This document shows, one piece after another, positions 1-64,000 of a DNA stretch of 64,000 nt (position 1 is the first letter of the stretch; each line of letters begins with the position of its first letter). The DNA comes from an uncultured Solirubrobacterales bacterium. GTDB taxonomy: Bacteria; Actinomycetota; Thermoleophilia; Solirubrobacterales; Solirubrobacteraceae. The stretch covers positions 2,805,600 through 2,869,599 of the forward strand of contig OY969921.1 in assembly GCA_963704555.1 (NCBI GenBank), written 5' to 3'. The notes beneath the pieces were generated by a model that saw nothing but the letters and a program-made list of their open reading frames with translations, was not told the origin of the DNA and searched no databases. The position numbers and the translations under genes were made by a program.

Positions 1-48
1 CCGGACGGTGCATGCACCGTCCGGGACATCGCCGCATGCGGCGATGTC
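1..48. repeat. two adjacent perfect 24-nt palindromes, each centred on CATG (CCGGACGGTGCATGCACCGTCCGG ; GACATCGCCGCATGCGGCGATGTC)
   Basis: Read directly; both are exact reverse-complement palindromes. They lie just 3' of the minus-strand gene ending at 64. Same design as the array at 38077-38216. Confidence 0.9.
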
Positions 49-63
49 TTCCTGATTATTTGG

Positions 64-1134
64 TCAAAGGACCCGGCGCGCCCAGGTGAAACTTTCGGCA
101 AGCCAACCGGACGTGAGCGGCAACACGTAGACCCCCTGATCGGAGGAGTGAATCGCCCATTGGGCGCTGAGCGCTATCCCCTCGTGGATCACGTTCGACT
201 CCGTCGCCGTCGCATCGAAGCTCGCCGAGCCGAAGAACAGCAGGTCGCCCGGTTGCACGTCTTCCCGGTGGATGCGGCTGCTCTTGGGGATTTCACCGGC
301 CTGTTCGGCGGCGGTGCGCCCGCGGATGCTCTTGCCCCACGACAGGCCCGAGACCTTGTAGACACGCCAGGCAAAGCCCGAGCAGTCATAGCCCCCGCGT
401 TCCAGGCCGTCTGCCGTATTGTCGGTCGTCCCGCCCCACACGTAGGGCATGCCGATCTTGGACACCGCGATGCGCAAAACCTCACGCTGAGCGGAGCTGT
501 ACCGCGGCAGCGAGAAGCCTTCGAGCACTTCGCGCGCTCCAGTGAGAGCCCAGCTTTCAAGTCCCAGCACGACCGCGAAGGAGTGGGCCGCTTCGGCGCG
601 CGTGATCGCGTTCCACGGGTAAAGCTCCAAGGAGTCTTCGCCCGCCGGGTGGTTGTAGCGCAGGCCCAGATAGCGGGCGAGAACCTCGCTGCCGAAGTAG
701 CTGGGCGGCATGAGACCGGCGGCGACGGCAACCTGCTGGACGTGTTCAGCGACGTCGCCGAGGCCCAGTTGGTCGACGAGCAGCGCGTCGAAGCGCACGA
801 GCGTGATCGGGACGTTGGCCTGAAAAGCAATCGGCGCGACTTCCTCGCGTGTGGCAATCGCCGCCAGCGCGGTGCTCTCGGCCTGGGCGCTCAGTGGGGC
901 GGCACCGGCAAAGCCCGCGCCGGGCGCTTCGCTCATCAGCCCGCCGCCGAGGACCAGCTGCTGCTGAGCGCTGTCCCAATTGGCGGCCGTCAGCTTTTTG
1001 CTCGTCGCGGCCGACGCCGAGGAGCCCATGCCGACGCCGACCGCACCCACGCCTGCCAGCGCGACTGTGCAGCCCAGCACAAGCGCAAACCTGCGCGGCA
1101 AGAACGAACGAACTCGTGAGCTCACATCGAGCAC
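64..1134 (-). CDS. secreted NlpC/P60-family peptidoglycan hydrolase
   Basis: 356-aa ORF. N-terminal signal-like segment FALVLGCTVALAGVGAVGVGMGSSASA. C-terminal NlpC/P60 core with Cys in GGYDCSGFAWRVYK and His in VIHEGIAL. Confidence 0.8.
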   Translation of the reverse strand: MLDVSSRVRSFLPRRFALVLGCTVALAGVGAVGVGMGSSASAATSKKLTAANWDSAQQQLVLGGGLMSEAPGAGFAGAAPLSAQAESTALAAIATREEVAPIAFQANVPITLVRFDALLVDQLGLGDVAEHVQQVAVAAGLMPPSYFGSEVLARYLGLRYNHPAGEDSLELYPWNAITRAEAAHSFAVVLGLESWALTGAREVLEGFSLPRYSSAQREVLRIAVSKIGMPYVWGGTTDNTADGLERGGYDCSGFAWRVYKVSGLSWGKSIRGRTAAEQAGEIPKSSRIHREDVQPGDLLFFGSASFDATATESNVIHEGIALSAQWAIHSSDQGVYVLPLTSGWLAESFTWARRVL

Positions 1135-1239
1135 ATCCCCCCATCGACTAGGCAGAGTGCTGCTTGAGCGTCGTTACAGCCCACTGGCCATCGGTTCGGG
1201 CGCTCACCGCCTGCCTCGGCCCTCCTGCAACCGTCTGTG

Positions 1240-1285
1240 CAAAAAGGGGCGATGCCCCGCGCGCGCGTGCGGGGCATCGCCCCTT
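1240..1285 (-). terminator. intrinsic terminator of the sigma/DGPF operon
   Basis: 17-bp perfect stem AAGGGGCGATGCCCCGC / GCGGGGCATCGCCCCTT (1244-1260 / 1269-1285) with an 8-nt loop. On the minus strand it is followed by TTTTTG. It lies about 110 nt 3' of the stop at 1399. Confidence 0.7.
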
Positions 1286-1398
1286 GGAGCAAATACCACT
1301 GGGCCCGAGGACATCAAAGACCACCGCGCCCGACGACATTTGCGTATTACCGACTCGCCCCACACGGGCAACCCCCTCTTGGGGCACAGGCTGTCCCC

Positions 1399-2694
1399 CT
1401 AGAGCGCGGTGAGTCGGCCCTGCAGAAATCGCCGCTCGGGCTCGGAGCGAACGAGCTGGAGCGCTTGCTCAAATGCCTCGCGGGCTTCGGCCGACCTGTC
1501 GAGACGGCGCAGCAGCTCAGCACGAGCGGCATGGAAGTAGTGGTAGTCGTCCAGGCCGTCCAGCCGGTCGATACTTGCCAATCCCTCAGCTGGCCCCTGA
1601 GCTTCAGCCAACGCGACGGCCCGGTTGAGCTCGATCACCGGGGAGGGCGCCAGTCGCGCAAGCTCGTCGTAGAGCGCGGCGATTTGTGGCCAGTCGCGAG
1701 TGCTCTCGGTGTGCAGCGAGGCGATCGCCGCTTGCAACGTGTAGAGCCCGCCATGCACACCTCCGCGCACACTTCCGGCCCCGTGCCCGCCCACGTTTCC
1801 GCCCACACGTGCGTGCCCGGCGCCGCCCAACGCCAGTGCGCGTTGCAGCGCTGCGCGGCCCGCGTCGACCTGTTCGCCGTCCCACAAGCCCCTATCCTGA
1901 TCGGCGAGCAGCACAAGCTCGCCGTCGCGGAAGCGCGCCGCGCGGCGTGAATCGTGCAGCAGCATCAGCGCCAGCAGACCGCTCGTCTCGGGCTCGTCGG
2001 GCATCAGCTCGACAAGTGCCGCACCGAGACGGATCGCCTCGGCCGCCAACTCGCCGCGGCCGTCATAGCCCTCGTTGAAGATCAGATAGACGACCGCCAG
2101 CACTGCGTCCAGGCGCTCGGGGAGCAAATGCGCCGGCGGAATCCTGAAAGGGATGCCGGCAGCCTTGATCTTGCGCTTGGCGCGCACCAGCCGTTGCGCC
2201 ATCGTCGCCTCAGGCACGAGGAACGCACGCGCAATCTGCTCGGTCTTTAGGCCGCCGAGCGTGCGCAACGTGAGCGCGACCTGCGCGTCGGTCGCAAGTG
2301 CTGGATGGCAGCAGGTGAAGATCAGCTCCAAGCGCTCATCGGAAAACGTCGTGTCTTGCATCTCCTGCTCCACCGTCTCCTGAAGGTCGAGCTGCTTGTA
2401 CTTGGCCAGCAGCGTCCGGTCGCGGCGAATCCGGTCGATCGCACGGTTGCGGGCCGTCGTGATGAGCCAAGCGCCCGGGTTGGCCGGCACGCCGTCGTGC
2501 GCCCAGCGCTCTGCCGCCGTCGCAAACGCCTCCTGCACGGCTTCCTCGGCGAGGTCGAAGTCACCGAGGAAACCGATCAGCGCAGCGAGCACCCGGCCCC
2601 ACTGCTCGCGGAAGACCCGCTCTACCGATGGCTCGGCAGCGAACGCTCCGCTCGATCGGGGAGCTCCCTCAGTCAGCGCTTGCACCTCGTCCAA
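1399..2694 (-). CDS. ECF sigma factor with long C-terminal extension (ECF42-type)
   Basis: 431-aa ORF. Sigma region 2 ([18 protein letters not shown]) and region 4 ([36 protein letters not shown]), then a ~200-aa helical extension. Directly preceded by a DGPF/YciI gene. Paralogue at 45718-46977. Confidence 0.85.
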
Positions 2695-2703
2695 AGATGA
2701 GCA

Positions 2704-3066
2704 CTACCAACCCGCCTCCACCAGCGGGCGTACCTCGATCGCGCCGCCCATGCTCGCGGCCGGCACGCGCGCGGCCAGCTCGATCGCGGCGTCGAGATCC
2801 TCGGCCTCGAAGAAGAGGTAGCCGCCGAGCGCCTCCTTTGTCTCCACGAACGGGCCATCGGTGCTCAGCGTCTTGCCATCCTTGACCTGCACGGTGGTCG
2901 CTGTGTCGGGGTCACCCATCCGCACACCGGGGGTGACGCCTGGGGTCTCGTTGATTGCCTTGTAGGCGCCGTAAACCGCCCCATGCTCCTTGGCGGAGAG
3001 GCTGTCCCACTCAGGCGTTCCCGGCACCGGCGTGGTGCCTTGATGTATCAGCAACATGTATTTCAT
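2704..3066 (-). CDS. YciI/DGPF-family protein
   Basis: ORF 2704-3096. Preferred start is ATG 3066 (MKYMLLIHQG), with GGAGGA 5 nt upstream. Family hallmark LSTDGPFVETKEALGGYLFFEAEDLDAAIELAARVP. Confidence 0.8.
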   Translation of the reverse strand: MKYMLLIHQGTTPVPGTPEWDSLSAKEHGAVYGAYKAINETPGVTPGVRMGDPDTATTVQVKDGKTLSTDGPFVETKEALGGYLFFEAEDLDAAIELAARVPAASMGGAIEVRPLVEAGW

Positions 3067-3156
3067 CGTTTCCTCCGTCTCAGAGTACGTTGACACCCTT
3101 AGGACGAACGATCCTCAGCGATTTCGACAGCTGCTGAGATCTAGCTCAGTGCGATG

Positions 3157-4239
3157 TTAGAGCCCATCGGACGCGAGCCCATCGGACGCGAGCCCGTCGG
3201 ACGCGAGCTGGTCGGACGCGGGCCTATCGGACGCGAGCTCGTCGGCCGCGGGCCCATCGGACGCGAGCTCGTCGGACGCGCAGAGCTCAGCCCAAACAGC
3301 CTTGCCTTGCGCTGTGCCTTCAGCGCCCCAGCGAAGCGACAGAGTCTCCACAAGACACAGCCCGTGCGTTGGCTGGGGGTTCAAGCCGCCGCCGCGAGCC
3401 ACAACACTCAGCGGGCTTGCGTCATGAACGGCGATGCGCAGGAGCGAGTCCTCGAGCGTCACCGAAAGAGAGAACGACGAGGCCGCGTGCAGCACCGCAT
3501 TGGTCGCAAGCTCGCTCACGACGACCGCCGCGTCCTGCAGAAGGCTGAGGCTACAGCCCCACTCCAACAAGGCGCCGAGCACGAGCCGGCGCGCCTGCCT
3601 AGGCGATGCGCGTTCAGCCGCGAACTCTGCCAGGAGCTTCCTTGCCGACGGTGCTTCTGGCCCGCGTAGATCATTTCCCCTCACACCATGCAACACCGAT
3701 GAGTGCAGATGACAGACCTGATGTAGCGCCTGCGCATGCTCAGCTCCGGAGACCGATGCCGCCGGGTAGGCGCAGTACAGGGAAAACGGCAACTCGCAAC
3801 CAAGGTCGTTCCACAGGGTCTCCAACTCGATCGCTCCAACGACGTCCCCGGCATCCCAGAGCAACGAGACCATCTCGCCGTAGGCACGGATGGCGCGACC
3901 AGACTCAGCCGCGCTGCGCAGAAGTCCACCGACAACCTCGTGGAAGGCGTCGCGATCGATTTGGCCATCGCGCATGAAAGCCGCCATCGTGGTGGCCGCA
4001 TCGAGGAAGACGAGCCTTTCGCCGGCACGGGCCTCGGCTGTGTCGATGCCGATCGTCTCGAGCGCCATGGCGAACGCGTCGCGGTGAGCTTCTGTGGCGA
4101 TCACGATCGCCACCTCGTCGGCCGCGACGCCGGCAGCGACATAGCCCGCCACGGCTTCGACCAACTCGGGGACGTGCTCGTAGAAATGGACGACATGGCC
4201 GCCGCCGTCAAACGATACGTCGTATGTCTGAGTAACCAT
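3157..4239 (-). CDS. MEDS-domain protein fused to an RsbW/SpoIIAB-like anti-sigma kinase domain, with a pentapeptide-repeat tail
   Basis: 360-aa ORF. N-terminal MEDS-like segment HVVHFYEHVPELVEAVAGYVAAGVAADEVAIVIATEAH. C-terminal HATPase-like segment (VVVSELATNAVLHA ... LRIAVHDASP ... HGLCLVETLSLRWG). Ends in an ASD(G/Q/R/E)(L/P) repeat tail. Confidence 0.7.
   Translation of the reverse strand: MVTQTYDVSFDGGGHVVHFYEHVPELVEAVAGYVAAGVAADEVAIVIATEAHRDAFAMALETIGIDTAEARAGERLVFLDAATTMAAFMRDGQIDRDAFHEVVGGLLRSAAESGRAIRAYGEMVSLLWDAGDVVGAIELETLWNDLGCELPFSLYCAYPAASVSGAEHAQALHQVCHLHSSVLHGVRGNDLRGPEAPSARKLLAEFAAERASPRQARRLVLGALLEWGCSLSLLQDAAVVVSELATNAVLHAASSFSLSVTLEDSLLRIAVHDASPLSVVARGGGLNPQPTHGLCLVETLSLRWGAEGTAQGKAVWAELCASDELASDGPAADELASDRPASDQLASDGLASDGLASDGL
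3160..3279. repeat. 15-bp tandem repeat x8 (GAGCCCATCGGACGC and variants) inside the 3' end of the CDS
   Basis: Read directly: eight consecutive 15-mers. They encode the C-terminal pentapeptide tail on the minus strand. Confidence 0.9.
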
Positions 4240-4279
4240 GAGTAGCTCTCTACCCCGAATTGAGCATCTTGAACTGGGT

Positions 4280-5086
4280 TCAGCTGACTGTGTAGCGCAC
4301 AGGTATCTCGCGCTCGGATTGCTTCGGTGGACGCTTGTACTTGCGACGTTGGCGCGGCGGGAGCTTGATCTTCTTAGTCTTGTCGGGGTGCTGGTAGGGG
4401 ATCAGTGAGAGTAGGTGGCTGATGAGGTTGAGTCTGGCGGTGCGCTTGTCGTCTGCCTCGACGACATGCCACGGGCTGTGGTCGGTGTCGGTGCGGGCGA
4501 ACATGCGGTCCTTCGCCTCAGCGTAGTCAACCCAACGCGCTCGGGCCTGTAGGTCGGTCGGGCTGAACTTCCAATGCTTGCGCGGGTCCGTCAGACGCTT
4601 CTCAAAGCGGCGCTCCTGCTCCTCGTCTGAGACCGACAGCCAATACTTTATGAGCGTGATCCCTTCGTTCTGCAACGACTGCTCGAACTGGGGACAGAAG
4701 CGCAGGAACTCCTCGTACTCCTCGGAGGTGCAATAGCCCATCACATGCTCGACGCCCGCCCGGTTGTACCAGCTGCGGTTGAACAGGGCGATCTCTCCGG
4801 CCGGCGGCAGATGGGCTGCGTAGCGTGCGAAGTACCACTGTGTGCGCTCCCGCTCGTCGGGAGCCGGCAAGGCCACGACGCGACAGGTGCGCGGGTTCAG
4901 GTAGGCCGTGATTCGCTTGATCGCACCGTCCTTGCCGGCGGTGTCGCGGCCCTCGAAGAGCACCACCAGCCGACGGCGCTGAGTAACGATCCACTCCTGC
5001 ATGTAGACCAGCTCTGTCTGCAGGCGCAACAGCTCCCTCTCGTACTGCTTGCCGCTCAACTGTTGGGGAGCTGACACCATTGCCAT
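4280..5086 (-). CDS. ppk2: polyphosphate kinase 2
   Basis: 268-aa ORF with PPK2 hallmarks VVLFEGRDTAGKDGAIKRI, WYFARY and LFNRSWYNRAGVEHVMGY. Confidence 0.9.
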   Translation of the reverse strand: MAMVSAPQQLSGKQYERELLRLQTELVYMQEWIVTQRRRLVVLFEGRDTAGKDGAIKRITAYLNPRTCRVVALPAPDERERTQWYFARYAAHLPPAGEIALFNRSWYNRAGVEHVMGYCTSEEYEEFLRFCPQFEQSLQNEGITLIKYWLSVSDEEQERRFEKRLTDPRKHWKFSPTDLQARARWVDYAEAKDRMFARTDTDHSPWHVVEADDKRTARLNLISHLLSLIPYQHPDKTKKIKLPPRQRRKYKRPPKQSEREIPVRYTVS

Positions 5087-5544
5087 CCTCGCACTTCTGG
5101 GATCGACTGAGCCGAGCCGGACAGCTCGGCGGTGTCTTACCGGGCCAAGCGTAGAGTCTCGAACTGTGATCGACGATACGACCGCGACGCCTTCGGTACA
5201 GGGGTCGCCGACGACAAGTTAAGGAAACGCTTTTACACACTAGAACGTTCGTCCAGAGCCACGACCCAAATATGTGCAATTTGCGTGCTTTCTGAGCTGT
5301 ACCACTAGCGACAAACATACGCGCGGGTTACCTTGCTGGTCTGCGATCGATACCGACAACCGATACTTCACCCTGGACGCAGGCTCTCCGGGACGCGGGA
5401 CTGCCCGTCGAGGCCGATCCGACCGCGACAGATCTGCTTGCCCAGCTCGATCTTGGGGAAACGCCCTCACCCACAGGCGAAGCGTCATCTCCCGTCGGCG
5501 ATAGCGAAGAACCGTCTGCCCCTCTCCTCGTAAAGCGCCAGGAG

Positions 5545-8500
5545 TTGCCGTTCCGCGTCCCGGTCGAGCTGAACATCCCCGGTCTCGGCGCAAGCCCGGT
5601 TCAGCCGCAGCACATCCTCGGCCCGCTTCCCGGCCTCACGGGAATTCATTGGTTCGAACTATTTGGCCCAGAGGACGCATATACGATCTACGCCGGCGGC
5701 GAGACTCGCCCAGTGCTGGTACTCACAGAGGCGCGACTGCCACGATTCGAGCTCGGTCTCCATCCTGGCAGCTCCTACACGGTCGAGATCTCCGGTGGCA
5801 CCGTGTGGATTCTCGCCTCTGCGCTGGATCCGGCTCTGCCCGCCGAGCGCTACCTAGGCTTCACCGTTGCCTCCGGAAGTCTCGTGTTGAAAAGCGCACC
5901 CGCGGTGACAGGCCGGCAGCTCACCCTCACGGGCCCACTGGAAGGGACACTCCAAGTCAAGCCCACGACAGCTGATGCCCCGAGCGCAGGCGAATGCCAG
6001 GCAGGCGTGACAATCGATCCACCAAGCAAGGTAACCGTCGCCTGGGGCTCTGGAGGACCTCCCCAACTAGAGCTCGGCAACGGCAGCGCGAGCTTCGCGG
6101 GTGAGACCGTCAAGTTCAGCAAATATCAGTCTTCGATCGAGGCGCAGCCCGCGCTCGATGCTGTGCTCTTCGAATATCAAGCGAGCCCCAAAAAGCTGGA
6201 CTTGGGTGCGCTGTCGAACGACCTCCTGACCGTCGAAGGGGAAACGTCGATCAAGGGCGGCTGGGCACTGACGCTCAACGAGCCATCGAACCCCGATCTT
6301 CCAGGGGAGGCAAGCGGTCCAGGGTTCTATCTGCTCTTTCCACAAGAACCGGTCGCGGCCCGGTGGCCGGGGTTGAGCGCTCCCGTGACGCTCAACCAGG
6401 CGACTGTCACGTTGAACGAGGGACAGCTCACGCTCGGCTCCAGCCACACCACGAGCAGAGAAGCCGCGGAGGAGACACTTCAGCTCTATGGCCTGCGGGA
6501 CGAACCGAGCGCACCGCGCCTACCGCTCGAGCTGAGCTTCGGCCCGGCGGACTTCACCTTCGCATACGTGTGTGACGCAGAACATGGTGAAGGTCTGTAC
6601 GCGACCTGCGCGGCGAATCTGCGAATCGATCGTCCGATCGATCTCGCGGGGCGCCCGCTCTCTTTGGGCGAGGCCACCCCGGCGCTGTTTGCCCTGGAGC
6701 GGCGCGAAGGCGTGACGAACGTAGAGGCGATCGGACTCGCCGCCGCACTCACAAGCCCGGCTGGGCTTGGCCGTCGCCTGCTCGCGCTGCGCAACGCGCT
6801 GTTGGCAGTAACAGAGCCCGCGATGTTCTTGCTGCGCGGGACGCTGAGCGCCCCGAGCACGGTCGATGCCGGGCGTCTGGAGTTGGTGCTCGGTAGCGAG
6901 GGTTGGCTGCCCACCCTGCCCGATCCATATGTCTCGAATCTAGGGCGCGGGGTGCGCGGATCGCTTGGCGAGCGCGCCATGACGCGCATTGCGATCGCCC
7001 AGTGTGCATGGCAAGAGCCTGAGCACCCTGTGTTGAGCTTCCACGGCCTGCTGTCCGCACCCGCCGCCACACCCGCCGAGGCTCCCGAAGGCACACCCCG
7101 TGCGCTCACCCAGGGCGAGGGGCAGGTGCTTGTGCCGACCCAGACCCAACAAGGCAGCACGTTGCAGAGTGGAGACCGTTTGAGCGTGCGCGCGTTGGGG
7201 GCCGAGCCTTTCGCGAGTCACGCCTCAGCTGAGCGCGGCGAGGAATTCGCGCTTCAAGAAAGGCAACTCGTGGCCATGCAGGCGCTCGCTCGCGAGACGA
7301 TCCCGGACCTCGGAGAAGGTCTGCGGCTGCTCGACGTGTCCACCAACAAGGACCTGCTCGGCGTCGAGATCGGTGTCGAGGAGACACAAGAGTCGAGTAG
7401 CTTCGCCGCCGCGGCACTGCCGGTTAGCGTGTCGGAGGGCGACACGTTCGCGCTCGAGGGCATGGACGTGTGCACACCCGCCTCGAACTTGCGGGTATTC
7501 ACGCTGCCACAGGTGCAGTGGGAGCCGGTGCGCACGCTCGACGTGGATCAAGACCTCGCGCACATCGGCTTCTTTCCAACGCCGTTGGCCTCCGCCACAG
7601 ACGGTGGCGCGACCGTCTTTGGGGTGCGCTCCACGCGACTGGTCGCCGCCATCCCCGACATCGCGGTGGACGCGGCGCTCGAGGAGTTCACAGGCGGTAG
7701 GGGCCTGGGAATGCTCACCACGCTGCCCTTCGGGATCAAGGCGCTGCTCACTCTGCGCCCGACGGAATCCTCGGGCGGGCGAGCCCCCGACAGCATCTCT
7801 CGCAACCAGCCCGACTTCTCCACTCAGGCGTTGCGAGGCGGGGCCCAGCTGGCACTCGTCGCGGAGTCGGGGCCGAGCACGGGGCCGATGTCGAGCAGCT
7901 TCGAAGGCGCGACGCTACAGCTGCTCAATGGTGTGTCGCTCCAGAGCGGCGCGCCGCTGAATATCAGCGTGCTCGGCAGCCCGCTCGATCCCACCGACAG
8001 CGTGCAGCGAATCTTCAACGACGAGTTCGGCCCGAGCAGCGAACATCGCCGAGTTCCAGTCACGCGCCTGGATATCTCCGGCTACGGCGAGTCTACCTTC
8101 AGCGAGTGGCTGCATCCAAGCGCCGCCTACGCACAGACAGCCAAGGCGCAGTTCGAGGTTATGGTCGGACGCGCGGCGCTCGAGGTGATCAAGGTCGCCT
8201 CGATCCTCTATCCATGGGGAATACGCCTGACACGCACGGTGACGATCGAACGCACCGCAGGCGCCGGGGTGATCCGCCGCGACAGCGGCTGGCAGGCCAG
8301 CTCCCCAGGGGTGTTCAACTTCCCGCCGGGCGAATCCGCGGCCGCTCCCTATCTCGTGGAGCCGGGACTCCTGCAGGGATTGTTTAACGTTCGCAACATT
8401 CGTCCCACAGGTGGGCTGCCGGTGGAATTCGTCGCGAAAGAAAGCGGCAAGCAGGTGATCCTCACCCCGAAGTATTTCGACGCCGATGCGCACATCGATG

Positions 8501-10185
8501 GCCTGGAAGGCAGCGACGCGCTTCCCGCGCTTGGGCTACTTGGCTTCCTGCAGGTCGAACCCGTTGGCGAACGCCTCGGTGAGGGTGACCTTGCGGCATT
8601 GATAGAACAGCAAGGACCGATCGGCGGTCCGGTGGATGGCACTGTGCAGGTCGGCCGCTCGGGCTTTCGCCTGCGCGCCACACGGATCGAGGTGGGTAGC
8701 TCCACCGACCCCGGAAGCTCCCGTCACGAGCTGGTCGGAGTGTTGCGCGGAGCGCCGATCTTTCACCAAGACGGCGCCTGGTCCTCAATCCGCCGCCCAG
8801 GACCCGGTAATTCACATGGCGAAGGGGAAGCCGTCGGAGTCGATGGCGTCCGCGGCGTGCCTGTGGTGCGCGAGGGCAAGCTCGTCGGCGAAAGCGCGAC
8901 CGAAGTAGATGTCGGAGCGCCCGGCGAGTATCGCTTCGTCGACCCGATCGATCTGCACGAGCCCGAATCGCCACAGTTCGAGTACGGCTTCATGCAGATC
9001 TCCCCCGCGCACGCATTCCTCTTCCCGCGACCGCACATCGACGAAGGCGTCGCGGAATTGAGCACCCGCAGCGTGCCTTACGTCGCCGATGTGTATGCCC
9101 GCATGACCGCCAAGGGCGCATTCCCACCCGCGGCCAACGCGGTTCAGCTTCCCTCAAACGCGCTGCTGCTCGATCCGGGCGGCGCCTTTCGCCTGCGCGA
9201 CGCCGTCGACATCACCGCTCCCCGGCCTCCCCTGATCCTCGCCAGCAACGGCAGCGACGTGGTTCAGATCGACTACTCCGAAGCGCGACTTCAGACAAAC
9301 CTGGAAGCCGATAGCTGGAGCCTCGACTTCACCGACATGAAGCTCTGGAGCGACTTGCTGGGGATCAAGAAGTTCGCCGGCTGGAGCTCTGACCTGCAGG
9401 CGGGCACGAGTCGCAAGCCGCTGATCGAAAACATCAACACGCTGATGGCCTCCGAGCTGCAGAGCGCGCTCAGCTTCCTGCAGGCATTCTCCTCGCCGCC
9501 CACACTCGCGCCTGTGGACCTCAGCGCGACCAACGGCGTCAGTGAGACACAGCTGTCGGTGATCATCAGCGTCTTCTTCGAACCGATCCCGAAAAAGCTC
9601 AAGATCGCGCTCGGCGTCAAGGGACAACTCGGATGGGAACACGCTCCGGCCGGAGTGCCGACTCCCGAAATGCCGACGGCGCCCACGGAGACCATCTCCG
9701 GAGCAGTGCTGCTGTGGGCTCAGATCGAAGGGAAGATCCCGATCACCGGCGTCTTCTTCCTGCTGCTTGGCGCTCAGCTGCAGGTTGGCGCCAAGTTCCT
9801 GATCAGCGAGAAAGCAGAAGTTCCCGAAGGCACCAGCTCCGAAGCGGTCACTGTGCCACACAAGCCCTCACTGGTGTTCGATCTTGAAGTGAAGGCCTTC
9901 GTCGGCGTTGGCATGAGCGCCGGGATCGTGGAAGGCTCGCTCTCGATCGGGGTTGCAATCGTGATCGAAGCGGCGGTGGTGAAGGTCGGGCCGCTCGTGC
10001 TGTTGCAGGCCGAAGTCGACCTCGAGATCATCAAGGTCGAAGTCTCGGGCGAATTCAAGGGCCTGTTCTTCGAAGAAAGCTCATCGACCATGTGCGAATG
10101 GGGCGGCACGGTTGAAATCAACGTGTCGATTTGCTTCATCGGCATCCACTTCGGCCTCGAACTGGCCGAGATAAGCAAAGTCTGA
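5545..10185 (+). CDS. very large uncharacterised protein (1546 aa); no family motif recognised
   Basis: Uninterrupted 4.6-kb ORF. The first canonical start is TTG 5545, although the frame is open from 5296; an alternative GTG lies near 5715. The C-terminal ~160 aa is rich in hydrophobic Gly/Val/Ile segments. Followed 12 nt later by the next large ORF. Confidence 0.75.
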   Translation: MPFRVPVELNIPGLGASPVQPQHILGPLPGLTGIHWFELFGPEDAYTIYAGGETRPVLVLTEARLPRFELGLHPGSSYTVEISGGTVWILASALDPALPAERYLGFTVASGSLVLKSAPAVTGRQLTLTGPLEGTLQVKPTTADAPSAGECQAGVTIDPPSKVTVAWGSGGPPQLELGNGSASFAGETVKFSKYQSSIEAQPALDAVLFEYQASPKKLDLGALSNDLLTVEGETSIKGGWALTLNEPSNPDLPGEASGPGFYLLFPQEPVAARWPGLSAPVTLNQATVTLNEGQLTLGSSHTTSREAAEETLQLYGLRDEPSAPRLPLELSFGPADFTFAYVCDAEHGEGLYATCAANLRIDRPIDLAGRPLSLGEATPALFALERREGVTNVEAIGLAAALTSPAGLGRRLLALRNALLAVTEPAMFLLRGTLSAPSTVDAGRLELVLGSEGWLPTLPDPYVSNLGRGVRGSLGERAMTRIAIAQCAWQEPEHPVLSFHGLLSAPAATPAEAPEGTPRALTQGEGQVLVPTQTQQGSTLQSGDRLSVRALGAEPFASHASAERGEEFALQERQLVAMQALARETIPDLGEGLRLLDVSTNKDLLGVEIGVEETQESSSFAAAALPVSVSEGDTFALEGMDVCTPASNLRVFTLPQVQWEPVRTLDVDQDLAHIGFFPTPLASATDGGATVFGVRSTRLVAAIPDIAVDAALEEFTGGRGLGMLTTLPFGIKALLTLRPTESSGGRAPDSISRNQPDFSTQALRGGAQLALVAESGPSTGPMSSSFEGATLQLLNGVSLQSGAPLNISVLGSPLDPTDSVQRIFNDEFGPSSEHRRVPVTRLDISGYGESTFSEWLHPSAAYAQTAKAQFEVMVGRAALEVIKVASILYPWGIRLTRTVTIERTAGAGVIRRDSGWQASSPGVFNFPPGESAAAPYLVEPGLLQGLFNVRNIRPTGGLPVEFVAKESGKQVILTPKYFDADAHIDGLEGSDALPALGLLGFLQVEPVGERLGEGDLAALIEQQGPIGGPVDGTVQVGRSGFRLRATRIEVGSSTDPGSSRHELVGVLRGAPIFHQDGAWSSIRRPGPGNSHGEGEAVGVDGVRGVPVVREGKLVGESATEVDVGAPGEYRFVDPIDLHEPESPQFEYGFMQISPAHAFLFPRPHIDEGVAELSTRSVPYVADVYARMTAKGAFPPAANAVQLPSNALLLDPGGAFRLRDAVDITAPRPPLILASNGSDVVQIDYSEARLQTNLEADSWSLDFTDMKLWSDLLGIKKFAGWSSDLQAGTSRKPLIENINTLMASELQSALSFLQAFSSPPTLAPVDLSATNGVSETQLSVIISVFFEPIPKKLKIALGVKGQLGWEHAPAGVPTPEMPTAPTETISGAVLLWAQIEGKIPITGVFFLLLGAQLQVGAKFLISEKAEVPEGTSSEAVTVPHKPSLVFDLEVKAFVGVGMSAGIVEGSLSIGVAIVIEAAVVKVGPLVLLQAEVDLEIIKVEVSGEFKGLFFEESSSTMCEWGGTVEINVSICFIGIHFGLELAEISKV

Positions 10186-10197
10186 GGTGAGCGAATC

Positions 10198-13100
10198 GTG
10201 AGCAGCGTACCCCGCCTTACCCTGATCCCCTACCTGCAGTCCTGGAACGGGGCTAGCGCCACGCTCACACTGAACGTCGTCGCGATCCCCGACGGCGATC
10301 CGCGCGCGTCGCTCACCGAGGGCTTTCCCACCACCGGGCCCCCTATCTCTGAAGCCAAGCTGGTGCTCGCGGCCAACCTCTCCTCAGAAGTCACACAGCT
10401 TCCGATGCTCACCGAAATCAGCGCCAGCGTAAGCGTGACACCGCCGATGCCGTCTGAGCGCGGGCTTGTCTTCGAAGCGCTGGAAGCCCTATTCAAACCT
10501 TCGGTAGCGGCAGCCCTGCCCGTGCGCAGCTCTGAACGCACGTTGCACAAGTATCTCGCCCCGAGCTACCGCAACGCGTTCGCGTTCGTCTCGCCGCGCA
10601 CCGAACTGGCGAGCATCGACGATGAGTACAAGTGCATGCTGCGCTGCCCGCCAAAGCAGCCTCTGCCAAAACCTGCCCCGCCCAGCTACAGCTGGATCGA
10701 CGCGCTGGGCTACGCAATGCGCCAGCCGATGGTGTTGCGCGCCGCCGGCCTGTTGCACACGATCGAGGTGACGCTCCCCACCCCCGATCTCTACGCTGAG
10801 GGCGGCTGGCTCTTCCTGACGCTCGATGCGAGCAGCGACTACGCGAGCTCGGCCCCGTTGCCGGGCTTCCTGCGCAGCTTTGCCACACGCGTGCCCTCGC
10901 TGAGCGCCGCTACGAAGAGACCGATCTTCACCGCTGTTCTCTTCCCCGCGTTCGCCGACGCCGGTGCGGCCGCGGCGACAGGCGACTCATACGACGAAAT
11001 ATTTCCCGAGGCGATCCGCTTCGACGACGGCTTTGCCAAGATCGTTCACGCCGCCCAGCAAGAGACGATGCTGCATCTCGACGAAGCCGGCGAAAGCCCT
11101 CCGCCGATTCAGGACCTCGGCATCTTCCTCGGCTGGGACGACGAGGACGTGCTGATCGCCCAGAATCGCCAGATCGGACTTAACCCCGACGGCAGCGAAC
11201 CGGCGGAAGCGCCCACCGGTGCGCTCGGATACCGCGTCGACGCGCGTACCCTCGGCGCGACAAAGTGGAGCTCGCTTGCGAAGGTTCACGCCGAGCAAGT
11301 CCTGTTGGGCACGCTCGACCTGGGCAGCTTCGACGGCGAGTTCCGCACCGAAGCTCATCCTCGGAGCTTGGGAGAGGAGCTGTGGCTGCCTGCCTACTTC
11401 ACCAGCTGGACCGGTGAATCGTTGGTGGCGAAGAGCCTCGACGACAAGCTGTTGCGTGGGATTCCCGGCGCCTCCTCCTCGCCGTATACCGCTGTCGGCC
11501 TCGACGCGGTCCCGCTGCGCTACGGGCAGAGCTACGAGTTCCGTGTGCGCCTCAGCGACCCAAGCGGCGGCGGGCCAGAGCTTGAAGAAGACGCGTTCAA
11601 CGCCGGCGAGCATCCCACGGCGGAGGTTCCCTTCAGGCGTTATGTGCCACCCAAGCAGCCGCGTGTGCAGACTCAGGAGACCTCGCCGGAACCACTCAGC
11701 GTGACGCTCGAACGGCCGCTGATCGGCTACCCGGAGGCCGTCTACACCGACATCTCCGAAGCGCAGACCCAGCTGATGGCGATCCACCGGCACAACGTCG
11801 AAAACCCCTCAGAACTGCAGGAAGTGGGATTGGCAGACGTCGATGCGAGCTACGTCGAGGTGCGCGTATTGGTGCGCACTCCCGCGTTCGACCCGGCAGC
11901 GAGCTTTGACGACTGGCTCGAGCTGTACACGACCACGCGCGAGTTCCCCTCCAACCCCGACGCGGCGATCACCCTGACGGGCAGCTACATGGACGTGGCC
12001 CAGCTCTCCGCACTCGATGTGAGTGCCCAGCAGGGTGCGCTTGGGAGCGTCAGCGGCCCGCTGCCGCTCCCCACGGCGCGCGACGTGCGCGTGGAACTGC
12101 GCGCGCTCTGTCGCGAAGATGCGACCTACTTCGCAAACGAAGCGGCGCGTCGCAGCCTTGCGGTAACGATCGACTTCCATCAGCCTGCCTCGAGCGAGCC
12201 CGAACCATTCCGTCCGATCGACCCCACGCTCGGCATGCGCTCCGTTTTCCTGCAGCCCGACTCCGTAGCGGGGGAATCAAGGCCCGCGGTGGTGCAGATC
12301 CAGAACGACCCGTCGGAAGTGCTGCTGGCGCGTCTCGCGCAAGCCGCAGGGCTAAGCGTCGGCGAAGGCGTGCTGCTGGCGCTGCCCGGCGAACGCGTGG
12401 TGTTCGGCTGCGCGGGCCTCGGCCACCGCCTCTCGCCCGACGGCGGCTCGCTGACGCTAACCCACCTTGCGGAGCTTGCGGGACAGTGGCTGAACGTGGT
12501 GCGGGTGGAGCTCGACCGCGACTGGACGTGGAAGGGCGCGGGCAGCCCATCACTGCGGCTGACGCGCTCGATCGCGCCCCTGCCAGGGGGTGCGACAAGC
12601 AGCGAAGAAGTCACCACGGTGCAGCTGATGAGCGCGGTGAACAGCACCGCGACCGAAGCGGAACCTGAGCGCGATCGTACGGTCGTGATTTTCATCGACG
12701 CTTTCAAGGCGCCTCTGGAAGGTGGCTTCCCGCACGAGCTCGCGCTCGGCTACGAGGTCGAGCTGTTGCTCGAGGACGGCGCTAGCGCACAGGTGTCACT
12801 GTCCAACACGCTGCCGGTCACGACAACCCCGCGCCAGATTCCGCAGGTGGTAGCGGCGGGGTATGCACTCTCCGAATACCTGGCCGACAAGGAATATTCG
12901 AGCACGGGCGAGCGCACGCGAATGCTGTGGCTGGAGCTCGCCGAGCCGTTGCGGGACACGCGTGACGCGTACTTCGTGCGTGTTCTCGCGCACAGCCCCG
13001 ATCCGATGCTGCTGGCACGCGTCGAACCTGCGGCCGATCCCCCGGGCTACGCCAGATCCGTGCTCGACCCTGAGCTGGTGCGCACGATCACCCCGGGCGA

Positions 13101-13815
13101 GGCCGACGATCTCGCAGGCCTTGCGACCATGCAGAAGCTTATCCCTGCGCAGGGATCGGATCGCCACTTCCTCGTGCCGCTGCCACCCGGCGTCTCGGCC
13201 GCCTCGCCGGAGCTGCTTGGCTTCTACACCTATGAAATTCGCGTCGGGCACGATCGTGGCACCGTGACAAATCCCTTCTGGTCAACGGCGCAGGGGCGCT
13301 TCGGCGAGCCGGTGGTACTCGAGGGAACACAGCACCCGGCGCCAACGCTGACCTGCGGGGTGACGCGGCTACCCGAAGGCGTGCTCATCGCGGCGCCTTA
13401 CGCGCGGCCCTACTACGAAGGGGCAAACCTCCTGCCGCAACCACCTAACACCGAAATCTGGGTCGTGCTCTATGCCCAGGTCCACCAGGCCGATAACGCC
13501 TCGATGCGAAATATCGAGCTGGTCGTACAGCGCGCCTCGCTCAAGCGTGAGGTCTTGGGCGCCGTCGGCATCGAGGACTTCGCAAGCGCGGGCACTCCGA
13601 GCGGGTTGATGGCCACGGCCAACTTTAGCAACGCCGATATAGAAGCATTGCTCGCACAGTTTGGGCTCGACGACGAGACGCCGCTGAGCGCGCTCGCGAT
13701 CGAGTTGATCCCCGAGCCCAACTCACCTTTCAACGATCCGTTGCGTAGCGAGCTCGGCGAAGTCAGGATCCTGCGCACCTCGCCGCTGATGACGATCGAG
13801 GGCGTCTGCTGCTGA
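10198..13815 (+). CDS. very large uncharacterised protein (1205 aa); no family motif recognised
   Basis: Uninterrupted 3.6-kb ORF. GTG start preceded by GAGGTGAG 5 nt upstream. Ends in ...IEGVCC. No signal peptide, P-loop or known repeat seen. Confidence 0.8.
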   Translation: MSSVPRLTLIPYLQSWNGASATLTLNVVAIPDGDPRASLTEGFPTTGPPISEAKLVLAANLSSEVTQLPMLTEISASVSVTPPMPSERGLVFEALEALFKPSVAAALPVRSSERTLHKYLAPSYRNAFAFVSPRTELASIDDEYKCMLRCPPKQPLPKPAPPSYSWIDALGYAMRQPMVLRAAGLLHTIEVTLPTPDLYAEGGWLFLTLDASSDYASSAPLPGFLRSFATRVPSLSAATKRPIFTAVLFPAFADAGAAAATGDSYDEIFPEAIRFDDGFAKIVHAAQQETMLHLDEAGESPPPIQDLGIFLGWDDEDVLIAQNRQIGLNPDGSEPAEAPTGALGYRVDARTLGATKWSSLAKVHAEQVLLGTLDLGSFDGEFRTEAHPRSLGEELWLPAYFTSWTGESLVAKSLDDKLLRGIPGASSSPYTAVGLDAVPLRYGQSYEFRVRLSDPSGGGPELEEDAFNAGEHPTAEVPFRRYVPPKQPRVQTQETSPEPLSVTLERPLIGYPEAVYTDISEAQTQLMAIHRHNVENPSELQEVGLADVDASYVEVRVLVRTPAFDPAASFDDWLELYTTTREFPSNPDAAITLTGSYMDVAQLSALDVSAQQGALGSVSGPLPLPTARDVRVELRALCREDATYFANEAARRSLAVTIDFHQPASSEPEPFRPIDPTLGMRSVFLQPDSVAGESRPAVVQIQNDPSEVLLARLAQAAGLSVGEGVLLALPGERVVFGCAGLGHRLSPDGGSLTLTHLAELAGQWLNVVRVELDRDWTWKGAGSPSLRLTRSIAPLPGGATSSEEVTTVQLMSAVNSTATEAEPERDRTVVIFIDAFKAPLEGGFPHELALGYEVELLLEDGASAQVSLSNTLPVTTTPRQIPQVVAAGYALSEYLADKEYSSTGERTRMLWLELAEPLRDTRDAYFVRVLAHSPDPMLLARVEPAADPPGYARSVLDPELVRTITPGEADDLAGLATMQKLIPAQGSDRHFLVPLPPGVSAASPELLGFYTYEIRVGHDRGTVTNPFWSTAQGRFGEPVVLEGTQHPAPTLTCGVTRLPEGVLIAAPYARPYYEGANLLPQPPNTEIWVVLYAQVHQADNASMRNIELVVQRASLKREVLGAVGIEDFASAGTPSGLMATANFSNADIEALLAQFGLDDETPLSALAIELIPEPNSPFNDPLRSELGEVRILRTSPLMTIEGVCC

Positions 13816-13841
13816 GAGGCGCAGCGCGGATCGAACGCTCG

Positions 13842-13955
13842 TCAACCACCGCTACCCGCCTCGCGATAGGCGACCCGATGACCATGCAGGACGAGGTGAC
13901 GGATCTCGAATTCCTCGGCTACTTCCTTGGTTGCGATGCTTGCTGGTTCCGGCTC
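13842..13955 (-). pseudogene. N-terminal remnant of an alpha/beta-hydrolase gene
   Basis: Minus-strand translation VEPEPASIATKEVAEEFEIRHLVLHGHRVAYREAGSGG then a stop. This matches the usual hydrolase N-terminus (x-V-x-V-x-G-x-R-h-A-Y-x-E-x-G) but ends where the PxxLLHG segment should follow. No canonical start codon. Confidence 0.4.
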
Positions 13956-14313
13956 AACCCCCCAATTCCTCGGAGACAGATTGGAATAGCGCCATCTGCT
14001 GACCAAGCGCCTCGCCGGTGAAGGCTTCGATGACGCCGATGTCGTCAACGATCGACCCCGCACGGGTGACCAATCTCCGGAACTCGTCGCTCGAGCGAAC
14101 CTCATTCAGCGAAGCGCGCGAGCCGCGCAACAGGATGAAGCCCGCGAGGTCGCCTCCATGCGGGGCGATCAACACAGGTTCGAAATTTTCGATCTTGCCC
14201 TCCTGTTGCAAACTGCCGTAATAGGTAAGTGTCTCCTGGAAGACCTCCAACGCCTTCAACTCGCGGCCCCGAACAACGGGACCCCAGCCTAGGAACAACG
14301 CATCGCCAGCCAT
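13954..14313 (-). CDS. hypothetical protein (119 aa)
   Basis: Clean ORF with balanced composition. No motif recognised. Confidence 0.5.
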   Translation of the reverse strand: MAGDALFLGWGPVVRGRELKALEVFQETLTYYGSLQQEGKIENFEPVLIAPHGGDLAGFILLRGSRASLNEVRSSDEFRRLVTRAGSIVDDIGVIEAFTGEALGQQMALFQSVSEELGG

Positions 14314-14678
14314 GTCTAAATCCTCTCTGTTGAGGTTTTGACAGCAAGGCTACTCCCGCTCCGGTGGTCCGTCGAGATGACAATAGGCAGCCAAACGTCG
14401 CAGGTGAGTACACCCGAGGCGTTGGCGATCAGGGTCGACCGGACGTGCACCGCCGAGGGCATCGTCGCGATCATCGAGGACTTAGTGTTCCTCGCAGCCG
14501 GCCAGAATGAAGCCCCCGCTCGTCGCGTGATCCGGCACCTGGTTAGCGGTGATGACCCGGAAAGCCTCGTGCGCGACGGCACGGATGCGACTTGACCTTA
14601 GCGTCCAGCGCCTAGGGAGGCAGAACACTCCTGTGCCGGCGCCATAAGACCACACTCTCGATATCTCCGTCTAACGTT

Positions 14679-15017
14679 TCACTTCCTAACACATCTTCTC
14701 ACGACTGCTTTTGCCTCCTGTTGGGTCAGTGGCTCGCCATACCGCATAAGGCCAGTTTCTCCATGCTGCGCCTCCTCTGCGCCGAAACGTTGCCTTACCG
14801 CCTCAACACCGCCGCTCTTCAAGCATGCGTTGATCGCCACCTTACTTCTATCGTAAGTCACCACAGCCCTACCGTCCTTCCGTGCAGGTGGGTCCTTCCG
14901 TGCAGATGGCGTGTCGGTTGCAGTTGAATGCTTCTCGGTTTCGCCGCACGCTACGACGACACTTGCCGTTATAGCGACTATCGCTGTTACACATAGGCGT
15001 AAGTAGCGAGTTTTCAT
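14679..15017 (-). CDS. putative lipoprotein (112 aa)
   Basis: N-terminus MKTRYLRLCVTAIVAITASVVVAC with a lipobox-like VVAC. The region looks lower in G+C than its neighbours. Confidence 0.6.
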   Translation of the reverse strand: MKTRYLRLCVTAIVAITASVVVACGETEKHSTATDTPSARKDPPARKDGRAVVTYDRSKVAINACLKSGGVEAVRQRFGAEEAQHGETGLMRYGEPLTQQEAKAVVRRCVRK

Positions 15018-15092
15018 CGAGCCTCCCTAAAGTTTGGTCATACTGCAGTGCCCTACATAGGTCTCATAAGCCATAGATCGCGGTTCAGACTG

Positions 15093-16241
15093 TCACCCGT
15101 TGGCACCCTCCGAACGACGCACAATCCCACGCACGAGGCGCACATTCTTGTACAGGGTTTCACCCGTGCTCTGTTCTAAGATCGCAAGCCGTGCCGACAC
15201 GGAATATCCGCCGTCCGCCTTCAGAATCGCTTCGGATCGCGCATTCAGCTTGAGCCTCACCGTACTCGTCTTGCCCGGGACAAGTGAAAATTCCCCGGTG
15301 CCGAGCATGACTGTGCGCGTACGCATCCCCTTCCCAGCCTTGGTCCTTATCCCCATCGACAGAGAGAGCTTGACATCGCAATGCCCGCCCCCGGCGCAGC
15401 GCAACTTGATCGCAGCGCCGCCGCCGCGCCCCACGACGATGCGGGTGTTCGCGAGCGACGCTTCCGACACGGATTCGATGGTTGGTGGTGTGGGGAGACG
15501 CTCCAGTATCTTCGCCGCTTCCCGCGCCCGCGCTTCTTCTTCCTCCTTGCGCACAGCCTCTGCGTTGGCAACCTGTTGGGCGGTGGCCGCGGCGTCCTGC
15601 TCGGCAACCCATGGTTCAAGTAAAGGTTCGTATGCTTTCGCGGTGTTTTCGGGCACCGGTGGCGAACCTTCACTTCGTGAACCCCCGACGGCCAAGGTCC
15701 TGAACAGCCGTTCCCTCGTTATCACGTGACCGGCGGAGTTTACGGCAGCCACCACGTAGCCATATTGTTCGTTCGCTTCCAGTCCCGTCACGGCTGTACT
15801 CACCATCTGCGCCCCGTTGCCGGCGGCTATGTGACCTTCACCCAGCGGACCCATCACCTCGATATAGCATTGCTTTTCATATCCGGCCCCGGGGCCTTTG
15901 CACACTTCGTGCCCCAACCAAAACGAGTACGCAGTTTCGAGCCCTTCCGGATTGATATGAGCTTCGAGCGTCGCGTCACCTTCGGCCACACCGGACACCG
16001 ACTCGCTTTCGACCATAGGTGCCGACGCGGCGCTTGACACCGCGGGTATGCATACGAGCCACAAAACGGGAAGCGATGCCAGTATTAATAGAACGAGGCG
16101 GCTGCGGAGCCAAACCACGCGGCGCGCTCTTACACGAGCCTTCGCGAGCCCGGATCGCGCTGGTGCTAGAGCTCCTGTTCGATGAGAAGGGCTGGGGTGG
16201 TTTCGTCTCATCCCTTCTGTCGCTAACCCGCTAGGCTTCAT
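15093..16241 (-). CDS. secreted or membrane-anchored protein with an FN3-like module
   Basis: 382-aa ORF. Hydrophobic signal/anchor LVLLILASLPVLWLVCIPAVSSAASA. ATLEAHINPEGLETAYSFWLG resembles the module ATLSGTVNPNASDTHYYFQYG of the 993-aa protein at 56722-59703. Confidence 0.6.
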   Translation of the reverse strand: MKPSGLATEGMRRNHPSPSHRTGALAPARSGLAKARVRARRVVWLRSRLVLLILASLPVLWLVCIPAVSSAASAPMVESESVSGVAEGDATLEAHINPEGLETAYSFWLGHEVCKGPGAGYEKQCYIEVMGPLGEGHIAAGNGAQMVSTAVTGLEANEQYGYVVAAVNSAGHVITRERLFRTLAVGGSRSEGSPPVPENTAKAYEPLLEPWVAEQDAAATAQQVANAEAVRKEEEEARAREAAKILERLPTPPTIESVSEASLANTRIVVGRGGGAAIKLRCAGGGHCDVKLSLSMGIRTKAGKGMRTRTVMLGTGEFSLVPGKTSTVRLKLNARSEAILKADGGYSVSARLAILEQSTGETLYKNVRLVRGIVRRSEGANG

Positions 16242-16596
16242 CGACTGTTTCCACTAGACGCGCGCCTGTGAACCGCCGTTTCAACCAAAAGCTCGTCTCG
16301 ACATCCCAGAATGCTGGCGGGATAGAGCCAACAGGCGTGGCAAACTCGAATCCTTGAGTGGCCACAATAGCCGGCGGTGTGATATGGACAACATCTTCGA
16401 CTTGGGCCGTATACGCGCCGACAAAACCGGCGATATGCTCGCCCTCAGGAAGTCGGGGCGGACCACCAGCAGGTTCGTCAAACACCACCGGAAACGCTTC
16501 AGAGTCGGCTTTCTCCGCCTTTTCTGCATCGAATCCTTCATAGGCGGTTTCGGATGCGGCTTGTAAATTGACAGCTTCGGGACTCGTCAACATCAC
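16231..16596 (-). CDS. hypothetical protein; possibly the 3' part of a frameshifted gene with 16538-16987
   Basis: 121-aa ORF that overlaps the upstream ORF by 59 nt in a different frame. A single-base shift near 16620-16630 would join the two reading frames. Confidence 0.4.
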   Translation of the reverse strand: MMLTSPEAVNLQAASETAYEGFDAEKAEKADSEAFPVVFDEPAGGPPRLPEGEHIAGFVGAYTAQVEDVVHITPPAIVATQGFEFATPVGSIPPAFWDVETSFWLKRRFTGARLVETVDEA

Positions 16597-16987
16597 CGTC
16601 TGCTGCGCACGAAGCTGTTCGCCCTTCGGTAGGCGAGCCGCTGATCACCAGCGGATTCCCCAACAGCGACAGCGATCCAACCGTCGCAGAATCCCCATAC
16701 CAAGGATACGCCACGACACGAGAATCCCCACGACCGTGGCGCGAGTATTGACCACGCGATCCAGAGCTCGTACGTGCTACCGCGGGCTTTCCCCGAACCG
16801 GGCCCTCGTGACGGGCTCCCACGTGAGCGGCTGTCCCCAATGGTCGTGTGGCTGAAGCGACCGCCGGCCCCACACCCGCGAGCGCAACCAACACCAGGAG
16901 CACGCTTATACAAGCGCACCGTGCACCTCTGCTCCTACCTGCCATCCGTCCCCCCACCTCTCTCGAGTTCGAGTCCAGGCGCCACAC
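16538..16987 (-). CDS. hypothetical secreted protein (N-terminal part)
   Basis: Signal-like segment ARCACISVLLVLVALAGVGPAVASA. See the 16231-16596 entry. Confidence 0.4.
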   Translation of the reverse strand: MWRLDSNSREVGGRMAGRSRGARCACISVLLVLVALAGVGPAVASATRPLGTAAHVGARHEGPVRGKPAVARTSSGSRGQYSRHGRGDSRVVAYPWYGDSATVGSLSLLGNPLVISGSPTEGRTASCAADGDVDESRSCQFTSRIRNRL

Positions 16988-17325
16988 ACGGCTACACGAG
17001 TCGTTTTGTACGCGCGCTTTTTATCACACGCCGGGGAGCACAGCCCGTTCACTGACATAATTTTGATAATAAGACTATGGATAGTTTCGCTCGCGCCAAT
17101 CGACAAACGGCTCGCATCCAGACGATCCGCCGAAACCTCCTGCTGCAAGATTCCTTGCAGACATTTGGACCGGGGGCTCAGACTGGCCCAACAGCCCTCG
17201 ATACACGACCGCGTCTCGCGCGTGGAGCTACAACCCGAGCTGTCCGTCGGCGACTTTGACGAGTCGTCGTAGCTGCGTGGGATCGACTCGCGCGTCCCGG
17301 GCTCGCTGCGGAGACTTTCGCAAAG

Positions 17326-17371
17326 TGCGCCCGGCGGGAATCGAACCGCAACCTTCGGATTATGAGTCCGT
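17326..17371 (-). other. 3' fragment of a tRNA-Met (CAT) gene, decayed; possible att-site remnant
   Basis: Minus strand reads ACGGACTCATAATCCGAAGGTTGCGGTTCGATTCCCGCCGGGCGCA. That gives an anticodon stem-loop with CTCATAA, a T-loop TTCGATT and an acceptor 3' strand. The T-stem lacks one G relative to GCGGG/CCCGC. No D-arm or 5' acceptor exists because a CDS stop abuts at 17372. Confidence 0.55.
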
Positions 17372-17686
17372 TCAGCCGCCCAGTGGCGACGGCGGTATCC
17401 GCGTCTGACCCCGCACCTCCGGGATGCTCAGCGCCACCTCGTCCACAAAGCACCACGACCATGTCTCGCCCGGCTCCAGCGAGTGCATCAACGGATGGGC
17501 GCTCGACCGGTAGTGCGCCGTGGCGTGGCGGTTGGGCGAGCTGTCGCAACAGCCGACGTGACCGCACTCCAGGCAGATGCGCAAGTGCAGCCAAACGCCG
17601 CCCATTCGCAGGCAGTCCGCGCAGCCGTCGACCGACTCGGGCAGCTGGGTTATCTGGATCTGATCCAGGTGTGTACAGGCGGGCAT
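17372..17686 (-). CDS. UBP-type zinc-finger protein
   Basis: 104-aa ORF with Cys/His spacing CTHL..C..C......WLHLRICLECGHVGCCDSSPNRHATAHY, typical of zf-UBP. Confidence 0.75.
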   Translation of the reverse strand: MPACTHLDQIQITQLPESVDGCADCLRMGGVWLHLRICLECGHVGCCDSSPNRHATAHYRSSAHPLMHSLEPGETWSWCFVDEVALSIPEVRGQTRIPPSPLGG

Positions 17687-17688
17687 TG

Positions 17689-17827
17689 GATCCTCCGATC
17701 AGGTCTTTGGGTACTAGTTGCCATCGAATCCTTCGATCGGCTCTTGGGTGCTAGTTGCTATCGAATCCTTCGATCAGGTTTTGGGTGCTAGTTGACGAAT
17801 CCCCGATTCAAGCTTTTTGGGTGAAGG
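17689..17827. repeat. ~37-nt tandem repeat x3.6, each unit carrying the palindrome ATCGAAtccTTCGAT
   Basis: Units start at 17689, 17725, 17762 and 17796 (CGAATCCTTCGATC(A/G)G.T.TTGGGTGCTAGTTGC.AT). They fill the gap between the kinase stop (17808) and the zf-UBP start (17686). Confidence 0.85.
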
Positions 17828-19268
17828 GCAGCCGCACACGGAAGACCGTACGGCCGGGTTTGCTGTCAAGCGTGAGCGAGCCGTCGTGGCGCTCGACCAC
17901 GATCCGTCGCGCGGTGGCAAGGCCCAGGCCCGTGCCCTGCCCTACGTCCTTGGTCGTGAAGAACGGGTCGAAGATGCGCCCGGCCAGATCCTCGGGGATG
18001 CCGGGACCGTCGTCGGCGATCTCGACAACCGCGCACTCGCCGTCGGCACGCGTCGTGATCGTGATCGTGCCCTGCTCTCCCAATGCGTCGATCGCGTTGT
18101 CGAGCAGGTTCGTCCACACCTGGTTGAGCTCGGAGCCGCGCACCGTGAGCTTGGGCAGCGTGCGCTCGTAGTCGCGCACGAGCGCGATTGTGGTGTGCTT
18201 GAGCTTGTAGCTGAGCACCGTGAGCGTGGTCTCCAAGCCCTCGTGCAGGTCGACCTCCACGAGCGCACCACGGTCCATGTAGGCGTAGGACTTCACGGCG
18301 CCAACCAACGAGGACATGCGCTCGGTGGACTCGCACAGCTCAGCCGACAGGCGGCCCGCGGTGAGCGAGGCCGCAACCCAGTGCAGCGCGGCGTCCACCG
18401 CCGGGCCCGCAAGTTGGGCCACACGCTCGAGCCACTGCCGGTCCACCCCGGCTGACGCCAGCGGCTCGGCAAGTCGCCACGGCTCCCCCACCCCCATCGC
18501 CTGCATCTGCTCCAGCAGTTCGTCCTCGGCGTCGGCGGCATCCAACGCATCGAGCGCCGACGCCGACGCCGCTTGCGAGATCGCCTGCTGTTGCAGTCCC
18601 AACAGAAGCGCTGCGTCCTCTCGCTCCACGCCCGCCTCGACGAACGAGGCCAAGGCGGAGTTGATCGCCTCGAGCGCCTCGGTCATCTGCGCGGCGGCGC
18701 GGCGAGCCGCGGCCGCGGGATTGTTGAGCTCGTGCGCGAGGCCGGCTGCCATCGTGCCCAGCGAGGTGAGTCGCTCGCTGTTCTGCTCGCGTTCGGTCAC
18801 CCTGCTCATCACCGGCGCGACCTGGCGCATCACGCGCTGGTGGATCTCCGGCTGGGCGAACGCGAGACGCTTGAAGTCCTCCGGGGCGACCGTTGCCATG
18901 CGACAGTCGGTCTCGGCCTGCATGCGCACCCCGAGCGTGCCGCCGGTCAGCACGGCGATCGCTCCCATCCAGGTCGGCGCCGTGTGATGACCGACCGGCT
19001 CGCTTCGACCCTGGGCGAGGATTAGCGCCTGCGCGCGGCCCTCGAGCAGCAGCTGCAAACCCGGTGGCTCCTCGCCCTGCTCGGCGATGATCCCACCCGG
19101 GTCGACGCGGCGAGTGCGTGCGAGCGCTACCCACTCGGCCAAATCCGTGTCACTGAGACCGTCGAACAGGTCGACACCGCGCAGCTCCTCCAGTGTGACC
19201 GGCGGCTCGCTCACCACGCACCCCGCCGCACCAGCCGTGCTGAACACCTCTCCGCAGAGACGGTCCAC
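17808..19268 (-). CDS. sensor histidine kinase with an N-terminal cyclic-nucleotide-binding-like domain
   Basis: 486-aa ORF. cNMP-like segment LFDGLSDTDLAEWVALARTRRVDPGGIIAEQGEEPPGLQLLLEG. H-box LGTMAAGLAHELNNPAAAA. HATPase boxes WTNLLDNAIDA, DDGPGIP and GQGTGLGLA. Confidence 0.85.
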   Translation of the reverse strand: MDRLCGEVFSTAGAAGCVVSEPPVTLEELRGVDLFDGLSDTDLAEWVALARTRRVDPGGIIAEQGEEPPGLQLLLEGRAQALILAQGRSEPVGHHTAPTWMGAIAVLTGGTLGVRMQAETDCRMATVAPEDFKRLAFAQPEIHQRVMRQVAPVMSRVTEREQNSERLTSLGTMAAGLAHELNNPAAAARRAAAQMTEALEAINSALASFVEAGVEREDAALLLGLQQQAISQAASASALDALDAADAEDELLEQMQAMGVGEPWRLAEPLASAGVDRQWLERVAQLAGPAVDAALHWVAASLTAGRLSAELCESTERMSSLVGAVKSYAYMDRGALVEVDLHEGLETTLTVLSYKLKHTTIALVRDYERTLPKLTVRGSELNQVWTNLLDNAIDALGEQGTITITTRADGECAVVEIADDGPGIPEDLAGRIFDPFFTTKDVGQGTGLGLATARRIVVERHDGSLTLDSKPGRTVFRVRLPFTQKA

Positions 19269-19326
19269 CGCATTGAGCCCGAGACGCGCTCACCGGTGCC
19301 GATGCACCCTGGCGCCGGGGCGAGCC

Positions 19327-21027
19327 TCATGCCTCGACCAGGTACTCGTGGATCAGCGAGACCGCCATCGAGCCCTCTCCCACCGCGCTTGCCACACGCT
19401 TGATCGAGCGCGCGCGCACATCGCCCGCGACGAACACACCCGGCACCGTGCTCTCCAGAACATAGGGCTCGCGCTGCAGTGACCAGCCGTTGGCTTGCGC
19501 GTCACGACCGGCCAGGATGAAGCCGCGCTCGTCGCGTGCGAGCACGCCATCCAGCCAGTCGGTGCGCGGAGACGCACCGATGAACACGAAGCACGCGTCG
19601 GCCTGGAGTGTCTCCTCACCGTCGGGGGTCTTGATCCGCAGGCACTTCAGCCGGCCGTCCTCGCTCTCGGCCGCGAGCGCCGAGCTGCCCGTGCGAACCT
19701 CAATGTTGGGCAGCGCCCCGATCTGCTCGATCAGGTAGTGCGACATCGACTTCTCAAGCGTTGAGCGGACGAGCATCGTCACCTTGGCCGCATAGCCACT
19801 GAAGTAGACAGCGGCCTGACCTGCTGAGTTGGCGCCGCCGATGACAACCACGTGCTGGTCCGAGCAACCGCGAGCCTCGGTCATAGCCGCGCCGTAGTAG
19901 ATGCCGGCGCCGGTCAGCTCGGGGAAACCCGGCGCGTCCAGCTGGCGGTAGGAGACTCCGGAAGCAACGATCACGCAGCTCGCGCTCAGCGTGCCACCAC
20001 CACTCAACTCCACCAGACGCGCCGAGCCCTCAGCGCGCAGGCTGACCGCCTCTTGGACGGTCAGCAACTCAGCGCCCAAGCGACGTGCTTGATCGGTTGC
20101 GCGCCTGGCAAGGTCTGAACCGCTCAAGCCCGCTGGAAAACCGAGGTAATTCTCGATGCGACTTGACTGGCCTGCCTGGCCGCCCGGCGCCTCGCGCTCG
20201 ACCATCACAGTCCTCAGGCCCTCGGAGGCGCCGTAGACCGCGGCGGCGAGACCAGCCGGGCCGCCGCCCACAACCACCAGGTCGTAGTGCTCCTGCGCAG
20301 GGGTACCGCTCACACCGAGGCGCTCTGCCAGCTCGAGGATCGTCGGACGCTCGAGCACCGTGCCGTCCTCCAGCAGGGCGACAGGCAGACGCTCGCTGTC
20401 GACGCCGGCAACCCGCAACAGCTCGCGTGCCTCGCCGTCACGCTCCACATCCAGCCAGCGTGCGGGCACTCGATTTCGCACGAGGAAGTCGCGCAGGTCG
20501 TGCGACTCGCGCGAGAAGCGGTGGCCCACTACGCGCACGCCGCCGGCCTCTAGGGCCGCCCCGGCCTCCCATGTGGTCAGCAGGTCTTCGACGACCGGGA
20601 ACAGCTGCTCCTCCGGGGGGTCCCATGGCTTGAGCAGGTAGTAGTCCAAGGCCACCTCGTTGATCGCCGCGATCGCCGCCTCGGTGTCGGCGTATGCGGT
20701 CAGCAGCACTCGCTTGGCGTCCGGCACCAGCTGCCGTGCGTGCACCAGGTACTCGGTGCCCGGCATCCCCGGCATGCGCTGGTCGGCGATCAGCATTGCG
20801 ACCTGATCGCCGCGTGTGCGCAGCTCGCGCAGGAGCTCCAATGCCTCCGGCCCCGAGCCGGCACGCAACACGCGGAAGCGCTCGCCAAAGCCACGGCGCA
20901 GGTCGCGGCTGACCGCCGCCAAGACCGCCGGCTCGTCGTCGACTACGACGATCGCGGGTCGGCGTGACCTGGGCTCGGTGTCGGTGGCTTGTGCAGAAAG
21001 CTCGGGTTGCTCTGACATGTCTCGCAT
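19327..21027 (-). CDS. response-regulator receiver fused to a thioredoxin-reductase-like flavoprotein domain
   Basis: 566-aa ORF. Receiver segments IVVVDDEPAVL, MLIADQRMPGM and YLLKPW. FAD/NAD(P)H dinucleotide motifs VVVGGGPAGLAAAVYG and VVVIGGANSAGQAAVY. The usual CxxC redox site appears to be absent. Confidence 0.85.
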   Translation of the reverse strand: MRDMSEQPELSAQATDTEPRSRRPAIVVVDDEPAVLAAVSRDLRRGFGERFRVLRAGSGPEALELLRELRTRGDQVAMLIADQRMPGMPGTEYLVHARQLVPDAKRVLLTAYADTEAAIAAINEVALDYYLLKPWDPPEEQLFPVVEDLLTTWEAGAALEAGGVRVVGHRFSRESHDLRDFLVRNRVPARWLDVERDGEARELLRVAGVDSERLPVALLEDGTVLERPTILELAERLGVSGTPAQEHYDLVVVGGGPAGLAAAVYGASEGLRTVMVEREAPGGQAGQSSRIENYLGFPAGLSGSDLARRATDQARRLGAELLTVQEAVSLRAEGSARLVELSGGGTLSASCVIVASGVSYRQLDAPGFPELTGAGIYYGAAMTEARGCSDQHVVVIGGANSAGQAAVYFSGYAAKVTMLVRSTLEKSMSHYLIEQIGALPNIEVRTGSSALAAESEDGRLKCLRIKTPDGEETLQADACFVFIGASPRTDWLDGVLARDERGFILAGRDAQANGWSLQREPYVLESTVPGVFVAGDVRARSIKRVASAVGEGSMAVSLIHEYLVEA

Positions 21028-21038
21028 GACAGTAGCTA

Positions 21039-21638
21039 TCAGTCGAGGAAGGTCGCTATGTCCTCTACCGGCGCGCGCTCAGGGGCGCGCTGGGCTTGCA
21101 CAGGATGGCCGAGGTGGAGCAGGCCGATGGCTTGCTCGACGGCCGCAATCCCCAGCCCGGCGCGGACTGACGCGTTCTCCAAAATCGGCAGCGTGCGCCA
21201 GTAGCCCGCCAGTCCTCGCGCATGCGCCGCAAGCAGAACGATGTACGCGGCGACCGCCGCCGCCAGCAGATCGTCGTGCTGTTGGGATTGGTCGCCTTGC
21301 AGCTCGACCCCGACGACGATCAGTGTGGGGGCACGCTCAAGCTTTCGCGCCGATCCAGGCTGCTCGAGCTCTGCCTCACGAGCGAGCAAAGCCCGTGCGT
21401 GCGGGCCAAGCACGCGGAAGCGCCACGGGTTGGTCAGGTGATGGTTGGGCGCCCAACGCGCGAGCTCGAATAGCTCCAGCAACGTCGCCCGGTCGACCGG
21501 CTCGGGACCGTAAGCCTTGTGGGTTCGGCGTGTCCGGATGAGGATCTCGAGGCTTTCCTCGTCGCGGGATCGGAGATCTGGGGCGCGAGCAGGCGAGAGT
21601 CTCTCCGCAGGCGTCTGTGCATCCGGCATAGCCGACAC
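21039..21638 (-). CDS. nitroreductase-family protein
   Basis: 199-aa ORF. ILIRTRRTHKAYGPEPVDRATLLELFELARWAPNHHLTNPWRFRVLG is typical of the family. Confidence 0.8.
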   Translation of the reverse strand: MSAMPDAQTPAERLSPARAPDLRSRDEESLEILIRTRRTHKAYGPEPVDRATLLELFELARWAPNHHLTNPWRFRVLGPHARALLAREAELEQPGSARKLERAPTLIVVGVELQGDQSQQHDDLLAAAVAAYIVLLAAHARGLAGYWRTLPILENASVRAGLGIAAVEQAIGLLHLGHPVQAQRAPERAPVEDIATFLD

Positions 21639-21660
21639 CGTAGCGTCCTACCATCTACAG

Positions 21661-23298
21661 ATGGTGACGAGATCCGCCCATCTGGATGCGGCGTCGACGA
21701 GGAATGACCGCAAGCGCATGCTGCTTGGTATGAGCCTGGGTCTGATCGTCGTGATCGCCGCGCTCCTCGGGGCGGCGCTGGCACTCTCCGGCGTGAGCTT
21801 GGCGAGCGACCCGACAGCGCTCGCGCGCGTATCTGTGCAGCCGTTGGGCGGGACGATTGAGCACGTCGAAGCGTTCGGGCCCGACGGTCAGAGAGTGCCG
21901 CTTGCGGTACAGGGCGGGCGCTTGACTCCGCTCAAGCGGCTGACTCCAGGCGAGCAAGTATCCGTCGAGGTTCAGGTGCACCGACCAGGATGGCTCGGCT
22001 GGGCCTTGGGCCACGACCGCACCGAGCGGCTGACGCTGCAAGCTCCCATCGCGCATGTGAGCGAGCAGTGGATGACCGTTCCCGCGGGCTCGGCGGTGCA
22101 CGTCAGCTTCAGCCAGCCAGTGAGCGCCGTCGCTTACGGCAGCAGCGGCCGTCTGACTCACCGCGCAACGCTCCACGATCCGCGCAGCTCGGTCTCGCTC
22201 GGATCCCAGCCGGCGACCGGCAGCACCGAAATCGCCGCGGCCGCGCGTTCCTGGGAGACGGTTGGCAAGCCGATGCAGGTGAGCTGGTTCCCGAAGTCGC
22301 ACACAACCGTGATGGCGACGATCCCGGCCTCGGGTGAACCGATCTCTCCTTACACTCCGATACGCCTGACGTTCTCAAAGACGGTGGACGAAGCGCTCGG
22401 GTCGAGTCACCCGACGCTCTCACCGAGCACGCCAGGGCACTGGCGCGAAACCGACAGTCACACTTTGGTGTTCAGGCCGTCGGGGTTCGGGGCGCCGCTG
22501 GGCTCGCAGCTGCGCGTCCAACTTCCGCGCGAGGTCGCGGTGACGCCGGGCAGCGGCTCCACGCTGCACACCACCAGCCAAGTCGAATGGACCGTGCCTG
22601 CGGGTTCGACGTTGCGCCTCCAACAACTGCTCGCGGAACAGGGCTACCTACCGGTCGATTGGCAACCCTCTAACGCACCGGTGGCGCGCACGCCCGGCGC
22701 CGAGGCACAGGCCGCGGTCGAACCCCCAAGCGGGAGCTTCGACTGGCGCTATTCCGACACGCCACACCAGCTACAGGCGATGTGGGCTCCGGGCCAGACG
22801 AACAACATCGAGCGTGGCGCGATCATGAAGTTCGAGAGCACCCACGAAATCACCGTCGACGGCCTTGCCGGGCCGGGCGTCTGGCGTGCGTTGCTCAGCG
22901 ATGCGATCGCCGGCAAGCGTTTGAGCAGCGGCTACACCTATGTGTACGTACACCGCGAGGTCCCAGAGGTGCTGACGCTGTGGCACGACGGGCACACGGT
23001 GCTCACCTCGGCCGCCAACACGGGGATCAGCGGAGCGGAAACCGAACTCGGGACTTTCCCGGTGTTCGAGCACATTCCCGAAGGCACGATGAGCGGCACC
23101 AACCCCGACGGCTCCCACTACGAAGACCCCGGTATCAAGTGGATCAGCTACTTCAACGGCGGCGACGCGATCCACAACTTCGACCGCGCGTCCTTCGGCA
23201 CGCCGCAGAGCCTCGGCTGTGTAGAGCTGCCGCTGCAGTCCGCGGCGGAAGTGTGGCCCTACACGCCGATCGGCACGCTAGTCACGATCGAAACGTAG
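21661..23298 (+). CDS. L,D-transpeptidase (YkuD-family) with a membrane anchor
   Basis: ORF 21517-23298. Preferred start is ATG 21661 (MVTRSAHLD), followed by the TM segment LLGMSLGLIVVIAALLGAALAL. Catalytic motif HNFDRASFGTPQSLGCVELP near the C-terminus. Confidence 0.85.
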   Translation: MVTRSAHLDAASTRNDRKRMLLGMSLGLIVVIAALLGAALALSGVSLASDPTALARVSVQPLGGTIEHVEAFGPDGQRVPLAVQGGRLTPLKRLTPGEQVSVEVQVHRPGWLGWALGHDRTERLTLQAPIAHVSEQWMTVPAGSAVHVSFSQPVSAVAYGSSGRLTHRATLHDPRSSVSLGSQPATGSTEIAAAARSWETVGKPMQVSWFPKSHTTVMATIPASGEPISPYTPIRLTFSKTVDEALGSSHPTLSPSTPGHWRETDSHTLVFRPSGFGAPLGSQLRVQLPREVAVTPGSGSTLHTTSQVEWTVPAGSTLRLQQLLAEQGYLPVDWQPSNAPVARTPGAEAQAAVEPPSGSFDWRYSDTPHQLQAMWAPGQTNNIERGAIMKFESTHEITVDGLAGPGVWRALLSDAIAGKRLSSGYTYVYVHREVPEVLTLWHDGHTVLTSAANTGISGAETELGTFPVFEHIPEGTMSGTNPDGSHYEDPGIKWISYFNGGDAIHNFDRASFGTPQSLGCVELPLQSAAEVWPYTPIGTLVTIET

Positions 23299-23372
23299 AG
23301 CGTCTTTCCGATGAGCTGTGCGCCGGAAATGAGCTGCGCCGGCGGTGTTCGTGGATCGTGAAAGCTGGTGTA

Positions 23373-23470
23373 TGGATCATTTCTTGAATAGATCCACTTA
23401 ACACCCCCCTTTTGCGAACCTTAGATAAAAGGTTAGGTACCTCTCCCAGCTCCACGTAAAGGGGGTGTTG
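23373..23470. other. AT-rich multi-hairpin element between convergent genes (terminator or small RNA candidate)
   Basis: Three hairpins: GGATC(12 nt)GATCC at 23374-23395; long stem ACACCCCC(C)TTT / AAAGGGGGTGT at 23401-23413 / 23458-23468; and, enclosed by the long stem, AACCTT(6 nt)AAGGTT at 23417-23434. Confidence 0.5.
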
Positions 23471-23546
23471 AACGTGGCGGCGGTCGTCATTTCGCTCGAA
23501 TGCGCCTTCTAGCGTGTCGATCTAACGCGTGCCGCTCAGACGCGCC

Positions 23547-23927
23547 CTAGCTCGCCGCCGCCGCTTGGACCTCTGGCGGGAAGTCTGACATCTCAAAGAC
23601 CTGGCGAACCTCGATCGTGTCGCCCTCGGCCGCCGGACAGCGCGAGGCCCACTCGACCGCCTCCTGCTTTGATTTGGCCTGGATCAGCCAGTAGCCGCCG
23701 ATCAGCTCCTTGGCCTCGGTGAACGGGCCGTCGGTTACGTTCGCCTTGCCGCCGGAGAAAGACACGCGGGCACCCTTGCCCGGCGGGTGCAAGCCGTCGA
23801 GGCTGAGCAGGATCCCGGCTTTGGCCAGCTCCTCGTTGTAGCGGCTCATCACCGAGACGGCCTCAGCGCTCGGACTCCAGTCGACTTCGTCGGGGATATT
23901 GGGAATCATGATCATCATGAAGCGCAT
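23547..23927 (-). CDS. YciI/DGPF-family protein (orphan copy)
   Basis: 126-aa ORF. MRFMMIMIP... and NVTDGPFTEAKELIGGYWLIQAKSKQEAVEWASRCP closely parallel the copies at 2704-3066 and 45289-45705. Confidence 0.8.
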   Translation of the reverse strand: MRFMMIMIPNIPDEVDWSPSAEAVSVMSRYNEELAKAGILLSLDGLHPPGKGARVSFSGGKANVTDGPFTEAKELIGGYWLIQAKSKQEAVEWASRCPAAEGDTIEVRQVFEMSDFPPEVQAAAAS

Positions 23928-24146
23928 CGTCGTTGCTCCTCTGTAGGGGGTTACGCCTCGGCGCGGACCGTTCTCGACAGCTTCGCACCTTGGCTCTACC
24001 TATACGTCGAACGAGCAGCGCCCGAATCGACACGACTCTCGCCGGAGATCGAGCTCGACCGCGGAGCTCGACTCGAACACCCCAGCTCCACATCAAGGGG
24101 TATCGATACGTGCAGGTCATTTTGAAGACCTTCTTAGCGCGAAGAC

Positions 24147-24392
24147 TTGGTCACGATCGTCGCCTCAAAGGCCGGCGCCGCCGAGCACCCCGCTTGGTTT
24201 CACAATCTCCGTGCCCACCCCGACGTCAGCTTCGGCGGCATCCCGATGCGAGCAACCGTGGTCAGCGACGAGTCCGAGCGGCAACGGATCTGGAAGCTGG
24301 CCGACCGTGTCTTTGCGCCCTACGCCGTCTACCGTCGCGAAGCAGCGGCGGCAAACCGGACGATCCCGATCGTCCAGCTCGCCGCGTGCTAG
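24147..24392 (+). pseudogene. C-terminal fragment of a deazaflavin (F420)-dependent nitroreductase-family gene
   Basis: 81 aa, VTIVASKAGAAEHPAWFHNLRAHPDV...RTIPIVQLAAC, matches the C-terminal two-thirds of the family. An in-frame TAG lies 9 nt upstream and no N-terminal part is found nearby. Confidence 0.5.
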
Positions 24393-24458
24393 TTGCTCGC
24401 GCGCCATGGGAGCAGGCAACAGGTATGGTCTGCTGACGCTATCTGTTGGAGGTTCACG

Positions 24459-24656
24459 TTGCTATACGTCGGGCTGGGCATCATTTACCTGTTCCTGCTG
24501 TTCTTTCTTGGATTCAGGACGTTCCAGAACCGTCACTGGGCCCTGCTGATCCTCGGATTCGTAATCCCATTCCTTTGGATCGCGGGCGCGATGCTGCCAC
24601 CAAAGGGCATGTCCCACATGGACGAGCTATACGCGCAGCGCGACGAGACCGACTGA
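24459..24656 (+). CDS. small two-TM membrane protein (65 aa)
   Basis: TTG 24459 is preceded by GGAGG 6 nt upstream. Two hydrophobic helices, LYVGLGIIYLFLLFFLGF and WALLILGFVIPFLWIAGAML. Confidence 0.55.
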   Translation: MLYVGLGIIYLFLLFFLGFRTFQNRHWALLILGFVIPFLWIAGAMLPPKGMSHMDELYAQRDETD

Positions 24657-24833
24657 GCGCACGTCACCGCCTGTGCGGCAAGCGCCGGAGCCTGACGCTC
24701 TCGCTCCCGAGCTACCTCGGCGCCGACGTGAGCATCGCCGCCCAAGGCGCCCGCATACCCCAGAGGGTGGCGTTAACAACACCGGCCGAGCGCCCCATGC
24801 TAGAGGCGCCCGGCCCTGTCCGGCTACCTCAGA

Positions 24834-26684
24834 TCAAGGACGACCTACGCCCGGCAGCACCTGCGTGCCTTCGATCTGGACCGCTTCGAGCGCGTCCGGA
24901 TCTAGCCCGAGCAGGTCCAGGATCGTGGGGGCGATCTGAGTCGTCTCGACCCATGAGCGGTACGTCCCCGGCTGCACCGCACCCGGCGCGTAGACGAGGA
25001 TCGGCACGTCACGATCTGCTGGATTTGCGCCGCCGTGCTCGGCGATCTTGCTGCCACCGGTGTAGACCACGCCGACCTGCGCCACACCCCACACATCGGG
25101 GTGGCGTGGATCGCTGAGCGGCACACCGAAGTACTTCGCCGCGTCCTTGCCGGCGTAGATTTCGGCCAACCCCGAGTGCGCCAATGTGCGTGTGCTGCCG
25201 TCGTAGGCGACACCTGCTGCCGTGTGGTTCCACAGATATTCCTTCACGAAGTTGGCAGCTTCTTGGGATGTGTTTGACAAGTAGCTCTGCCAGGCGTCGT
25301 CGTCGGTACCCGCGACGATCAGCGCACCCGAACCGGGATGTAGCGCTTCCCAGGCGGCATTGATCGCTTCGATGATCGGGCCGTCCTTGATTTTGACCAG
25401 GGAATCCGGGTCTTGCGGGGACTGGCCGTGCTTGGCCGAGACAATGATTGCCGTCGAGTCGGCAAGGCCCTGCGCCTGGATCTCTTCGTCCATCGTTTGC
25501 AGCTTCGCGTTGATGTAGTCGAGCGCCCGCTGCAGCAACGGGCCCGGCGTGTTGGTGCCCGGTGGGTATCCACCGGTGAGGCCGTCCGATGTGTGCAGCT
25601 TCTCCGCGGTCGAGACGGTCTGGAAATTCATACCGAAGATTCCCGGCACTCCAACCTTGGTTTTACGGCTGTGATCGTAGCCGTCGATCTCGTTCAGCAC
25701 CGCTTGGACCTTGTAGGAGTCGTACTGCATCGTCGCGGCGTTGTCTTCGGTCCAGCTGATTTCACCGGGGTACGGGTTCCCGCTCGGTTCGAGCGCGATG
25801 CTGTCGATCTCGGGCGTGAACAGGTCGTCGATGCTGTTGCCCGACGGGCCCTCGAGGGCTTCGTAGGCCGGGTGCTTGTCCGACCATGCGGTCCGCAGGC
25901 CGTGATCATGGATCACTTCGAAGATCGTGTTGACCTCGAGGTATTCGTGGGGGTAGATCGGCTTGCAGGTCTGCGGGTTGACTGGCAGCGCGGCCGGGTT
26001 GAGCAGAGACTGCGGCTGAGCGGTCATTTCGAGAATACTCCCGGGCAGGCCGGTGAGACCCTCGCCGGCGTCCAGCGCGTTCGCATTGATGTCATCCGGC
26101 GAGTCGTAGATGACTTCGCCGCCGGTCGGCTGGCCGTGGCAGGAGGTCGTCCCCGCGGGCAGCACCGCGTGGCTGTACTCGTCGTCGTAATAGATGCCGG
26201 TCGTGCGCGGGTTGCCACCCGTGACTTGGGCAGTCATGCCTGGGAACGAGTCGGAGGGGATCGGCGTCTGTGCCTGTGAGTACTCCGCGCCGCCGCCAAC
26301 GAGCTTGGCCATCTCTGAGCTTGGGTGATTGCTGACGTACCATTCGAGGTCTGACTGGTGCAGGCCGTCGACCGAGATCAGCAGCACGTGGGAAATTGGG
26401 TTCTTGTGGTGTCCTCCGCGATTCCCCGATCCCCCTTTGCGGTCTCCCGCTCTTCCTTTGCGATTTCCCGGGCCACTGTCGTGGTGTCCTGATCGTCCTT
26501 TGTGATCTCCCGACGGACCTTTGCCTCCCCTTCGTCCGTGGTCTCCCCACTGCCCTTTTTGATCTTGCGATGGTCCTCTTTGATCCCGCGACGGATGCGC
26601 CAAGACAACTGTCGCCGGAGTACCGACCGCGATCGCCCCGACAGCAAGCGTGACGCCTGCGCCGCGATGGATTCGTCCAAGCAT
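24834..26684 (-). CDS. secreted alkaline-phosphatase-superfamily phosphodiesterase / nucleotide pyrophosphatase-like enzyme
   Basis: 616-aa ORF. Signal peptide (VTLAVGAIAVGTPATVVLA), then a Gly/His/Arg/Lys-rich linker, then a core beginning HVLLISVDGLHQSDLEWY, typical of the type I phosphodiesterase / AP superfamily. Confidence 0.7.
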   Translation of the reverse strand: MLGRIHRGAGVTLAVGAIAVGTPATVVLAHPSRDQRGPSQDQKGQWGDHGRRGGKGPSGDHKGRSGHHDSGPGNRKGRAGDRKGGSGNRGGHHKNPISHVLLISVDGLHQSDLEWYVSNHPSSEMAKLVGGGAEYSQAQTPIPSDSFPGMTAQVTGGNPRTTGIYYDDEYSHAVLPAGTTSCHGQPTGGEVIYDSPDDINANALDAGEGLTGLPGSILEMTAQPQSLLNPAALPVNPQTCKPIYPHEYLEVNTIFEVIHDHGLRTAWSDKHPAYEALEGPSGNSIDDLFTPEIDSIALEPSGNPYPGEISWTEDNAATMQYDSYKVQAVLNEIDGYDHSRKTKVGVPGIFGMNFQTVSTAEKLHTSDGLTGGYPPGTNTPGPLLQRALDYINAKLQTMDEEIQAQGLADSTAIIVSAKHGQSPQDPDSLVKIKDGPIIEAINAAWEALHPGSGALIVAGTDDDAWQSYLSNTSQEAANFVKEYLWNHTAAGVAYDGSTRTLAHSGLAEIYAGKDAAKYFGVPLSDPRHPDVWGVAQVGVVYTGGSKIAEHGGANPADRDVPILVYAPGAVQPGTYRSWVETTQIAPTILDLLGLDPDALEAVQIEGTQVLPGVGRP

Positions 26685-26844
26685 GAAACCCCTCCTCAGT
26701 TGAGAGTGAGCAAGTTCCTGTAGTCCTATCCGCGCGTCTTCCCAGCGAAGTTGCCGATCTGTGGAGATAGTGTGGCCATCTCGTAAACGCTGCCCTCAAA
26801 GACGCATAAGTTCCCCCTGCGTCGATACATGCACCCAAGGGCGC

Positions 26845-26858
26845 GGGCACATGTGCCC
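26845..26858. repeat. single perfect palindrome GGGCACATGTGCCC (CATG-centred)
   Basis: Read directly. Lies 3' of the minus-strand gene ending at 26890. Confidence 0.8.
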
Positions 26859-26889
26859 AAGCATGGTGAGACCTATCGTCGAAGCAAAC

Positions 26890-27903
26890 TCATTCCAGGA
26901 AGCGCACCACGTCTACGGCGTCGGCGTCGAGAGCGGCTGTCTGCTCGCGAGTCAAGCGACCGAAAGGCTCCAAGAGAACCTTTCCGGCGGGCATGCTCCA
27001 CGTCGCGACGGCGCGACCGCCAATCAGCGCGAAGGGACGGAAAAGGCCGTTGACCGTGATCACTTGCTGGTGTGAGCCGAGAATCGCCTCGCGCGAGCGC
27101 CAGCCGAGCAGTAGAGGGTCGAAGGCACCCAGCAGGCGCGGCCCGGGCAAAGCGGCCGGCGATGTTCCTGCGGAAAGATCGAGCAGACCGTCGTCGCGTG
27201 TTCTCAGGCGCGAGCCGATACGGCTCAGGCCCGCGCGGACGTCGCGTAGCGGGAGTCCGGACCACTTCGCCATGTCGCGCTCATCGGCTGGGGCGTGACC
27301 TAGTAGATAGCGACGGGCGAGTTCTGCCAAGGCAAGATCGCGATCGACCTGCTTGGTCTCGCCAAGCCAGTCGCGCACCAGCACGAACGCTTGTTGGCCG
27401 GCAATCATCGGTCCACGCACGATCAGGCCACGAATGGCGGCGAGCGCCAGCAGGTGAACCATCGCCTGGCCCTCCGTGGGGACGTCCGCGGCCGTGATCC
27501 GCTCGCGCAGCTGTCCGCGTGTGAGCGGGCCCCCGTCGGCCAACGAACGCTCGATCGTTCGCACGCCACGCTCGGCTAACCGATCTGACACACCCTCCTG
27601 AGCCAGCCTTCGCGCATTGGCCGTGAGCATGCGCGGTGCGGTCAGAGTCTGCAGCCACGGGTAGTCCTCGCTGCGGACCAGGTGCAGGGTGCCGCGGTTC
27701 AGCCAGGTGACGATGAGCGTGCGCTGCTCGCTCATGGCACGATCGACGTCAGCGGCCGTCGTGCCCACGGTTCGCGAACGGATCGCGAGGCGCAGCCCAC
27801 GCGGGTCTTGTCCCTGAACTGCGAGCAGCCGCTCGGCAACGGCGACCGCGTCGCTGGCCGGCTCTCCGGCTAGGAGCTGCGCTGTAAAACGTTCGGCGAG
27901 CAT
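26890..27903 (-). CDS. winged-helix DNA-binding protein (YcaQ/AlkZ-like family)
   Basis: ORF 26890-28080. Preferred start is ATG 27903 (MLAERFTAQLL). Family-typical N-terminus AVAVAERLLAVQGQDPRGLRLAIRSRT. Confidence 0.65.
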   Translation of the reverse strand: MLAERFTAQLLAGEPASDAVAVAERLLAVQGQDPRGLRLAIRSRTVGTTAADVDRAMSEQRTLIVTWLNRGTLHLVRSEDYPWLQTLTAPRMLTANARRLAQEGVSDRLAERGVRTIERSLADGGPLTRGQLRERITAADVPTEGQAMVHLLALAAIRGLIVRGPMIAGQQAFVLVRDWLGETKQVDRDLALAELARRYLLGHAPADERDMAKWSGLPLRDVRAGLSRIGSRLRTRDDGLLDLSAGTSPAALPGPRLLGAFDPLLLGWRSREAILGSHQQVITVNGLFRPFALIGGRAVATWSMPAGKVLLEPFGRLTREQTAALDADAVDVVRFLE

Positions 27904-28592
27904 CGACGCCAGTATGGCGCTGCCGAGTCGTCCTTTGGCCTCCAGCCGAACGGATTGGTCGTATCGTGAATTCCGTCGGCGTTGTTGGACACCGCATAGA
28001 AAACGGTGGAGCGTCCCGATACCGGCTCTACCGACAGACAGGCCTCGACAGCACTCAGGAGATCTCCATGACTCAGCCAAGTTGCGGTCTGTCCTGCTCC
28101 CGTCTTTACAGAGTTATCTCGCGTTACACCGCCAAACCGCACACCGACGAACTCAAAGCCGAACTGCTTTGAGAGGGCCTTGCCCACCTCCTCCTCGACG
28201 AGCTTGTAGACGCCGTAAGGCGTCGCGGGATGGTAACTGCCCGGTACGGCAAACGGCTCTACCGCAGCGGGGTCGCGGTGGTTATCGGCATGAACCGAGC
28301 TCGCCATGATGAGGCGTTTCACCTTGGCTTTCACCACCGCAGTAAAGACGTTGACGTCTATCCGCACATTCTCCGGATAGATGCGCATACGCCGGTCGTC
28401 GGGGTCTGCCGGTGAAAATCTGCGGGCAAGGTGAATGACCGTGTCAACTCCATGCATTTGCGCCCACAGGACCTCGTAATGGGATATGTCCTCAGGCAGA
28501 TCCACGCTCCTGATCCGGTACTTCCCATCTAGCCCACGCAGGAGCACCGAGCCGATGATCCCTTTGGAGCCGGTGATCAGGATCGTGCGCAT
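27870..28592 (-). CDS. NAD-dependent epimerase/dehydratase-family protein
   Basis: 240-aa ORF. Rossmann N-terminus MRTILITGSKGIIGSVLLRGL, and YxxxK within PYGVYKLVEE. Confidence 0.75.
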   Translation of the reverse strand: MRTILITGSKGIIGSVLLRGLDGKYRIRSVDLPEDISHYEVLWAQMHGVDTVIHLARRFSPADPDDRRMRIYPENVRIDVNVFTAVVKAKVKRLIMASSVHADNHRDPAAVEPFAVPGSYHPATPYGVYKLVEEEVGKALSKQFGFEFVGVRFGGVTRDNSVKTGAGQTATWLSHGDLLSAVEACLSVEPVSGRSTVFYAVSNNADGIHDTTNPFGWRPKDDSAAPYWRRCSPNVLQRSS

Positions 28593-28601
28593 CCAGCCGG
28601 A

Positions 28602-29435
28602 CTATCCCGGAGCTTGCCTTTCGCTGCGCTCCTGCTCTCGTGCACGCCGGTACTCGTTGACGACTATCTCCGTGAGCTCCTCAACCGAGGTCTCGTTCGT
28701 TGGCTTGTCCAGTGTGATCACCCCGTCTTGGATCATGCTCACGCGGTCGCACGCCTGCAGCACGTGGACGTAGTTGTGGAGGATCATGACGATCGACACT
28801 CGGCCCTCTGCCTTCAGCCGCGCCACGAGGTCGAGGATCATCGAGCCCTCCTTGGCGCCCATCGCCGCAAGCGGCTCGTCGAGCAACAGGATGTCGGCAT
28901 CGGAGTTGACCGTGCGTGCGACCGCGATCGCTTGTCTTTGCCCGCCGGACAGGCGCGCGACCGCGACGTCGATCCGCGGGATATTGATCCCGATCTCGTC
29001 GAGCGCCACGCGGGTCTCCTGCTTCATCCGCCGGTTGGCGAGCAATGGGATCGGGTGATGCACATGCTCGCGGCACAGAAACATGTTGTGGTAGACAGAC
29101 AGTTCGTCGATTAGCGCGAGGTCTTGAAAGACGGTGTCAATCCCTTGGCTGCGGGCGTCGTCGACACCGCGGGGCCGGTAGGGCTCTCCGTGCAGGAACA
29201 TCTCGCCCGAATCCTGCTTTTGGAAGCCGCTGATGGTCTTGATCAAGGTGGACTTGCCCGAGCCGTTGTCGCCCAGCAGACCAAGCACCTCGCCCTTGCG
29301 CAAGTGCAGATTGACGTCGCGCAGCGCGGTCACGGGGCCAAAGCGCTTGGAGATGTGCTCGACTCTGAGCACATCGTCGGGCGCCGAGGTTGGCGGGACG
29401 ACAGTCTCGATCGGTTGCGCGTCAGCCATTGCCAT
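28602..29435 (-). CDS. sugar ABC transporter ATP-binding protein
   Basis: Walker A GDNGSGKST, signature LSGGQRQAIAVAR, Walker B ILLLDEP. Confidence 0.9.
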   Translation of the reverse strand: MAMADAQPIETVVPPTSAPDDVLRVEHISKRFGPVTALRDVNLHLRKGEVLGLLGDNGSGKSTLIKTISGFQKQDSGEMFLHGEPYRPRGVDDARSQGIDTVFQDLALIDELSVYHNMFLCREHVHHPIPLLANRRMKQETRVALDEIGINIPRIDVAVARLSGGQRQAIAVARTVNSDADILLLDEPLAAMGAKEGSMILDLVARLKAEGRVSIVMILHNYVHVLQACDRVSMIQDGVITLDKPTNETSVEELTEIVVNEYRRAREQERSERQAPG

Positions 29436-30549
29436 GCCCTCTGCGAGCGCGTTGTACGTAGACGTTGACGGTCATCGCCACGATGATCGCCAGACCGAGG
29501 TAGAACAGCTTGTAGTTGGCGTTCACCCCTTGCAGGACCAGACCGTCTTGGAGGATCCCGAGGAACAACGCGCCGATCAGCGCACCGATCACGGTGCCGG
29601 ACCCGCCGGCCAACAGTGTCCCGCCGATCACCGCCGAGGCGATCGCGAAGAAGAGGATTTCGTTTGCACCGGACGGGTCGGGCTGGACCGACCCCGCACG
29701 GACGGCCTCGAGGATCCCGACGAGCCCGGCGGTAAGACTGCAGAGCACGAAGTTGCGGATCGTTATGAGCCTCACCGAGACGCCCGCCTCGGCCGCACCG
29801 AGCTTGTTGGAGCCGATCGCCACGGTGTGCAGCCCCCAGCGCGTGAACGTGAGCGTGGTTTGCAGCAGGAATACGATCACGATCGCCCAGATGAACTCCG
29901 AATATGTGCCGGCGCCAAAGATTTTGGCGAACGTGCCGACGTGATTGACCGTTTCGGTGAGGAAGATGTGGTGGCCGTTTACCACGTGTTCCACCTTCAC
30001 CGTCGTTTGGTGAACTTGCGCTCCGGGCGTATTGACCGGCGCGCCGTGGGAGATGATCAGACTGAGCCCCTCGAAGGTGAACAGCATTCCGAGCGTCGCC
30101 ACAAATGAGCTGATTCCGACGACTGCGGTGAAAACGCCGTTGACAGCGCCTACCGCCATACAGCACAGCAGCGCGATCACGACGCTTGGCACAAGCGAGA
30201 TCCCGGCGGTGGACAGCTTGTAGAACAGGATCGGGGAGAACAGGTACATCGCGCCGATCGACAGGTCGATCTCCCCGAGGATCATCACGAACACCTCGCC
30301 CGCCGCGAGAATCGTAAGCGGCGCGAAGTACGGCAGCAGCGTCTTGAAGTTGGCGCCGGTCAGGAAGTTGCTGGTCTCAAGCGAGAAGTAAACCGCCGTG
30401 ACGATTGCCACGACGATGATGCTGCCCTCGCGTAGGGACAGCACGCGCGCGAGCGGACTGTGCGTGTCTAGGGAGCGCCCCCGCGGTTCCGGACCCTCCC
30501 CGCTCGCCTGGCTCTCAGAGGCAGGCGATCCCCCTCTCACGCTGGACAC
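29422..30549 (-). CDS. sugar ABC transporter permease
   Basis: 375-aa polytopic ORF. GTG start is preceded by GGAGGAG 7 nt upstream. Overlaps the ATPase gene by 14 nt. Confidence 0.85.
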   Translation of the reverse strand: MSSVRGGSPASESQASGEGPEPRGRSLDTHSPLARVLSLREGSIIVVAIVTAVYFSLETSNFLTGANFKTLLPYFAPLTILAAGEVFVMILGEIDLSIGAMYLFSPILFYKLSTAGISLVPSVVIALLCCMAVGAVNGVFTAVVGISSFVATLGMLFTFEGLSLIISHGAPVNTPGAQVHQTTVKVEHVVNGHHIFLTETVNHVGTFAKIFGAGTYSEFIWAIVIVFLLQTTLTFTRWGLHTVAIGSNKLGAAEAGVSVRLITIRNFVLCSLTAGLVGILEAVRAGSVQPDPSGANEILFFAIASAVIGGTLLAGGSGTVIGALIGALFLGILQDGLVLQGVNANYKLFYLGLAIIVAMTVNVYVQRARRGHGNG

Positions 30550-30647
30550 CTACGAGCTCCTCCACTTGGCGCGCATGTCTGTCACGAGCTCCTCCACTTG
30601 GCACGCATAGCTCTCACGAGCTCCTCCACTGGGCGCGCATGTCTGTT
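30550..30647. repeat. 32-nt tandem repeat x3; each unit holds a Shine-Dalgarno GGAGGAG and an 8-codon mini-ORF
   Basis: Plus-strand units ACGAGCTCCTCCACTTGGCGCGCATGTCTGTC at 30552, 30584 and 30616. Minus-strand mini-ORFs are 30576-30550, 30608-30582 and 30640-30614, encoding MRA(K/Q)WRSS. Confidence 0.9.
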
Positions 30648-30654
30648 GTGATAG

Positions 30655-31797
30655 CTAGGCGGGTGTGCCGGCCTTGATCGGGACCACCTTGGCTTCGGTT
30701 GACGTTCCCTCGAAGCGGCTCTTGGATTCGACGTAAGGCGCGACCGTTTCCTTGTTGAGGAACTTCAACCCCGTGTCTGTTTCGGCAGGGCCCGTGAGCG
30801 AGCCCGACACTTGCCACATGAACAGCTGCAGGGCCGGAAGGAAGCCCTGCAGGTAGGGCTGCTGGTCGATCGTGAATTCAATGTTGCCTTCCTGCAGCAG
30901 CTTCTGCGTGCCTTCGGTCAAATCGAAGCCGCCGGCCTTGATCCCCTTGGCTGGCAATCCGTACTTCTGCATGACTCGTGCAAGGCTTTCGGTGCTGCCT
31001 CCGTCCACGGCGTACATGCCCTTCGTGCTCTGGTGACCGATCCAATAGGCATCGATCGTGGAGAGCTCGCCCGGGACCGCCGCCCCGGTGGCAACCGTGT
31101 GCACCGTGATCGGCTTACCCGAGGCCTTGATCGCCTTCTCGGCTCCTTCGATGCGCGGTTGCAGATTGGCCGAGCCTGGTGTTGCGATGAACAGCGCGAC
31201 ATCGCCCGAGCCGACCGCTTCGACGATCCGTTCACCCATCTTTTCGCCGGCCAGTTTGAGGTCCTGCCCGATGTAGGAGAGACGCGCGTTGCCGGGCGCA
31301 TCAGCGTTGTATGCGACGACGGGGATGCCCGCCTTCAACGCCGATTCGACCGGAGCGTTGAACGCGTGCAAGTCGATCAATGAGACCGCGATTCCATCGG
31401 CTTTGCTTGTAATCGCGGTGTTGACCGCGTTGACCATCTGGTTGACGTTGCTGCTTTCCGAGCCCGTCCACGTATACGAGCATCCCAACAATTTGCATGC
31501 ATCGGCCAGCCCATATTGGGTCGGCACGAAGAAAGGGTTGGTCGTGACGTGGTTGACGGCCACGAATTTGTAGTTCGGATGTGAGCCGAACACGGCCGCG
31601 CTGCCACTGCTGCTGCCACTGGCGCTCGAGCCACTGCTTTTGCCGCAAGCGGCCAGTATGCTGCTCGCCGAGCCGGCCGCTATTCCGGTGAGCGCCGTGC
31701 GGCGTAGAAACGCACGACGATCCAAGCCTCGCTGACCAATCTCCTCCGGACGCTCGAGCAACCCCGTGAGCTCATCGACCTGATCTGTCTTTGACAT
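30655..31797 (-). CDS. sugar ABC transporter substrate-binding protein (Tat-type signal)
   Basis: ORF to 31848. Preferred start is ATG 31797 (MSKTDQ), with GGAGGAG 7 nt upstream. Twin-arginine signal RRAFLRRTALTGIAAGSASSILAACG. Confidence 0.85.
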   Translation of the reverse strand: MSKTDQVDELTGLLERPEEIGQRGLDRRAFLRRTALTGIAAGSASSILAACGKSSGSSASGSSSGSAAVFGSHPNYKFVAVNHVTTNPFFVPTQYGLADACKLLGCSYTWTGSESSNVNQMVNAVNTAITSKADGIAVSLIDLHAFNAPVESALKAGIPVVAYNADAPGNARLSYIGQDLKLAGEKMGERIVEAVGSGDVALFIATPGSANLQPRIEGAEKAIKASGKPITVHTVATGAAVPGELSTIDAYWIGHQSTKGMYAVDGGSTESLARVMQKYGLPAKGIKAGGFDLTEGTQKLLQEGNIEFTIDQQPYLQGFLPALQLFMWQVSGSLTGPAETDTGLKFLNKETVAPYVESKSRFEGTSTEAKVVPIKAGTPA

Positions 31798-32169
31798 CTG
31801 TATCTCCTCCTGTATGGAGGCCGCGTCAGGCGACGCAGCGCCCATCAATACATTTACCCCCTGAATCCATTCGTATGCAAGGACTTCAGGTTGAGAGGGC
31901 TATCGTCAGGGCATGGCTTCGGCATCCGCCAGCCCGCAACCCCCTTCTGGCCGCTCGGATACGACCGGCTGGGGAGAGCCGGAATCGGATGCCATGCACC
32001 GCGAAGCTCTCGTGACGTCGGGGTCGGAGACCATTCGACGAGAAGGGCACGAACCGCATGAGCTTGCGGAGGAGCGATACACGGACTATGGGCCGCTGAG
32101 CGTCGAGCGGCATCTCAAGCAGGACGGCCGGGGACTCATCCTCTACACCCGCCGACAGCGCCGAGACGG

Positions 32170-33168
32170 ATGAGCGAGCAGCGCTTCAACGAGTTGCGCG
32201 GAGAGGAGGTCGTATACGCGATCCAGCGACAGGGGCGCACCTTCCTCCCCCCAGAGGATCACTGCCCCCTGTGCCCCACCCCGGGCCGCCCCGACGTCCC
32301 GGCCCATCCCCACGCCCCGGAGCACGCTCATGCCTCGGCCAACCTCCACACCCCGGCCGATACCCAGTCCGAGGATTTCGTGGAGACGGAGATTCCTCTG
32401 CCGGCCTTCGAGATCGCCGTGTTCGACAACCTGTATCCCACCTTTCGAGCACCACAAGGGGCGGCGGAGGTGATCGTGTACACCGACAGCCACCATGGGT
32501 CGCTAGGCACGCTGGCGCCCGAGCGAGCTGAGGCGCTGATGTGGGTTTGGCGTCACCGCTACCAAGAGCTTGGCGCCCGAGACGACGTTCGCTACGTACT
32601 CATATTCGAGAACCGAGGGGTTGAGGTAGGGGCGACCCTGGAGCATCCACACGGTCAGATCTACGGCTATCCGTTCCTGCCGCCGGTGCCGCGGCTCGAG
32701 CTGGCAGCGGACGCGCGCCTGCAAGGCTGTGCGGCTTGTGAGCTACTGCGCCGCGAGCTTGTGGATGGGCGTCGCGTCGTGCACGAGAACGAGAGTGTCG
32801 CCGCGTACGTTCCCTATGCGGCACGCTGGCCGTACGAGACACATGTCGTCATCAGACGCCATCGACCCAGCCTGCTCGATTGCGAGGCCGGCGAGCTGCG
32901 CCAGCTCGCCGAGTGCCTACAGACCCTCACCCGCGGTTACGACGCCCTCTTTTCCAAGCCCTTTCCATACGTGATGGTCGTCCACCAGGCACCTACCGAT
33001 GGACACTCCGACGGGCACCTGCATGTCGAGTTCTACCCACCGCTGCGCACGGCGACCAAGCTCAAGTATCCAGCGGGCTCCGAGCAGGGCGGGGGCACAT
33101 TCGTCGGCGACACGTTCCCCGAGGATTCGGCCGAGGCGTTGCGCGAGGCGATCGCCAGTGTCGCGTGA
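32170..33168 (+). CDS. galT: galactose-1-phosphate uridylyltransferase
   Basis: Zinc motif HCPLCP, active-site HPHGQIYGYPF (HxHxQ). Followed by galK with an 11-nt overlap. Confidence 0.9.
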   Translation: MSEQRFNELRGEEVVYAIQRQGRTFLPPEDHCPLCPTPGRPDVPAHPHAPEHAHASANLHTPADTQSEDFVETEIPLPAFEIAVFDNLYPTFRAPQGAAEVIVYTDSHHGSLGTLAPERAEALMWVWRHRYQELGARDDVRYVLIFENRGVEVGATLEHPHGQIYGYPFLPPVPRLELAADARLQGCAACELLRRELVDGRRVVHENESVAAYVPYAARWPYETHVVIRRHRPSLLDCEAGELRQLAECLQTLTRGYDALFSKPFPYVMVVHQAPTDGHSDGHLHVEFYPPLRTATKLKYPAGSEQGGGTFVGDTFPEDSAEALREAIASVA

Positions 33169-34222
33169 GCGCCTCAGCGCTTTCGCTCCCGGTCGCGTCA
33201 ACCTGATCGGTGAGCACACCGACTACAACCAAGGGCTCGCGCTGCCGTTCGCGATCGCCGAGGGAGTCACTGTGCACGCCACAGCAAGCGGCGATGAGCG
33301 CATCTTCGCCCGCGCGCTCGACTGGGGCGAGCAGGATGAATTCGCGCTGGCCGAGCCCACATGCGCGACCGGCTGGCGCGCGTACGTGCGTGGTGTCGTC
33401 GCCGAGCTGCGCCGAGCTGGACACCCACTGGTGGGGGCCGAGCTTGAGATCGGCGGCAATCTCCCCCAAGGCGCCGGCCTGTCCTCCTCAGCCGCGCTGG
33501 AGGTCAGCCTATGCCTGGCCCTGCTTGCCCTGGCCGACGAGACCGAAACCGACCGCATCGACCTCGCCCGGCTGTGTTCGCGCGTGGAGAGTGGATGGGC
33601 GGGGGCACACACCGGGATACTCGATCAGCTTGCCTCCTTGTATGGCACACCAGGGATGGCGATGCTCATCGACTTCCAGACATTCGAGGTCGAGCCTGTA
33701 CCCCTGCGGCTGGAGCATGGCTGGCGACTGGTGACGCTCGATTCCGGCGAGCGCCACGCGCATGCCGACTCCGCCTACAACGAGCGTAGAGCCGAATGCT
33801 CTGAGGCATGCAGGCTCTTGGGCGTCGATTCACTGAGGCTCGCTAGCTGGGGTGGCCTCGAAGAACTACCCGAGCGGCTGCGACGACGCGCGCGCCACGT
33901 GCTCAGCGAGAACATGCGGGTGAAGGACACGGTGGCAGCGTTGCGGGCAAACGACCTGCCTGCCGTGGGACGCTTGCTGAACGCTTCCCACGCAAGCTTG
34001 CGCGACCAATACGAGGTATCCACACCAGCTATCGAGGCGACCGTGGAACGACTCCTCCACGCCGGCGCCCGCGGCGCGAGGATCGTTGGGGGCGGTTTCG
34101 GAGGGCATGTCCTCGGCCTTCTGGCACCTAGTGCTTACGCACCGGAGGGCGCCCGCGAGGTGCATGCGGATGTAGGCGCCCACCTATTGAAGCCGACCGC
34201 GGCCGCCGGCACGGCACCGTAG
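33158..34222 (+). CDS. galK: galactokinase
   Basis: Preferred start is GTG 33158. Galactokinase signature GRVNLIGEHTDYN and GHMP motif GAGLSSSAALEV. Confidence 0.9.
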   Translation: MSRERLSAFAPGRVNLIGEHTDYNQGLALPFAIAEGVTVHATASGDERIFARALDWGEQDEFALAEPTCATGWRAYVRGVVAELRRAGHPLVGAELEIGGNLPQGAGLSSSAALEVSLCLALLALADETETDRIDLARLCSRVESGWAGAHTGILDQLASLYGTPGMAMLIDFQTFEVEPVPLRLEHGWRLVTLDSGERHAHADSAYNERRAECSEACRLLGVDSLRLASWGGLEELPERLRRRARHVLSENMRVKDTVAALRANDLPAVGRLLNASHASLRDQYEVSTPAIEATVERLLHAGARGARIVGGGFGGHVLGLLAPSAYAPEGAREVHADVGAHLLKPTAAAGTAP

Positions 34223-34272
34223 AGCCGTATGCGAGTCCCGGCCGCGAGGACCCTACCGATCAGGCCTACCGA

Positions 34273-34470
34273 TTAGGCCCTACGTATCCTGAGGGGGCTC
34301 TCTCGGCCTTGCGCCCGGATCTCTAGATAGATCTCCGTGCGGTGTACCGAAACGTCCGAGGGTGCCTGGATGCCGAGGCGTACTTTTGTGTCATCGCTCG
34401 ACAAGACCATGACCTCGATGTCGTCGCCGATCATGATGCTCTGTCTGGCCTTCCGCGTCAAAACGAGCAT
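34273..34470 (-). CDS. csrA: carbon storage regulator CsrA
   Basis: 65 aa: MLVLTRKARQSIMIGDDIEVMVLSSDDTKVRLGIQAPSDVSVHRTEIYLEI, collinear with canonical CsrA. Confidence 0.9.
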   Translation of the reverse strand: MLVLTRKARQSIMIGDDIEVMVLSSDDTKVRLGIQAPSDVSVHRTEIYLEIRAQGRESPLRIRRA

Positions 34471-34540
34471 GACTCTTTACAAGCTTAGCGCTGGAATGAC
34501 GATCTGGAGCCGAAAGCTCGTTATCGTTATAGGAGCGAAC

Positions 34541-35824
34541 ATGATCGAACTGGTAAAGAGTCCTTCAATGCGGGTTCTCTCCAAAGGTCGCCTTGCTCTT
34601 TGGCTGGCTGGCTTGCTCGTATTCGCGGCGCTACTGTTCGCCGTTGGTGCCCAAGCGCAGGGGACGAACGCCGCTAACGGTGCCGCGGAGACGCCGACAG
34701 GCGAACCGGCGACGGAAAGCGGCGCGCCTCCAGAAGAAGCCGCGTCTGTGGGCGAACAAGCGCCACCCGCGGCTGAAGAAGCACCCCCCGTCGCAGAGCA
34801 GACATCGCCCGTGACCGAACAAGCACCGTCCGCGACTCAAGAAGCACCCCCTGTAGTCGAACAAGCACCCCCCGCCACCGAACAAGCACCTCCAGCGACC
34901 GAACAAACACCACCCGTAGCCGAACAAACACCCCCTGTGGCCGAACAAACACCACCCGTAGCCGAACAAGCACCCCCTGTGGCCGAACAAACACCACCAG
35001 CGGCCGAACAAGCACCGCCTGCGACTCAAGAAGCACCCCCTGTAGTCGAACAAGCACCCCCCGCCACCGAACAAGCACCTCCAGCGACCGAACAAACACC
35101 GCCCGTGACTCAAGAAGCACCCCCCGTGACCGAACAAGCACCGCCCGCGGCCGAAGAAGCGATTCCTGTGACCGAAAAAAAGACCCTCGAACAGACTGCC
35201 GGCGAGGTGGGGGCTGAAGCGAGCGCCGAAGCCACCCAACGGTCTGGGGAAGACTCGCAGGTGGCCGCCGGCACCTCAGGGGTGACTCACAAAGACGTGA
35301 CGGGCGAAGTCGCGCCGGAAATCTCGATTGCCGTGACGACTTCTGTCGGGCCCGGCGCCGCGCCGGAAATCTCGACGGCGCCCGTACAGGAACACTCGCC
35401 CCTTATCTTGCGGCCGCGAACGATCTCGGCAAGCGACGCTGGGCAGATGAGCTGTGTCAGGGCATCGATCGCAGCAGGCTACGACGATGGCTGGTTGGAC
35501 ATCTCGCTCGCTTCGTCGTTATCGAATGTCGCCTTCGCCACCGCCGACGTCTCCTCGACAGCGATCGCCGCAGGTGCGCCTGCCGGCAGCCTAGGCAATG
35601 GCTCTACGATTGAGAATCGTCCCTCCAGCCCCGGATCTGGGTTCGGTGGAGGAGGCGGCGGCGGATCGGCTGCGGGGGGCGGTTCAGGCTCCGGCTCCTC
35701 AGCGTCCTCCACACTCGTGGATGTTCTCCTGCAAGCAGCGCCGCGCGCGATGCGGCGGTTGCGCCTGGCGCAACCGTCATGGCGCACGTCGTTCTTCGTT
35801 CTGATCCCAGAGCGACCGGACTAG
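34541..35824 (+). CDS. secreted Pro/Ala/Glu/Gln-rich repeat protein
   Basis: ATG 34541 has AGGAG 5 nt upstream. Signal segment LALWLAGLLVFAALLFAVGAQAQG. About 19 heptad repeats EQ(A/T)PP(A/V)(A/T). Gly-rich segment GSGFGGGGGGGSAAGGGSGSGSS near the C-terminus. Confidence 0.75.
   Translation: MIELVKSPSMRVLSKGRLALWLAGLLVFAALLFAVGAQAQGTNAANGAAETPTGEPATESGAPPEEAASVGEQAPPAAEEAPPVAEQTSPVTEQAPSATQEAPPVVEQAPPATEQAPPATEQTPPVAEQTPPVAEQTPPVAEQAPPVAEQTPPAAEQAPPATQEAPPVVEQAPPATEQAPPATEQTPPVTQEAPPVTEQAPPAAEEAIPVTEKKTLEQTAGEVGAEASAEATQRSGEDSQVAAGTSGVTHKDVTGEVAPEISIAVTTSVGPGAAPEISTAPVQEHSPLILRPRTISASDAGQMSCVRASIAAGYDDGWLDISLASSLSNVAFATADVSSTAIAAGAPAGSLGNGSTIENRPSSPGSGFGGGGGGGSAAGGGSGSGSSASSTLVDVLLQAAPRAMRRLRLAQPSWRTSFFVLIPERPD
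34750..35165. repeat. 21-bp tandem repeats (about 19 units) with a 189-bp higher-order duplication
   Basis: GAACAAGCACC(N)CC(N)GC(N)ACC-type units. The block starting near 34817 recurs near 35006, an offset of 189 bp (9 units). Confidence 0.85.
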
Positions 35825-35918
35825 CTCCTACCGGTCTCTCTAACTCGGTCCTGGATCGCTCCTGATCCAGGCCAATTGGCTATCAGATCGAAGTTCTGTT
35901 GAAAGGAGCTGTATTGAT

Positions 35919-36443
35919 ATGACGCATCATTTGACATCGTCAACGGCAAGTCCATATGCACGTAATCAGGGCCACGAGGTGGAAGCAGCCTCGGATCTCG
36001 CCCGCACCCATGACGGTGAGACCAATTTGTCAGTTGCTGCGCAACCCCGGCCGCACCTGACGCTCGCGAGTACGCTCGTCTGGAGGCATAGGCTGATCTT
36101 GACAGGCAAGTTGGACTACCGTTCGGCTTCTGAGCTTGAGGAGGAGATCGACTGTCTATGCCAAGAAGGCGTCACGATCCTCACGCTCGATCTTCGTCAG
36201 CTCGACGCGATCGATCCAACTGGGGCCACGGTAATCGCGGTCCGCGGTGCCGCTTGCAGTAGGCGAGGACATGACTTCGCCGTGATCCCCGGGTCGCGCG
36301 TCATCCATCGCGCGTTGGCTGAGGCAGGCGCCACGGACTTGCTGATGCTCGATCGGAATGAGAGCGCTGTTCGCTGTTATCCGAGCTCCTCTACAGGCGG
36401 CCTTTTCTCAGATAGGTCGACCACGACGATCAAAAACTTGTGA
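35919..36443 (+). CDS. STAS-domain protein (anti-sigma-factor antagonist-like)
   Basis: 174 aa. LILTGKLDYRSASELEEEIDCLCQEGVTILTLDLRQLDAIDPTGATVI is a typical STAS core. AAAGGAG precedes the ATG. Confidence 0.7.
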   Translation: MTHHLTSSTASPYARNQGHEVEAASDLARTHDGETNLSVAAQPRPHLTLASTLVWRHRLILTGKLDYRSASELEEEIDCLCQEGVTILTLDLRQLDAIDPTGATVIAVRGAACSRRGHDFAVIPGSRVIHRALAEAGATDLLMLDRNESAVRCYPSSSTGGLFSDRSTTTIKNL

Positions 36444-36462
36444 CTGAAGCCGTATCTGCAAA

Positions 36463-36493
36463 GGGTGTCGGTTCGAGTTCGCTAGCTCCACCA
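36463..36493 (+). other. decayed tRNA 3'-end-like sequence (tRNA-Ala or tmRNA-like ...TTCGAGT...GCTAGCTCCACCA)
   Basis: GGGTGTCGGTTCGAGTTCGCTAGCTCCACCA resembles a T-arm plus acceptor plus CCA, but the T-stem does not pair well and no 5' half is present. Confidence 0.3.
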
Positions 36494-36601
36494 CAGATGT
36501 CTTGGGTAAACCCTAGCCCCGAAGAATGGGGGTGGGGTTTGCGCAAGAAGACCGGGTCCCGCTCTGGGGCGCTGCCCTTAAGCGAAGGCTAGGCTGGTTC
36601 A

Positions 36602-37240
36602 GTGCACATCCAGCCCAAGTACGCGATGAGCTCGGTCGAGGCTCGGCGGGTCATCGCCGAGCATGGATGGGCGCGCGTGGTCTCAAGCGGAGCCGAAGGC
36701 CTGCGCGCAACGTATGGATTCTTCCTGCTCGAGGACGAAACGGGAGACGAGGTTGTCGTGGTCGGGCACTTTGCCCGCGCGGACCCACAATGCGCCGACA
36801 TCGAGGCGCGCACTCCAGTCCTGTTGATCTTCGAGGGGGGCCACGGATACGTCTCGGCGTCCTGGTATCGCCCGGAGCTGACGGACGTCCCGAGCACGAT
36901 GAACCATCTTTCCGTCCACATCCATGGGACGCCTCAGCCGCTCGACGGAGATGAGCAGTTCGAGGTCCTACGCCGAACGCTCGAGCACCACGAGGCGGTG
37001 CTCGGCGAGAGTCGATGGCGATTGGAGGGAGGAGGGCTCGAGCTGTCTCGCAGAATCGCCTCGCAAACTGTCGCCTTCAGGCTTCGCGCCGATCGCTTGG
37101 AAGCCAAGGCCAAGCTCTCCCAGGCAATGCCCCGCCCGGTACGCGAGCGGATCGTCGAGCGACTCGAGCAGCCGGGACCCCACCAACACCCTGAGCTGGC
37201 TTCGCTCATGCGCAGATTGTCATTGGGCAATCTGCCCTAG
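36602..37240 (+). CDS. FMN-binding negative transcriptional regulator (PaiB family)
   Basis: 212 aa. The N-terminus MHIQPKYAMSSVEARRVIAEHGWARVVS and overall length fit the PaiB family. Confidence 0.7.
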   Translation: MHIQPKYAMSSVEARRVIAEHGWARVVSSGAEGLRATYGFFLLEDETGDEVVVVGHFARADPQCADIEARTPVLLIFEGGHGYVSASWYRPELTDVPSTMNHLSVHIHGTPQPLDGDEQFEVLRRTLEHHEAVLGESRWRLEGGGLELSRRIASQTVAFRLRADRLEAKAKLSQAMPRPVRERIVERLEQPGPHQHPELASLMRRLSLGNLP

Positions 37241-38010
37241 CCGGCAACGGGCTGCATCACCGTGAATGCCGCTCCCTGGGGGTCGATCAGACCAGCGAAG
37301 CGTCCGATCGGCATGTCCATCGGCTCGTTTGTGACGGTTGCCCCGAGCTCGCGCGCCTTGGCTACGACGGCGTCGCAGTCGGCTACGGCGAAGACCACGC
37401 CCCAGTGCGGCGGGATCTCGGCCGGGAAATACTCGTCGCTCATCTGCATCATGCCTCCGACCTGTTTCCCTGCCAGCTCCCACACCGTGTACGTCTCCGG
37501 CGCGCCCTCGAACGCGGGGGGGCGGCCCTGCCAACCGAAGACTGCCGAGTAGAACGCCTTGCCGGCGTCGGCATCACGGGTGAGCACCTCGTTCCAGCAG
37601 AGCGAGCCCGGCTCGTTGACAAGGTCGGCGCCGGTGAAGCTCTTCGGCTGCCAGACGCCGAACACGGCGCCGGTGGGGTCGGCGAAGAGCGCCATCCGCC
37701 CGATGTCCATTACATCCATCGGCTCGAGCACGACGCTGCCGCCTGCAGACTTGACCTTGCCGGCCGTCTCCTCAGCATCGGCGACGCTTATATATGTGGC
37801 CCACGCGGTGGGCTGACCCTCCTGCATGTGGCCCATCAGGCCCGCGATGTTCTTGTCCTTCAGCTGGAACATGCGGTAGCCGCCGGTCTCGGCAGATCCC
37901 GGCTCTGTAGCGCTCCAGCCCATTAGCTCACCGTAGAAACGTGCGGAGGCGTCGGTGTCCGGCGAGGAAAGTTCGATCCAGGACGGGGTTCCAGGGGCAT
38001 AGTCGGGCAT
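37237..38010 (-). CDS. two-domain VOC (glyoxalase/bleomycin-resistance) family protein
   Basis: ORF to 38157. Preferred start is ATG 38010 (MPDYAPGTPSWIELSSPDTDASARFYGELMGWS). A second repeat follows (LCWNEVLTRDADAGKAFYSAVFGW). Confidence 0.8.
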   Translation of the reverse strand: MPDYAPGTPSWIELSSPDTDASARFYGELMGWSATEPGSAETGGYRMFQLKDKNIAGLMGHMQEGQPTAWATYISVADAEETAGKVKSAGGSVVLEPMDVMDIGRMALFADPTGAVFGVWQPKSFTGADLVNEPGSLCWNEVLTRDADAGKAFYSAVFGWQGRPPAFEGAPETYTVWELAGKQVGGMMQMSDEYFPAEIPPHWGVVFAVADCDAVVAKARELGATVTNEPMDMPIGRFAGLIDPQGAAFTVMQPVAG

Positions 38011-38076
38011 GAGGGCTCCTTTGCGGACGGGTACACCTTGATCGTGGCAGATCGACAGGTGAATTGCGATTGGGAC

Positions 38077-38216
38077 GGTCGGCGCATGCGCCGGCCGCGA
38101 CGGCGCACATGTGCGCCGTCGTCGGGGCGCGCATGCGCGCCCCGCGCAGGGCCGCATGCGGCCCTGCGTTCCGACCCGTACATGTACGGGTCGGCCCCCG
38201 GCACATGTGCCGGGGG
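38077..38216. repeat. array of six back-to-back perfect GC-rich palindromes, all centred on CATG
   Basis: 38080-38093 CGGCGCATGCGCCG; 38098-38121 CGACGGCGCACATGTGCGCCGTCG; 38123-38144 CGGGGCGCGCATGCGCGCCCCG; 38145-38168 CGCAGGGCCGCATGCGGCCCTGCG; 38171-38194 CCGACCCGTACATGTACGGGTCGG; 38195-38216 CCCCCGGCACATGTGCCGGGGG. Confidence 0.95.
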
Positions 38217-38258
38217 TCCATTATCAATCTCGCATCGATCTGGGCCCGCGGCCGACGA

Positions 38259-39236
38259 CTAAGGCGTGATGACGACGCGGCCGAACGCCTTGCGACTCTC
38301 GGCGTATTCGTGCGCAGCGGCGGCATCCGAGAGCGGGAACGAGCGATCGATCTCTACTTGTAGCTCGCCGCTTGCTACCCGCTCCAGCATGTCGCCGATC
38401 ATGGGATGGACGCGGGCGTACTCCGACAGGAGCGCGCCGCCGAGAAAGACGCCGTGCAGCGAGTTGTTGCGCGTCCACAGCGACCGCGCCTCGACTTGCG
38501 AGCCTGCACGAGCGGCCACACCCACGCTGACGAGCCGACCCCGGTAGGCGAGCACGTCGATGCTGTCGATGAGGTTCTGGCCGCCAATCGAGTCGAGAAC
38601 GACCTCCACACCGCGCGAAGCGGTCAGCTGGGTGGTGCGCTCCACGAAGCTTTCGGTCGCATAGTTGATCGGGTGGTCGAGTCCGAGCGCCTTCAGCCGC
38701 TCCAGCTTCTCCTCGCGGGAGGCCGTCGCGATCACGGTCGCGCCTGCGCGCTTGGCCAGTTGGATCGCGGCCATTCCCACGCCGCCGGCGCCGGCGTGGA
38801 CCAGCACGGTCTGGCCCGCGACGAGGTTGCCGGCGGTGAACAGACACTCGTATGCGGTTCCGAACGCAACCGGCACGCACGCGGCACGAGCCGCATCCAG
38901 CCCGGCGGGGATCGGCCAGGTCATCGCCGCGGGGACCGCTCGCCTGGCGGCGTGCGACCCTGCCGCGTTCAGGGCGACCACCCGATCGCCAACCGCGCGG
39001 TCCTCGACCCCGCCGCCAACCTCGCTGACGATGCCGGCGCTCAGATAGCCGACGGTATGTGGGGTCGCGTGCAGATCTCCTGCCGCGCGGGCAAGCAGAT
39101 CGCCGCCCTCGATGCTGATCGCCTCGGCGTCAACGATCACGCAGCCGTCCGGGCATTCCGGGTCGGACACATCCTCGTAGCGAAGCACCTCCGGCGTGCC
39201 GTTCTCGTAGATAACCGCTGCCTTCATTTGCGCCAT
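38259..39236 (-). CDS. NADPH:quinone oxidoreductase / zinc-type alcohol dehydrogenase superfamily protein
   Basis: 325 aa. MKAAVIYENGTPEVLRYEDV..., cofactor motif HAGAGGVGMAAIQLAK. Confidence 0.85.
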   Translation of the reverse strand: MAQMKAAVIYENGTPEVLRYEDVSDPECPDGCVIVDAEAISIEGGDLLARAAGDLHATPHTVGYLSAGIVSEVGGGVEDRAVGDRVVALNAAGSHAARRAVPAAMTWPIPAGLDAARAACVPVAFGTAYECLFTAGNLVAGQTVLVHAGAGGVGMAAIQLAKRAGATVIATASREEKLERLKALGLDHPINYATESFVERTTQLTASRGVEVVLDSIGGQNLIDSIDVLAYRGRLVSVGVAARAGSQVEARSLWTRNNSLHGVFLGGALLSEYARVHPMIGDMLERVASGELQVEIDRSFPLSDAAAAHEYAESRKAFGRVVITP

Positions 39237-39427
39237 CCTCTCGCTTTCGACGTCGCGCCGTCAGACCTCATGCTCGGGTCTCCAGCCACGCACGGTAGCG
39301 GTCCAGCGCACGTCGTTGCACACGCTGGTCGCATACCAGCGCGTATAGCGGGGGCGTCCTGCTTGGGGTGCCGAACCCCCAGCCCCCGACGGCTTCCCTG
39401 CCGGGGGGCGTTCGAAACTCGCGCGTG

Positions 39428-40399
39428 CTACAGCCAGTCGCGACGCCGGAAGCCTCGGTACAGACCACCTGACAGCACGATGATGAGGGCCGTCGAAAAC
39501 CAGAATCCCCAGTGAGCCGCGAAACCTGGGTAAGGCACATTCTGCCCGTAGAAGCCCGTGATTGCCGTAGGGACGGCAATGATCGCCGCCCAGCTCGTGA
39601 CCTTCTTCATCACGAGGTTCATCCGGTTGCCTTGGATCGTGAGGTTCGTCTCGAGGATAGTGCTCACTAGATCGCGCAGCGACTCCGTCCACTCGGTCGC
39701 GCGAAGCACATGGTCATACACGTCTTGGTAATAAGGAACCATTCCCTCGTCGAGTACGTGCAAGTCGCGACGCATTAGGGAGTTGACGACCTCGCGCATC
39801 GGCAGTACCACACGTCGGAGTAGAACTAGGCTCTTGCGAAACTCAAACGACCGGCGCTGAACCTCGGTGTCGCGTGGCGCCTCATCGAATAGAAGATCCT
39901 CCAGCGCCTCGATCTCGCTGTCAAGCGACTGCACCGCCTCGAAGTGCCCATCGACGATGTCGTCCAATAGACCCCAGAGCAGGAACGAGACACCGTACTG
40001 GGCAAGCTCCTTCGACGCGTCCCAGCGAGCCAGCAGTGAGTCGACCCGGGCGCCCTCCTCCATGCGGACCGTGACGAGTGCACGCGGCGTGATGAAAGCG
40101 CCGACTTCGTGCGTACACAACTCACCAGACTCAGTATCCAACTTCACGGCATAGGCACTCAAGAACAGATGCGTGTCATACCGGTCGAGCTTGGGACGTT
40201 GATGCGCGCTGATCGCATCCTCGACCGCCAACGGGTGCAGCTGCAACTCCTCGGCGATCGTCGCGAGCTCCGCCTCGGTTGGGTCGCAATAGTCCAACCA
40301 CACGCATGCGCCCTCGTCCTCAAGGTGCTCAGAGATGTCCTCGACCGGAAAATCCTCGAGCACCAGCTTGCCCTCGCGGTACAGTCGAGTGCGCGCCAC
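39428..40399 (-). CDS. corA: CorA-family divalent-cation transporter
   Basis: ORF to 40552. Preferred start is GTG 40399 (VARTRLYREGK). Two C-terminal TM helices flank FYGQNVPYPG, a GMN-type motif that reads GQN here. Confidence 0.8.
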   Translation of the reverse strand: MARTRLYREGKLVLEDFPVEDISEHLEDEGACVWLDYCDPTEAELATIAEELQLHPLAVEDAISAHQRPKLDRYDTHLFLSAYAVKLDTESGELCTHEVGAFITPRALVTVRMEEGARVDSLLARWDASKELAQYGVSFLLWGLLDDIVDGHFEAVQSLDSEIEALEDLLFDEAPRDTEVQRRSFEFRKSLVLLRRVVLPMREVVNSLMRRDLHVLDEGMVPYYQDVYDHVLRATEWTESLRDLVSTILETNLTIQGNRMNLVMKKVTSWAAIIAVPTAITGFYGQNVPYPGFAAHWGFWFSTALIIVLSGGLYRGFRRRDWL

Positions 40400-40412
40400 G
40401 ACCGAAACAATA

Positions 40413-40552
40413 TGACCAGCGTCGGACCATGCCGGACGTTGACCAGCGTCGGACCGGCCCTGCAAGGAGCACACGCGAAGCGGGCGGCGAACGCACCACG
40501 GGGCCCACGCGGCGGACCAGGGACACGGACCAGGGACACGGACCAGGGACAT
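40413..40552. repeat. short direct repeats in the corA / VOC divergent intergenic region
   Basis: TGACCAGCGTCGGACC x2 (40413-40428 and 40440-40455). GGACCAGGGACA(C/T) x3 in tandem (40514-40552). Confidence 0.85.
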
Positions 40553-40615
40553 ATACGGACGCGATGTGCGGCGTAAAGCGCGACTATGGAGTCAATTCCG
40601 ACAATGGAGGTCAGC

Positions 40616-41047
40616 ATGAGCACCATCGCCCAGGAGATGGTTTTGGCCCATTTCATCGTTTCAGACGATGTTGAGCGTTCCCGCCGCTTCTACACCGACG
40701 TACTTGGCGGTAGGACCGTCATCTCAGGCGAGGCGGATGACGAGGTGACGTACGTAGCGCTGGCCAACAGCTGGATCATCATCAACGTCGGAGGAGACCC
40801 GACCGACGACAAGCCGACCGTCACGCTCGAGACGCAGCCCGACCCAGATCGAGTAAACAGCTTCCTCAACATCCGAGTTGCCGACATCCAAGCCGTGTAT
40901 GCCGAGTGGAGCGAACGAGGCGCCGAATTCCTAACGCCGCCAAAGAAGCACGCCACCGAGATCCGCTGCTACATCCGCGATCCCGACGGCTACCTGATCG
41001 AGGTGGGCCAAACAACCCTGGACAGAGGCTGGCGCCCACCATCTTGA
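40616..41047 (+). CDS. VOC (glyoxalase) family protein
   Basis: ATG 40616 has GGAGG 6 nt upstream. MSTIAQEMVLAHFIVSDDVERSRRFYTDVLGG ... IRDPDGYLIEV. Confidence 0.8.
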   Translation: MSTIAQEMVLAHFIVSDDVERSRRFYTDVLGGRTVISGEADDEVTYVALANSWIIINVGGDPTDDKPTVTLETQPDPDRVNSFLNIRVADIQAVYAEWSERGAEFLTPPKKHATEIRCYIRDPDGYLIEVGQTTLDRGWRPPS

Positions 41048-41266
41048 TCGCATCACCTGTGTGGGCACGCCCCTAACGACTCTATCGCCTGCACAAGCTC
41101 GCCTGCCCAAGCCGCTTTCGACAGGAGCGCCCTAAGGCAAGCTTCGTGTCCCCTACTCCACCAGAAACCTCGCGAAACGGCCGATATTGGTTGAGGGTTT
41201 GCCGGGCCTATGTGACGCTGCTGTGGAACGCCGTCGACACCACTCACGTACGAAGGGAGCCAACAT

Positions 41267-41776
41267 ATGCGATTGGTCGAGCTAAACAGGATCACCGATG
41301 GCGACTGGCAGCAGGTCCTCGCCGGAGAGTCCGAGCCGTGGGGCGGTGTCGGCGAAGCGTTGCGGTGGCGAGAGAAGAGCCACAACCTCGGTCTGTACGA
41401 TGACGCGGGAAACCTCGTGGCGCTTGCGGGACTCGTCCTCGCGAAGGTCCAGGTAGCCGACGCGCTGCTTCGGGTGGTCGGGATCGGTGGTGTGATCGTC
41501 ACTCGCTCCGCCCGCGGGCTCGGTTTTGCGCGCGTGTTGATCGAGCGAGTGCTCCAGATCGCCCACGAGCTTGGGGCCGAACGGGCAATGCTCTTCTGCT
41601 TGCCGGCAAACGTCGGGCTGTACGCCAAGTTTGGGTTTCAGCTCATCGAGGAGCCGGTCTGGGCGGCGCAGCCCGGAGGCTTGATCGAGATGCCGCTGCA
41701 CGCCCTGTGGAAGCCGCTCACCCCCACAGCAACCTGGCCTGCGGGCAAAATTGAGCTGCTGGACGAGCCGTTCTGA
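41267..41776 (+). CDS. GNAT-family N-acetyltransferase
   Basis: 169 aa. Acetyl-CoA-binding segment VVGIGGVIVTRSARGLGFARVLIERVLQIA. Confidence 0.75.
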   Translation: MRLVELNRITDGDWQQVLAGESEPWGGVGEALRWREKSHNLGLYDDAGNLVALAGLVLAKVQVADALLRVVGIGGVIVTRSARGLGFARVLIERVLQIAHELGAERAMLFCLPANVGLYAKFGFQLIEEPVWAAQPGGLIEMPLHALWKPLTPTATWPAGKIELLDEPF

Positions 41777-42184
41777 ATCTGGGCAAACAGCCTCGCCGCT
41801 AGTGGCCAGCTCCGCCGACCAGGACGAGGAACGGGAAGGCCGAGCTTCGTCAGCTTGGCGGAGTTGGAGAGATCGGCAATGTCGCTCACAGCGACCGTCC
41901 AGTGCCACAGGTCGCGTGGCATCTGGTGGATGGACGGAAGCCCAATCTCGGCTAGCACCCGATACCACTCCGCCCAAGCCGTCTGCTCCTCATCGGCAAG
42001 ATAGAGCGCTACCTCCTCTTGGCTATTACGTAAACGACAAGACGGGCAGCGTTTCAGGCGTGCTTACAGGGCACCCAGGACGCGCGGCAGTTAGCCGACC
42101 TGGATTTTCCCGCCGCCTTCTACTTCGATCTCCTGCAGGGCTCGTTTAGTCTCTTTTCCAGGTGGCCACGTCCAGAGCCACGAA

Positions 42185-43099
42185 TTATGCCGGAGGCTCG
42201 GATGTAGGTGAGACCGGGACCGGATACGTGCCCGATTCCAGACGCTCGCGGTCGCTCGTCGCGGTGTCGAGCGCCGCCCGCGCAGCCGCGAGCGCCTCGT
42301 CGAGGCGCTCGCGCTCGGGACCGTCGACAGCGGCGCGACGGCCCCGCGCGGCGGCAAGGAGCGGCTGCAAGACATCCATCGGCAGCGGAAACACGATCGT
42401 AGAGCTCTGTTTGTTGCTCACCTCAAGCAGTGTCTGTAGGTAACGAAGCTGGATCGTTACGGGATTGCGGCTGATCACATCGGCTGCGTCGTTCAGTCGT
42501 GCGGCTGCCTGGAACTCACCCTCGGCGTTGATGATCTTCGCGCGGCGCTCGCGCTCGGCCTCGGCCTGGCGCGCCATCGCGTGCTGCATCCGCTCGGGGA
42601 TCTCGACGTCCTTGATCTCGACCGCGGTGACCTTCACACCCCAAGGCTCGGTCTGGTCGTCGATGATCCGCTGGAGGTGCTCGTTCAAGCGCTCGCGCTC
42701 GGCCAGCAATGCGTCGAGCTCGGCCTTGCCCAGCACCGAGCGCAGGGTCGTCTGGGCGATCTGCGAAGTGGCAGCCAATACGTCTTCGATCTCGAGCACT
42801 GACTTGGTGGAATCGATGATCCGGTAGTAGGCGACGGCAGTGACGCGCGCGGGCACGTTGTCACGAGTTATGACCTCCTGCGCGGGGATCTGCAGCGTGA
42901 TCGTGCGTAGGCTGACGCGAACCATGCGATCGATCGCGGGCACCAGGAAGATCAGACCTGGCCCGCGCTGACTGGTCACACGCCCGAGACGGAAGACGAC
43001 GCCACGCTCGTACTCCCGCAACACGCGCACCGAAGCCCCCGCAAGCACGAGCGCCGTCACCATGATGCAACTGAGGACTATGACGAGCGCGAGGATCAT
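42185..43099 (-). CDS. SPFH/band-7 (stomatin-like) membrane protein
   Basis: Preferred start is ATG 43099 ([21 protein letters not shown]), in an ATGA overlap with the nfeD stop. [17 protein letters not shown] is a typical SPFH start. Confidence 0.85.
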
Positions 43100-43566
43100 G
43101 CGATCAGCTCCCACTCCTCGGCGCGGCGCACGGACAGCGTCAAGCCGCTCACACGCTCGACCACGACGGTATCGCCCTCGCGAAGCGTCTCCCCGTCGAT
43201 TTCCGCCCATCCCTGGCGGGCGCGCCACAACGCGCCGTCGATGAACACCTGACCGCCGGGCTCACTCCAGCCCCGCACCACGCCAACCCGGCCACACAGC
43301 GCCTCCGCGCCCGCCTGGATATGCGCGCGCCGCACGCTCGCCGCCTTGCGCGTCACCACGAGCGCCCATCCCCCTGCCGCCGCGCCGAGACCAACGCCGA
43401 CCGGAACGGCGAGCGCCGCGCTGCCGCCCAACGTGGCGATGAGGACGATCCCGCCGGCCATCAACGCCACGCCTCCAGCCACACCGAGAACCCCGCCGGG
43501 CACGTGAGCCTCGGCCACCGCCAGCACGGCGCCCATCAGCAACAGCACAAAGCCGAGCGTGGTCAT
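43096..43566 (-). CDS. NfeD-family membrane protein
   Basis: 156 aa. Hydrophobic N-terminal half, then an OB-like C-terminus [25 protein letters not shown]. Classic nfeD-SPFH pair. Confidence 0.8.
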
Positions 43567-43752
43567 GTCATGTTCTCCACCTCCGATGATACGACCGTCG
43601 TTGCCCTAGCCCAATGACGAAACGAGGTAAGTATTTAATCCTAGTTATTGGTGTCCATCGAAAAATGGCACTGGGACGCTCACCTGGAGGGTTTGACTGC
43701 CTAGCGCTCTGGGCAATAATCGAGGTACACACTCCCCCTTCAGGAGGCACTC

Positions 43753-44355
43753 ATGTCGTGGAAGCTCGCAGGATCGTATTTCGAGACGTGTTCGTGTGAC
43801 GTGATCTGCCCGTGCACGGCGTCATTCGCGTTCGGCGCCACGCTCGACCGCTGCAAGGTCACGCTAGTGTTCCGCGTCCGTGACGGTGAGGTGGATGGTG
43901 TTGACGTGAGCGGCTTGACGGTTGCAGCCGTCGCGGACACACCGAAGGTGATGAGCGAGGGCAACTGGCGCCTTGGCGTGTTCATCGACGCCGCGGCATC
44001 CGAGCAGCAGGCGGAGAAGCTCGGCGCGGTGTTCTCGGGGTCGCTCGGCGGCCCGATGGAGGCACTGGGGCCGCTGGTAGGCGAGAACCTGGGAGTCGAG
44101 CGGGCGCCGATCGAGGTCGAGGAGAACGGTCTGCGTCACTCGATCCGTATCGGCGATGCGGTGGACTTCGAGATCGAGGACATCGTGCCCTTCGGAGTGC
44201 AGACAGGGGAGCCCGCGAAGCTCACGGGCATCTTCCACCCCGCCGGCTCCGAGTTGACGGTGGCGCATGCCACCCGCTCGCAGATCGACGCCTTCGGCAT
44301 CCGATATGAGGGGAAGGCCGGCTTCTCCACCTCGCAGTTCTCGTGGGCGGCGTAA
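43753..44355 (+). CDS. DUF1326-family protein
   Basis: MSWKLAGSYFETCSCDVICPCTASF is the characteristic Cys-rich N-terminus. Confidence 0.7.
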   Translation: MSWKLAGSYFETCSCDVICPCTASFAFGATLDRCKVTLVFRVRDGEVDGVDVSGLTVAAVADTPKVMSEGNWRLGVFIDAAASEQQAEKLGAVFSGSLGGPMEALGPLVGENLGVERAPIEVEENGLRHSIRIGDAVDFEIEDIVPFGVQTGEPAKLTGIFHPAGSELTVAHATRSQIDAFGIRYEGKAGFSTSQFSWAA

Positions 44356-45197
44356 GCGCCGCGGCGCAATCCCCCGCACTGGACCGCCGCGCGGCCCGCA
44401 GCGAGCTTGGCGAGGCCCTCGCCGCCGTACGGACGCGGCTGGGGCTCGTCGCGCTGCTGTTCGCGCTGGCCATCCTCGCCTGGTGGTTCACCGCGGAGCG
44501 GATGGCCGGGATGGATGCCGGGCCTGGCACCGATCTCGGGGCTCTCGGCTGGTTTTTGGGGGTGTGGGTGGTGATGATGGCGGCGATGATGTTCCCGTCG
44601 GTCTCGCCGACGGTGGCGCTCTACGCTCAGATGACGCGCCGGCGCGGTCTGAGCCGCCCGCTGCTGTTCGCCTGTGGTTATCTGCTCGTGTGGGGCCTGG
44701 CGGGGGTGGTCGCCTACGGCCTCTTTCACCTGGGCAGAGGTCTGTTCGGCGCCGATTTGGGTTGGGACGCGGGTGGCCGGTGGTTCGCCGGGGGCGTGCT
44801 GGCCATCGCCGCGCTCTACGAGCTCACGCCGCTGAAGGATGTCTGCCTGGCGAAGTGCCGCAGCCCCCTTGGATTCCTTCTGGGCACATGGCGCGACGGA
44901 CCGCGAGGTGCCTTGGAGATGGGCGCCAGGCACGGCGCATGGTGCTTGGGCTGCTGTTGGGCGCTGATGGCTGCGCTCTTTGCCCTCGGAGTGATGAGCC
45001 TCGCGTGGACTGCGTTCGTTGCGGCGTTGATCGCGTTCGAGAAGACCCTTCCATGGGAGCGCGCCGTCACCTGGGCCACCGCGGCTGTCCTGCTCGTACT
45101 CGCGGTCGCTTTGGTGACGGTACCCCACAGCGTCCCCGGATTCGTCGTGCCGGGTGCATCGCATGGAAGCACCCACACCATGAGCGGGATGCCCTAG
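44343..45197 (+). CDS. DUF2182-family predicted metal-binding membrane protein
   Basis: Polytopic protein. WVVMMAAMMFPSVSPTV is characteristic. Overlaps the DUF1326 gene by 13 nt, and this is a known gene pair. Confidence 0.7.
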   Translation: MGGVSAAAQSPALDRRAARSELGEALAAVRTRLGLVALLFALAILAWWFTAERMAGMDAGPGTDLGALGWFLGVWVVMMAAMMFPSVSPTVALYAQMTRRRGLSRPLLFACGYLLVWGLAGVVAYGLFHLGRGLFGADLGWDAGGRWFAGGVLAIAALYELTPLKDVCLAKCRSPLGFLLGTWRDGPRGALEMGARHGAWCLGCCWALMAALFALGVMSLAWTAFVAALIAFEKTLPWERAVTWATAAVLLVLAVALVTVPHSVPGFVVPGASHGSTHTMSGMP

Positions 45198-45288
45198 CCC
45201 ACCAAAAAAATTCCGGGCGGTGTCGATTTCGGCCGACTTCGTTCGACGTGCTGGTAGAAACCACCCCAACCGCCACAAGGAGGCACCA

Positions 45289-45705
45289 ATGCGTTTCATG
45301 GTTCTGGTCCCCGGAAGCCCCGAGTCCGAGGCGGGCGAGATGCCCAGCACCGAGCTCCTGGGAGAGATGACGAAGTACAACGAAGAGCTCGTCGAGGCAG
45401 GCGTGATGCTGGCCGGCGAGGGCCTGCACCCGACCTCCAGGGGCGCAAAGATCCGCTTCGACGGCAGCGAGCGCACTGTCATCGACGGTCCGTTCACCGA
45501 GGCCAAGGAGATCGTCGCCGGCTACTGGATCTGGGAGTGCGCCTCGCGCGAGGAGGCGATCGAGTGGCTCAAGCGAGCGCCGTTCGGCGGCGGTGTCGAG
45601 ATCGAGCTGCGCCCGATCTTCGAGGCTGAGGACTTCGGCGAGCAGCTGACGCCGGAACTGCGCGAGGCCAACGAGCGACTGCGAGAGCAGAGCGCCCGGA
45701 ACTAG
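45289..45705 (+). CDS. YciI/DGPF-family protein
   Basis: ATG 45289 has AAGGAGG upstream. MRFMVLVPG ... TVIDGPFTEAKEIVAGYWIWECASREEAIEWLKRAP. Confidence 0.85.
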   Translation: MRFMVLVPGSPESEAGEMPSTELLGEMTKYNEELVEAGVMLAGEGLHPTSRGAKIRFDGSERTVIDGPFTEAKEIVAGYWIWECASREEAIEWLKRAPFGGGVEIELRPIFEAEDFGEQLTPELREANERLREQSARN

Positions 45706-45717
45706 GCCCGCCCACCC

Positions 45718-46977
45718 GTGACGTCGTCTGCCACCCATCGTGCGATCGACGCCGTCTGGCGGATCGAGTCGGCCCGGTTGATAGCCGGGCTGACTCGCAT
45801 CGTGCGCGACGTGGCCGTGGCCGAGGATCTGGCCCAGGACGCGCTCGTCGCGGCGCTCGAGCGGTGGCCTGAGTCGGGCATCCCGGACAAGCCGGGTGCA
45901 TGGCTGATGGCCACCGCCAAGCACCGGGGCATCGATGCACTGCGCCGACGCGTCGCGCTCGAGCGCAAGCGAGGGATGATTCAGCGCGAGCTGGAAATCC
46001 TCCAGCAGCTCGATCGGCCCGAGCTCGCCGCGCAGGTCGAAGACGTGCAGGACGATGTGCTGCGCCTGATCTTCATGACGTGCCATCCGGTCCTGTCCCG
46101 GGACGCGCGCGTCGCGCTTACGTTGCGCTTGCTGGGCGGCCTCTCGACGCCGGAGATCGCGCGGGCGTTCCTCGTCTCCGAAGGGACGGTCGCGCAGCGC
46201 ATCGTCCGTGCCAAGCGCACGCTCGCCGAGGCGCGCGTGCCGTTTGAGGTGCCCACTCGCGACGAGCTGGAGGAGCGTCTGTCCGCGGTGCTCGAGGTGA
46301 TCTACCTGGTGTTCAACGAGGGGTACACGGCGACGGCCGGCGAGCAATGGGTTCGGCCAGCGCTGTGCGCGGACGCCCTGCGCCTCGGAAGGATCCTGGC
46401 CGCGCTGATGCCCCGTGAGCCTGAGGCAGGAGGCCTGCTGGCCCTGATGGAGCTCCAGGCCTCGCGGCTGCGGGCGCGGGTCGGGCCACACGGCGAACCG
46501 GTACTGCTCGCCGATCAGGACCGAGCGCGCTGGGACCACCTGCTCGTGCAACGTGGTCTCGCCGGGCTGCGACGGGCCGAGGAGCTCAGCGGCGCGCTGG
46601 GGCCGTACACGTTGCAGGCCGCGATCGCCGCCTGCCATGCGCGGGCCCTGAGCGTCGAGGAGACCGACTGGCCGCGGGTCGTCGCGCTGTACGACGGCCT
46701 GGCGGCGCTCACCGGCTCCCCGGTCGTGGAGCTCAACCGCGCTGTGGCGGTGACGATGGCCTTCGGCCCCGAGGCTGGGCTCGAGCTCGTCGATTCGCTC
46801 GCCGATGAGCCTGCGTTGCGCGGTTATCACCTACTGCCAGGCGTGCGCGGCGACATCCTCGTGCGCCTAGGGCGACTGATGGAAGCGCGCGAGGAGTTCG
46901 CGCGCGCAGCCGACCTGTGCGACAACGAGCGCGAGCGCGAGCTGCTGCTCTCGCGCGCGTTTGCTTGCGGCGCATGA
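45718..46977 (+). CDS. ECF sigma factor with C-terminal extension (ECF42-type), second copy
   Basis: 419 aa. Collinear with 1399-2694 (GAWLMATAKHRGIDALRR; LTLRLLGGLSTPEIARAFLVSEGTVAQRIVRAKRTL). Directly follows a DGPF gene. Confidence 0.85.
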   Translation: MTSSATHRAIDAVWRIESARLIAGLTRIVRDVAVAEDLAQDALVAALERWPESGIPDKPGAWLMATAKHRGIDALRRRVALERKRGMIQRELEILQQLDRPELAAQVEDVQDDVLRLIFMTCHPVLSRDARVALTLRLLGGLSTPEIARAFLVSEGTVAQRIVRAKRTLAEARVPFEVPTRDELEERLSAVLEVIYLVFNEGYTATAGEQWVRPALCADALRLGRILAALMPREPEAGGLLALMELQASRLRARVGPHGEPVLLADQDRARWDHLLVQRGLAGLRRAEELSGALGPYTLQAAIAACHARALSVEETDWPRVVALYDGLAALTGSPVVELNRAVAVTMAFGPEAGLELVDSLADEPALRGYHLLPGVRGDILVRLGRLMEAREEFARAADLCDNERERELLLSRAFACGA

Positions 46978-47302
46978 GAACCCAAAGAGCCGATCAAGCG
47001 GGACTCCCGGGCGATCCGTGCCCGCTCGCCGCGCCGGCCGCTGTGTTGGCGCGCTGCTCGCGCACCGCGTCGACCTGCTCGGCGCGCTCACGGTATGCCC
47101 GTTCGCGGACGCCGCGCTCGCGCAGGAACCGACCGGTGCCCCACGGCAGCGCCACCAGAAAAGTCCCCGTGAAGCGGGGGAAGCGGCCGGAGAGGCCCGC
47201 GCGCGCGGAGGAGCATGTCCGCAAAAGTAGCGCCGCACCGCGGCTGGGGCACCCTCAATGACGATGATCCGCCCTCATCCTCGAGGAGGAGGTGACCACG
47301 AT

Positions 47303-47437
47303 CCACCCCGGGAGCACCTGGGTGCCTTCGATCTGGACCGCTTCGAGCGCGGCCGGATCGAGCCCGAGCGGGTCGAGGATCGTGGGCGCGATCTGAGTCG
47401 TCTCAACCCATGGGGTGTACGTGCCGGGCTGCACTTG
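47303..47437 (-). pseudogene. C-terminal fragment of a paralogue of the phosphodiesterase at 24834-26684
   Basis: VQPGTYTPWVETTQIAPTILDPLGLDPAALEAVQIEGTQVLPG versus VQPGTYRSWVETTQIAPTILDLLGLDPDALEAVQIEGTQVLPG gives 39 of 43 identical by my alignment. No upstream catalytic part is present. Confidence 0.75.
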
Positions 47438-47674
47438 CTCCCATGCTCGGCAAGGTTTAGCGAAGGAATGGTCTGCGTACCGCCGAACCGCCTGCGCCTG
47501 GCCGCTCGATCCGCGCACCAACCCATTATTAGGCGATGTTGCCGCGGGACGCAGCGGGTGAGCGAAGACGTGGATCTCGACGATCTTGCCGCCCCTCACC
47601 CAGCCCAATCGGAAGCCAGACCCGATGCGGCACTGTGTCCTTCAGTCGCGGCCGTGGATCGATTCTGGCTGCCC

Positions 47675-48307
47675 TTAGTCAAGTGGCACGAACCGCACTG
47701 GGCCGAGATCTTGGTATCTAGTATCGGTGTCGGTCCGTTCGGCGAGTATGAGCCGCTGGCCGGTACCGTGCGCGACGGGGGCGATCAGCCGGCCTTGGGG
47801 GGAAAGCTGTTCGAGCAACGCCTGGGGCAATCCTCTGGTCGCAGCCGCGGCGACGTTGATCGCGTCGTATGGCGCCTGCTCAGGGTGGCCTTTGCGACCA
47901 TCGCCGATGATGAGCGTCACGTTTTCGATACCTGCGGCGGCCAGGTTTTCTCGCGCCTGCTGGAAGAGACCAGGGTGACGCTCAATGCTCACGACCGATC
48001 GTCCGAGATGGGCCAGGATCGCAGCGTGGTAGCCAGAACCAGTGCCGACATCGAGGATGCGCTCCTCGCCGCGGAGTCTCAGCGCTTCGCACATGTGCGC
48101 AACCACCAGCGGCTGGGAGATCGTCTGCCCTGCGCCGATCGGTAGCGGTGAGTTGTGCCATGCCCGGCCGCGAAGCTCCGGCGCTACGAACAGCTCGCGC
48201 GACACCGCCGCGATAGCAGCGAGCACTCGCTCATCGCTGATGTACCGTCGCAGTAGGCTCAACAACTCGTCTGCCGAGGACGGTCGTGCCAGCCGGGCGA
48301 AACTCAC
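47675..48307 (-). CDS. pcm: protein-L-isoaspartate O-methyltransferase
   Basis: GAGQTISQPLVVAHMCEAL, SAM motif ILDVGTGSGYHAAILA, and APYDAINVAAA. Start is uncertain: I prefer GTG 48307, but the ORF stays open to 48538. Confidence 0.85.
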   Translation of the reverse strand: MSFARLARPSSADELLSLLRRYISDERVLAAIAAVSRELFVAPELRGRAWHNSPLPIGAGQTISQPLVVAHMCEALRLRGEERILDVGTGSGYHAAILAHLGRSVVSIERHPGLFQQARENLAAAGIENVTLIIGDGRKGHPEQAPYDAINVAAAATRGLPQALLEQLSPQGRLIAPVAHGTGQRLILAERTDTDTRYQDLGPVRFVPLD

Positions 48308-48449
48308 CCAAAAACCGTACCGCTGAAGAGATGGCGGCTCGGCGTCATGACAATAGGCACCAGTCGCCCGTCGTGCAGCCGCCACCGTGTGGCTCGATAT
48401 AGCCGCGCTGCGCAGCGCGGCGGACGAGGTCCCGCGGCTGTGATACCCG

Positions 48450-48890
48450 TTATGCGGGGTGCGCCTCGGGCTGCGGCCGAGAGCTGTCCGGCGGAAGTCC
48501 CCTCCCGTCCCCTGGCCCCACATGGGGCAGCCACTCAAGCCACCCCGGCAGGTACCAGTTCCAGTCGCCGAGCAGCTTCATGGTGGCCGGCAAGAGGACG
48601 CCGCGCACGAGCGTCGCGTCGAACAGGACCGCCACCGCCAGACCGATGCCGAGCTGCTTGAAGATGAGCAGCGACAGGGTCGCGAAGATCGCGAACACGG
48701 ACACCATCACCACCGCGGCGCTGGTGACCACCCCCGCGGTGCTCTTGATGCCGTGCGCCACCGCCTCCTCGGTGGATCTGCCCCGGTCGAACACCGCAAG
48801 CACACACCCGATCCATCCCCAGATGGCAATCTTGCGGTGCTGAGCGCTCCACCGACCCGCACGCGCCGCGAGATTCCGATTCTCCGTCAC
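48450..48890 (-). pseudogene. MMPL-family transporter remnant with a large internal deletion
   Basis: 146 aa. A typical MMPL N-terminus (NLAARAGRWSAQHRKIAIWGWIGCVLAV) runs directly into a typical MMPL C-terminus (STAGVVTSAAVVMVSVFAIFATLSLLIFKQLGIGLAVAVLFDATLVRGVLLPATMKLLGDWNWYLP). Intact members are several-fold longer. Confidence 0.65.
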
Positions 48891-48912
48891 AATATGCCTC
48901 TCGAGGCCATCC

Positions 48913-50046
48913 CTAGCAAGGGGGTGGGGTACCGAACGGGAAGAAGGACGTCTTGAACACGTTCCCGGAGATGCAGCTTCCGTTGGCGGGATTGTCGAGG
49001 TAGACGATGTCGCCGGAGCCTTGCGTGCGAGGGTCGGGGCTCTTGCCGTTCTGCACGATTACGTTGCGCGTCACAGCGGTCTCGTTGGAAGATCCGAACC
49101 CAAACGGGTTTTCGACTACGCCAACGCCCGCTGTGTCGTTGTTGACCACTACGTTCCCGCGAATCGTCACATCATGGCCACCCACGTTGAGGATTCCGCT
49201 ACCCGACGGAAGCAGTTGCAAGTCGTCGAAGAATTCTTCGACACAGCCCGGAGGCGTTCCAGGGGGTTGGCACACCGGCGGGAAAGGATTCGGGCGGTTG
49301 TTCTTGTGTACGACGTTGCCTTCGATGAGCGCCGTCTCGGTCGAGGACGTGGGCAGGTTGGGCAGCACGATCACGAAGATGCCCGTCGTGTTGTCACTCA
49401 GCAGGTTGTTTCGCACGACCGAGTTGTTGGTGTTCTCGAGCTCGATGCCCAGCTCCCCGCCTATGAGCCGGTTCTTTTCGACGACGGTGTTTTCGTCAAC
49501 GCCTACGTAGATCGTGGCGTCATTGCCGCCGCCACCGAAGTTCTGGCTGATCAGCCCTTCGTGCGAGCAGCGCGGGAAGATGCCGTACTCGCCGTTGTCG
49601 AGGTAAGCGCCGCCGCTGACCTCGAATTTGTCGACACCGAACAGGAAGATGCCCGTGTCCTCTGCGTTGCGGACCGTGAGGCCGCTGATGTCGAAGTCGC
49701 TTACGCCGAATGGCGGACAGGTGGGACCCGGGTCGAATGTGAGTTGCGTGCCGACGGTGATGCCGTAGATGTTTCCGGTGGCGTCGATGACCGCCGCTTT
49801 GCTGCCTGTGATCGTCAAGTCATTCGTCTTCACGCTGACTGTCGGACCGGAGTAGGTTCCCGGCGCGAGCACGATCGTGTCGCCAGGGACGGCTTCGTTG
49901 ACAGCCGTCTGGATAGTGCTCGTGCTACCGGTCGGCGCGACGCGGATCTTCCTTGCCTGCGCCGTCGACGGCAACACGCACCACACCGTGGCCGCCGCAA
50001 ACGCCACCGCGATCAGCCTGAACGCGCTCCGCTGGTTGAGGACCAT
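48913..50046 (-). CDS. secreted right-handed parallel beta-helix repeat protein
   Basis: Preferred start is ATG 50046 (MVLNQRSAFRLIAVAFAAATVWCVLPSTAQA), with GGAGGAG 6 nt upstream. Repeated N-x-G/I-x-V turns (NAEDTGIFLFG, NGEYGIFP, NTTGIFVIV, NDTAGVGVV). Confidence 0.75.
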   Translation of the reverse strand: MVLNQRSAFRLIAVAFAAATVWCVLPSTAQARKIRVAPTGSTSTIQTAVNEAVPGDTIVLAPGTYSGPTVSVKTNDLTITGSKAAVIDATGNIYGITVGTQLTFDPGPTCPPFGVSDFDISGLTVRNAEDTGIFLFGVDKFEVSGGAYLDNGEYGIFPRCSHEGLISQNFGGGGNDATIYVGVDENTVVEKNRLIGGELGIELENTNNSVVRNNLLSDNTTGIFVIVLPNLPTSSTETALIEGNVVHKNNRPNPFPPVCQPPGTPPGCVEEFFDDLQLLPSGSGILNVGGHDVTIRGNVVVNNDTAGVGVVENPFGFGSSNETAVTRNVIVQNGKSPDPRTQGSGDIVYLDNPANGSCISGNVFKTSFFPFGTPPPC

Positions 50047-50417
50047 TATCATCTCCTCCATGCGGTTTATCCGCATGGCCCTCGTCCACAGCCATGCGCG
50101 GAACACCGACAACGCTAACAGGTGGTCGTGCCCGGTCAAAGGGGCCGGCGCGTGAGGCTCAAGGATGTCGGCAAGCGTGAGCAACACGCGATGCGCCCGT
50201 CATAGCGACATTGGTGTCTACACCTCGCGTCGCCGAGCCCAGAAGGCTCCTGCTACGGGTTCGGCGTCCTGATCCTACGGACTCCCTACGGATACGCCGG
50301 GAAAGCCCGCAAACACAGGCGAAACGGCCGACGTCAATCCCCCGTGTTTTCGGCGGTTTCCGGCCGTATTCGCTGATGCCGGGCACCATGTGGCTTCATG
50401 GCTGATAAGGTGGTCAC

Positions 50418-50696
50418 ATGCGCGAGATCGGAGTCCGCGAGCTGAAGACGACACTCAGCCAGACGCTGCGAGCGGTCGCTCGCGGCCAGCAGGTGCGCGT
50501 GACCCTCCGCGGTCAGCCGCTGGCCGACATCGTCCCAGCCGCCGCCTCGGCCAACGATGATCGACTGCGCCAGTTGGTAGCTCAAGGACGGCTGGTGGCG
50601 CCCGCGCACGCGCGACCGAGGCAGGCACCTCCACCCGTGAAGAGCAATCGCAGTGCATCGGGATTGGTACTAGCCGAGCGGGACGCCGAGCGCTGA
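50418..50696 (+). CDS. Phd/YefM-type antitoxin
   Basis: MREIGVRELKTTLSQTLRAVARGQQVRVTLRGQPLADIVP is a canonical Phd/YefM N-terminus. Confidence 0.75.
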   Translation: MREIGVRELKTTLSQTLRAVARGQQVRVTLRGQPLADIVPAAASANDDRLRQLVAQGRLVAPAHARPRQAPPPVKSNRSASGLVLAERDAER

Positions 50697-51094
50697 ACCT
50701 CTACCTCGATGCGAGCGCGCTGGTAAAGCGCTACGTCGCTGAGCCCGGCAGCGATACCGTGCTCGAAGCTATGGGCTGCGCCGAGGGCTGGTTCATGTGC
50801 CGTGTCGGCTTCGTGGAGACCGTCCGCGCCGTCGGCCTCAGCGCAGGCCAAGCAGCCGCGGCAACCGTCCGCGAAGAGTGGCCCGCGTTCGGCGTGATCG
50901 AAGTAGACCAGCGCCTCGTCGAAGACGCCGCCAGACTCGCAATCGGCCGCGAACTGCGCAGCATGGACGCACTGCACCTCGCCTCCGCCCTCATGCTCCC
51001 CTGCGACGATCTCATCCTCGCCACCTGGGACCGCCGCCTCCACGCCGCCGCCAAGACCGAAGGACTCGCGCTCACCCCAGAAAAACTCGACTAA
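50693..51094 (+). CDS. PIN-domain toxin (VapC-like); start probably non-canonical CTG
   Basis: The frame reads LNLYLDASALVKRYVAEPGS... from CTG 50693, which overlaps the antitoxin TGA (CTGA). The first canonical start (GTG 50759) would delete the conserved first acidic residue. Later motifs: LRSMDALHLASA and LILATWDRRL. Confidence 0.7.
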   Translation: MNLYLDASALVKRYVAEPGSDTVLEAMGCAEGWFMCRVGFVETVRAVGLSAGQAAAATVREEWPAFGVIEVDQRLVEDAARLAIGRELRSMDALHLASALMLPCDDLILATWDRRLHAAAKTEGLALTPEKLD

Positions 51095-51671
51095 CCGGCA
51101 GGCGTACCCAGGTCAAACCGGTTGCGGAGGACTGCGAGACGAAGACGAGTCCGTGCGGGGAAGTTCTCCTCGTTGCGATGGCGTGCGAGTCGAAGGCACG
51201 TCGGGTTCTGATGCAACGAGTTCCTAGAGAGATGGAACCACTCTTGACCGTTCTACTCGACAAACCACGTGTCTTCCAACACCCAGCGAGCGATCTGTTT
51301 AACCACATCGCTCAAGCTGTACTCGGGCGGAGCTTGCGCATAGACGACAACACGCTATGGAAGCAAGTCGCTGAAGTGTTCGAGCTTCGATTCGAACCGG
51401 GGGCTTCGCCGACCCGAATCGGGCGTGATTTGCCCTGTTTCCCGTGGAAATGCCTTGAAACAAGCGGTTTTGCCGATAGTCGATTTGGCTGCTGGAACCT
51501 CGGATTTTGGGGGCGATTTGGGAGGGTTTAGGTGAGACAGCGCAGCTTTAGGCACTGGAATCGAGTTACTGCCCAAACGCGACCAGCACCTGGATACTGT
51601 TTTGAGCGCCGCCTCATGATGATGTGAAAGCGTAGTTCTCTGATCACCCAGACCGCACCGCCCGTACCGTC

Positions 51672-52073
51672 GTGACGCCCGGCGAGCTAGGGGACGACAA
51701 CGAGCTCTTAGATCGGCTCGCCTACCTGTTGGCCGATCGGGTCGTCGAGCGCTTGATGCCGTGGCTTGTCCCAGGACAGGGGCGACCGGAGGGGCTTATC
51801 AGTGCGCGCGAGGTGGCGCGCATGACCGGCATGACACGCCGGTGGGTCTACGACCACGCGGGCGATCTCGGCGCCGTGCCGCTGGGCACTGGATCAACGC
51901 CCCGGCTCGGCTTCCATCCCACTCGAGTGCGCGAGTACCTCGACCAGAGCGTCGCCGATCCCCCACCACTGCCGATGCCTGTGCCGTACTACGCCAAGCC
52001 GCGCCGCAGTAGACAACCAGAGAAGACCAATGCCATGAGAAGGCTCCTCGGCGAGCTCCCGGACGATCTCTGA
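51672..52073 (+). CDS. excisionase-like helix-turn-helix DNA-binding protein
   Basis: 133 aa. LISAREVARMTGMTRRWVYDHAGDLGAVPLG...LGFHPTRVREYL is typical of MerR/Xis-type HTH proteins in integrative elements. Confidence 0.6.
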   Translation: MTPGELGDDNELLDRLAYLLADRVVERLMPWLVPGQGRPEGLISAREVARMTGMTRRWVYDHAGDLGAVPLGTGSTPRLGFHPTRVREYLDQSVADPPPLPMPVPYYAKPRRSRQPEKTNAMRRLLGELPDDL

Positions 52074-52343
52074 GCGACAGCAAGAGTTGAGCTAGGACCG
52101 CGTTTGTGTCACCAGGACCGCCTACACTTGGTGTTGGAGGCCATGCGATGCCAGAGCCAGCCACAACCAACGATCACATCGAGCGGGCGAACGCTCAGTT
52201 CTGGACTCCCCGACACCGTTTCATCGGCGCCAAGGCTATGAACAACGCCGTTGAAATCACAAGCCATCCTCACGCCTAGCTTTTAGCCTTCGTCAGCATC
52301 AGTGAGGACAATCTCGTCCTTTGTCGCCAAGACGCCGAATAAC

Positions 52344-52734
52344 TCAAGCGGTGCGCTTGGATAGCCACGCGAGGATCTCTTGCTGCTCGACTTGGCCAGC
52401 TGCGATGCGCTCGACCATCGACACATCGACGTCCGGCTCGGTGCCATGCAGCGGCGAGTCATTCGCTTCCAGGAAGAGGCCGGTCAGGAAGAACGCGGTG
52501 CGCTTGTTCCCGTCCGGCAGCGGATGGTTGCGTGCCAAACGCTCCAGCAGAATCGCGGCCTTCTCCAAGATCGTCGGGTAGACCTCGACATCGCCAAAGC
52601 CGGCTCGCGGCGCCGCGAGCGCGGACTCAGCGAGACCGGCGTTAGGGAGACGTGCTATCTGCTCAGGGCGTGGTGCCAAGGATGTCTGCCGCGACATCGC
52701 AGAAGTCCCCGAACTCGGGGTAGTAGACAGCCAC
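52344..52734 (-). pseudogene. doc: Doc/Fic-family toxin gene with an apparent frameshift
   Basis: Fic/Doc motif NHPLPDGNKRTAF sits in the frame running 52697 to 52344. The expected N-terminus (VAVYYPEFGDFCDVAADILGTTP) is in another frame, starting at GTG 52734 and stopping at 52655-52653. Confidence 0.6.
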
Positions 52735-52740
52735 CGCTTG

Positions 52741-52908
52741 TTACTTGCCCAAGCGGCGAAGCGTCTCGCGGTGCTCCTCAGCAAACCGACGGCGCTCCTC
52801 GGCACGCTCACGATCAGTGCCAGGGAGCCCGCGCGCGAGATCCGGACGCTTGGAGGGCGGCGGCGCCACCTTCGGCACAGTCGCCCTCTTTGGTCTGGTG
52901 GCGCTCAT
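52741..52908 (-). CDS. small basic antitoxin-like protein upstream of doc
   Basis: 55 aa (MSATRPKRATVPK...RERAEERRRFAEEHRETLRRLGK). The stop lies 6 nt before the doc GTG. Confidence 0.45.
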   Translation of the reverse strand: MSATRPKRATVPKVAPPPSKRPDLARGLPGTDRERAEERRRFAEEHRETLRRLGK

Positions 52909-53144
52909 GATCAGATTGTAGCCCGGGCTGTACCGCAGGACACCCTTCTCGCGCCTTCTTCTTATATCCATGCCCAAAGAGCCAACAGCACACGCACCGT
53001 GGCCAGCCTTCATCAGAAGGGCTCTTGAGATCCTACGCGTGGTCTGGTCTGATCGACGGCTATGCGCAGCGAGAAGCCACGACTCTATGCCTGCAAGCCG
53101 GACGCACGAAGCCGTGGTGCGTATGCCTGCATCACCACCGGGCA

Positions 53145-53450
53145 ATGAAGCCGCCGCGCGAGTACAACGGCGAAGAACCATCGCCCGAGCCCTGGATCAC
53201 CAAGCAGCGCCTAGCCGAACATCTGAGCGTCACGACCCGCTGGATCGAGCTTCAGCAACGACGCGGCCTGCCGCACATCCACACGCCCGGCATGAACCGC
53301 TACCGCATCTCGGAAGTCTGCCAAATGTCGCACACGGTGACGGTGCCCGAGCAGCGCCTATGGACGTTCGATCCAGTAGCAGGCACAGCCACCGAGACAA
53401 GCATCGGGCAGCTCATCGCGAACTCGACGCCGCCGACGACGCTGGGCTGA
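53145..53450 (+). CDS. helix-turn-helix DNA-binding protein (excisionase-like)
   Basis: Preferred start is ATG 53145. WITKQRLAEHLSVTTRWIELQQRRGLPHIHTPGMNRYRISEV. Confidence 0.55.
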   Translation: MKPPREYNGEEPSPEPWITKQRLAEHLSVTTRWIELQQRRGLPHIHTPGMNRYRISEVCQMSHTVTVPEQRLWTFDPVAGTATETSIGQLIANSTPPTTLG

Positions 53451-53661
53451 CTGAGACTGCACACTGGGCAACCAAAGTAAACCTGAGGCTAGCTTGCCGC
53501 TTACGGCATAACTGAGAGATTGCCGGCCATCGTTAGCGTGGCCAGCGCTGCCACCAGGACCGCACTACCGATGCCCCAGGCACGCAGAGAGCCCGGCGTG
53601 AGCCCGGTATGTAGGCGTCGATCGAGCTGCATCCACAGCGAGAGCAGACAGAGCGCCAAGC

Positions 53662-54774
53662 CTACGTACTCAAAGACAACCGGGATATAGCCCTCCCCCA
53701 CGGGATGCCCGTCTGCCAGCGTTCGGTGAGACTGACAAGCACCGCTGGCGTGACCCAGATCCAGGCGCCCAGTAGCGCGTACAAACTTGAGCTGTGCTGC
53801 GCTACCGACTGCATATTGCCTGCGAGCCTGCGCATGCCAAAGAACACCGGGATACCGAGCACGATCGCGATTGTCAGGATAAGGGTGCCCGCGACCGGGG
53901 GTACGGCGACGTGACCGAGCCACCACTGTGATAGCGGCAGCGCCGCCAGCATTTGCTTGGTAAAGGTCTCCAGCACGAGGTGTGAGTGCCAGCTGAGCGT
54001 GTACTCCGGGACCGGATGGGGGCTCCCGAAGATGTGCAGCGAAATGACGATCAGCAACGCGATTGCTACTGGGATCACGATCGCGAGCGCCGGGCGCCAG
54101 TCATGGCGACGGACGAGAACAATGAGGATCAGCACCGGGGCGAACAGTCCCACAACCTCGTAGCTGAAAAGCGCGAGTAGGTAGAGTGCGCCAGCGAGCA
54201 CCATCCAGCGTACGCCAGTCTTGACCAGCAACACCAGCAGGGAGCCGAACGTCAATGCCGTCGTCAACGCGATTATGCCGGCGAAGGAGTCGATGCCGTC
54301 GGACCACGGGCGCACCTGCAACGTGCCTGCCACGATCAGCACGAAAGCCACCCCTGGGATCCAGCTATCGGCAATCGTAACTATGCACAGCGCTACCGAT
54401 ACAAGCGCTAGCAGAAGCACCACGCCGACGATCAGCTTGTAGGAGTTACGATTATCGAATGCGTCGAACAACGTGTAGGTCCACCCCAAAAGCACTGGAT
54501 CAAAGCGCGCGTCGCGTTCGGCGAAGGCCGAGATTTGCGTCCATATATACGGTCCCAGTGAAGTGTGGGCTTCGCGCAGTGTGACGCGTAGGTTGCGATC
54601 GATGAGGTCGTCGTTGGCGTAAGGCGACTCCAACACCAGCGCGAAGTAAACGCCCAGTACCCATGTCACGATCGCCGCATGCATCGCCGTGAGCGGACGG
54701 CGCTCGGAGGAATGCGGCGTCTCTATCACAGTCGGAGGTGGCGCTGTATACGTTGAGGTAGCGATCAACGCCAT
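53662..54774 (-). CDS. polytopic integral membrane protein (about 10 TM)
   Basis: 370-aa ORF made almost entirely of hydrophobic helices. Visibly lower G+C than the first 50 kb. Overlaps the upstream gene by 10 nt. Confidence 0.7.
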   Translation of the reverse strand: MALIATSTYTAPPPTVIETPHSSERRPLTAMHAAIVTWVLGVYFALVLESPYANDDLIDRNLRVTLREAHTSLGPYIWTQISAFAERDARFDPVLLGWTYTLFDAFDNRNSYKLIVGVVLLLALVSVALCIVTIADSWIPGVAFVLIVAGTLQVRPWSDGIDSFAGIIALTTALTFGSLLVLLVKTGVRWMVLAGALYLLALFSYEVVGLFAPVLILIVLVRRHDWRPALAIVIPVAIALLIVISLHIFGSPHPVPEYTLSWHSHLVLETFTKQMLAALPLSQWWLGHVAVPPVAGTLILTIAIVLGIPVFFGMRRLAGNMQSVAQHSSSLYALLGAWIWVTPAVLVSLTERWQTGIPWGRAISRLSLST

Positions 54775-56531
54775 GTGTTAGGAACGGCATAGAGGAGCAC
54801 TCCGCCCAAACGGCTACCGTGTAGACCGATATTAGCAAGGTAGGTTGGCCACGGATCCTGTGCGGAGAGAATCACATCGGCGGTATCCACCACAATATGA
54901 CTGACGTGGTGCTGTTGGATGAAAGATACGAGCGATGACGCCGAAGGGGTTTCGTTCGAGAAGAGCTGAGCCGTAGTTGCTTCAGTTCTGAATGGCGGAG
55001 GCATCACCTGTCCCACATAACCCTCGGGCATGTAAAAGTAAAAGCCCGTCTCGGCCTGCCAGAGTGTAGATACGTCGTTAGCCCCGAACGGCAGTATCAG
55101 CACCGTCTCGCCTGGAGACAGATAGTGCCTATATGTGGCTGTAGAGAAAAAACGTGGGTTGTCCGGCGGCACCCCATAGAAAATTTTAGGGACGTTCGGA
55201 AAGAGCATAATTACAGCAAGTGCCACAACGAGCCAGCGCCCCGCTCGAACCAGCGAGCGCCCTGCGGGTCGTGCCACCCATGCAGCAATACCAATCGCGA
55301 CTGCAAGGCTGGTAAACACCGAAATACGCTCTGGGCTAATACTACTAAAAATCGGCAGATTCTTGAGCCAGTTAGCCGGTAGTGCAGCAGTGTCGTGCCC
55401 AGCGATGTGAAGATGAGCGCCCAGCGCCAATACAAAGCTCAATACTGCCACTATCAACACCAACTTGGTAAGCAAACGCTTTCGTTGAACGCTAACGCCC
55501 CAGGTCACAAAGGCGACTACTAGCGGAATACTCAAATACCCATCCTCGCCTGTCACCCCTCCGCCCGCATACTTGGCGCTAAGCGCATGAAACGCCTGGT
55601 GACCAAACCATGTGACTTCGGTCGGAAAGAATGGGTTAAGCAAATCCATCGCGTAGACATTCCAGAATTCGCCTATACTCTCCGGGCCGCCTCCGCTTAT
55701 CAAAGCGTAATAGAAAAAGGGCGCCCCTACTACCAATGCCAGCATACCTGCTGCGATCGTCTCCAGACTCAGCCTGTCCACCCCCGGACGTTGCCATTTC
55801 TGCACCAAAAAACGTGCTGATATCAGGAGCACCGCTCCGAACCCGACAGCCTCAGCGAGAATTTCGGTTGAGAGACCGGCCTGTAGGATGAACACTACCG
55901 CCATAAGCAAGACGTACTTGCGCGTTGACAATTCGTTATCCCAGCGCTTCAAGGCTAGGTGAACTATTACCGGAAGCAAAAAAATGAGTGTAAGGTTTAT
56001 GTGTCCGGTCAGCTGGGCGAAGTTATAGGCACTAAAGCCGTACAAAAAGCCGCCTATAACTGCGGGCAGCTCTCGCAGAACCAGGCGGCGACAAAGAAGG
56101 TATGCAGTAAACGCGCTCAGCACAGCACTAGCTAGACTCAAAAGGTTGTAAGAAACCACAGGACCGGCCAGCGCTGTGATAGGCGCCATCACAATTGCAG
56201 CCGTAGGGATCATCGCACCCTGAGCTACATTGACGCCGGTTGGCGACCATTGATAGTGGGTCACAAACGGATTAAGTCCGTGGATAATCGCGTGTGGCCA
56301 CCACGACAACGCCCACATATAGGCGGCTGGGTCTGAACTGCCGACACAAGCGCATACGCTGCCAGGATGGCTGAGCGCGTGACGGCCGATCGTGACAACG
56401 CCCAGAAACAAGTAGAAAGCTAGGGCAAGTATCCAGGTGGGCACAGTCCCATCTGCACGATTCGCTAGCTTCCTGAGCAGTCCTACTAGACGCGACAGGG
56501 TGGTCGATTGTGCCCGACGTTCAGTCGGCAT
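54765..56531 (-). CDS. large polytopic membrane protein, GT-C-like glycosyltransferase candidate
   Basis: 588-aa ORF with more than 10 TM helices followed by a ~130-aa soluble C-terminal domain. The first loop, SSDPAAYMWALSWWPHAIIHGLNPF, has an acidic residue as in GT-C enzymes. The family call is tentative. Confidence 0.6.
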   Translation of the reverse strand: MPTERRAQSTTLSRLVGLLRKLANRADGTVPTWILALAFYLFLGVVTIGRHALSHPGSVCACVGSSDPAAYMWALSWWPHAIIHGLNPFVTHYQWSPTGVNVAQGAMIPTAAIVMAPITALAGPVVSYNLLSLASAVLSAFTAYLLCRRLVLRELPAVIGGFLYGFSAYNFAQLTGHINLTLIFLLPVIVHLALKRWDNELSTRKYVLLMAVVFILQAGLSTEILAEAVGFGAVLLISARFLVQKWQRPGVDRLSLETIAAGMLALVVGAPFFYYALISGGGPESIGEFWNVYAMDLLNPFFPTEVTWFGHQAFHALSAKYAGGGVTGEDGYLSIPLVVAFVTWGVSVQRKRLLTKLVLIVAVLSFVLALGAHLHIAGHDTAALPANWLKNLPIFSSISPERISVFTSLAVAIGIAAWVARPAGRSLVRAGRWLVVALAVIMLFPNVPKIFYGVPPDNPRFFSTATYRHYLSPGETVLILPFGANDVSTLWQAETGFYFYMPEGYVGQVMPPPFRTEATTAQLFSNETPSASSLVSFIQQHHVSHIVVDTADVILSAQDPWPTYLANIGLHGSRLGGVLLYAVPNTWR

Positions 56532-56721
56532 CGCGCGCTCGGATCTTAAGATGGACGGATATGCTCACTGCCTCGCATTAGGAAGGACGGCAGTATAGTA
56601 GACGCGCCTCGCGCAAGCATCTCGCTGATTCGCGCCGGCCGACAATTGCCGGCGGGCCGGGGAGGTATCGCTCCCCGGCCGCCGTGACCACTTGTGCCCG
56701 TGACAACAATGGCCGCTTGCG

Positions 56722-57775
56722 CTAAAGCCAAAGCCCCGTCACGTCATCGAATTCTTTTACATATTCCCCTAGCTCTTCGTATGCTCCGTTGCCTTTGGAC
56801 AGAAACGTGTCAATATATCCACCAGGATACGTGTACATCAGATCGGTCTTACCGTCCCCGTTTACGTCGCCGGTGCGCCACCGACCCGAACTTGTGTCAA
56901 ATTCTTTTAGGTATTCTGAAGTCTCGGTGTACGTTCCATTGCCTTTAGACATGAACGTGTCGATGTATCCGACAGGGTAGATATACACGAGATCAGTCTT
57001 ACCGTCACCATTGAAATCCCCAGTCATCCACTGACCTGACGACGAGTCAAATTCTTTTAGATGTTCAGATACCTCTTCGTAGTGTCCGTTGCCTTTCGAT
57101 GAGAACGTATAGATGTACCCACCAGGATAAATGTATAGGAGATCAGACTTACCGTCACCATTGAAATCCCCTGTAAACCACTGACCCGACGATGAATCAA
57201 ATTCGGTTAGATGTTCTATTATCTCTTCGTAGTGTCCGTTGCCTTTCGAGAAGAACGTATCGATGTACCCGCCAGGATAAATGTATGCCAGATCAGTCTT
57301 ACCGTCACCGTTGAAATCTCCAGTAAGCCACTGGCCCGACGTTGAGTTGAATTCTGTCAGGTGTTCGATTGTCTCTTCATATAGGCCGTTGCCTTTGGAC
57401 ATAAATGTATCGATGTACCCACCAGGCAAAATATAGGCGAGATCAGCCTTACCATCGCCATTGAAATCCCCGACCTCCCATGTCCCATCCGTACTGTTGA
57501 ATCCCGCTTCAATCAGCTCCGACTTCTCTTCGTATGTGCCGTTGCCCTTTGACAGGAACGTATCGATGTACCCACCAGGGTAGATGTACACGAGATCAGT
57601 CTTACCGTCACCGTTAAAATCTCCTGTCATCCACAAACCTTGCGTCGATTCAAATTCTTTTAGGTGTTCTACCGTCTCGGTGTACGTCCCGTTGCCTTTC
57701 GACAGGAACGTATCGATGTACCCGCCAGGGTAAATGTACACGAGGTCGGTCTTACCGTCACCGTTGATGTCTGCC
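56722..57775. repeat. 153-bp tandem repeat x7 (FG-GAP blades) with high nucleotide identity
   Basis: The recurrent block GATCAGTCTTACCGTCACC(A/G)TTGAAATC... appears every ~153 bp. Confidence 0.85.
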
Positions 57776-59703
57776 CTTGTGGTGTTGAGTGGTGTCGTCG
57801 CGCGGGTGACTACATTTGACCCCAGACTTTCATTTTCCTCATTAGCGACGACTTCGTAGGAGTAAAATGTCGTCGGTTGCAGTTTGGTATCGACATAAGT
57901 CAACGCCGAAGTCGTCCCGACAGTTCCTCCGTTTCGCTTAATGGTGTAACTCGATGCGTTGGCCGACGCCGTCCATGTCAACGTCATACTGGACTGCAAT
58001 CGATTATTGATAGAGAGACTCGGAAGCGCCGCTGTCGTAAACGTCCGATCGTTCCCGTAGGAGGACACGCCAGCCGCGTTGGTTGCGACTATGCGGTAAT
58101 GGTAAGTCGTGCCCGCGCTCAGTTCACTGTGAGCTAGAACGCTGACTTCTACCTGGCCTGTACCCGATCCAGCATCGTTACCGGGCGGAGCCGGAGCGGT
58201 ACTTCCATAGGAGGTCGATGTGCCGTACTGGAAGTAGTAATGAGTGTCCGATGCATTTGGATTTACGGTACCGCTCAATGTAGCCCGATGGAACTGGATT
58301 TTGGACGCTTCCCCAGTAGCCGCCGATGGCGGCAAAGGCGCGTATTCAGTCCAGGCCTGTAGGTTTCCTTCGCTGGCGCCGAGCTCAATAAAGCCGCCAC
58401 CCTCGGTTCCATGCTCAATGCCGATTAGCGCATAGTTTGCGGGATTTGTGGAGTAGCCAGATTTGCAAGTGTTATTGATGCTGGTAATCGCACTTTCAAG
58501 GTTACCAGTTGTGATGCCTGCTATAAAATGCTTCCATCCCGTATTGGCCCCCGTAAATGTAAAAGTGTTCGCCGACCCGGCCTTCTCGGTCGCAAACACC
58601 GTGCCCAACGCAAACTGTGTGATCGTTTGGTCGGCTATGTGTCCATCCGCGGCGGCGCACGCCGATGTGACGTCAAAATGTTCTTCCGTACCAGGCTCAC
58701 CTTTCCCGGATCTCCACTCCTCCATACAAAACTCGAGGATGTTATCTGTCGCTGCATCCTCGAACAGCGGACAAAGATAGCCCCATGCGCCGAAGTGTGT
58801 TCCCGTTTTGTAGCTATACGGATTGGTTTCGGCCGAAACGATGAGGATTGGACTGCCGAAGGAGCTGCCCCAGGGCCGATCGTTCAATCCCTGTTCGCTA
58901 AGCGAGACATAGTGCTGCATCCCGCACGGGGCGCCGATGCCTGTGCATTCGCCGTCATTCGCGCCTCGTACCTCGTGGCCCCAAAATGTTTCGTTTGCTT
59001 GGCATACGGTCCTGTAGTAATTGGCCTCTTGGTAAGACGCCAATGGACTAGGCGGTTCGTAGCCGGTATATTCGCTCTCTTTGTTTGCGTCGGTGTAACC
59101 GAGGCCCTGACCTATCGTGTACGAGTTGCAATAGTCGCCGCTGTGGGTTAGTGCGACGTCTCCGTCGAGCGCGCCTTCGGCCAAATGGCTTGGAAGATAC
59201 GACGTGCCGACAGTGTCGCAGGCATAGGAGCTTTCTTTTGGCTCGCCGGCCTGCCAGCAGTTCTGGTGCGAGCTGAAGAGGCTGTACCAGTAGAGGTTTT
59301 CCTGTGAACCTGGTGTGAGGGGAGCCAGGTTCCCGGACTGGAGGCTAGCTCCACGCTCACCCGCGGACAAGGCTTGCTGCGCGGGACGAGCACCCGGTTC
59401 CGCCGCAAGCGGAGGAGGCACGTTCGTGGGAATCTCAGCCGCCGAGGCCTGACACCCGGGACCATCGGGCGTCATCGCAGGCGATACGGGCGTGCCCGTG
59501 CCCACCATGCAATCCGACTGAGCTACAGACGTCGTGTCCTGTGCCGAAGCTGCGGTGCTCGCCGCGGCAGCCGCAGGTGCAACACCCACCAACAGGACGG
59601 TGGACACTAGGGCGACAAGCGTCCTACGACGAGCCGCCAACCCTCTGTTCCTCGACCCGCGCCGGTCCATCCCCGATGCTACACCCAGTAGCCAACCTGA
59701 CAT
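56722..59703 (-). CDS. 993-aa secreted protein: unknown Cys-rich N-domain + two FN3-like modules + seven-blade FG-GAP/VCBS-type beta-propeller
   Basis: Signal segment RRRTLVALVSTVLLVGVAPAAAAAS. FN3-like ATLSGTVNPNASDTHYYFQYGTSTSYG and LTWTASANASSYTIKRNG. Seven 51-aa repeats of D(F/I/V)NGDGK(T/A/S)DL.YIYPGGYIDTF.SKGNG.Y. Confidence 0.85.
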   Translation of the reverse strand: MSGWLLGVASGMDRRGSRNRGLAARRRTLVALVSTVLLVGVAPAAAAASTAASAQDTTSVAQSDCMVGTGTPVSPAMTPDGPGCQASAAEIPTNVPPPLAAEPGARPAQQALSAGERGASLQSGNLAPLTPGSQENLYWYSLFSSHQNCWQAGEPKESSYACDTVGTSYLPSHLAEGALDGDVALTHSGDYCNSYTIGQGLGYTDANKESEYTGYEPPSPLASYQEANYYRTVCQANETFWGHEVRGANDGECTGIGAPCGMQHYVSLSEQGLNDRPWGSSFGSPILIVSAETNPYSYKTGTHFGAWGYLCPLFEDAATDNILEFCMEEWRSGKGEPGTEEHFDVTSACAAADGHIADQTITQFALGTVFATEKAGSANTFTFTGANTGWKHFIAGITTGNLESAITSINNTCKSGYSTNPANYALIGIEHGTEGGGFIELGASEGNLQAWTEYAPLPPSAATGEASKIQFHRATLSGTVNPNASDTHYYFQYGTSTSYGSTAPAPPGNDAGSGTGQVEVSVLAHSELSAGTTYHYRIVATNAAGVSSYGNDRTFTTAALPSLSINNRLQSSMTLTWTASANASSYTIKRNGGTVGTTSALTYVDTKLQPTTFYSYEVVANEENESLGSNVVTRATTPLNTTRADINGDGKTDLVYIYPGGYIDTFLSKGNGTYTETVEHLKEFESTQGLWMTGDFNGDGKTDLVYIYPGGYIDTFLSKGNGTYEEKSELIEAGFNSTDGTWEVGDFNGDGKADLAYILPGGYIDTFMSKGNGLYEETIEHLTEFNSTSGQWLTGDFNGDGKTDLAYIYPGGYIDTFFSKGNGHYEEIIEHLTEFDSSSGQWFTGDFNGDGKSDLLYIYPGGYIYTFSSKGNGHYEEVSEHLKEFDSSSGQWMTGDFNGDGKTDLVYIYPVGYIDTFMSKGNGTYTETSEYLKEFDTSSGRWRTGDVNGDGKTDLMYTYPGGYIDTFLSKGNGAYEELGEYVKEFDDVTGLWL

Positions 59704-59826
59704 CCCTGCCCCCTTTGTTCTCGTACATCGGACCTAGTTGGCTATGCAGAATGATCGAGACGAGGCGGGCTGTCTATACCTCAAAACGGGTGATCTTTGG
59801 GTAGCATTGAGGGATGACGACAGCGG

Positions 59827-60489
59827 TCAATACGAAGAGACTTGCTGTCTAGTGGACCTGATCTCGGTTCGTGTCGGGACCGGCATACCGACGAGTTCTC
59901 GCTTGCTTCGCACTCCGAGCTTGCGATAGATGCGTGCAGCGTGCTTTCGGGCGGTCTCAACGCCGATTTGCAGGGTGAGTGCGACTTCCGCGTGGGATTC
60001 GCCCCTGCTAAGGCACTCAAACACGTCCGTCTCGCGCGGCGTGAGGGAGGCAGTCTTGGCGGGATATCTTCGCTCAACTAGGCGACCGTCGCCAGGCGCA
60101 AATACCCGTCTGCCCTCCGCCGCGATATGAACGGCAGCGAGGATGTCGGCAGCAGAGGCATCCTTTGGCAGACAGCTGGCTCCGGCGGCAAGTAGCCGCA
60201 TACCGCATGCACGGGCTGGGCGATGTGCTAGCACGACTATCCCGATTGTCGGCTGAGACGCTCTCAGCCGCGACAGTACGGAGGGCTTGGCCACACTCTC
60301 CTCATCGAGTAGCGCTACCAGAGGAGTCCGCTGCGCGACAATCCCCTCGAGTGCCGCGCTGTCGAGGTCGCTACCAATGATCTGAAGATGGGGATCTTCA
60401 GACAAAATCTGCCTCAAGCCCCGGCCCAACAGGGCATCGAAGCGACCAAGCGCCACGGCTATGTACTTGTCGTCATCGCTAGATCGCAT
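59827..60489 (-). CDS. NarL/FixJ-type response regulator (LuxR-family HTH), atypical receiver
   Basis: Preferred start is ATG 60489 (MRSSDDDKYIAVALG). LuxR HTH LTPRETDVFECLSRGESHAEVALTLQIGVETARKHAARIYRKLGV. The receiver keeps LVALLDEES and K, but lacks the N-terminal acidic pair and the T/S residue. Confidence 0.75.
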   Translation of the reverse strand: MRSSDDDKYIAVALGRFDALLGRGLRQILSEDPHLQIIGSDLDSAALEGIVAQRTPLVALLDEESVAKPSVLSRLRASQPTIGIVVLAHRPARACGMRLLAAGASCLPKDASAADILAAVHIAAEGRRVFAPGDGRLVERRYPAKTASLTPRETDVFECLSRGESHAEVALTLQIGVETARKHAARIYRKLGVRSKRELVGMPVPTRTEIRSTRQQVSSY

Positions 60490-60700
60490 GTACACGATCG
60501 AACACGCGGAGATCTGACGCCGTGGCGCCCGTTCCTCCACGGGGGCCACACACGGCGGGGCACAGTCGCGCGGGGGGCACGTCATGCTCGGGCTTCGCAC
60601 GCATCAACACCGTCCTTGCTCCTTCCGTGGACTCAACCATGCGCCATCCTGACAGATTCCCTATTGAGGTATCGGTCAGGTCCATCGAGGGTGCCAGGCC

Positions 60701-60928
60701 ATGCCCGAGCCCGACTCAGACGACCCGCGCTCAACCTTCGGCGCCAACCTCCGATCAGCGCGAGAACGCGCAGGTCTCACCCAGGAAGCCCTCGGCCATC
60801 GCGCAGACTTCCATCCCACCGAGGTCAACCGCATCGAGCGCGGCCGACGCAATCCCGGTCTGATCACGATCATCAAACTCGCCAAAGCACTCGATGTCCC
60901 TGCCAGCGATCTGCTCGCCGGACTGTAG
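60701..60928 (+). CDS. XRE-family helix-turn-helix regulator
   Basis: FGANLRSARERAGLTQEALGHRADFHPTEVNRIERGRRNPGLITIIKLAKALDVPASDLL. Confidence 0.8.
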   Translation: MPEPDSDDPRSTFGANLRSARERAGLTQEALGHRADFHPTEVNRIERGRRNPGLITIIKLAKALDVPASDLLAGL

Positions 60929-61073
60929 ATGGTCGATTGTTGGTGCTCAGTTCTCGTCTCCGCCTTTGACCCATTCGCCTGCCGTCAGGGGTCGTTGAAG
61001 AGCGGCACGATACACGAAATAGAACGCTATTGGTTCTGGACGCTATTGGCTCCCAAACGGAGGATTCATCCCC

Positions 61074-61283
61074 GTGGAGCCCAAGCTACAGGTCGGCCAG
61101 AACATCCGCAGCAATCGGAGACGCATCGGCCTGACCCAGGAAGCCCTCGCTCATCGCTGCGACATGCACCCCGTCGAGGTCGGCCGCGCGGAGCGTGGCA
61201 CGCGCGATCTGCGGGTCTCCACCGTCGTGAAGCTTGCGCGGGGCCTCGGCATTCCTGCTTGTGAGCTACTACGCGGAGTTTAG
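61074..61283 (+). CDS. XRE-family helix-turn-helix regulator (paralogue of the previous gene)
   Basis: VGQNIRSNRRRIGLTQEALAHRCDMHPVEVGRAERGTRDLRVSTVVKLARGLGIPACELL. Confidence 0.8.
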   Translation: MEPKLQVGQNIRSNRRRIGLTQEALAHRCDMHPVEVGRAERGTRDLRVSTVVKLARGLGIPACELLRGV

Positions 61284-61431
61284 AATGGAAGTGTGCTGCA
61301 AAGCGCGCTGAGTACCGGGTAGATGTCTCACCAGAGCTTAGCTTTGGAGACTGCGGCGGATGGGAGGTTCTTTGCTTTGAGGAGACGCCAGTCGGGACAG
61401 GCTCGTTCTCGCGGCAGGCATAAAGGTATAG

Positions 61432-62066
61432 GCGCCGGGCAAATCCGCTGGAACTTTTGGGGTCGAGCACGCACACGACGATCCGGCCACTCGCGCACTG
61501 GCGCAAGTGGCCAAAGGTGACGCGCGGCAACTTGCGCGCGTGCTCAGCACCCAAGCGCTACGCCTCGTGAGCCCCAAGCAAGGCGGCACGGTTCGCCGCA
61601 TGGCATACGGCGTCGCTGACTTGATCCTCATGTCGCCCCCGTATGCGTGCGAGGTCGCCGACCTCAACACCGTCAGCGGCCCCAAGCCTCTGCGACGAGA
61701 CGACACGACCAACTACAGCCGCGACCGGCGCAATCTCGGTCATGCACGCGGGAGCGCGTACCTCGTGGCTATGGACGACATCTACCGTGCGTGCGCAGCG
61801 GTGCTCAAGCCCGGCGGATTCCTCGTGTGCGTCACCAAGGACATGCGCTCTGGCGGTGGCGGCGCGCTACGCAACCTCTCAGGCGAAACGATCGCACTCT
61901 GCGAGGACGCCGGCCTGCTCTACTGGCAGCGCGTCATTAGCCTGTTGGCGAGCGTCCGCGACAGCGAATTGGTCATGCGCCCGTCGTTCTGGCAGATGCT
62001 CCACGCCCGCCGTCGCCGCGCGAAAGGCGACCGCACGCAAGTCGTCGCGCACGAGGACGTGCTCGT
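61432..62066 (+). pseudogene. DNA (N4/N6) methyltransferase fragment, truncated at both ends
   Basis: Catalytic LILMSPPY motif, then KPGGFLVCVTKD and VVAHEDVLVC. An in-frame TAG lies at 61429. A SAM-motif-like GTGSF occurs only in another frame upstream. The 3' end runs into the integrase fragment. Confidence 0.6.
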
Positions 62067-62558
62067 GTGCGGCGTCAAATCGACCTCGACACGGGCAAGA
62101 TCACATGGCCCAAGGACGACGACGGGCGCTGGGTCGTAATGAGTCCCGCGTTCCGCGCGCACATGGAGCGGATGCCTCGCATGGGCAAGATCGTCAACGC
62201 CAAGATGAGCGAGATAGTTTTCCCGGCACCACGCGGCGGCTATATGTTCAGAAGCACTTGGCACACGCATTGGCACGCGATACGCGCCTCCGCAGGGATG
62301 CCCGACCAAGACTTCTACGAGCTAAAGCATCGCGCGATTCAATGGATGGTCGATCCCGTGTCAGACGGCGGGCTCGGCCTCGACCCCGCGACAGTCGCAG
62401 AAATGGTCGGGCTCGACGACGGCGGCTATCTCATCGCCACCGTCTACACCAAGCTAGGCCAGCGTCGCGCGCTCGCACGCTCGCAAGCTATGGCGGCCTA
62501 TCAGGAACGGCAAGCCGCCGCGACCGTCGAGGCGCCCCGCCTGCAAGTCGTCGCGTGA
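62067..62558 (+). pseudogene. C-terminal fragment of a tyrosine recombinase (phage-type integrase)
   Basis: IDLDTGKITW (after Arg-I), HTHWHAIRASAGMPDQDFYELKHRAIQWM (box II-like) and GGYLIATVYTKLG (catalytic Tyr region). The N-terminal SAM-like and core-binding parts are absent. Confidence 0.55.
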
Positions 62559-62579
62559 CGCGCGATACTACGCCCCTGC

Positions 62580-62965
62580 CTACTCCCTGCTCTGCGCGTA
62601 GCTCACGGCGGCAGACCTATCGGCGCAGCCCTTCATCTCGACTATCTGCCCATCGCGGACCGTCACGACCATGTAAGCGATCCCCTCGTCCACCGGACGG
62701 TCAAGCTGCGTCGGCTGCTCGGGACGGAACGTCACGATCACGCGCGACCCGTCTTGGATGGTCTCCCGATTCGGCCTCGCAGGCGGCCAGCGAGGTTGCG
62801 GCTCATCACGTCGATGATTGCCTTGCGGCCATCGCAGAGCTGCCCGTCCTCCACGCCGTACCACTGTGCATCGGGCGCGAGCACTTCGCCCAAGGCCTCC
62901 GGGCCACCCTGAAGCAAGGCATCCCACGCCTGGCGCACCAGCTCAATCTCGGGACTTTCGCCCAT
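62580..62965 (-). pseudogene. NTF2/SnoaL-like protein gene with a frameshift
   Basis: The N-terminal half (MGESPEIELVRQAWDALLQGGPEALGEVLAPDAQWYGVEDGQLCDGRKAIIDVMS) is in the frame of 62738-62965. The C-terminal half (ETIQDGSRVIVTFRP...AYMVVTVRDGQIVEMKGCADR) is in the frame of 62580-62927. Confidence 0.55.
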
Positions 62966-62999
62966 AGCCGCGATTGTCGCTCATCCACGTACGGACGTC

Positions 63000-63123
63000 T
63001 GCGGTCCTTTTGCGGTCCCTTTTTGCTCTCCCTGCGGTCCGTTTGCCGTCTCCAGACCAACGAACAGCCGCGAACACGAGCGAACACCGTCCCGCAAGGC
63101 CCAGCGTTTTCGCCCGTGTTCGC
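63000..63123. repeat. short phased repeats: TGCGGTCC x3, CGAACA x3 at 10-bp spacing, plus inverted GTGTTCGC
   Basis: TGCGGTCC at 63000, 63011 and 63033, each followed by a T-run. CGAACA at 63061, 63071 and 63081. GTGTTCGC at 63116-63123. Confidence 0.8.
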
Positions 63124-63450
63124 TGGCCTTCGCGGTTCTCTAACCAATCGGGGCGACCATATAAATTTGGCTTAGATACTCGGCTTTCGGCGGGTCTTGC
63201 AGCGGACTTACAGCCAGCATGTACACGCTATGCACACCCGAAGGCTCACGATGCACGCTCGACGCACATCCTACCAAGCGGACCCGATAGTACCACCTGA
63301 CCCGCCCGTGCCCGAGCTGCGAGACGAGCGCGGTGGCCGCCTTGAAAGTCCTCCGGGGGCAAAGGGCGTCCGAGACCGATAGGCGATTGGGGGAGCTGTG
63401 GGCGGCGCCCACGTGAAGAACAACCGTAAGCGGCGTGTCCGTCGATGTCG

Positions 63451-63843
63451 CTAGGGCTCGATCCGGGAGACCGACCGCACGCGGTCGATCGTGCGGTCGA
63501 AAGAGAGTACGCGGCGCACACCGGTCGACTCGGCGTTCGCGACGAGGTAGGCCTCGGCGAAGTCGAGCCTGTGAAGCTCGTAGACCTTGAGCGCCCGCAG
63601 CAACAGCGATGCGTCGACCACCTCGATCGAGGCCAGCGCGATCGCGGAGCGCATCAGCATCGCTACCCGGGCTCGCTCGAGTTCGTAGAAGGACTCCAGC
63701 AGGTAGACGCACTCGGCCAGCACAAGATCGCTCAGCAGCAGTTGCTCATCGCCGGCGAGCGCTGCAGTCGCCCGCTCGGCCATCTCGGGTGGGTCGCCCG
63801 TGAGATGCCGGATGAGGACGTTCGTGTCCAGGAACGCGCTCAG
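63451..63843 (-). CDS. PIN-domain toxin (VapC-like); start probably non-canonical CTG
   Basis: The frame reads LSAFLDTNVLIRHLTGDPPEMAERA... from CTG 63843, which overlaps the antitoxin TGA (CTGA). The first canonical start (ATG 63783) lies after the conserved FLDTNV acidic residue. Confidence 0.7.
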   Translation of the reverse strand: MSAFLDTNVLIRHLTGDPPEMAERATAALAGDEQLLLSDLVLAECVYLLESFYELERARVAMLMRSAIALASIEVVDASLLLRALKVYELHRLDFAEAYLVANAESTGVRRVLSFDRTIDRVRSVSRIEP

Positions 63844-64000
63844 CCGCGCTTCTCCGCTCGCGCTCGCCGGCTACGACGCAGCACCTCGTCCCATGGAGTC
63901 CCGAGCTTCGCCGCGGGTGTCGTGACAGACCCCGCCAGCTCAATGAAATCCGCAGTCTTGGCCAGAACAGCGCGCCGGCGCTCAACGCGGAAGACGACCT
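63840..64000 (-). CDS. VapB-type (AbrB/SpoVT-like) antitoxin, 5' end outside the window
   Basis: ...VVFRVERRRAVLAKTADFIELAGSVTTPAAKLGTPWDEVLRRSRRASAEKRG, with the stop at 63842-63840. Confidence 0.6.
   Translation of the reverse strand, partial: VVFRVERRRAVLAKTADFIELAGSVTTPAAKLGTPWDEVLRRSRRARAEKRG

Follow-up and report, generated by a model that had tools for sequence, protein, structure and literature searches.

The window analysed here, a stretch of 64,000 nucleotides from an uncultured Solirubrobacterales bacterium, contains two co-directional giant open reading frames (Table 1). ORF A (5545..10185, + strand) encodes 1546 aa from a TTG start, and ORF B encodes 1205 aa from a GTG start. 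The junction between them reads aaa gtc TGA GGTGAGCGAATC GTG, with a GAGGTGA-type SD that overlaps the A stop codon, and is likely to be a site of translational coupling. The features on which the original prediction of co-translation was built, namely two giant ORFs in the same direction, a 12-nt gap and an SD before the second GTG, are all present in the sequence. GC3 is 0.77–0.80 in both ORFs which, together with hundreds of full-length homologues of each protein, argues that the two frames are open beyond chance. The GC content is 64.6–65.9% in the two genes, compared with 63.6% for the window and 56.3% for the leader (5087–5340), matching the AT-richer leader described earlier.

Table 1. 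Features of the A–B locus (positions counted from the first nucleotide of the window)
Feature	Position	Strand	Basis or remark
Divergent PPK2 gene	4280-5086	-	left neighbour of leader
Upstream intergenic region/leader	5087..5340	+	between divergent PPK2 gene and most likely A start
Gene A, giant protein, predicted all-beta	5341..10185	+	ORF, translation, 27-homologue alignment, three-strain DNA alignment
Conserved core of A, predicted mostly beta	6583..9264	+	invariant columns, alignments A1 and A3
Variable low-confidence linker in A, then long helix	7084..7224	+	pLDDT <50, model residues 168-214
Family-specific C-terminal module of A	9286..10182	+	model secondary structure, face hydropathy, Foldseek, profile search
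A stop codon and 12-nt A–B spacer	10183..10197	+	sequence; SD-like GAGGTGA
Gene B, 1205 aa, predicted compact multi-domain beta-sandwich protein with FN3/MG-like modules	10198..13815	+	ORF, homologues, AlphaFold2 model
Invariant CxxxC of B (C146, C150), context YxCxxxCPP	10633..10647	+	Cys frequency 1.0, 114 sequences
Acidic motif WDDED of B (W313-D317)	11134..11148	+	W313, D314, D315 and E316 columns invariant
FN3-type F-strand motif YEFRVRL of B, residue 446	11533..11553	+	regex
C-terminal Cys-Cys of B	13807..13812	+	99% conserved, both columns

The leader contains no sigma-70-like promoter, terminator or Rfam match. It is 93% identical in strains L008 and L010, with a 1-nt indel at 5294-5296 in the three-strain DNA alignment. 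The frame of A is open from 5296 and the TTG at 5545 is its first canonical start, as had been described; as the real start, the TTG is doubtful, because the N-termini of homologues align with sequence upstream of it. Among 27 homologues, A proteins carry approximately 65–100 extra N-terminal residues that align with 5341-5544, and the 93%-identical L008 has a CTG in place of the TTG. In the window, a one-base difference (GAAGCT versus GAGCT) puts the GTG at which the L008 protein starts out of frame. The true start is probably upstream of 5545, with the CTG at 5341 as the candidate because homologues P0006 and P0007 have their ATG at the aligned position, although the GC3 of 5296-5544, just 0.57 compared with 0.77 from 5545 on, weakens this assignment.

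More than 1183 homologues of B were found, nearly constant in length. Relatives of B occur in 365 of the 185,579 species genomes in the collection (~0.2%), in many phyla, in both monoderms and diderms and also on megaplasmids, including one copy in the Bacillus cereus group. Of 80 loci anchored on B, 77 have an A homologue immediately upstream in the same orientation. The distance from the A stop to the B start has a median of 18 nt, and 63 of 74 loci keep it within the range -4 to +40 nt. Two distant A homologues, P0156 and P0022, each have a B-sized partner gene downstream. The pairwise identity matrices of A and B are correlated (r = 0.96) and both contradict taxonomy: B proteins are 67–70% identical within, for example, a cross-phylum clade of Cellulomonas, Pirellula, Micromonospora and Chloroflexia, and just 37% identical between two actinomycete genera. 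This correlation and the conflict with taxonomy argue that the pair was transferred as a unit. Adjacency of the homologues in other genomes had been set beforehand as a check on the proposed coupled unit, and the recurrence of A directly 5' of B bears it out. The A–B pair is a self-contained cassette whose two genes are inherited, and passed on horizontally, together in many phyla, and it has moved between at least a dozen of them. B is 44–49% identical across phyla, and A and B are both strongly conserved, with no hypervariable region. Monoderm Actinomycetota and Bacillota share the same architecture with diderms; the monoderm carriers (Micromonospora, Cellulomonas, Nonomuraea, Bacillus, Paenibacillus and Solirubrobacterales) have no outer membrane. 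The cassette occurs in culturable hosts, with Micromonospora, Nonomuraea, Corallococcus, Tistrella mobilis and Bacillus toyonensis as candidates for study.

We found no conserved third gene near A–B. Indels distinguish both flanks of the cassette between 93%-identical strains, and in more distant Solirubrobacterales the shared stretch is the cassette only. The cross-phylum clades, rarity, megaplasmid copies, variable flanks and lack of a third gene point to an accessory character. Megaplasmid copies adjoin toxin-antitoxin modules or an ABC-three-component gene, and a type III RM system lies near the cassette at locus L006. Across 80 loci there was no enrichment for defence genes among the nearest neighbours, of which approximately 4 of 141 match PADLOC, one member per family (an SNF2 helicase, an RT, a TIR protein and Cas1). 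Nor did we find conserved secretion genes, lipid-metabolism neighbours, a TcA-like partner or a lysis cassette nearby. Cassette homologues were absent from 50,697 phage records searched by tblastn and from IMG/VR, and PHROGs gave no match; phage tail or host-recognition proteins were rejected as an identity, there being no homologue in phage genomes or phage protein families.

A and B belong to no described protein family or system. Neither protein, family profiles included, matched Pfam, NCBIfam, PADLOC, PHROGs or PDB sequences. No Pfam match came from scanning relatives singly (28 for A, 35 for B), and PADLOC-DB 2.0 returned 0 families at E values up to 1 for A and likewise for B. A motif search found no P-loop or HExxH in either protein. 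None of 114 B sequences has a signal-peptide-like N-terminus, and one of 28 A sequences is barely above the hydropathy threshold. In all these respects (no domains recognisable by sequence, no P-loop or HExxH, no signal peptide or lipobox) the two proteins are as originally described, and the profile and Foldseek searches that had been suggested at the time, which we ran, placed neither in a characterised family by profile or by fold.

The AlphaFold2 model of B (me460fedc3bc5; pLDDT 88, pTM 0.68) predicts a compact assembly of roughly ten FN3/MG-like beta-sandwich domains. Foldseek matched it to the alpha-2-macroglobulin ECAM (E 4e-9), A2ML1, C3, cytokine-receptor FN3 arrays and arrestins, all at TM <=0.14, with FN3 arrays matching at a probability of 0.95–1.0, and in BFVD to generic FN3/J-like phage proteins at TM ~0.1. 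B has a second F-strand motif, YTYEIRV, at residue 1010. The sole PDB sequence match of the B profile, a weak one (E 0.17–0.8), is the FN3 consensus protein 4u3h, at YEFRVRL; Pfam fn3 had no match in B or 35 relatives. The claim that FN3-type repeats are absent thus has to be revised, as the predicted fold and the motifs at residues 446 and 1010 point to FN3 modules in B.

The closest named likeness of B is to the MG-domain proteins of the alpha-2-macroglobulin/C3 group, such as E. coli ECAM/YfhM, which are likewise beta-sandwich arrays. In the PDB, its fold matches ECAM, A2ML1 and C3 best (E 4e-9 to 1e-4, TM 0.09–0.14), but ECAM itself aligns with a TM of 0.09 and an rmsd of ~50 Å, and FN3 cytokine receptors and arrestins score similarly. 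Unlike alpha-2-macroglobulins, the B model has no large helical (thioester) domain, CxEQ is absent from all 114 B and all 28 A sequences, there is no Pfam or NCBIfam A2M or MG match for B or 35 relatives, and the 114 B sequences have no hydrophobic N-terminal segment that could be a signal peptide or lipobox. The partner gene is A, not PBP1C. We rejected B as an A2M/thioester protein for want of a profile match, CxEQ and an export signal.

The WDDED motif of B sits within the most conserved N-terminal, alpha/beta-containing part, and D314 and D315 are still invariant in the broader alignment A8. The C-terminal 40 residues are also among the most conserved (EPNGxFxDPLGxDLGxVRILRTSPL...CC), and larger subfamily members terminate in VCCPTC or VCCTVC. 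The -GVCC end noted originally is present in the translation; the lipidation-type role proposed for it lost ground, because the CC is conserved together with the invariant CxxxC. This pattern in the alignment suggests that the C-terminal CC and the CxxxC form a Cys4 metal site or clasp. B also contains many invariant D, E, H and R residues, which could reflect an undetected enzymatic activity.

The AlphaFold2 model of A (m3cf8d77f4979; pLDDT 79.5, pTM 0.65) is all-beta. Its core carries the conserved motifs LPTLPDPY, LLDVSTNKDLLGVE, LPQVQWEPV, TLPFG, RLDxSGYGxSxFSxW, VGRTALEV, RRDSGWQ and FDAD, and alignment columns in the linker are gap-rich and unconserved. The hydrophobic Gly/Val/Ile-rich C-terminal segments reported earlier are present, and the beta-rich module proposed for them agrees with the model, in which the C-terminal module is predicted to form about 10–14 long antiparallel strands of 12–21 residues each. 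Each of the last ten strands has one aliphatic and one polar face (hydropathy 1.8–3.6 versus -0.4 to -1.6). A profile of this tail gave 1312 matches among 1.84 billion representatives, and in the best 150 of these the module is always at the extreme C terminus of an A-family protein. Foldseek matched the A model to LptD, FimD/PapC, SlpA, porins and CdiB, all weakly (E 3e-5 to 1e-2, TM <0.1), and also to apolipoprotein B-100. The tail thus resembles outer-membrane beta-barrels (LptD, FimD/PapC, Omp85/CdiB, SlpA, porins and autotransporters) in its long amphipathic antiparallel strands. These are the best fold matches of A, yet weak ones, and A differs from such barrels in having no signal peptide or Pfam OMP domains, in showing no consistent C-terminal aromatic beta-signal among its homologues and in being found in monoderms. 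An outer-membrane barrel protein is an unlikely identity for A, which has neither the signal peptide nor the restriction to diderms.

The predicted product of the cassette is an all-beta complex of two proteins, possibly one that acts on membranes. Our tentative reading, which we regard as possible rather than probable, is that of a cytoplasmically made A–B complex that touches membrane or lipid through the A tail and serves as a conflict-type module. Both proteins, lacking secretion signals, would be synthesised in the cytoplasm and assemble into one complex; the lack of signal-like N-termini, the common architecture in monoderms and diderms and the conserved Cys motif argue for cytoplasmic synthesis. 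B would provide a compact FN3/MG-like scaffold, probably clasped by the putative Cys4 metal site, and the all-beta A would present one continuous aliphatic face on its C-terminal strand set. The A tail may be the working end, touching or inserting into the cell membrane or binding lipid, and B may hold, position or gate it. The cassette might then be an accessory conflict-type membrane module, such as a latent pore, toxin or abortive-infection-like effector, and not a metabolic enzyme; the toxin-like nature suggested originally is possible. The aliphatic face of the A-tail strands and the weak barrel-type matches support a membrane-acting role. Against this, no homologue ties the family to membranes, toxicity or phage; the A-tail matches, at TM <0.1, do not distinguish a closed barrel from an open sheet or a lipid groove; and the aliphatic face could pack against the rest of A or B. 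The lack of defence-gene enrichment among the neighbours weakens a conflict-type role, strong conservation without a hypervariable region is unusual for genes in an arms race, and the invariant D, E, H and R residues of B weaken a non-enzymatic reading. A more elaborate version, in which a cytoplasmic, thioester-less MG/FN3 protein B is the sensor or gatekeeper of a mobile membrane-attack machine and the hairpin array of A forms a pore in the membrane of its own cell or of a target, we consider unlikely.

The same amphipathic tail could instead line a hydrophobic groove or belt that binds lipid or lipid droplets without forming a pore, making A–B a physiological lipid-handling or membrane-remodelling complex, by analogy with LptD/LptA jellyrolls, AsmA-like grooves or the beta-belt of apolipoprotein B. 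The uniformly aliphatic face on ten long strands, the presence of LptD and apolipoprotein B-100 among the fold matches, the strong conservation without hypervariable parts and the lack of defence-island enrichment are consistent with this. The structural matches are all weak, however, there are no lipid-metabolism neighbours, and a patchy, rare and taxonomy-violating distribution would be unexpected for a housekeeping lipid function. We doubt that this explanation is correct.

A further alternative, a special case of the membrane-module reading, is that A–B is a new two-gene anti-phage defence system in which the Ig-like array of B senses a phage component and A executes abortive infection. 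Like the two-gene cassettes in PADLOC, A–B is small, self-contained, patchy across phyla and found at variable genomic spots, with flanks that differ even between 93%-identical strains, and its occasional neighbours include the type III RM, toxin-antitoxin and ABC-three-component genes mentioned above. It differs from those cassettes in matching no PADLOC model, in its neighbours, which are not enriched in defence genes, and in having no recognisable sensor or effector enzyme domain, whether nuclease, NTPase or signalling. High sequence conservation also argues against defence, as does the absence of the pair from phage and viral collections, which gives no sign of phage–host exchange. Overall, we judge this quite unlikely.

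An exported surface or secreted machine, with A as translocator or anchor (usher, Omp85/TpsB or autotransporter) and B as an Ig/FN3 passenger, adhesin or S-layer-like protein, would account for the matches of A to FimD/PapC ushers, CdiB, LptD and SlpA and for the resemblance of B to Ig/FN3 arrays of the kind that surface proteins and phage fibres typically have. Yet no Sec- or Tat-like N-terminus occurs in 28 A and 114 B sequences, the same architecture is found in monoderms that lack an outer membrane, there is neither a consistent aromatic beta-signal nor a conserved secretion gene nearby, and the conserved Cys cluster would fit a reducing compartment. The surface machine put forward in the original prediction is, on these grounds, improbable. 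Finally, a Tc-toxin-like BC pair or lysis-released toxin, in which signal-less beta-rich giants form a shell or pore against eukaryotic grazers or competitors, recalls TcB–TcC in the adjacency and sizes of the proteins (~1600 and ~1200 aa), the absence of signal peptides and horizontal mobility, with copies on megaplasmids, one of them in the Bacillus cereus group, but is very improbable, given that 28 A and 35 B members have no RHS/YD, SpvB or TcdB Pfam domains, the B C terminus is highly conserved in place of a hypervariable toxin domain, no TcA gene or lysis cassette is near and no Tc or RHS cocoon is among the top Foldseek matches.

We file A–B as a new, uncharacterised system. It can be tested directly, given its confident AlphaFold models, compact two-gene architecture and culturable hosts. 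Should the amphipathic beta tail of A be a membrane effector, it would represent a new pore-forming or lipid-binding fold family, and a pore formed by A would have no sequence relationship to any known pore-former. If the reading of an MG/FN3 sensor with an A pore is true, B would be built like the complement/alpha-2-macroglobulin proteins minus the thioester, and the cassette would be a bacterial counterpart to immunity of the 'MG-domain sensor plus beta-barrel pore' type. Selection keeps ~8.3 kb of coding sequence intact at 44–49% identity across phyla, which implies a demanding function. As a strictly paired, co-evolving set of proteins of ~1600 and ~1200 residues, present in at least a dozen phyla with no relative in Pfam, NCBIfam, the defence database or the PDB, the A–B family ranks among the larger gaps still left in our view of bacterial gene content.

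Genes A and B, together the cassette, are separated by 12 nt (TGA-GGTGAGCGAATC-GTG), with GAGGTGA overlapping the stop codon of A, so the junction agrees with the original prediction of two co-directional giant ORFs divided by a short gap with an SD-like sequence. Both look coding, as their GC3 values (0.77 for A and 0.80 for B) are at the level expected for real genes in a genome of 64% GC. The proteins had been described as free of recognisable domains. This was borne out by a motif scan of both, which found no P-loop or HExxH, and by searches run with single sequences, with family profiles and one member at a time, which returned zero matches for A or B in Pfam, NCBIfam, PADLOC, PHROGs and PDB sequences. 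Also as described, A ends in a hydrophobic tail and B in -GVCC. No regulatory RNA, promoter or terminator was detected in the leader upstream of A, there were no Rfam matches around the cassette, and we found no paper on the family by accession or descriptive terms.

Features of the window and of the compared loci (empty cells, nothing reported)
Sequence	Feature	Coordinates	Strand	Remarks
Window	MEDS/HATPase sensor gene	3157-4239	minus	Upstream of cassette
Window	PPK2 gene	4280-5086	minus	Directly upstream of cassette
Window	Segment with sensor and PPK2 genes	3077-5219		Absent in L008, partial in L010
Window	ORF A	5545..10185	+	1546 aa from TTG, first canonical start; frame open from 5296
Window	ORF B	10198..13815	+	1205 aa, GTG start
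Window	Block, about 3 kb, immediately after cassette	14400-17371		GC 59.9% versus 63.6%; missing from L008 and L010
Window	ORF in this block, 382 aa	15093-16241	minus	No Pfam or PHROGs match
Window	Low-GC patch	53600-59800		48-58% GC
Window	Two ORFs without Pfam match	53662-54774, 54765-56531	minus	In low-GC patch, adjoining LuxR-type regulator
Window	FG-GAP/dockerin/fn3 protein, 993 aa	56722-59703	minus	In low-GC patch
L010	Split A and B	3011-11656		Solirubrobacterales MAG
L011	Split A and B	3013-11720		Solirubrobacterales MAG
L063	PIN/VapC-like toxin and small partner ORF	7152-7844	opposite	Saprospiraceae; inside A-B spacer
L070	IS200/RAYT-like transposase	6992-7804	opposite	Saprospiraceae; inside A-B spacer
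L091	Third co-directional gene, 1221 aa	10553-14218		Metagenomic; 30 nt after B

As previously noted, the first canonical start of A is a TTG and its frame is open further upstream. Homologues of A carry approximately 65-100 additional N-terminal residues, and the extra part of the nearest relatives aligns to window 5341-5544. The TTG at 5545 is a CTG in L008, a 93%-identical strain whose protein (P0001, 1633 aa) begins at a GTG; one differing base (GAAGCT versus GAGCT) puts this GTG out of frame in the window. In L010, a third strain, there is another in-frame TTG, where the window frame is closed by a TGA. A CTG at 5341 is kept in all three strains and aligns with the ATG of the homologues P0006 and P0007. 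GC3 over 5296-5544 is only 0.57, and the coding signal there is therefore weak. These data are compatible with a non-canonical start, with a sequencing indel and with a protein that is truly shortened. Each of the two genes is split into two to three overlapping ORFs in two Solirubrobacterales MAGs, reflecting either pseudogenised copies or long-read assembly indel errors, a reservation that extends to the 1-nt difference at window 5294-5296.

Relatives of B number more than 1183, all unannotated and of near-constant length (approximately 1200-1235 aa, or 1300-1420 aa in a larger subtype), and a survey with a single genome for each species placed B in 365 species. A is the more divergent family, and a second word-indexed search with its alignment added only 9 further sequences. 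The best 80 B loci include Solirubrobacterales, the clade of the window (B is 96% identical in L008), the actinomycetes Micromonospora, Nonomuraea and Cellulomonas, and members of the Myxococcota, Bacteroidota, Cyanobacteria (Microcystis and Nodosilinea), Planctomycetota, Alphaproteobacteria, Acidobacteriota, Chloroflexota, Verrucomicrobiota, Gemmatimonadota, Ignavibacteriales and Eubacteriales. Whether homologues occur as an adjacent pair was a check proposed with the original prediction; an HMM of A placed a same-strand A homologue immediately upstream of B in 77 of these 80 loci. Of the other three, two end without upstream sequence and the B of the third is truncated. Anchoring the search in reverse, we found that distant A homologues (27-31% identity) were followed by a B-sized gene without a Pfam match. 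The distance from A stop to B start had a median of 18 nt and lay between -4 and +40 nt in 63 of 74 loci; the large outliers were insertions, of a PIN/VapC-like toxin-antitoxin pair (L063) and of an IS200/RAYT-like transposase (L070), as judged by eye from translations. A and B were intact on either side of both inserts.

Comparison of the A and B profiles ruled out that the two are paralogues. One metagenomic protein (P0306; JGI sample 3300056388, 8.2-kb contig) joins full-length A to the first approximately 415 residues of B in one ORF. We did not take it for a true fusion: the remainder of B lies in the next gene downstream, the contig is short and a DDE transposase adjoins upstream. A degraded copy or an assembly error is the probable explanation, and the protein was therefore left out of Rosetta-stone evidence. 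The additional gene that follows B in L091, with TIG, PG_binding_1 and weak PLD and Nal1_C matches, was not observed at any other locus.

Across 59 loci, the pairwise identity matrices of A and B were closely correlated (r = 0.96, Spearman 0.91), with A evolving faster (mean identity 31%, versus 41% for B). Both matrices conflict with taxonomy. B is 67-70% identical among Cellulomonas, Pirellula, Micromonospora and one Chloroflexia MAG and 61% identical between Nonomuraea and Corallococcus, but only 37% identical between Micromonospora and Nonomuraea, both actinomycetes. Megaplasmids carry copies of the cassette in Tistrella mobilis, where it lies between RelE/RelB and HipA modules, in Bacillus toyonensis (pDC11_1), where an ABC-three-component gene is close by, and in Chlorohelix and Microvirga. 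More distant Solirubrobacterales have the cassette alone (5525..13822) in common with the window, at 76% nucleotide identity and in unrelated contexts. In the 93%-identical strains the site is kept, with indels on both sides of the cassette. The upstream genes are missing from L008 and partly present in L010, and the downstream block, which carries ORFs without Pfam or PHROGs matches, looks like a strain-specific insertion; both flanks are thus hotspots for indels among close relatives. In two related Crocinitomicaceae (L005 and L006, 16000-23700), the cassette and near flanks are common and the farther downstream sequence differs, a type III restriction-modification system in L006 occupying the position of T9SS-sorted proteases in L005, so the region close to the cassette is variable here. 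Elsewhere in the window, the low-GC patch is possibly a horizontally acquired island.

Clustering the flanking ORFs of 80 loci revealed no third conserved gene within 8 kb and nothing but generic histidine kinases (11 loci) and SDRs (7 loci). The 141 nearest neighbours showed neither Pfam nor PADLOC defence-gene enrichment. A phage origin was rejected, with zero matches in phage records and IMG/VR, as was a mobile element, there being no direct or inverted flanking repeats and no tRNA.

The AlphaFold2 model of B (pLDDT 88, pTM 0.68, from 114 sequences) is mostly beta. Foldseek matched it to alpha-2-macroglobulin (ECAM, E 4e-9), A2ML1, complement C3, cytokine-receptor FN3 arrays, arrestins and phage FN3 or tip-attachment proteins, all with TM <= 0.14; the likeness is therefore one of strings of FN3/MG-like sandwiches with no common global architecture. 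Two FN3-type F-strand motifs (YEFRVRL and YTYEIRV) and a weak profile match to an FN3 consensus protein agree with this reading. None of the 114 sequences carries the CxEQ thioester motif. In B, the CxxxC (C146 and C150) and the WDDED are invariant, the C-terminal CC is 99% conserved, and many R, D, E, H and W residues never vary. The WDDED lies, together with H284, in an alpha/beta part at residues 80-340. We infer a putative Cys4 metal site that would hold the C-terminus to the N-terminal portion, as would suit a cytoplasmic protein.

The model of A (residues 430-1629, numbered in the upstream-extended frame; pLDDT 79.5, pTM 0.65) is nearly all beta, with one disordered linker and one long helix. 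Its last approximately 300 residues form about 14 long antiparallel strands, the final ten each having an aliphatic face (mean hydropathy 1.8-3.6) and a polar face (-0.4 to -1.6). The tail profile matched 1312 representatives among 1.84 billion proteins; in all of the best 150 it was the extreme C-terminus of A-family proteins or fragments, and the module is therefore family-specific. The top fold matches (LptD, FimD/PapC ushers, SlpA, porins, CdiB and apolipoprotein B-100) were weak (E 3e-5 to 1e-2, TM < 0.1). Neither family has a signal-peptide-like N-terminus.

A and B probably form one complex synthesised in the cytoplasm. The amphipathic beta tail of A would contact membrane or lipid, B would act as a scaffold or gate, and the cassette would work as an accessory conflict-type module; we consider this combination the likeliest mechanism, at low confidence. 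Against it stand the weakness of the barrel matches, neighbours without defence-island enrichment, and unusually strong conservation with no hypervariable regions. One rival is a lipid-handling complex, with LptD and apolipoprotein B-100 among the matches of A; another is an exported machine of translocator plus passenger, with ushers and CdiB among the matches but export signals lacking; outer-membrane barrels need a signal peptide, absent here, and a diderm host, whereas the cassette also occurs in monoderms. A third rival, a Tc-like toxin, would need RHS repeats and a hypervariable toxin domain, again absent here, and a fourth, a strict anti-phage system, finds no model match among catalogued defence systems. 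The alpha-2-macroglobulin family needs a thioester, export and profile matches, none of which applies. Each membership test that was run broke down at a defining feature, with generic FN3-like folds alone in common. Together, these data establish the cassette as a real, translationally coupled, co-evolving two-gene unit that moves between phyla and lies outside any described family.

Follow-up and report, generated by a model that had tools for sequence, protein, structure and literature searches.

A dispersed family of CATG-centred palindrome arrays at intergenic sites in uncultured soil Solirubrobacterales

Six abutting palindromes in the genome of an uncultured Solirubrobacterales bacterium are one copy of a lineage-specific, interspersed family of modular palindrome arrays carried by uncultured soil Solirubrobacterales (Thermoleophilia). 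The family is best read as previously undescribed, REP/BIME-like yet distinct, and its members represent, with about even odds, strand-symmetric hairpin arrays that are conserved at shared sites and act as intergenic punctuation. Interspersed palindromic repeats are well studied in Proteobacteria and essentially undescribed in Thermoleophilia, which are abundant, almost uncultured soil Actinomycetota, and a literature search found no description of CATG-centred or tandem palindromes in Actinobacteria or Solirubrobacterales.

Six abutting palindromes centred on CATG

Positions 38076-38216 of the window (the whole 64,000-nucleotide stretch of contig OY969921.1 that was analysed) consist of six abutting palindromes, all of which share the centre RCATGY, as GCATGC or ACATGT (Table 1). 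Five of these units are perfect over 22-24 nt, while Pf carries a single T.G mismatch (t38079/g38094); the maximal perfect palindromes are therefore the five other units as tabulated and the 14-nt core of Pf (38080-38093), with gaps of 0-4 nt. The six consecutive CATG-centred palindromes reported in the preliminary description are thus present in the sequence as described, the 14-nt one being the core of Pf; relatives carry a perfect CCGGTCGGCA/CCGGTTGGCG unit at the Pf position. Pa, the unit nearest the minus-strand upstream gene and hence the first after it, is also found in L003, L020, L030, L048 and others, and the Pb core CCGTACATGTACGG is common to 69 arrays, with an outer stem that varies with compensation. 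Folding of the array gave -118.7 kcal/mol for RNA (z -8.7) and -76 kcal/mol for DNA (z -10), and the predicted fold comprises six separate hairpins.

Table 1. Arrays, units and neighbouring features in the window
Feature	Positions	Strand	Sequence or description
Unit Pa	38195-38216	.	CCCCCGGCA-CATG-TGCCGGGGG; 22 nt, perfect palindrome
Unit Pb	38171-38194	.	CCGACCCGTA-CATG-TACGGGTCGG; 24 nt, perfect palindrome
Unit Pc	38145-38168	.	CGCAGGGCCG-CATG-CGGCCCTGCG; 24 nt, perfect palindrome
Unit Pd	38123-38144	.	CGGGGCGCG-CATG-CGCGCCCCG; 22 nt, perfect palindrome
Unit Pe	38098-38121	.	CGACGGCGCA-CATG-TGCGCCGTCG; 24 nt, perfect palindrome
Unit Pf	38076-38097	.	CGGTCGGCG-CATG-CGCCGGCCG; 22-nt quasi-palindrome, 91% complementary
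Downstream gene	37237-38010	-	Two-domain glyoxalase/VOC-family protein (Pfam Glyoxalase and Glyoxalase_6)
Upstream gene	38259-39236	-	Zn-dependent dehydrogenase/quinone oxidoreductase (Pfam ADH_zinc_N and ADH_N)
Conserved stretch from array to glyoxalase-family gene	38040-38075	-	Minus strand ...gtcgatctgccacgatc
Second array of three units, two of them inside the window	1-48	.	CCGGACGGTG-CATG-..., GACATCGCCG-CATG-...
Short-family terminal motif	49-63	.	TTCCTGATTATTTGG, fits the family pattern TTCCYNGAWTA; then NlpC/P60 stop codon
Possible decayed relic	26828-26865	.	14-nt palindrome GGGCA-CATG-TGCCC at 26845-26858

Short palindromes do arise in G+C-rich DNA, and 8.4 of at least 14 nt are expected per window. 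However, in 200 first-order Markov simulations of the window, perfect palindromes of at least 20 nt averaged 0.115 (maximum 2) against 8 observed, and CATG-centred palindromes of at least 14 nt averaged 0.445 (maximum 4) against 9 observed. The original tally of nine CATG centres out of nine was a selected count, the window-wide figure being 9/17 for palindromes of at least 14 nt, but the predominance of this centre stands among those of at least 20 nt (7/8). It also stands in 80 related GTDB loci (1 Mb) consisting of DNA not picked for CATG palindromes, where 65 of the 78 perfect palindromes of at least 20 nt are CATG-centred. In addition, different projects produced independent assemblies, long-read as well as Illumina, in which the same arrays are found at orthologous positions. 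The possibility that chance, base composition or an assembly artefact made the palindromes is refuted by the simulation, the related loci, the array anatomy and the covariation, and can be regarded as practically negligible.

A dispersed family with a uniform anatomy

The six units recur in identical order in related Solirubrobacterales MAGs and in soil metagenomes, a scan of which gave 57 further array loci. Within the 1.44 Mb covered by the family survey, 69 arrays fall into about 50 flank contexts, many of them unrelated sites; several single contigs carry two arrays each, and the window itself holds two arrays and a possible relic in 64 kb. The earlier view that the palindromes are not simple copies of one repeat has to be given up, since the whole array recurs with the same unit order in other genomes and at other sites.

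Each array comprises 3-6 units over 72-146 bp, with a centre-to-centre spacing of 23-25 nt. The units abut with 0-3 nt between them and neighbours within one array are heterologous, on which grounds a CRISPR array, which would alternate an identical repeat with unique spacers of like length, was rejected. A unit is a 9-10-bp G+C-rich stem around CATG with the near-invariant core SSYRCATGYRSS, most often 24 nt long (n=228) and otherwise mainly 22 nt (n=67) or 26 nt (n=21). In the position logo, CATG is invariant, position -3 is R, -4 is Y, -5 and -6 are S, and the first two positions of the unit are C/G-C/G; pairing reaches 99-100% out to -11, 78% at -12 and only 12% at -13. The short arrays have conserved ends, GCTGTT/AACAGC on one side and GTC-TTCCYNGAWTA on the other, and array flanks read GAATACAT or TTCCYNGAA. 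Rfam gave 0 matches over the window at the gathering threshold (best sub-threshold score 23 bits against a 45-bit threshold), the viral contigs scanned for the Pb-Pc pattern gave 0 matches, and the sole match of the array in BLAST searches of phage and plasmid collections was at chance level, inside a coding gene of a plasmid.

Genomic context and placement

All arrays are intergenic, usually beginning a few to a few tens of nt past a stop codon (median ~27 nt; 17 of 67 within 9 nt), although their position near gene 3' ends is not clearly in excess of that of any tolerated intergenic insert. According to crude gene calls, 43 contexts are co-directional, 9 convergent and 6 apparently divergent. 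A fixed orientation to transcription was rejected, as independent short arrays divide 7:7; the 15:1 bias of the six-unit arrays arises because the glyoxalase-linked copies share ancestry. The sites in the window do lie 3' of minus-strand genes, as had been described, at distances of 42 nt (main array), 15 nt (1-48) and 32 nt (the 14-mer at 26845-26858).

In the main array, Pa lies 42 nt from the stop codon of the Zn-dehydrogenase gene and Pf 65 nt from the start codon of the glyoxalase-family gene; this gene accompanies the array in at least 12 related loci. The conserved stretch between Pf and this gene is probably its promoter or 5' region and not part of the repeat; the sequence still precedes the gene even in L008, L011 and L023, whose palindromes have decayed or disappeared. 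A promoter and terminator consensus scan gave no match, and 37000-39500 contains no terminator-like site. The array has no U-tract after its hairpins, which bears out the statement that these sites are not classic intrinsic terminators, and an intrinsic (Rho-independent) terminator was rejected on this ground. A Pfam scan was made of 16 window proteins (the array neighbours and those of a low-GC island at 54-60 kb) among roughly 52 window genes. The island encodes an FG-GAP/dockerin protein, a LuxR regulator and ORFs without a Pfam match, and contains neither a restriction-modification system nor a transposase.

The two units at the window edge (1-24 and 25-48) are both perfect 24-mers centred on CATG. 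In relatives, the full array reads GGAA-GACATCGCCG..-CCGGACGGTG..-CCGGGCGCG..-AAC and lies between an NlpC/P60 gene and a Na+/H+ antiporter-DsbA gene; in the window it ends 15 nt past the stop codon of the NlpC/P60 gene (64-1134, minus strand), and its terminal motif TTCCYNGAWTA follows a GACnnnGCCG unit at more than 10 independent sites. The array is kept in relatives down to 76% protein identity, with CCGGACGGTG, CCGGGCGGTG, CCGGACCGTA or CCGGGCCGCA as its second unit, all versions being perfect. Nine NlpC/P60 homologues were fetched, of which seven have the full array, one a truncated copy and one a different downstream gene; none of the nine represents an empty site, and exact-protein look-ups with three window proteins gave no match. 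Because no empty site was recovered, mobility of the arrays is inferred from their dispersal only.

The 14-mer at 26845-26858 lies 32 nt past the stop codon of an AlkZ-like gene (26890-28080, minus strand) and upstream of a phosphodiesterase-family gene, a position at which L004 has a full array and L010 a decayed one. Over 9-bp arms the 14-mer has 2 mismatches, and a second CATG occurs 22 nt away with unpaired arms. The region is possibly a decayed array relic, or a product of chance, given that 0.45 such palindromes are expected per window.

Exact symmetry, covariation and conservation

Of the 4742 CATG sites in 1.44 Mb, 320 are flanked by 9-bp arms that pair perfectly; arms with a single mismatch occur at 12 sites and arms with two at 18, after which the counts merge into random background. 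Among single-mismatch units, G.T (n=5) is not commoner than A.C (n=3), and G.U pairs make up ~0.2-0.3% of all pairs. Across 20 six-unit arrays, 98.4% of cells are paired against 29-50% in slid controls, double changes occur in 24 of 59 pairs, and 68 double-change cells stand against ~7 one-sided ones, values reached by none of 500 shuffles. C-G to G-C swaps are common in the stems; the outer stem is free to drift, with both arms changing together such that Watson-Crick pairing and exact symmetry are kept. Identity between orthologous arrays is 0.90, compared with an overall 0.875 for the adjacent gene and 0.67 for its four-fold sites, and arrays persist at specific sites across species whose neighbouring genes are synonymous-saturated. 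The compensatory covariation, the sharp class of perfect units and a conservation far above that of neutral sites uphold the original proposal that a hairpin or cruciform, always tipped by CATG, is under constraint.

Decayed arrays occur in L010 (8353-8466), L003 (5796-5878), L008 and L023, so that array maintenance is not automatic. Truncated units at rearrangement junctions stop within ~2 nt of the centre (L088, L003 near 5870, L143, L008, L011 and L023), which, judged from the sequence, would suggest DNA-level fragility at the unit centre. Genome-specific unit variants are common to several sites (L085, L095/L118, L117 and L125), and the high conservation could in part stem from gene conversion between copies instead of selection on the individual sites; homogenisation of inverted-repeat arms by template-switching is documented (PMC7202029, PMC8604942). 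Taken together, the breakage of truncated units at the centre and the variants shared between sites in a genome point to a putative CATG-specific enzyme. The arrays may be substrates of an enzyme both structure- and CATG-specific that copies whole arrays to new intergenic sites, a reading that we consider rather unlikely. Candidates could be a recombinase, a nuclease acting on the tips of hairpins or cruciforms, or a transposase not related to RAYT. Cutting or joining would occur at the dyad centre, and symmetric action of the enzyme could enforce perfect palindromy. Clustering of all predicted proteins revealed no partner gene recurring within 4 kb of the arrays beyond orthologous housekeeping neighbours, and no binding protein, nuclease or transposase was identified for them among array neighbours in the 1.44 Mb.

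A purely RNA-level element, in which a hairpin stack in the 3'-UTR serves as a U-tract-less terminator, an exonuclease block or a CAUG-tetraloop protein platform or sponge, would suit the proximity of the arrays to stop codons, the extreme stability of the predicted RNA and the combination of an invariant loop with variable stems. A cassette needed in both insertion orientations could also select for Watson-Crick-only stems and a self-complementary loop. However, G.U pairs are nearly missing and not commoner than A.C, an RNA transcribed from a single strand has no need of a self-complementary loop, the genes on either side of most arrays are co-directional, and the arrays lack both a U-tract and an Rfam family. 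Mycobacterial RNA polymerase reportedly requires a U-tract, which also counts against this explanation. The pure RNA "CAUG loop" envisaged at the outset fits poorly with the near-absent G.U pairs and the self-complementary loop, and an element of this kind is a tentative possibility, on the unlikely side. On the best reading, the constraint acts on the DNA itself or on both strands alike.

All centres fit RCATGY, which we take to be an NspI-type site, and six such sites lie in 140 bp, as might be expected if a restriction-modification system or orphan methyltransferase specific for CATG or RCATGY had its targets clustered here. However, CATG is neither avoided nor enriched in the window (observed/expected 1.02), only 320 of the 4742 CATG sites sit in units, and an enzyme reading the duplex leaves the fixed-length, covarying 10-bp arms superfluous and unexplained. 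Methylase and nuclease domains are absent among the 16 scanned proteins. A methylase or restriction target, also raised in the preliminary description, is thus highly improbable.

Proposed working of the arrays

In the favoured reading as intergenic punctuation, a unit would work as a short hairpin with a set length and CATG at its tip. Both strands would give the same hairpin, whether in extruded DNA, in single-stranded DNA or, where transcribed, in RNA of either direction, and a unit would therefore be orientation-independent. A putative factor may read or nucleate the CATG tip while measuring a stem of ~10 bp, the outer stem needing only to pair. Exact symmetry would be kept jointly by selection on tip and pairing and by replication template-switching, which is known to render quasi-palindromes perfect. 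As punctuation between genes, the stacked, very stable hairpins may stop or protect transcript ends, or the arrays may provide a DNA structural or protein-loading site, as proposed for REP/BIME. Whole arrays would be spread and homogenised by recombination or by a putative mobilising enzyme. Simultaneous cruciform extrusion by abutting units is sterically doubtful.

The family is unusually clean: its units are exactly dyad-symmetric, with stems of fixed length and a CATG tip that never varies, and it comprises hundreds of natural compensatory variants and same-site arrays kept over long divergence. As a natural experiment, it could show whether bacterial genomes retain perfect palindromes through selection, template-switch correction or both, and it gives a handle towards a protein that reads a DNA or RNA hairpin tip; in these MAGs it may also serve as a practical marker of rearrangement junctions and gene boundaries. 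Should the strand-symmetric reading hold, the arrays would represent an orientation-independent intergenic punctuation module, and if instead a CATG-specific enzyme spreads them, a new class of prokaryotic mobile palindrome.

Comparison with known systems

The closest counterparts are the REP/BIME elements of Gammaproteobacteria, including the SMAG repeats of Stenotrophomonas, with which the arrays share short, G+C-rich, extragenic palindromic units, often at gene 3' ends, composite clusters with tens to hundreds of dispersed copies, and a lack of inverted terminal repeats and target-site duplications. Compensatory changes that preserve palindromy are also known in REPs (PMC2817692), and roles in transcript ends, mRNA stability and DNA topology have been proposed for REP/BIME (PMC2817692, PMC3733652). 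These likenesses favour a non-autonomous element of REP/BIME or IS200/IS605 type that an HUH Y1 transposase (RAYT/TnpA) encoded elsewhere in the genome would mobilise on single-stranded DNA, and the short-family end motifs GCTGTT/AACAGC and GTC-TTCCYNGAWTA recall the fixed flank or end sequences of IS200/IS605. However, REPs carry a GT(A/G)G or CGTC head and are imperfectly palindromic, their middle being non-complementary (PMC2817692, PMC3733652), whereas here 320 units pair perfectly through the centre and only 12 have a single mismatch, no bulge or asymmetry marks a strand, and neither tag appears in the logo. BIMEs alternate copies of one or two REP types, whereas the arrays combine three to six heterologous units in a fixed order. 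Their spacing is regular (23-25 nt), and the orientation of perfectly palindromic units is undefinable. REPs are tied to a RAYT gene, and RAYTs were found only in Gammaproteobacteria in the survey of PMC2817692; the host here belongs to Thermoleophilia, and no RAYT was seen in the 1.44 Mb. With approximate IS608 TnpA and E. coli RAYT queries, the best tblastn match in 1.44 Mb had only E = 0.035, no transposase-like neighbour recurs, and the two sites studied in depth are ancient and stable. The REP-type Y1 transposase system suggested initially therefore lacks its characteristic head, its imperfect palindromes and, with these approximate queries, a Y1 match in 1.44 Mb, and mobilisation of this kind appears quite unlikely.

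A MITE, defined by terminal inverted repeats and a target-site duplication, was rejected: when the 60-nt flanks on the two sides of an array were compared, neither inverted nor direct matches were longer than in mismatched flank pairs. A by-eye likeness between the two flanks of the window array was dropped, as it was absent from the repeat search. Haloarchaeal palindrome-associated elements exemplify non-autonomous elements derived from IS200/IS605, which share with the arrays a richness in hairpins, conserved short end sequences and the lack of inverted terminal repeats and target duplications. Such elements have asymmetric subterminal hairpins and, on their left flank, a fixed tetra- or pentanucleotide, and they match the ends of an identifiable IS. 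The hairpins here are symmetric, and no IS or TnpA/TnpB was found for the arrays by tblastn with the approximate queries in 1.44 Mb or among neighbours within 4 kb.

Intrinsic terminators, including the U-tract-less "I-shaped" hairpins described in Actinobacteria, likewise place a stable G+C-rich hairpin soon after a stop codon, and the I-shaped type and the arrays alike have no U-tract. Terminators are single, idiosyncratic hairpins with arbitrary loops and tolerated G.U pairs, whereas the arrays belong to a dispersed family in which 3-6 units stand in tandem, stems have a fixed length and the palindromic loop is invariant. The mitochondrial G+C-rich palindromic clusters, namely the "PstI palindromes" of Neurospora and the GC clusters of yeast, are also dispersed, mobile-looking and intergenic with a fixed, restriction-site-like core, but they belong to organellar genomes, have other cores and do not form tandem heterologous 24-bp units. 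In works-like terms only, the arrays resemble CsrB/RsmZ, protein-titrating hairpin arrays with GGA loops, in presenting many hairpins with one conserved loop motif on variable stems. An algal case of organellar G+C-rich palindromes is also on record (PMC4524435). CsrB and RsmZ are dedicated sRNA genes with asymmetric loops and wobble pairs, whereas the arrays described here are strand-symmetric intergenic DNA repeats.

CATG-centred palindromes in the window and their genomic setting

The main array (window 38076-38216) comprises six abutting palindromes, all centred on GCATGC or ACATGT (Table). The preliminary description counted six perfect palindromes; five are perfect, while Pf is a quasi-palindrome with a single mismatch, and the 14-mer first seen there is its perfect core (38080-38093). 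The reported "9 of 9" CATG centres was a selected count, as CATG occupies the centre of 9 of 17 palindromes of at least 14 nt window-wide, but the enrichment is genuine: seven of the eight perfect palindromes of at least 20 nt are CATG-centred. Across 200 Markov simulations, the mean was 0.115 for perfect palindromes of at least 20 nt (8 observed) and 0.445 for CATG-centred ones of at least 14 nt (9 observed). The observation as a whole is confirmed.

Two minus-strand genes, separated by a 248-bp spacer, flank the array. In the GTDB genome set, every relative of the dehydrogenase comes from an uncultured Solirubrobacterales/Solirubrobacteraceae MAG, mostly supplied by the Microflora Danica project, the closest having 93% protein identity; a search of the assembly collection for exact matches to three window proteins returned none. 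The glyoxalase-family gene keeps the array attached (window 38013-38258 versus L002, L003, L010, L014, L021, L030, L037, L122, and L134). In the same set, the sequences on the distal (Pa) side belong to six or more unrelated classes, and the downstream flank of the gene is also variable among compared loci, so that the array forms the boundary of a segment prone to rearrangement.

Other features were noted in the window. A low-GC island (54000-60000; 52-58% G+C versus about 64% elsewhere) looks horizontally acquired and is unrelated to the palindromes. Two neighbouring, very large plus-strand ORFs (5545-13815; 1546 and 1205 aa) have coding-like GC3 and no Pfam family at E <= 0.001. A conventional-looking bidirectional terminator hairpin (1244-1285; 17-bp perfect stem, 8-nt loop GCGCGCGT, bordered by AA and TT) between ECF sigma factor and NlpC/P60 genes shows that ordinary hairpins, with loops other than CATG, are in use in this genome as well.

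Table. Features in the window and in comparison loci (L-numbers) from related MAGs or metagenomes
Feature	Location	Strand	Detail
Quasi-palindrome Pf	window 38076-38097		22 nt, one T.G mismatch
Perfect palindrome Pe	window 38098-38121		24 nt
Perfect palindrome Pd	window 38123-38144		22 nt
Perfect palindrome Pc	window 38145-38168		24 nt
Perfect palindrome Pb	window 38171-38194		24 nt
Perfect palindrome Pa	window 38195-38216		22 nt
Two perfect palindromes	window 1-24 and 25-48		24 nt each, CATG centre
Palindrome	window 26845-26858		14 nt
Two-domain glyoxalase/VOC-family gene	window 37237-38010	minus	start 65 nt beyond main-array end
Zn-dependent dehydrogenase gene	window 38259-39236	minus	main array begins 42 nt past its stop
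Two ORFs	window 53662-54774 and 54765-56531	minus	low-GC island; no Pfam match
FG-GAP/dockerin/fn3 protein	window 56722-59703	minus	low-GC island; 993 aa
LuxR-type regulator	window 59827-60600	minus	low-GC island
Half-unit	L088 near 1847
Half-unit	L003 5860-5880 (near 5870)
Half-unit	L143 2230-2260
Two half-units	L008 7480-7540
Half-unit	L011 5080-5110
Half-unit	L023 7090-7110
Mutated centre	L119 near 580		CAAG
Mutated centre	L114 near 2190; L136 near 725		CACG
Mutated centre	L095/L118 left end		CGTG
Mutated centre	L081 near 3015		CTCG

A dispersed, composite repeat family

In 80 related GTDB loci (1 Mb), which like the window were not selected for palindromes, CATG is the centre of 65 of the 78 perfect palindromes of at least 20 nt, and the CATG palindromes form runs of five to six, repeating about every 24 nt. 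Related loci repeat the six window units in unchanged order, with arms Pa CCCCCGGCA, Pb CCGACCCGTA, Pc CGCAGGGCCG, Pd CGGGGCGCG, Pe CGACGGCGCA, and Pf CCGGTYGGCR; each arm precedes CATG and its own mirror image. The seemingly unrelated arms therefore belong to a copied composite element of ~145 bp rather than to six independent inventions, and the initial argument against copies of a repeat does not hold. Scanning metagenomes for the Pb-Pc core added 57 loci from soil and peat, which are thus ascertained by pattern; the core had no match in a viral scan, and phage and plasmid collections contained nothing meaningful matching the array. Perfect palindromes with arms of at least 8 nt number 328 for the CATG centre across the window and all 137 loci (1.44 Mb), and at most 30 for any other centre.

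An unusual Pb variant (core GTGCCGTA...TACGGCAC) is common to arrays at different genomic sites, as CTGTGCCGTA in L085, L095, and L118 and as CCGTGCCGTA in L117 and L125 (L117 and L118 lie on one contig), while at the site of L085 in other genomes (L020, L048, L088, L126, and L137) Pb is GGGCCGTA. This sharing is a hint of concerted evolution, or of recent copying, in a lineage.

Anatomy of units and arrays

Units have a sharply defined length, mostly 24 nt (n=228), with 22-nt (n=67) and 26-nt (n=21) forms, and follow one another at a centre-to-centre spacing of 23-25 nt in arrays of three to six; solitary units are rare. The consensus in the position logo is S S Y R C A T G Y R S S, with the outermost 5-6 positions in either arm unconstrained. 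Arm pairing is 99-100% to position -11, 78% at -12, and 12% at -13; the last value is below the roughly 30% predicted from composition, indicating a stem capped at a defined length. Array make-up is modular. The short family has three units (Px-Pb-Pc-like), bounded by GCTGTT (other strand AACAGC) on one side and ending in a GACnnnGCCG unit followed by TTCCYNGAWTA on the other; in the six-unit family these are joined by Pd, Pe, and Pf, and further arrays gain or exchange units. In addition, many six-unit arrays (L030, L104/L121, L107, and L125) carry a small hairpin with a non-CATG loop, CCCC(C)-TGAC-GGGG(G), just before Pa, which is missing from the window copy. In L085 (1956-2010), a different hairpin (14-bp stem CCGATCTTCGGCCG, loop GAG) replaces the left arm of Pd, the rest of the array being normal.

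Window 1-48 covers the inner two-thirds of a three-unit, short-family array. Among nine contigs with homologues of the adjoining NlpC/P60 gene, seven, reaching down to 76% NlpC/P60 protein identity, contain the complete array between NlpC/P60 and Na+/H+ antiporter-DsbA genes; L143 has a truncated copy, L146 has no array and a different downstream gene, and none of the nine presents an empty site. The middle unit is CCGGACGGTG in the window and four loci, CCGGGCGGTG in L141, CCGGACCGTA in L144, and CCGGGCCGCA in L145, with the opposite arm an exact mirror in every variant.

Constraint on pairing, strand symmetry, and the CATG tip

Six independent hairpins are predicted for the main array, with folding energies of -118.7 kcal/mol for RNA (z -8.7) and -76 kcal/mol for DNA (z -10). 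When 20 aligned six-unit arrays were scored against this structure, 98.4% of cells were paired and 24 of 59 pairs showed two-sided changes, with 68 double-change cells versus about 7 one-sided changes. No shuffle out of 500 came up to any of the values observed, and sliding the partner by 1-3 columns reduced pairing to 29-50% and covarying pairs to 0-3, bearing out the structural inference first drawn from the window. Mismatches in 9-bp arms at all 4742 CATG sites of the 1.44 Mb are bimodal (320 sites with zero, 12 with one, 18 with two), the remainder being random background with its peak at 6-7. Upstream of the glyoxalase-family gene, orthologous arrays have a mean identity of 0.90, versus 0.875 for the whole coding sequence of that gene and 0.67 at its four-fold degenerate sites, indicating that arrays are either constrained like coding DNA or kept uniform by inter-copy exchange. 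Decayed arrays occur (L010 8353-8466, L003 5796-5878, L008, L011, and L023), so perfection is not automatic.

Wobble pairs are almost missing, G.T being no more frequent than A.C in single-mismatch units (n=5 and n=3), with one-sided changes a tenth of double changes; C-G to G-C swaps are frequent and lack a wobble intermediate; the CATG loop is self-complementary; and independent short arrays are oriented 7 versus 7 relative to transcription. These four observations point to a constraint symmetric between strands. A structure selected in a single transcript alone would tolerate G.U and need no palindromic loop. This leaves a hairpin or cruciform that matters in DNA, or an RNA hairpin that must work in both insertion orientations. 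Template-switching in replication, which perfects quasi-palindromes and homogenises inverted-repeat arms (PMC7202029, PMC8604942), would explain the joint change of both arms. Alone, it would leave the centre and inner stem as free to drift as the outer stem; both are invariant, which implies that the tip is under selection. Units that keep a 10-bp stem around a mutated centre are rare (about 2%) and have the appearance of CATG-tip loss. Pyrimidines and purines alternate along the conserved 8-mer YRCATGYR.

Array position and junctions

By crude gene calls, 43 arrays have co-directional, 9 convergent, and 6 apparently divergent neighbours; the nearest stop codon lies a median of about 27 nt away, and within 9 nt in 17 of 67 arrays. 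This position fits a transcript-end role, is near the expectation for any tolerated intergenic insert, and alone is no proof of function. The main array contains no U-tract or terminator-like site, in agreement with the earlier view that the palindromes are not classic intrinsic terminators. In six cases, half-units at rearrangement or deletion junctions terminate no more than about 2 nt from the dyad centre, keeping one arm, with or without CATG, before unrelated DNA. These ends suggest breakage at the hairpin tip, in a small sample whose recognition is biased.

Comparison with known systems

The palindrome arrays are neither CRISPR arrays nor MITEs and match no Rfam family; inverted terminal repeats or target-site duplications above control, as expected of MITEs, were not detected. 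The suggested restriction-modification link is unsupported, as CATG observed/expected is 1.02 in the window and the window proteins scanned include no restriction-modification genes. No description of such arrays was found in the literature searched.

The evidence best supports a lineage-specific form of interspersed palindromic repeats that is new, in which strand-symmetric hairpin units, each with a fixed ~10-bp stem and a selected CATG tip, make up modular arrays conserved at intergenic sites across long divergence. Beyond the observed family, anatomy, covariation, conservation, and strand symmetry, we infer that a factor may read the hairpin tip, that template-switching may help to keep the symmetry, and that arrays may act as orientation-independent punctuation between genes; their mode of spread belongs to this inferred part.

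Like REP/BIME elements, the family consists of extragenic, clustered, G+C-rich palindromes maintained by compensatory change (PMC2817692, PMC3733652), and has neither inverted terminal repeats nor target duplications. However, the GT(A/G)G or CGTC head that defines REPs is missing, the palindromes are perfect whereas those of REPs are imperfect, and the units are heterologous whereas BIMEs are alternating copies (PMC2817692, PMC3733652). The proposed involvement of a RAYT, the Y1 transposase tied to REPs, lacks support from head and palindrome type; none was seen in the 1.44 Mb searched, which is weak evidence, drawn from separate loci rather than from a complete genome. The family acts like REP/BIME elements, yet departs from their defining features.
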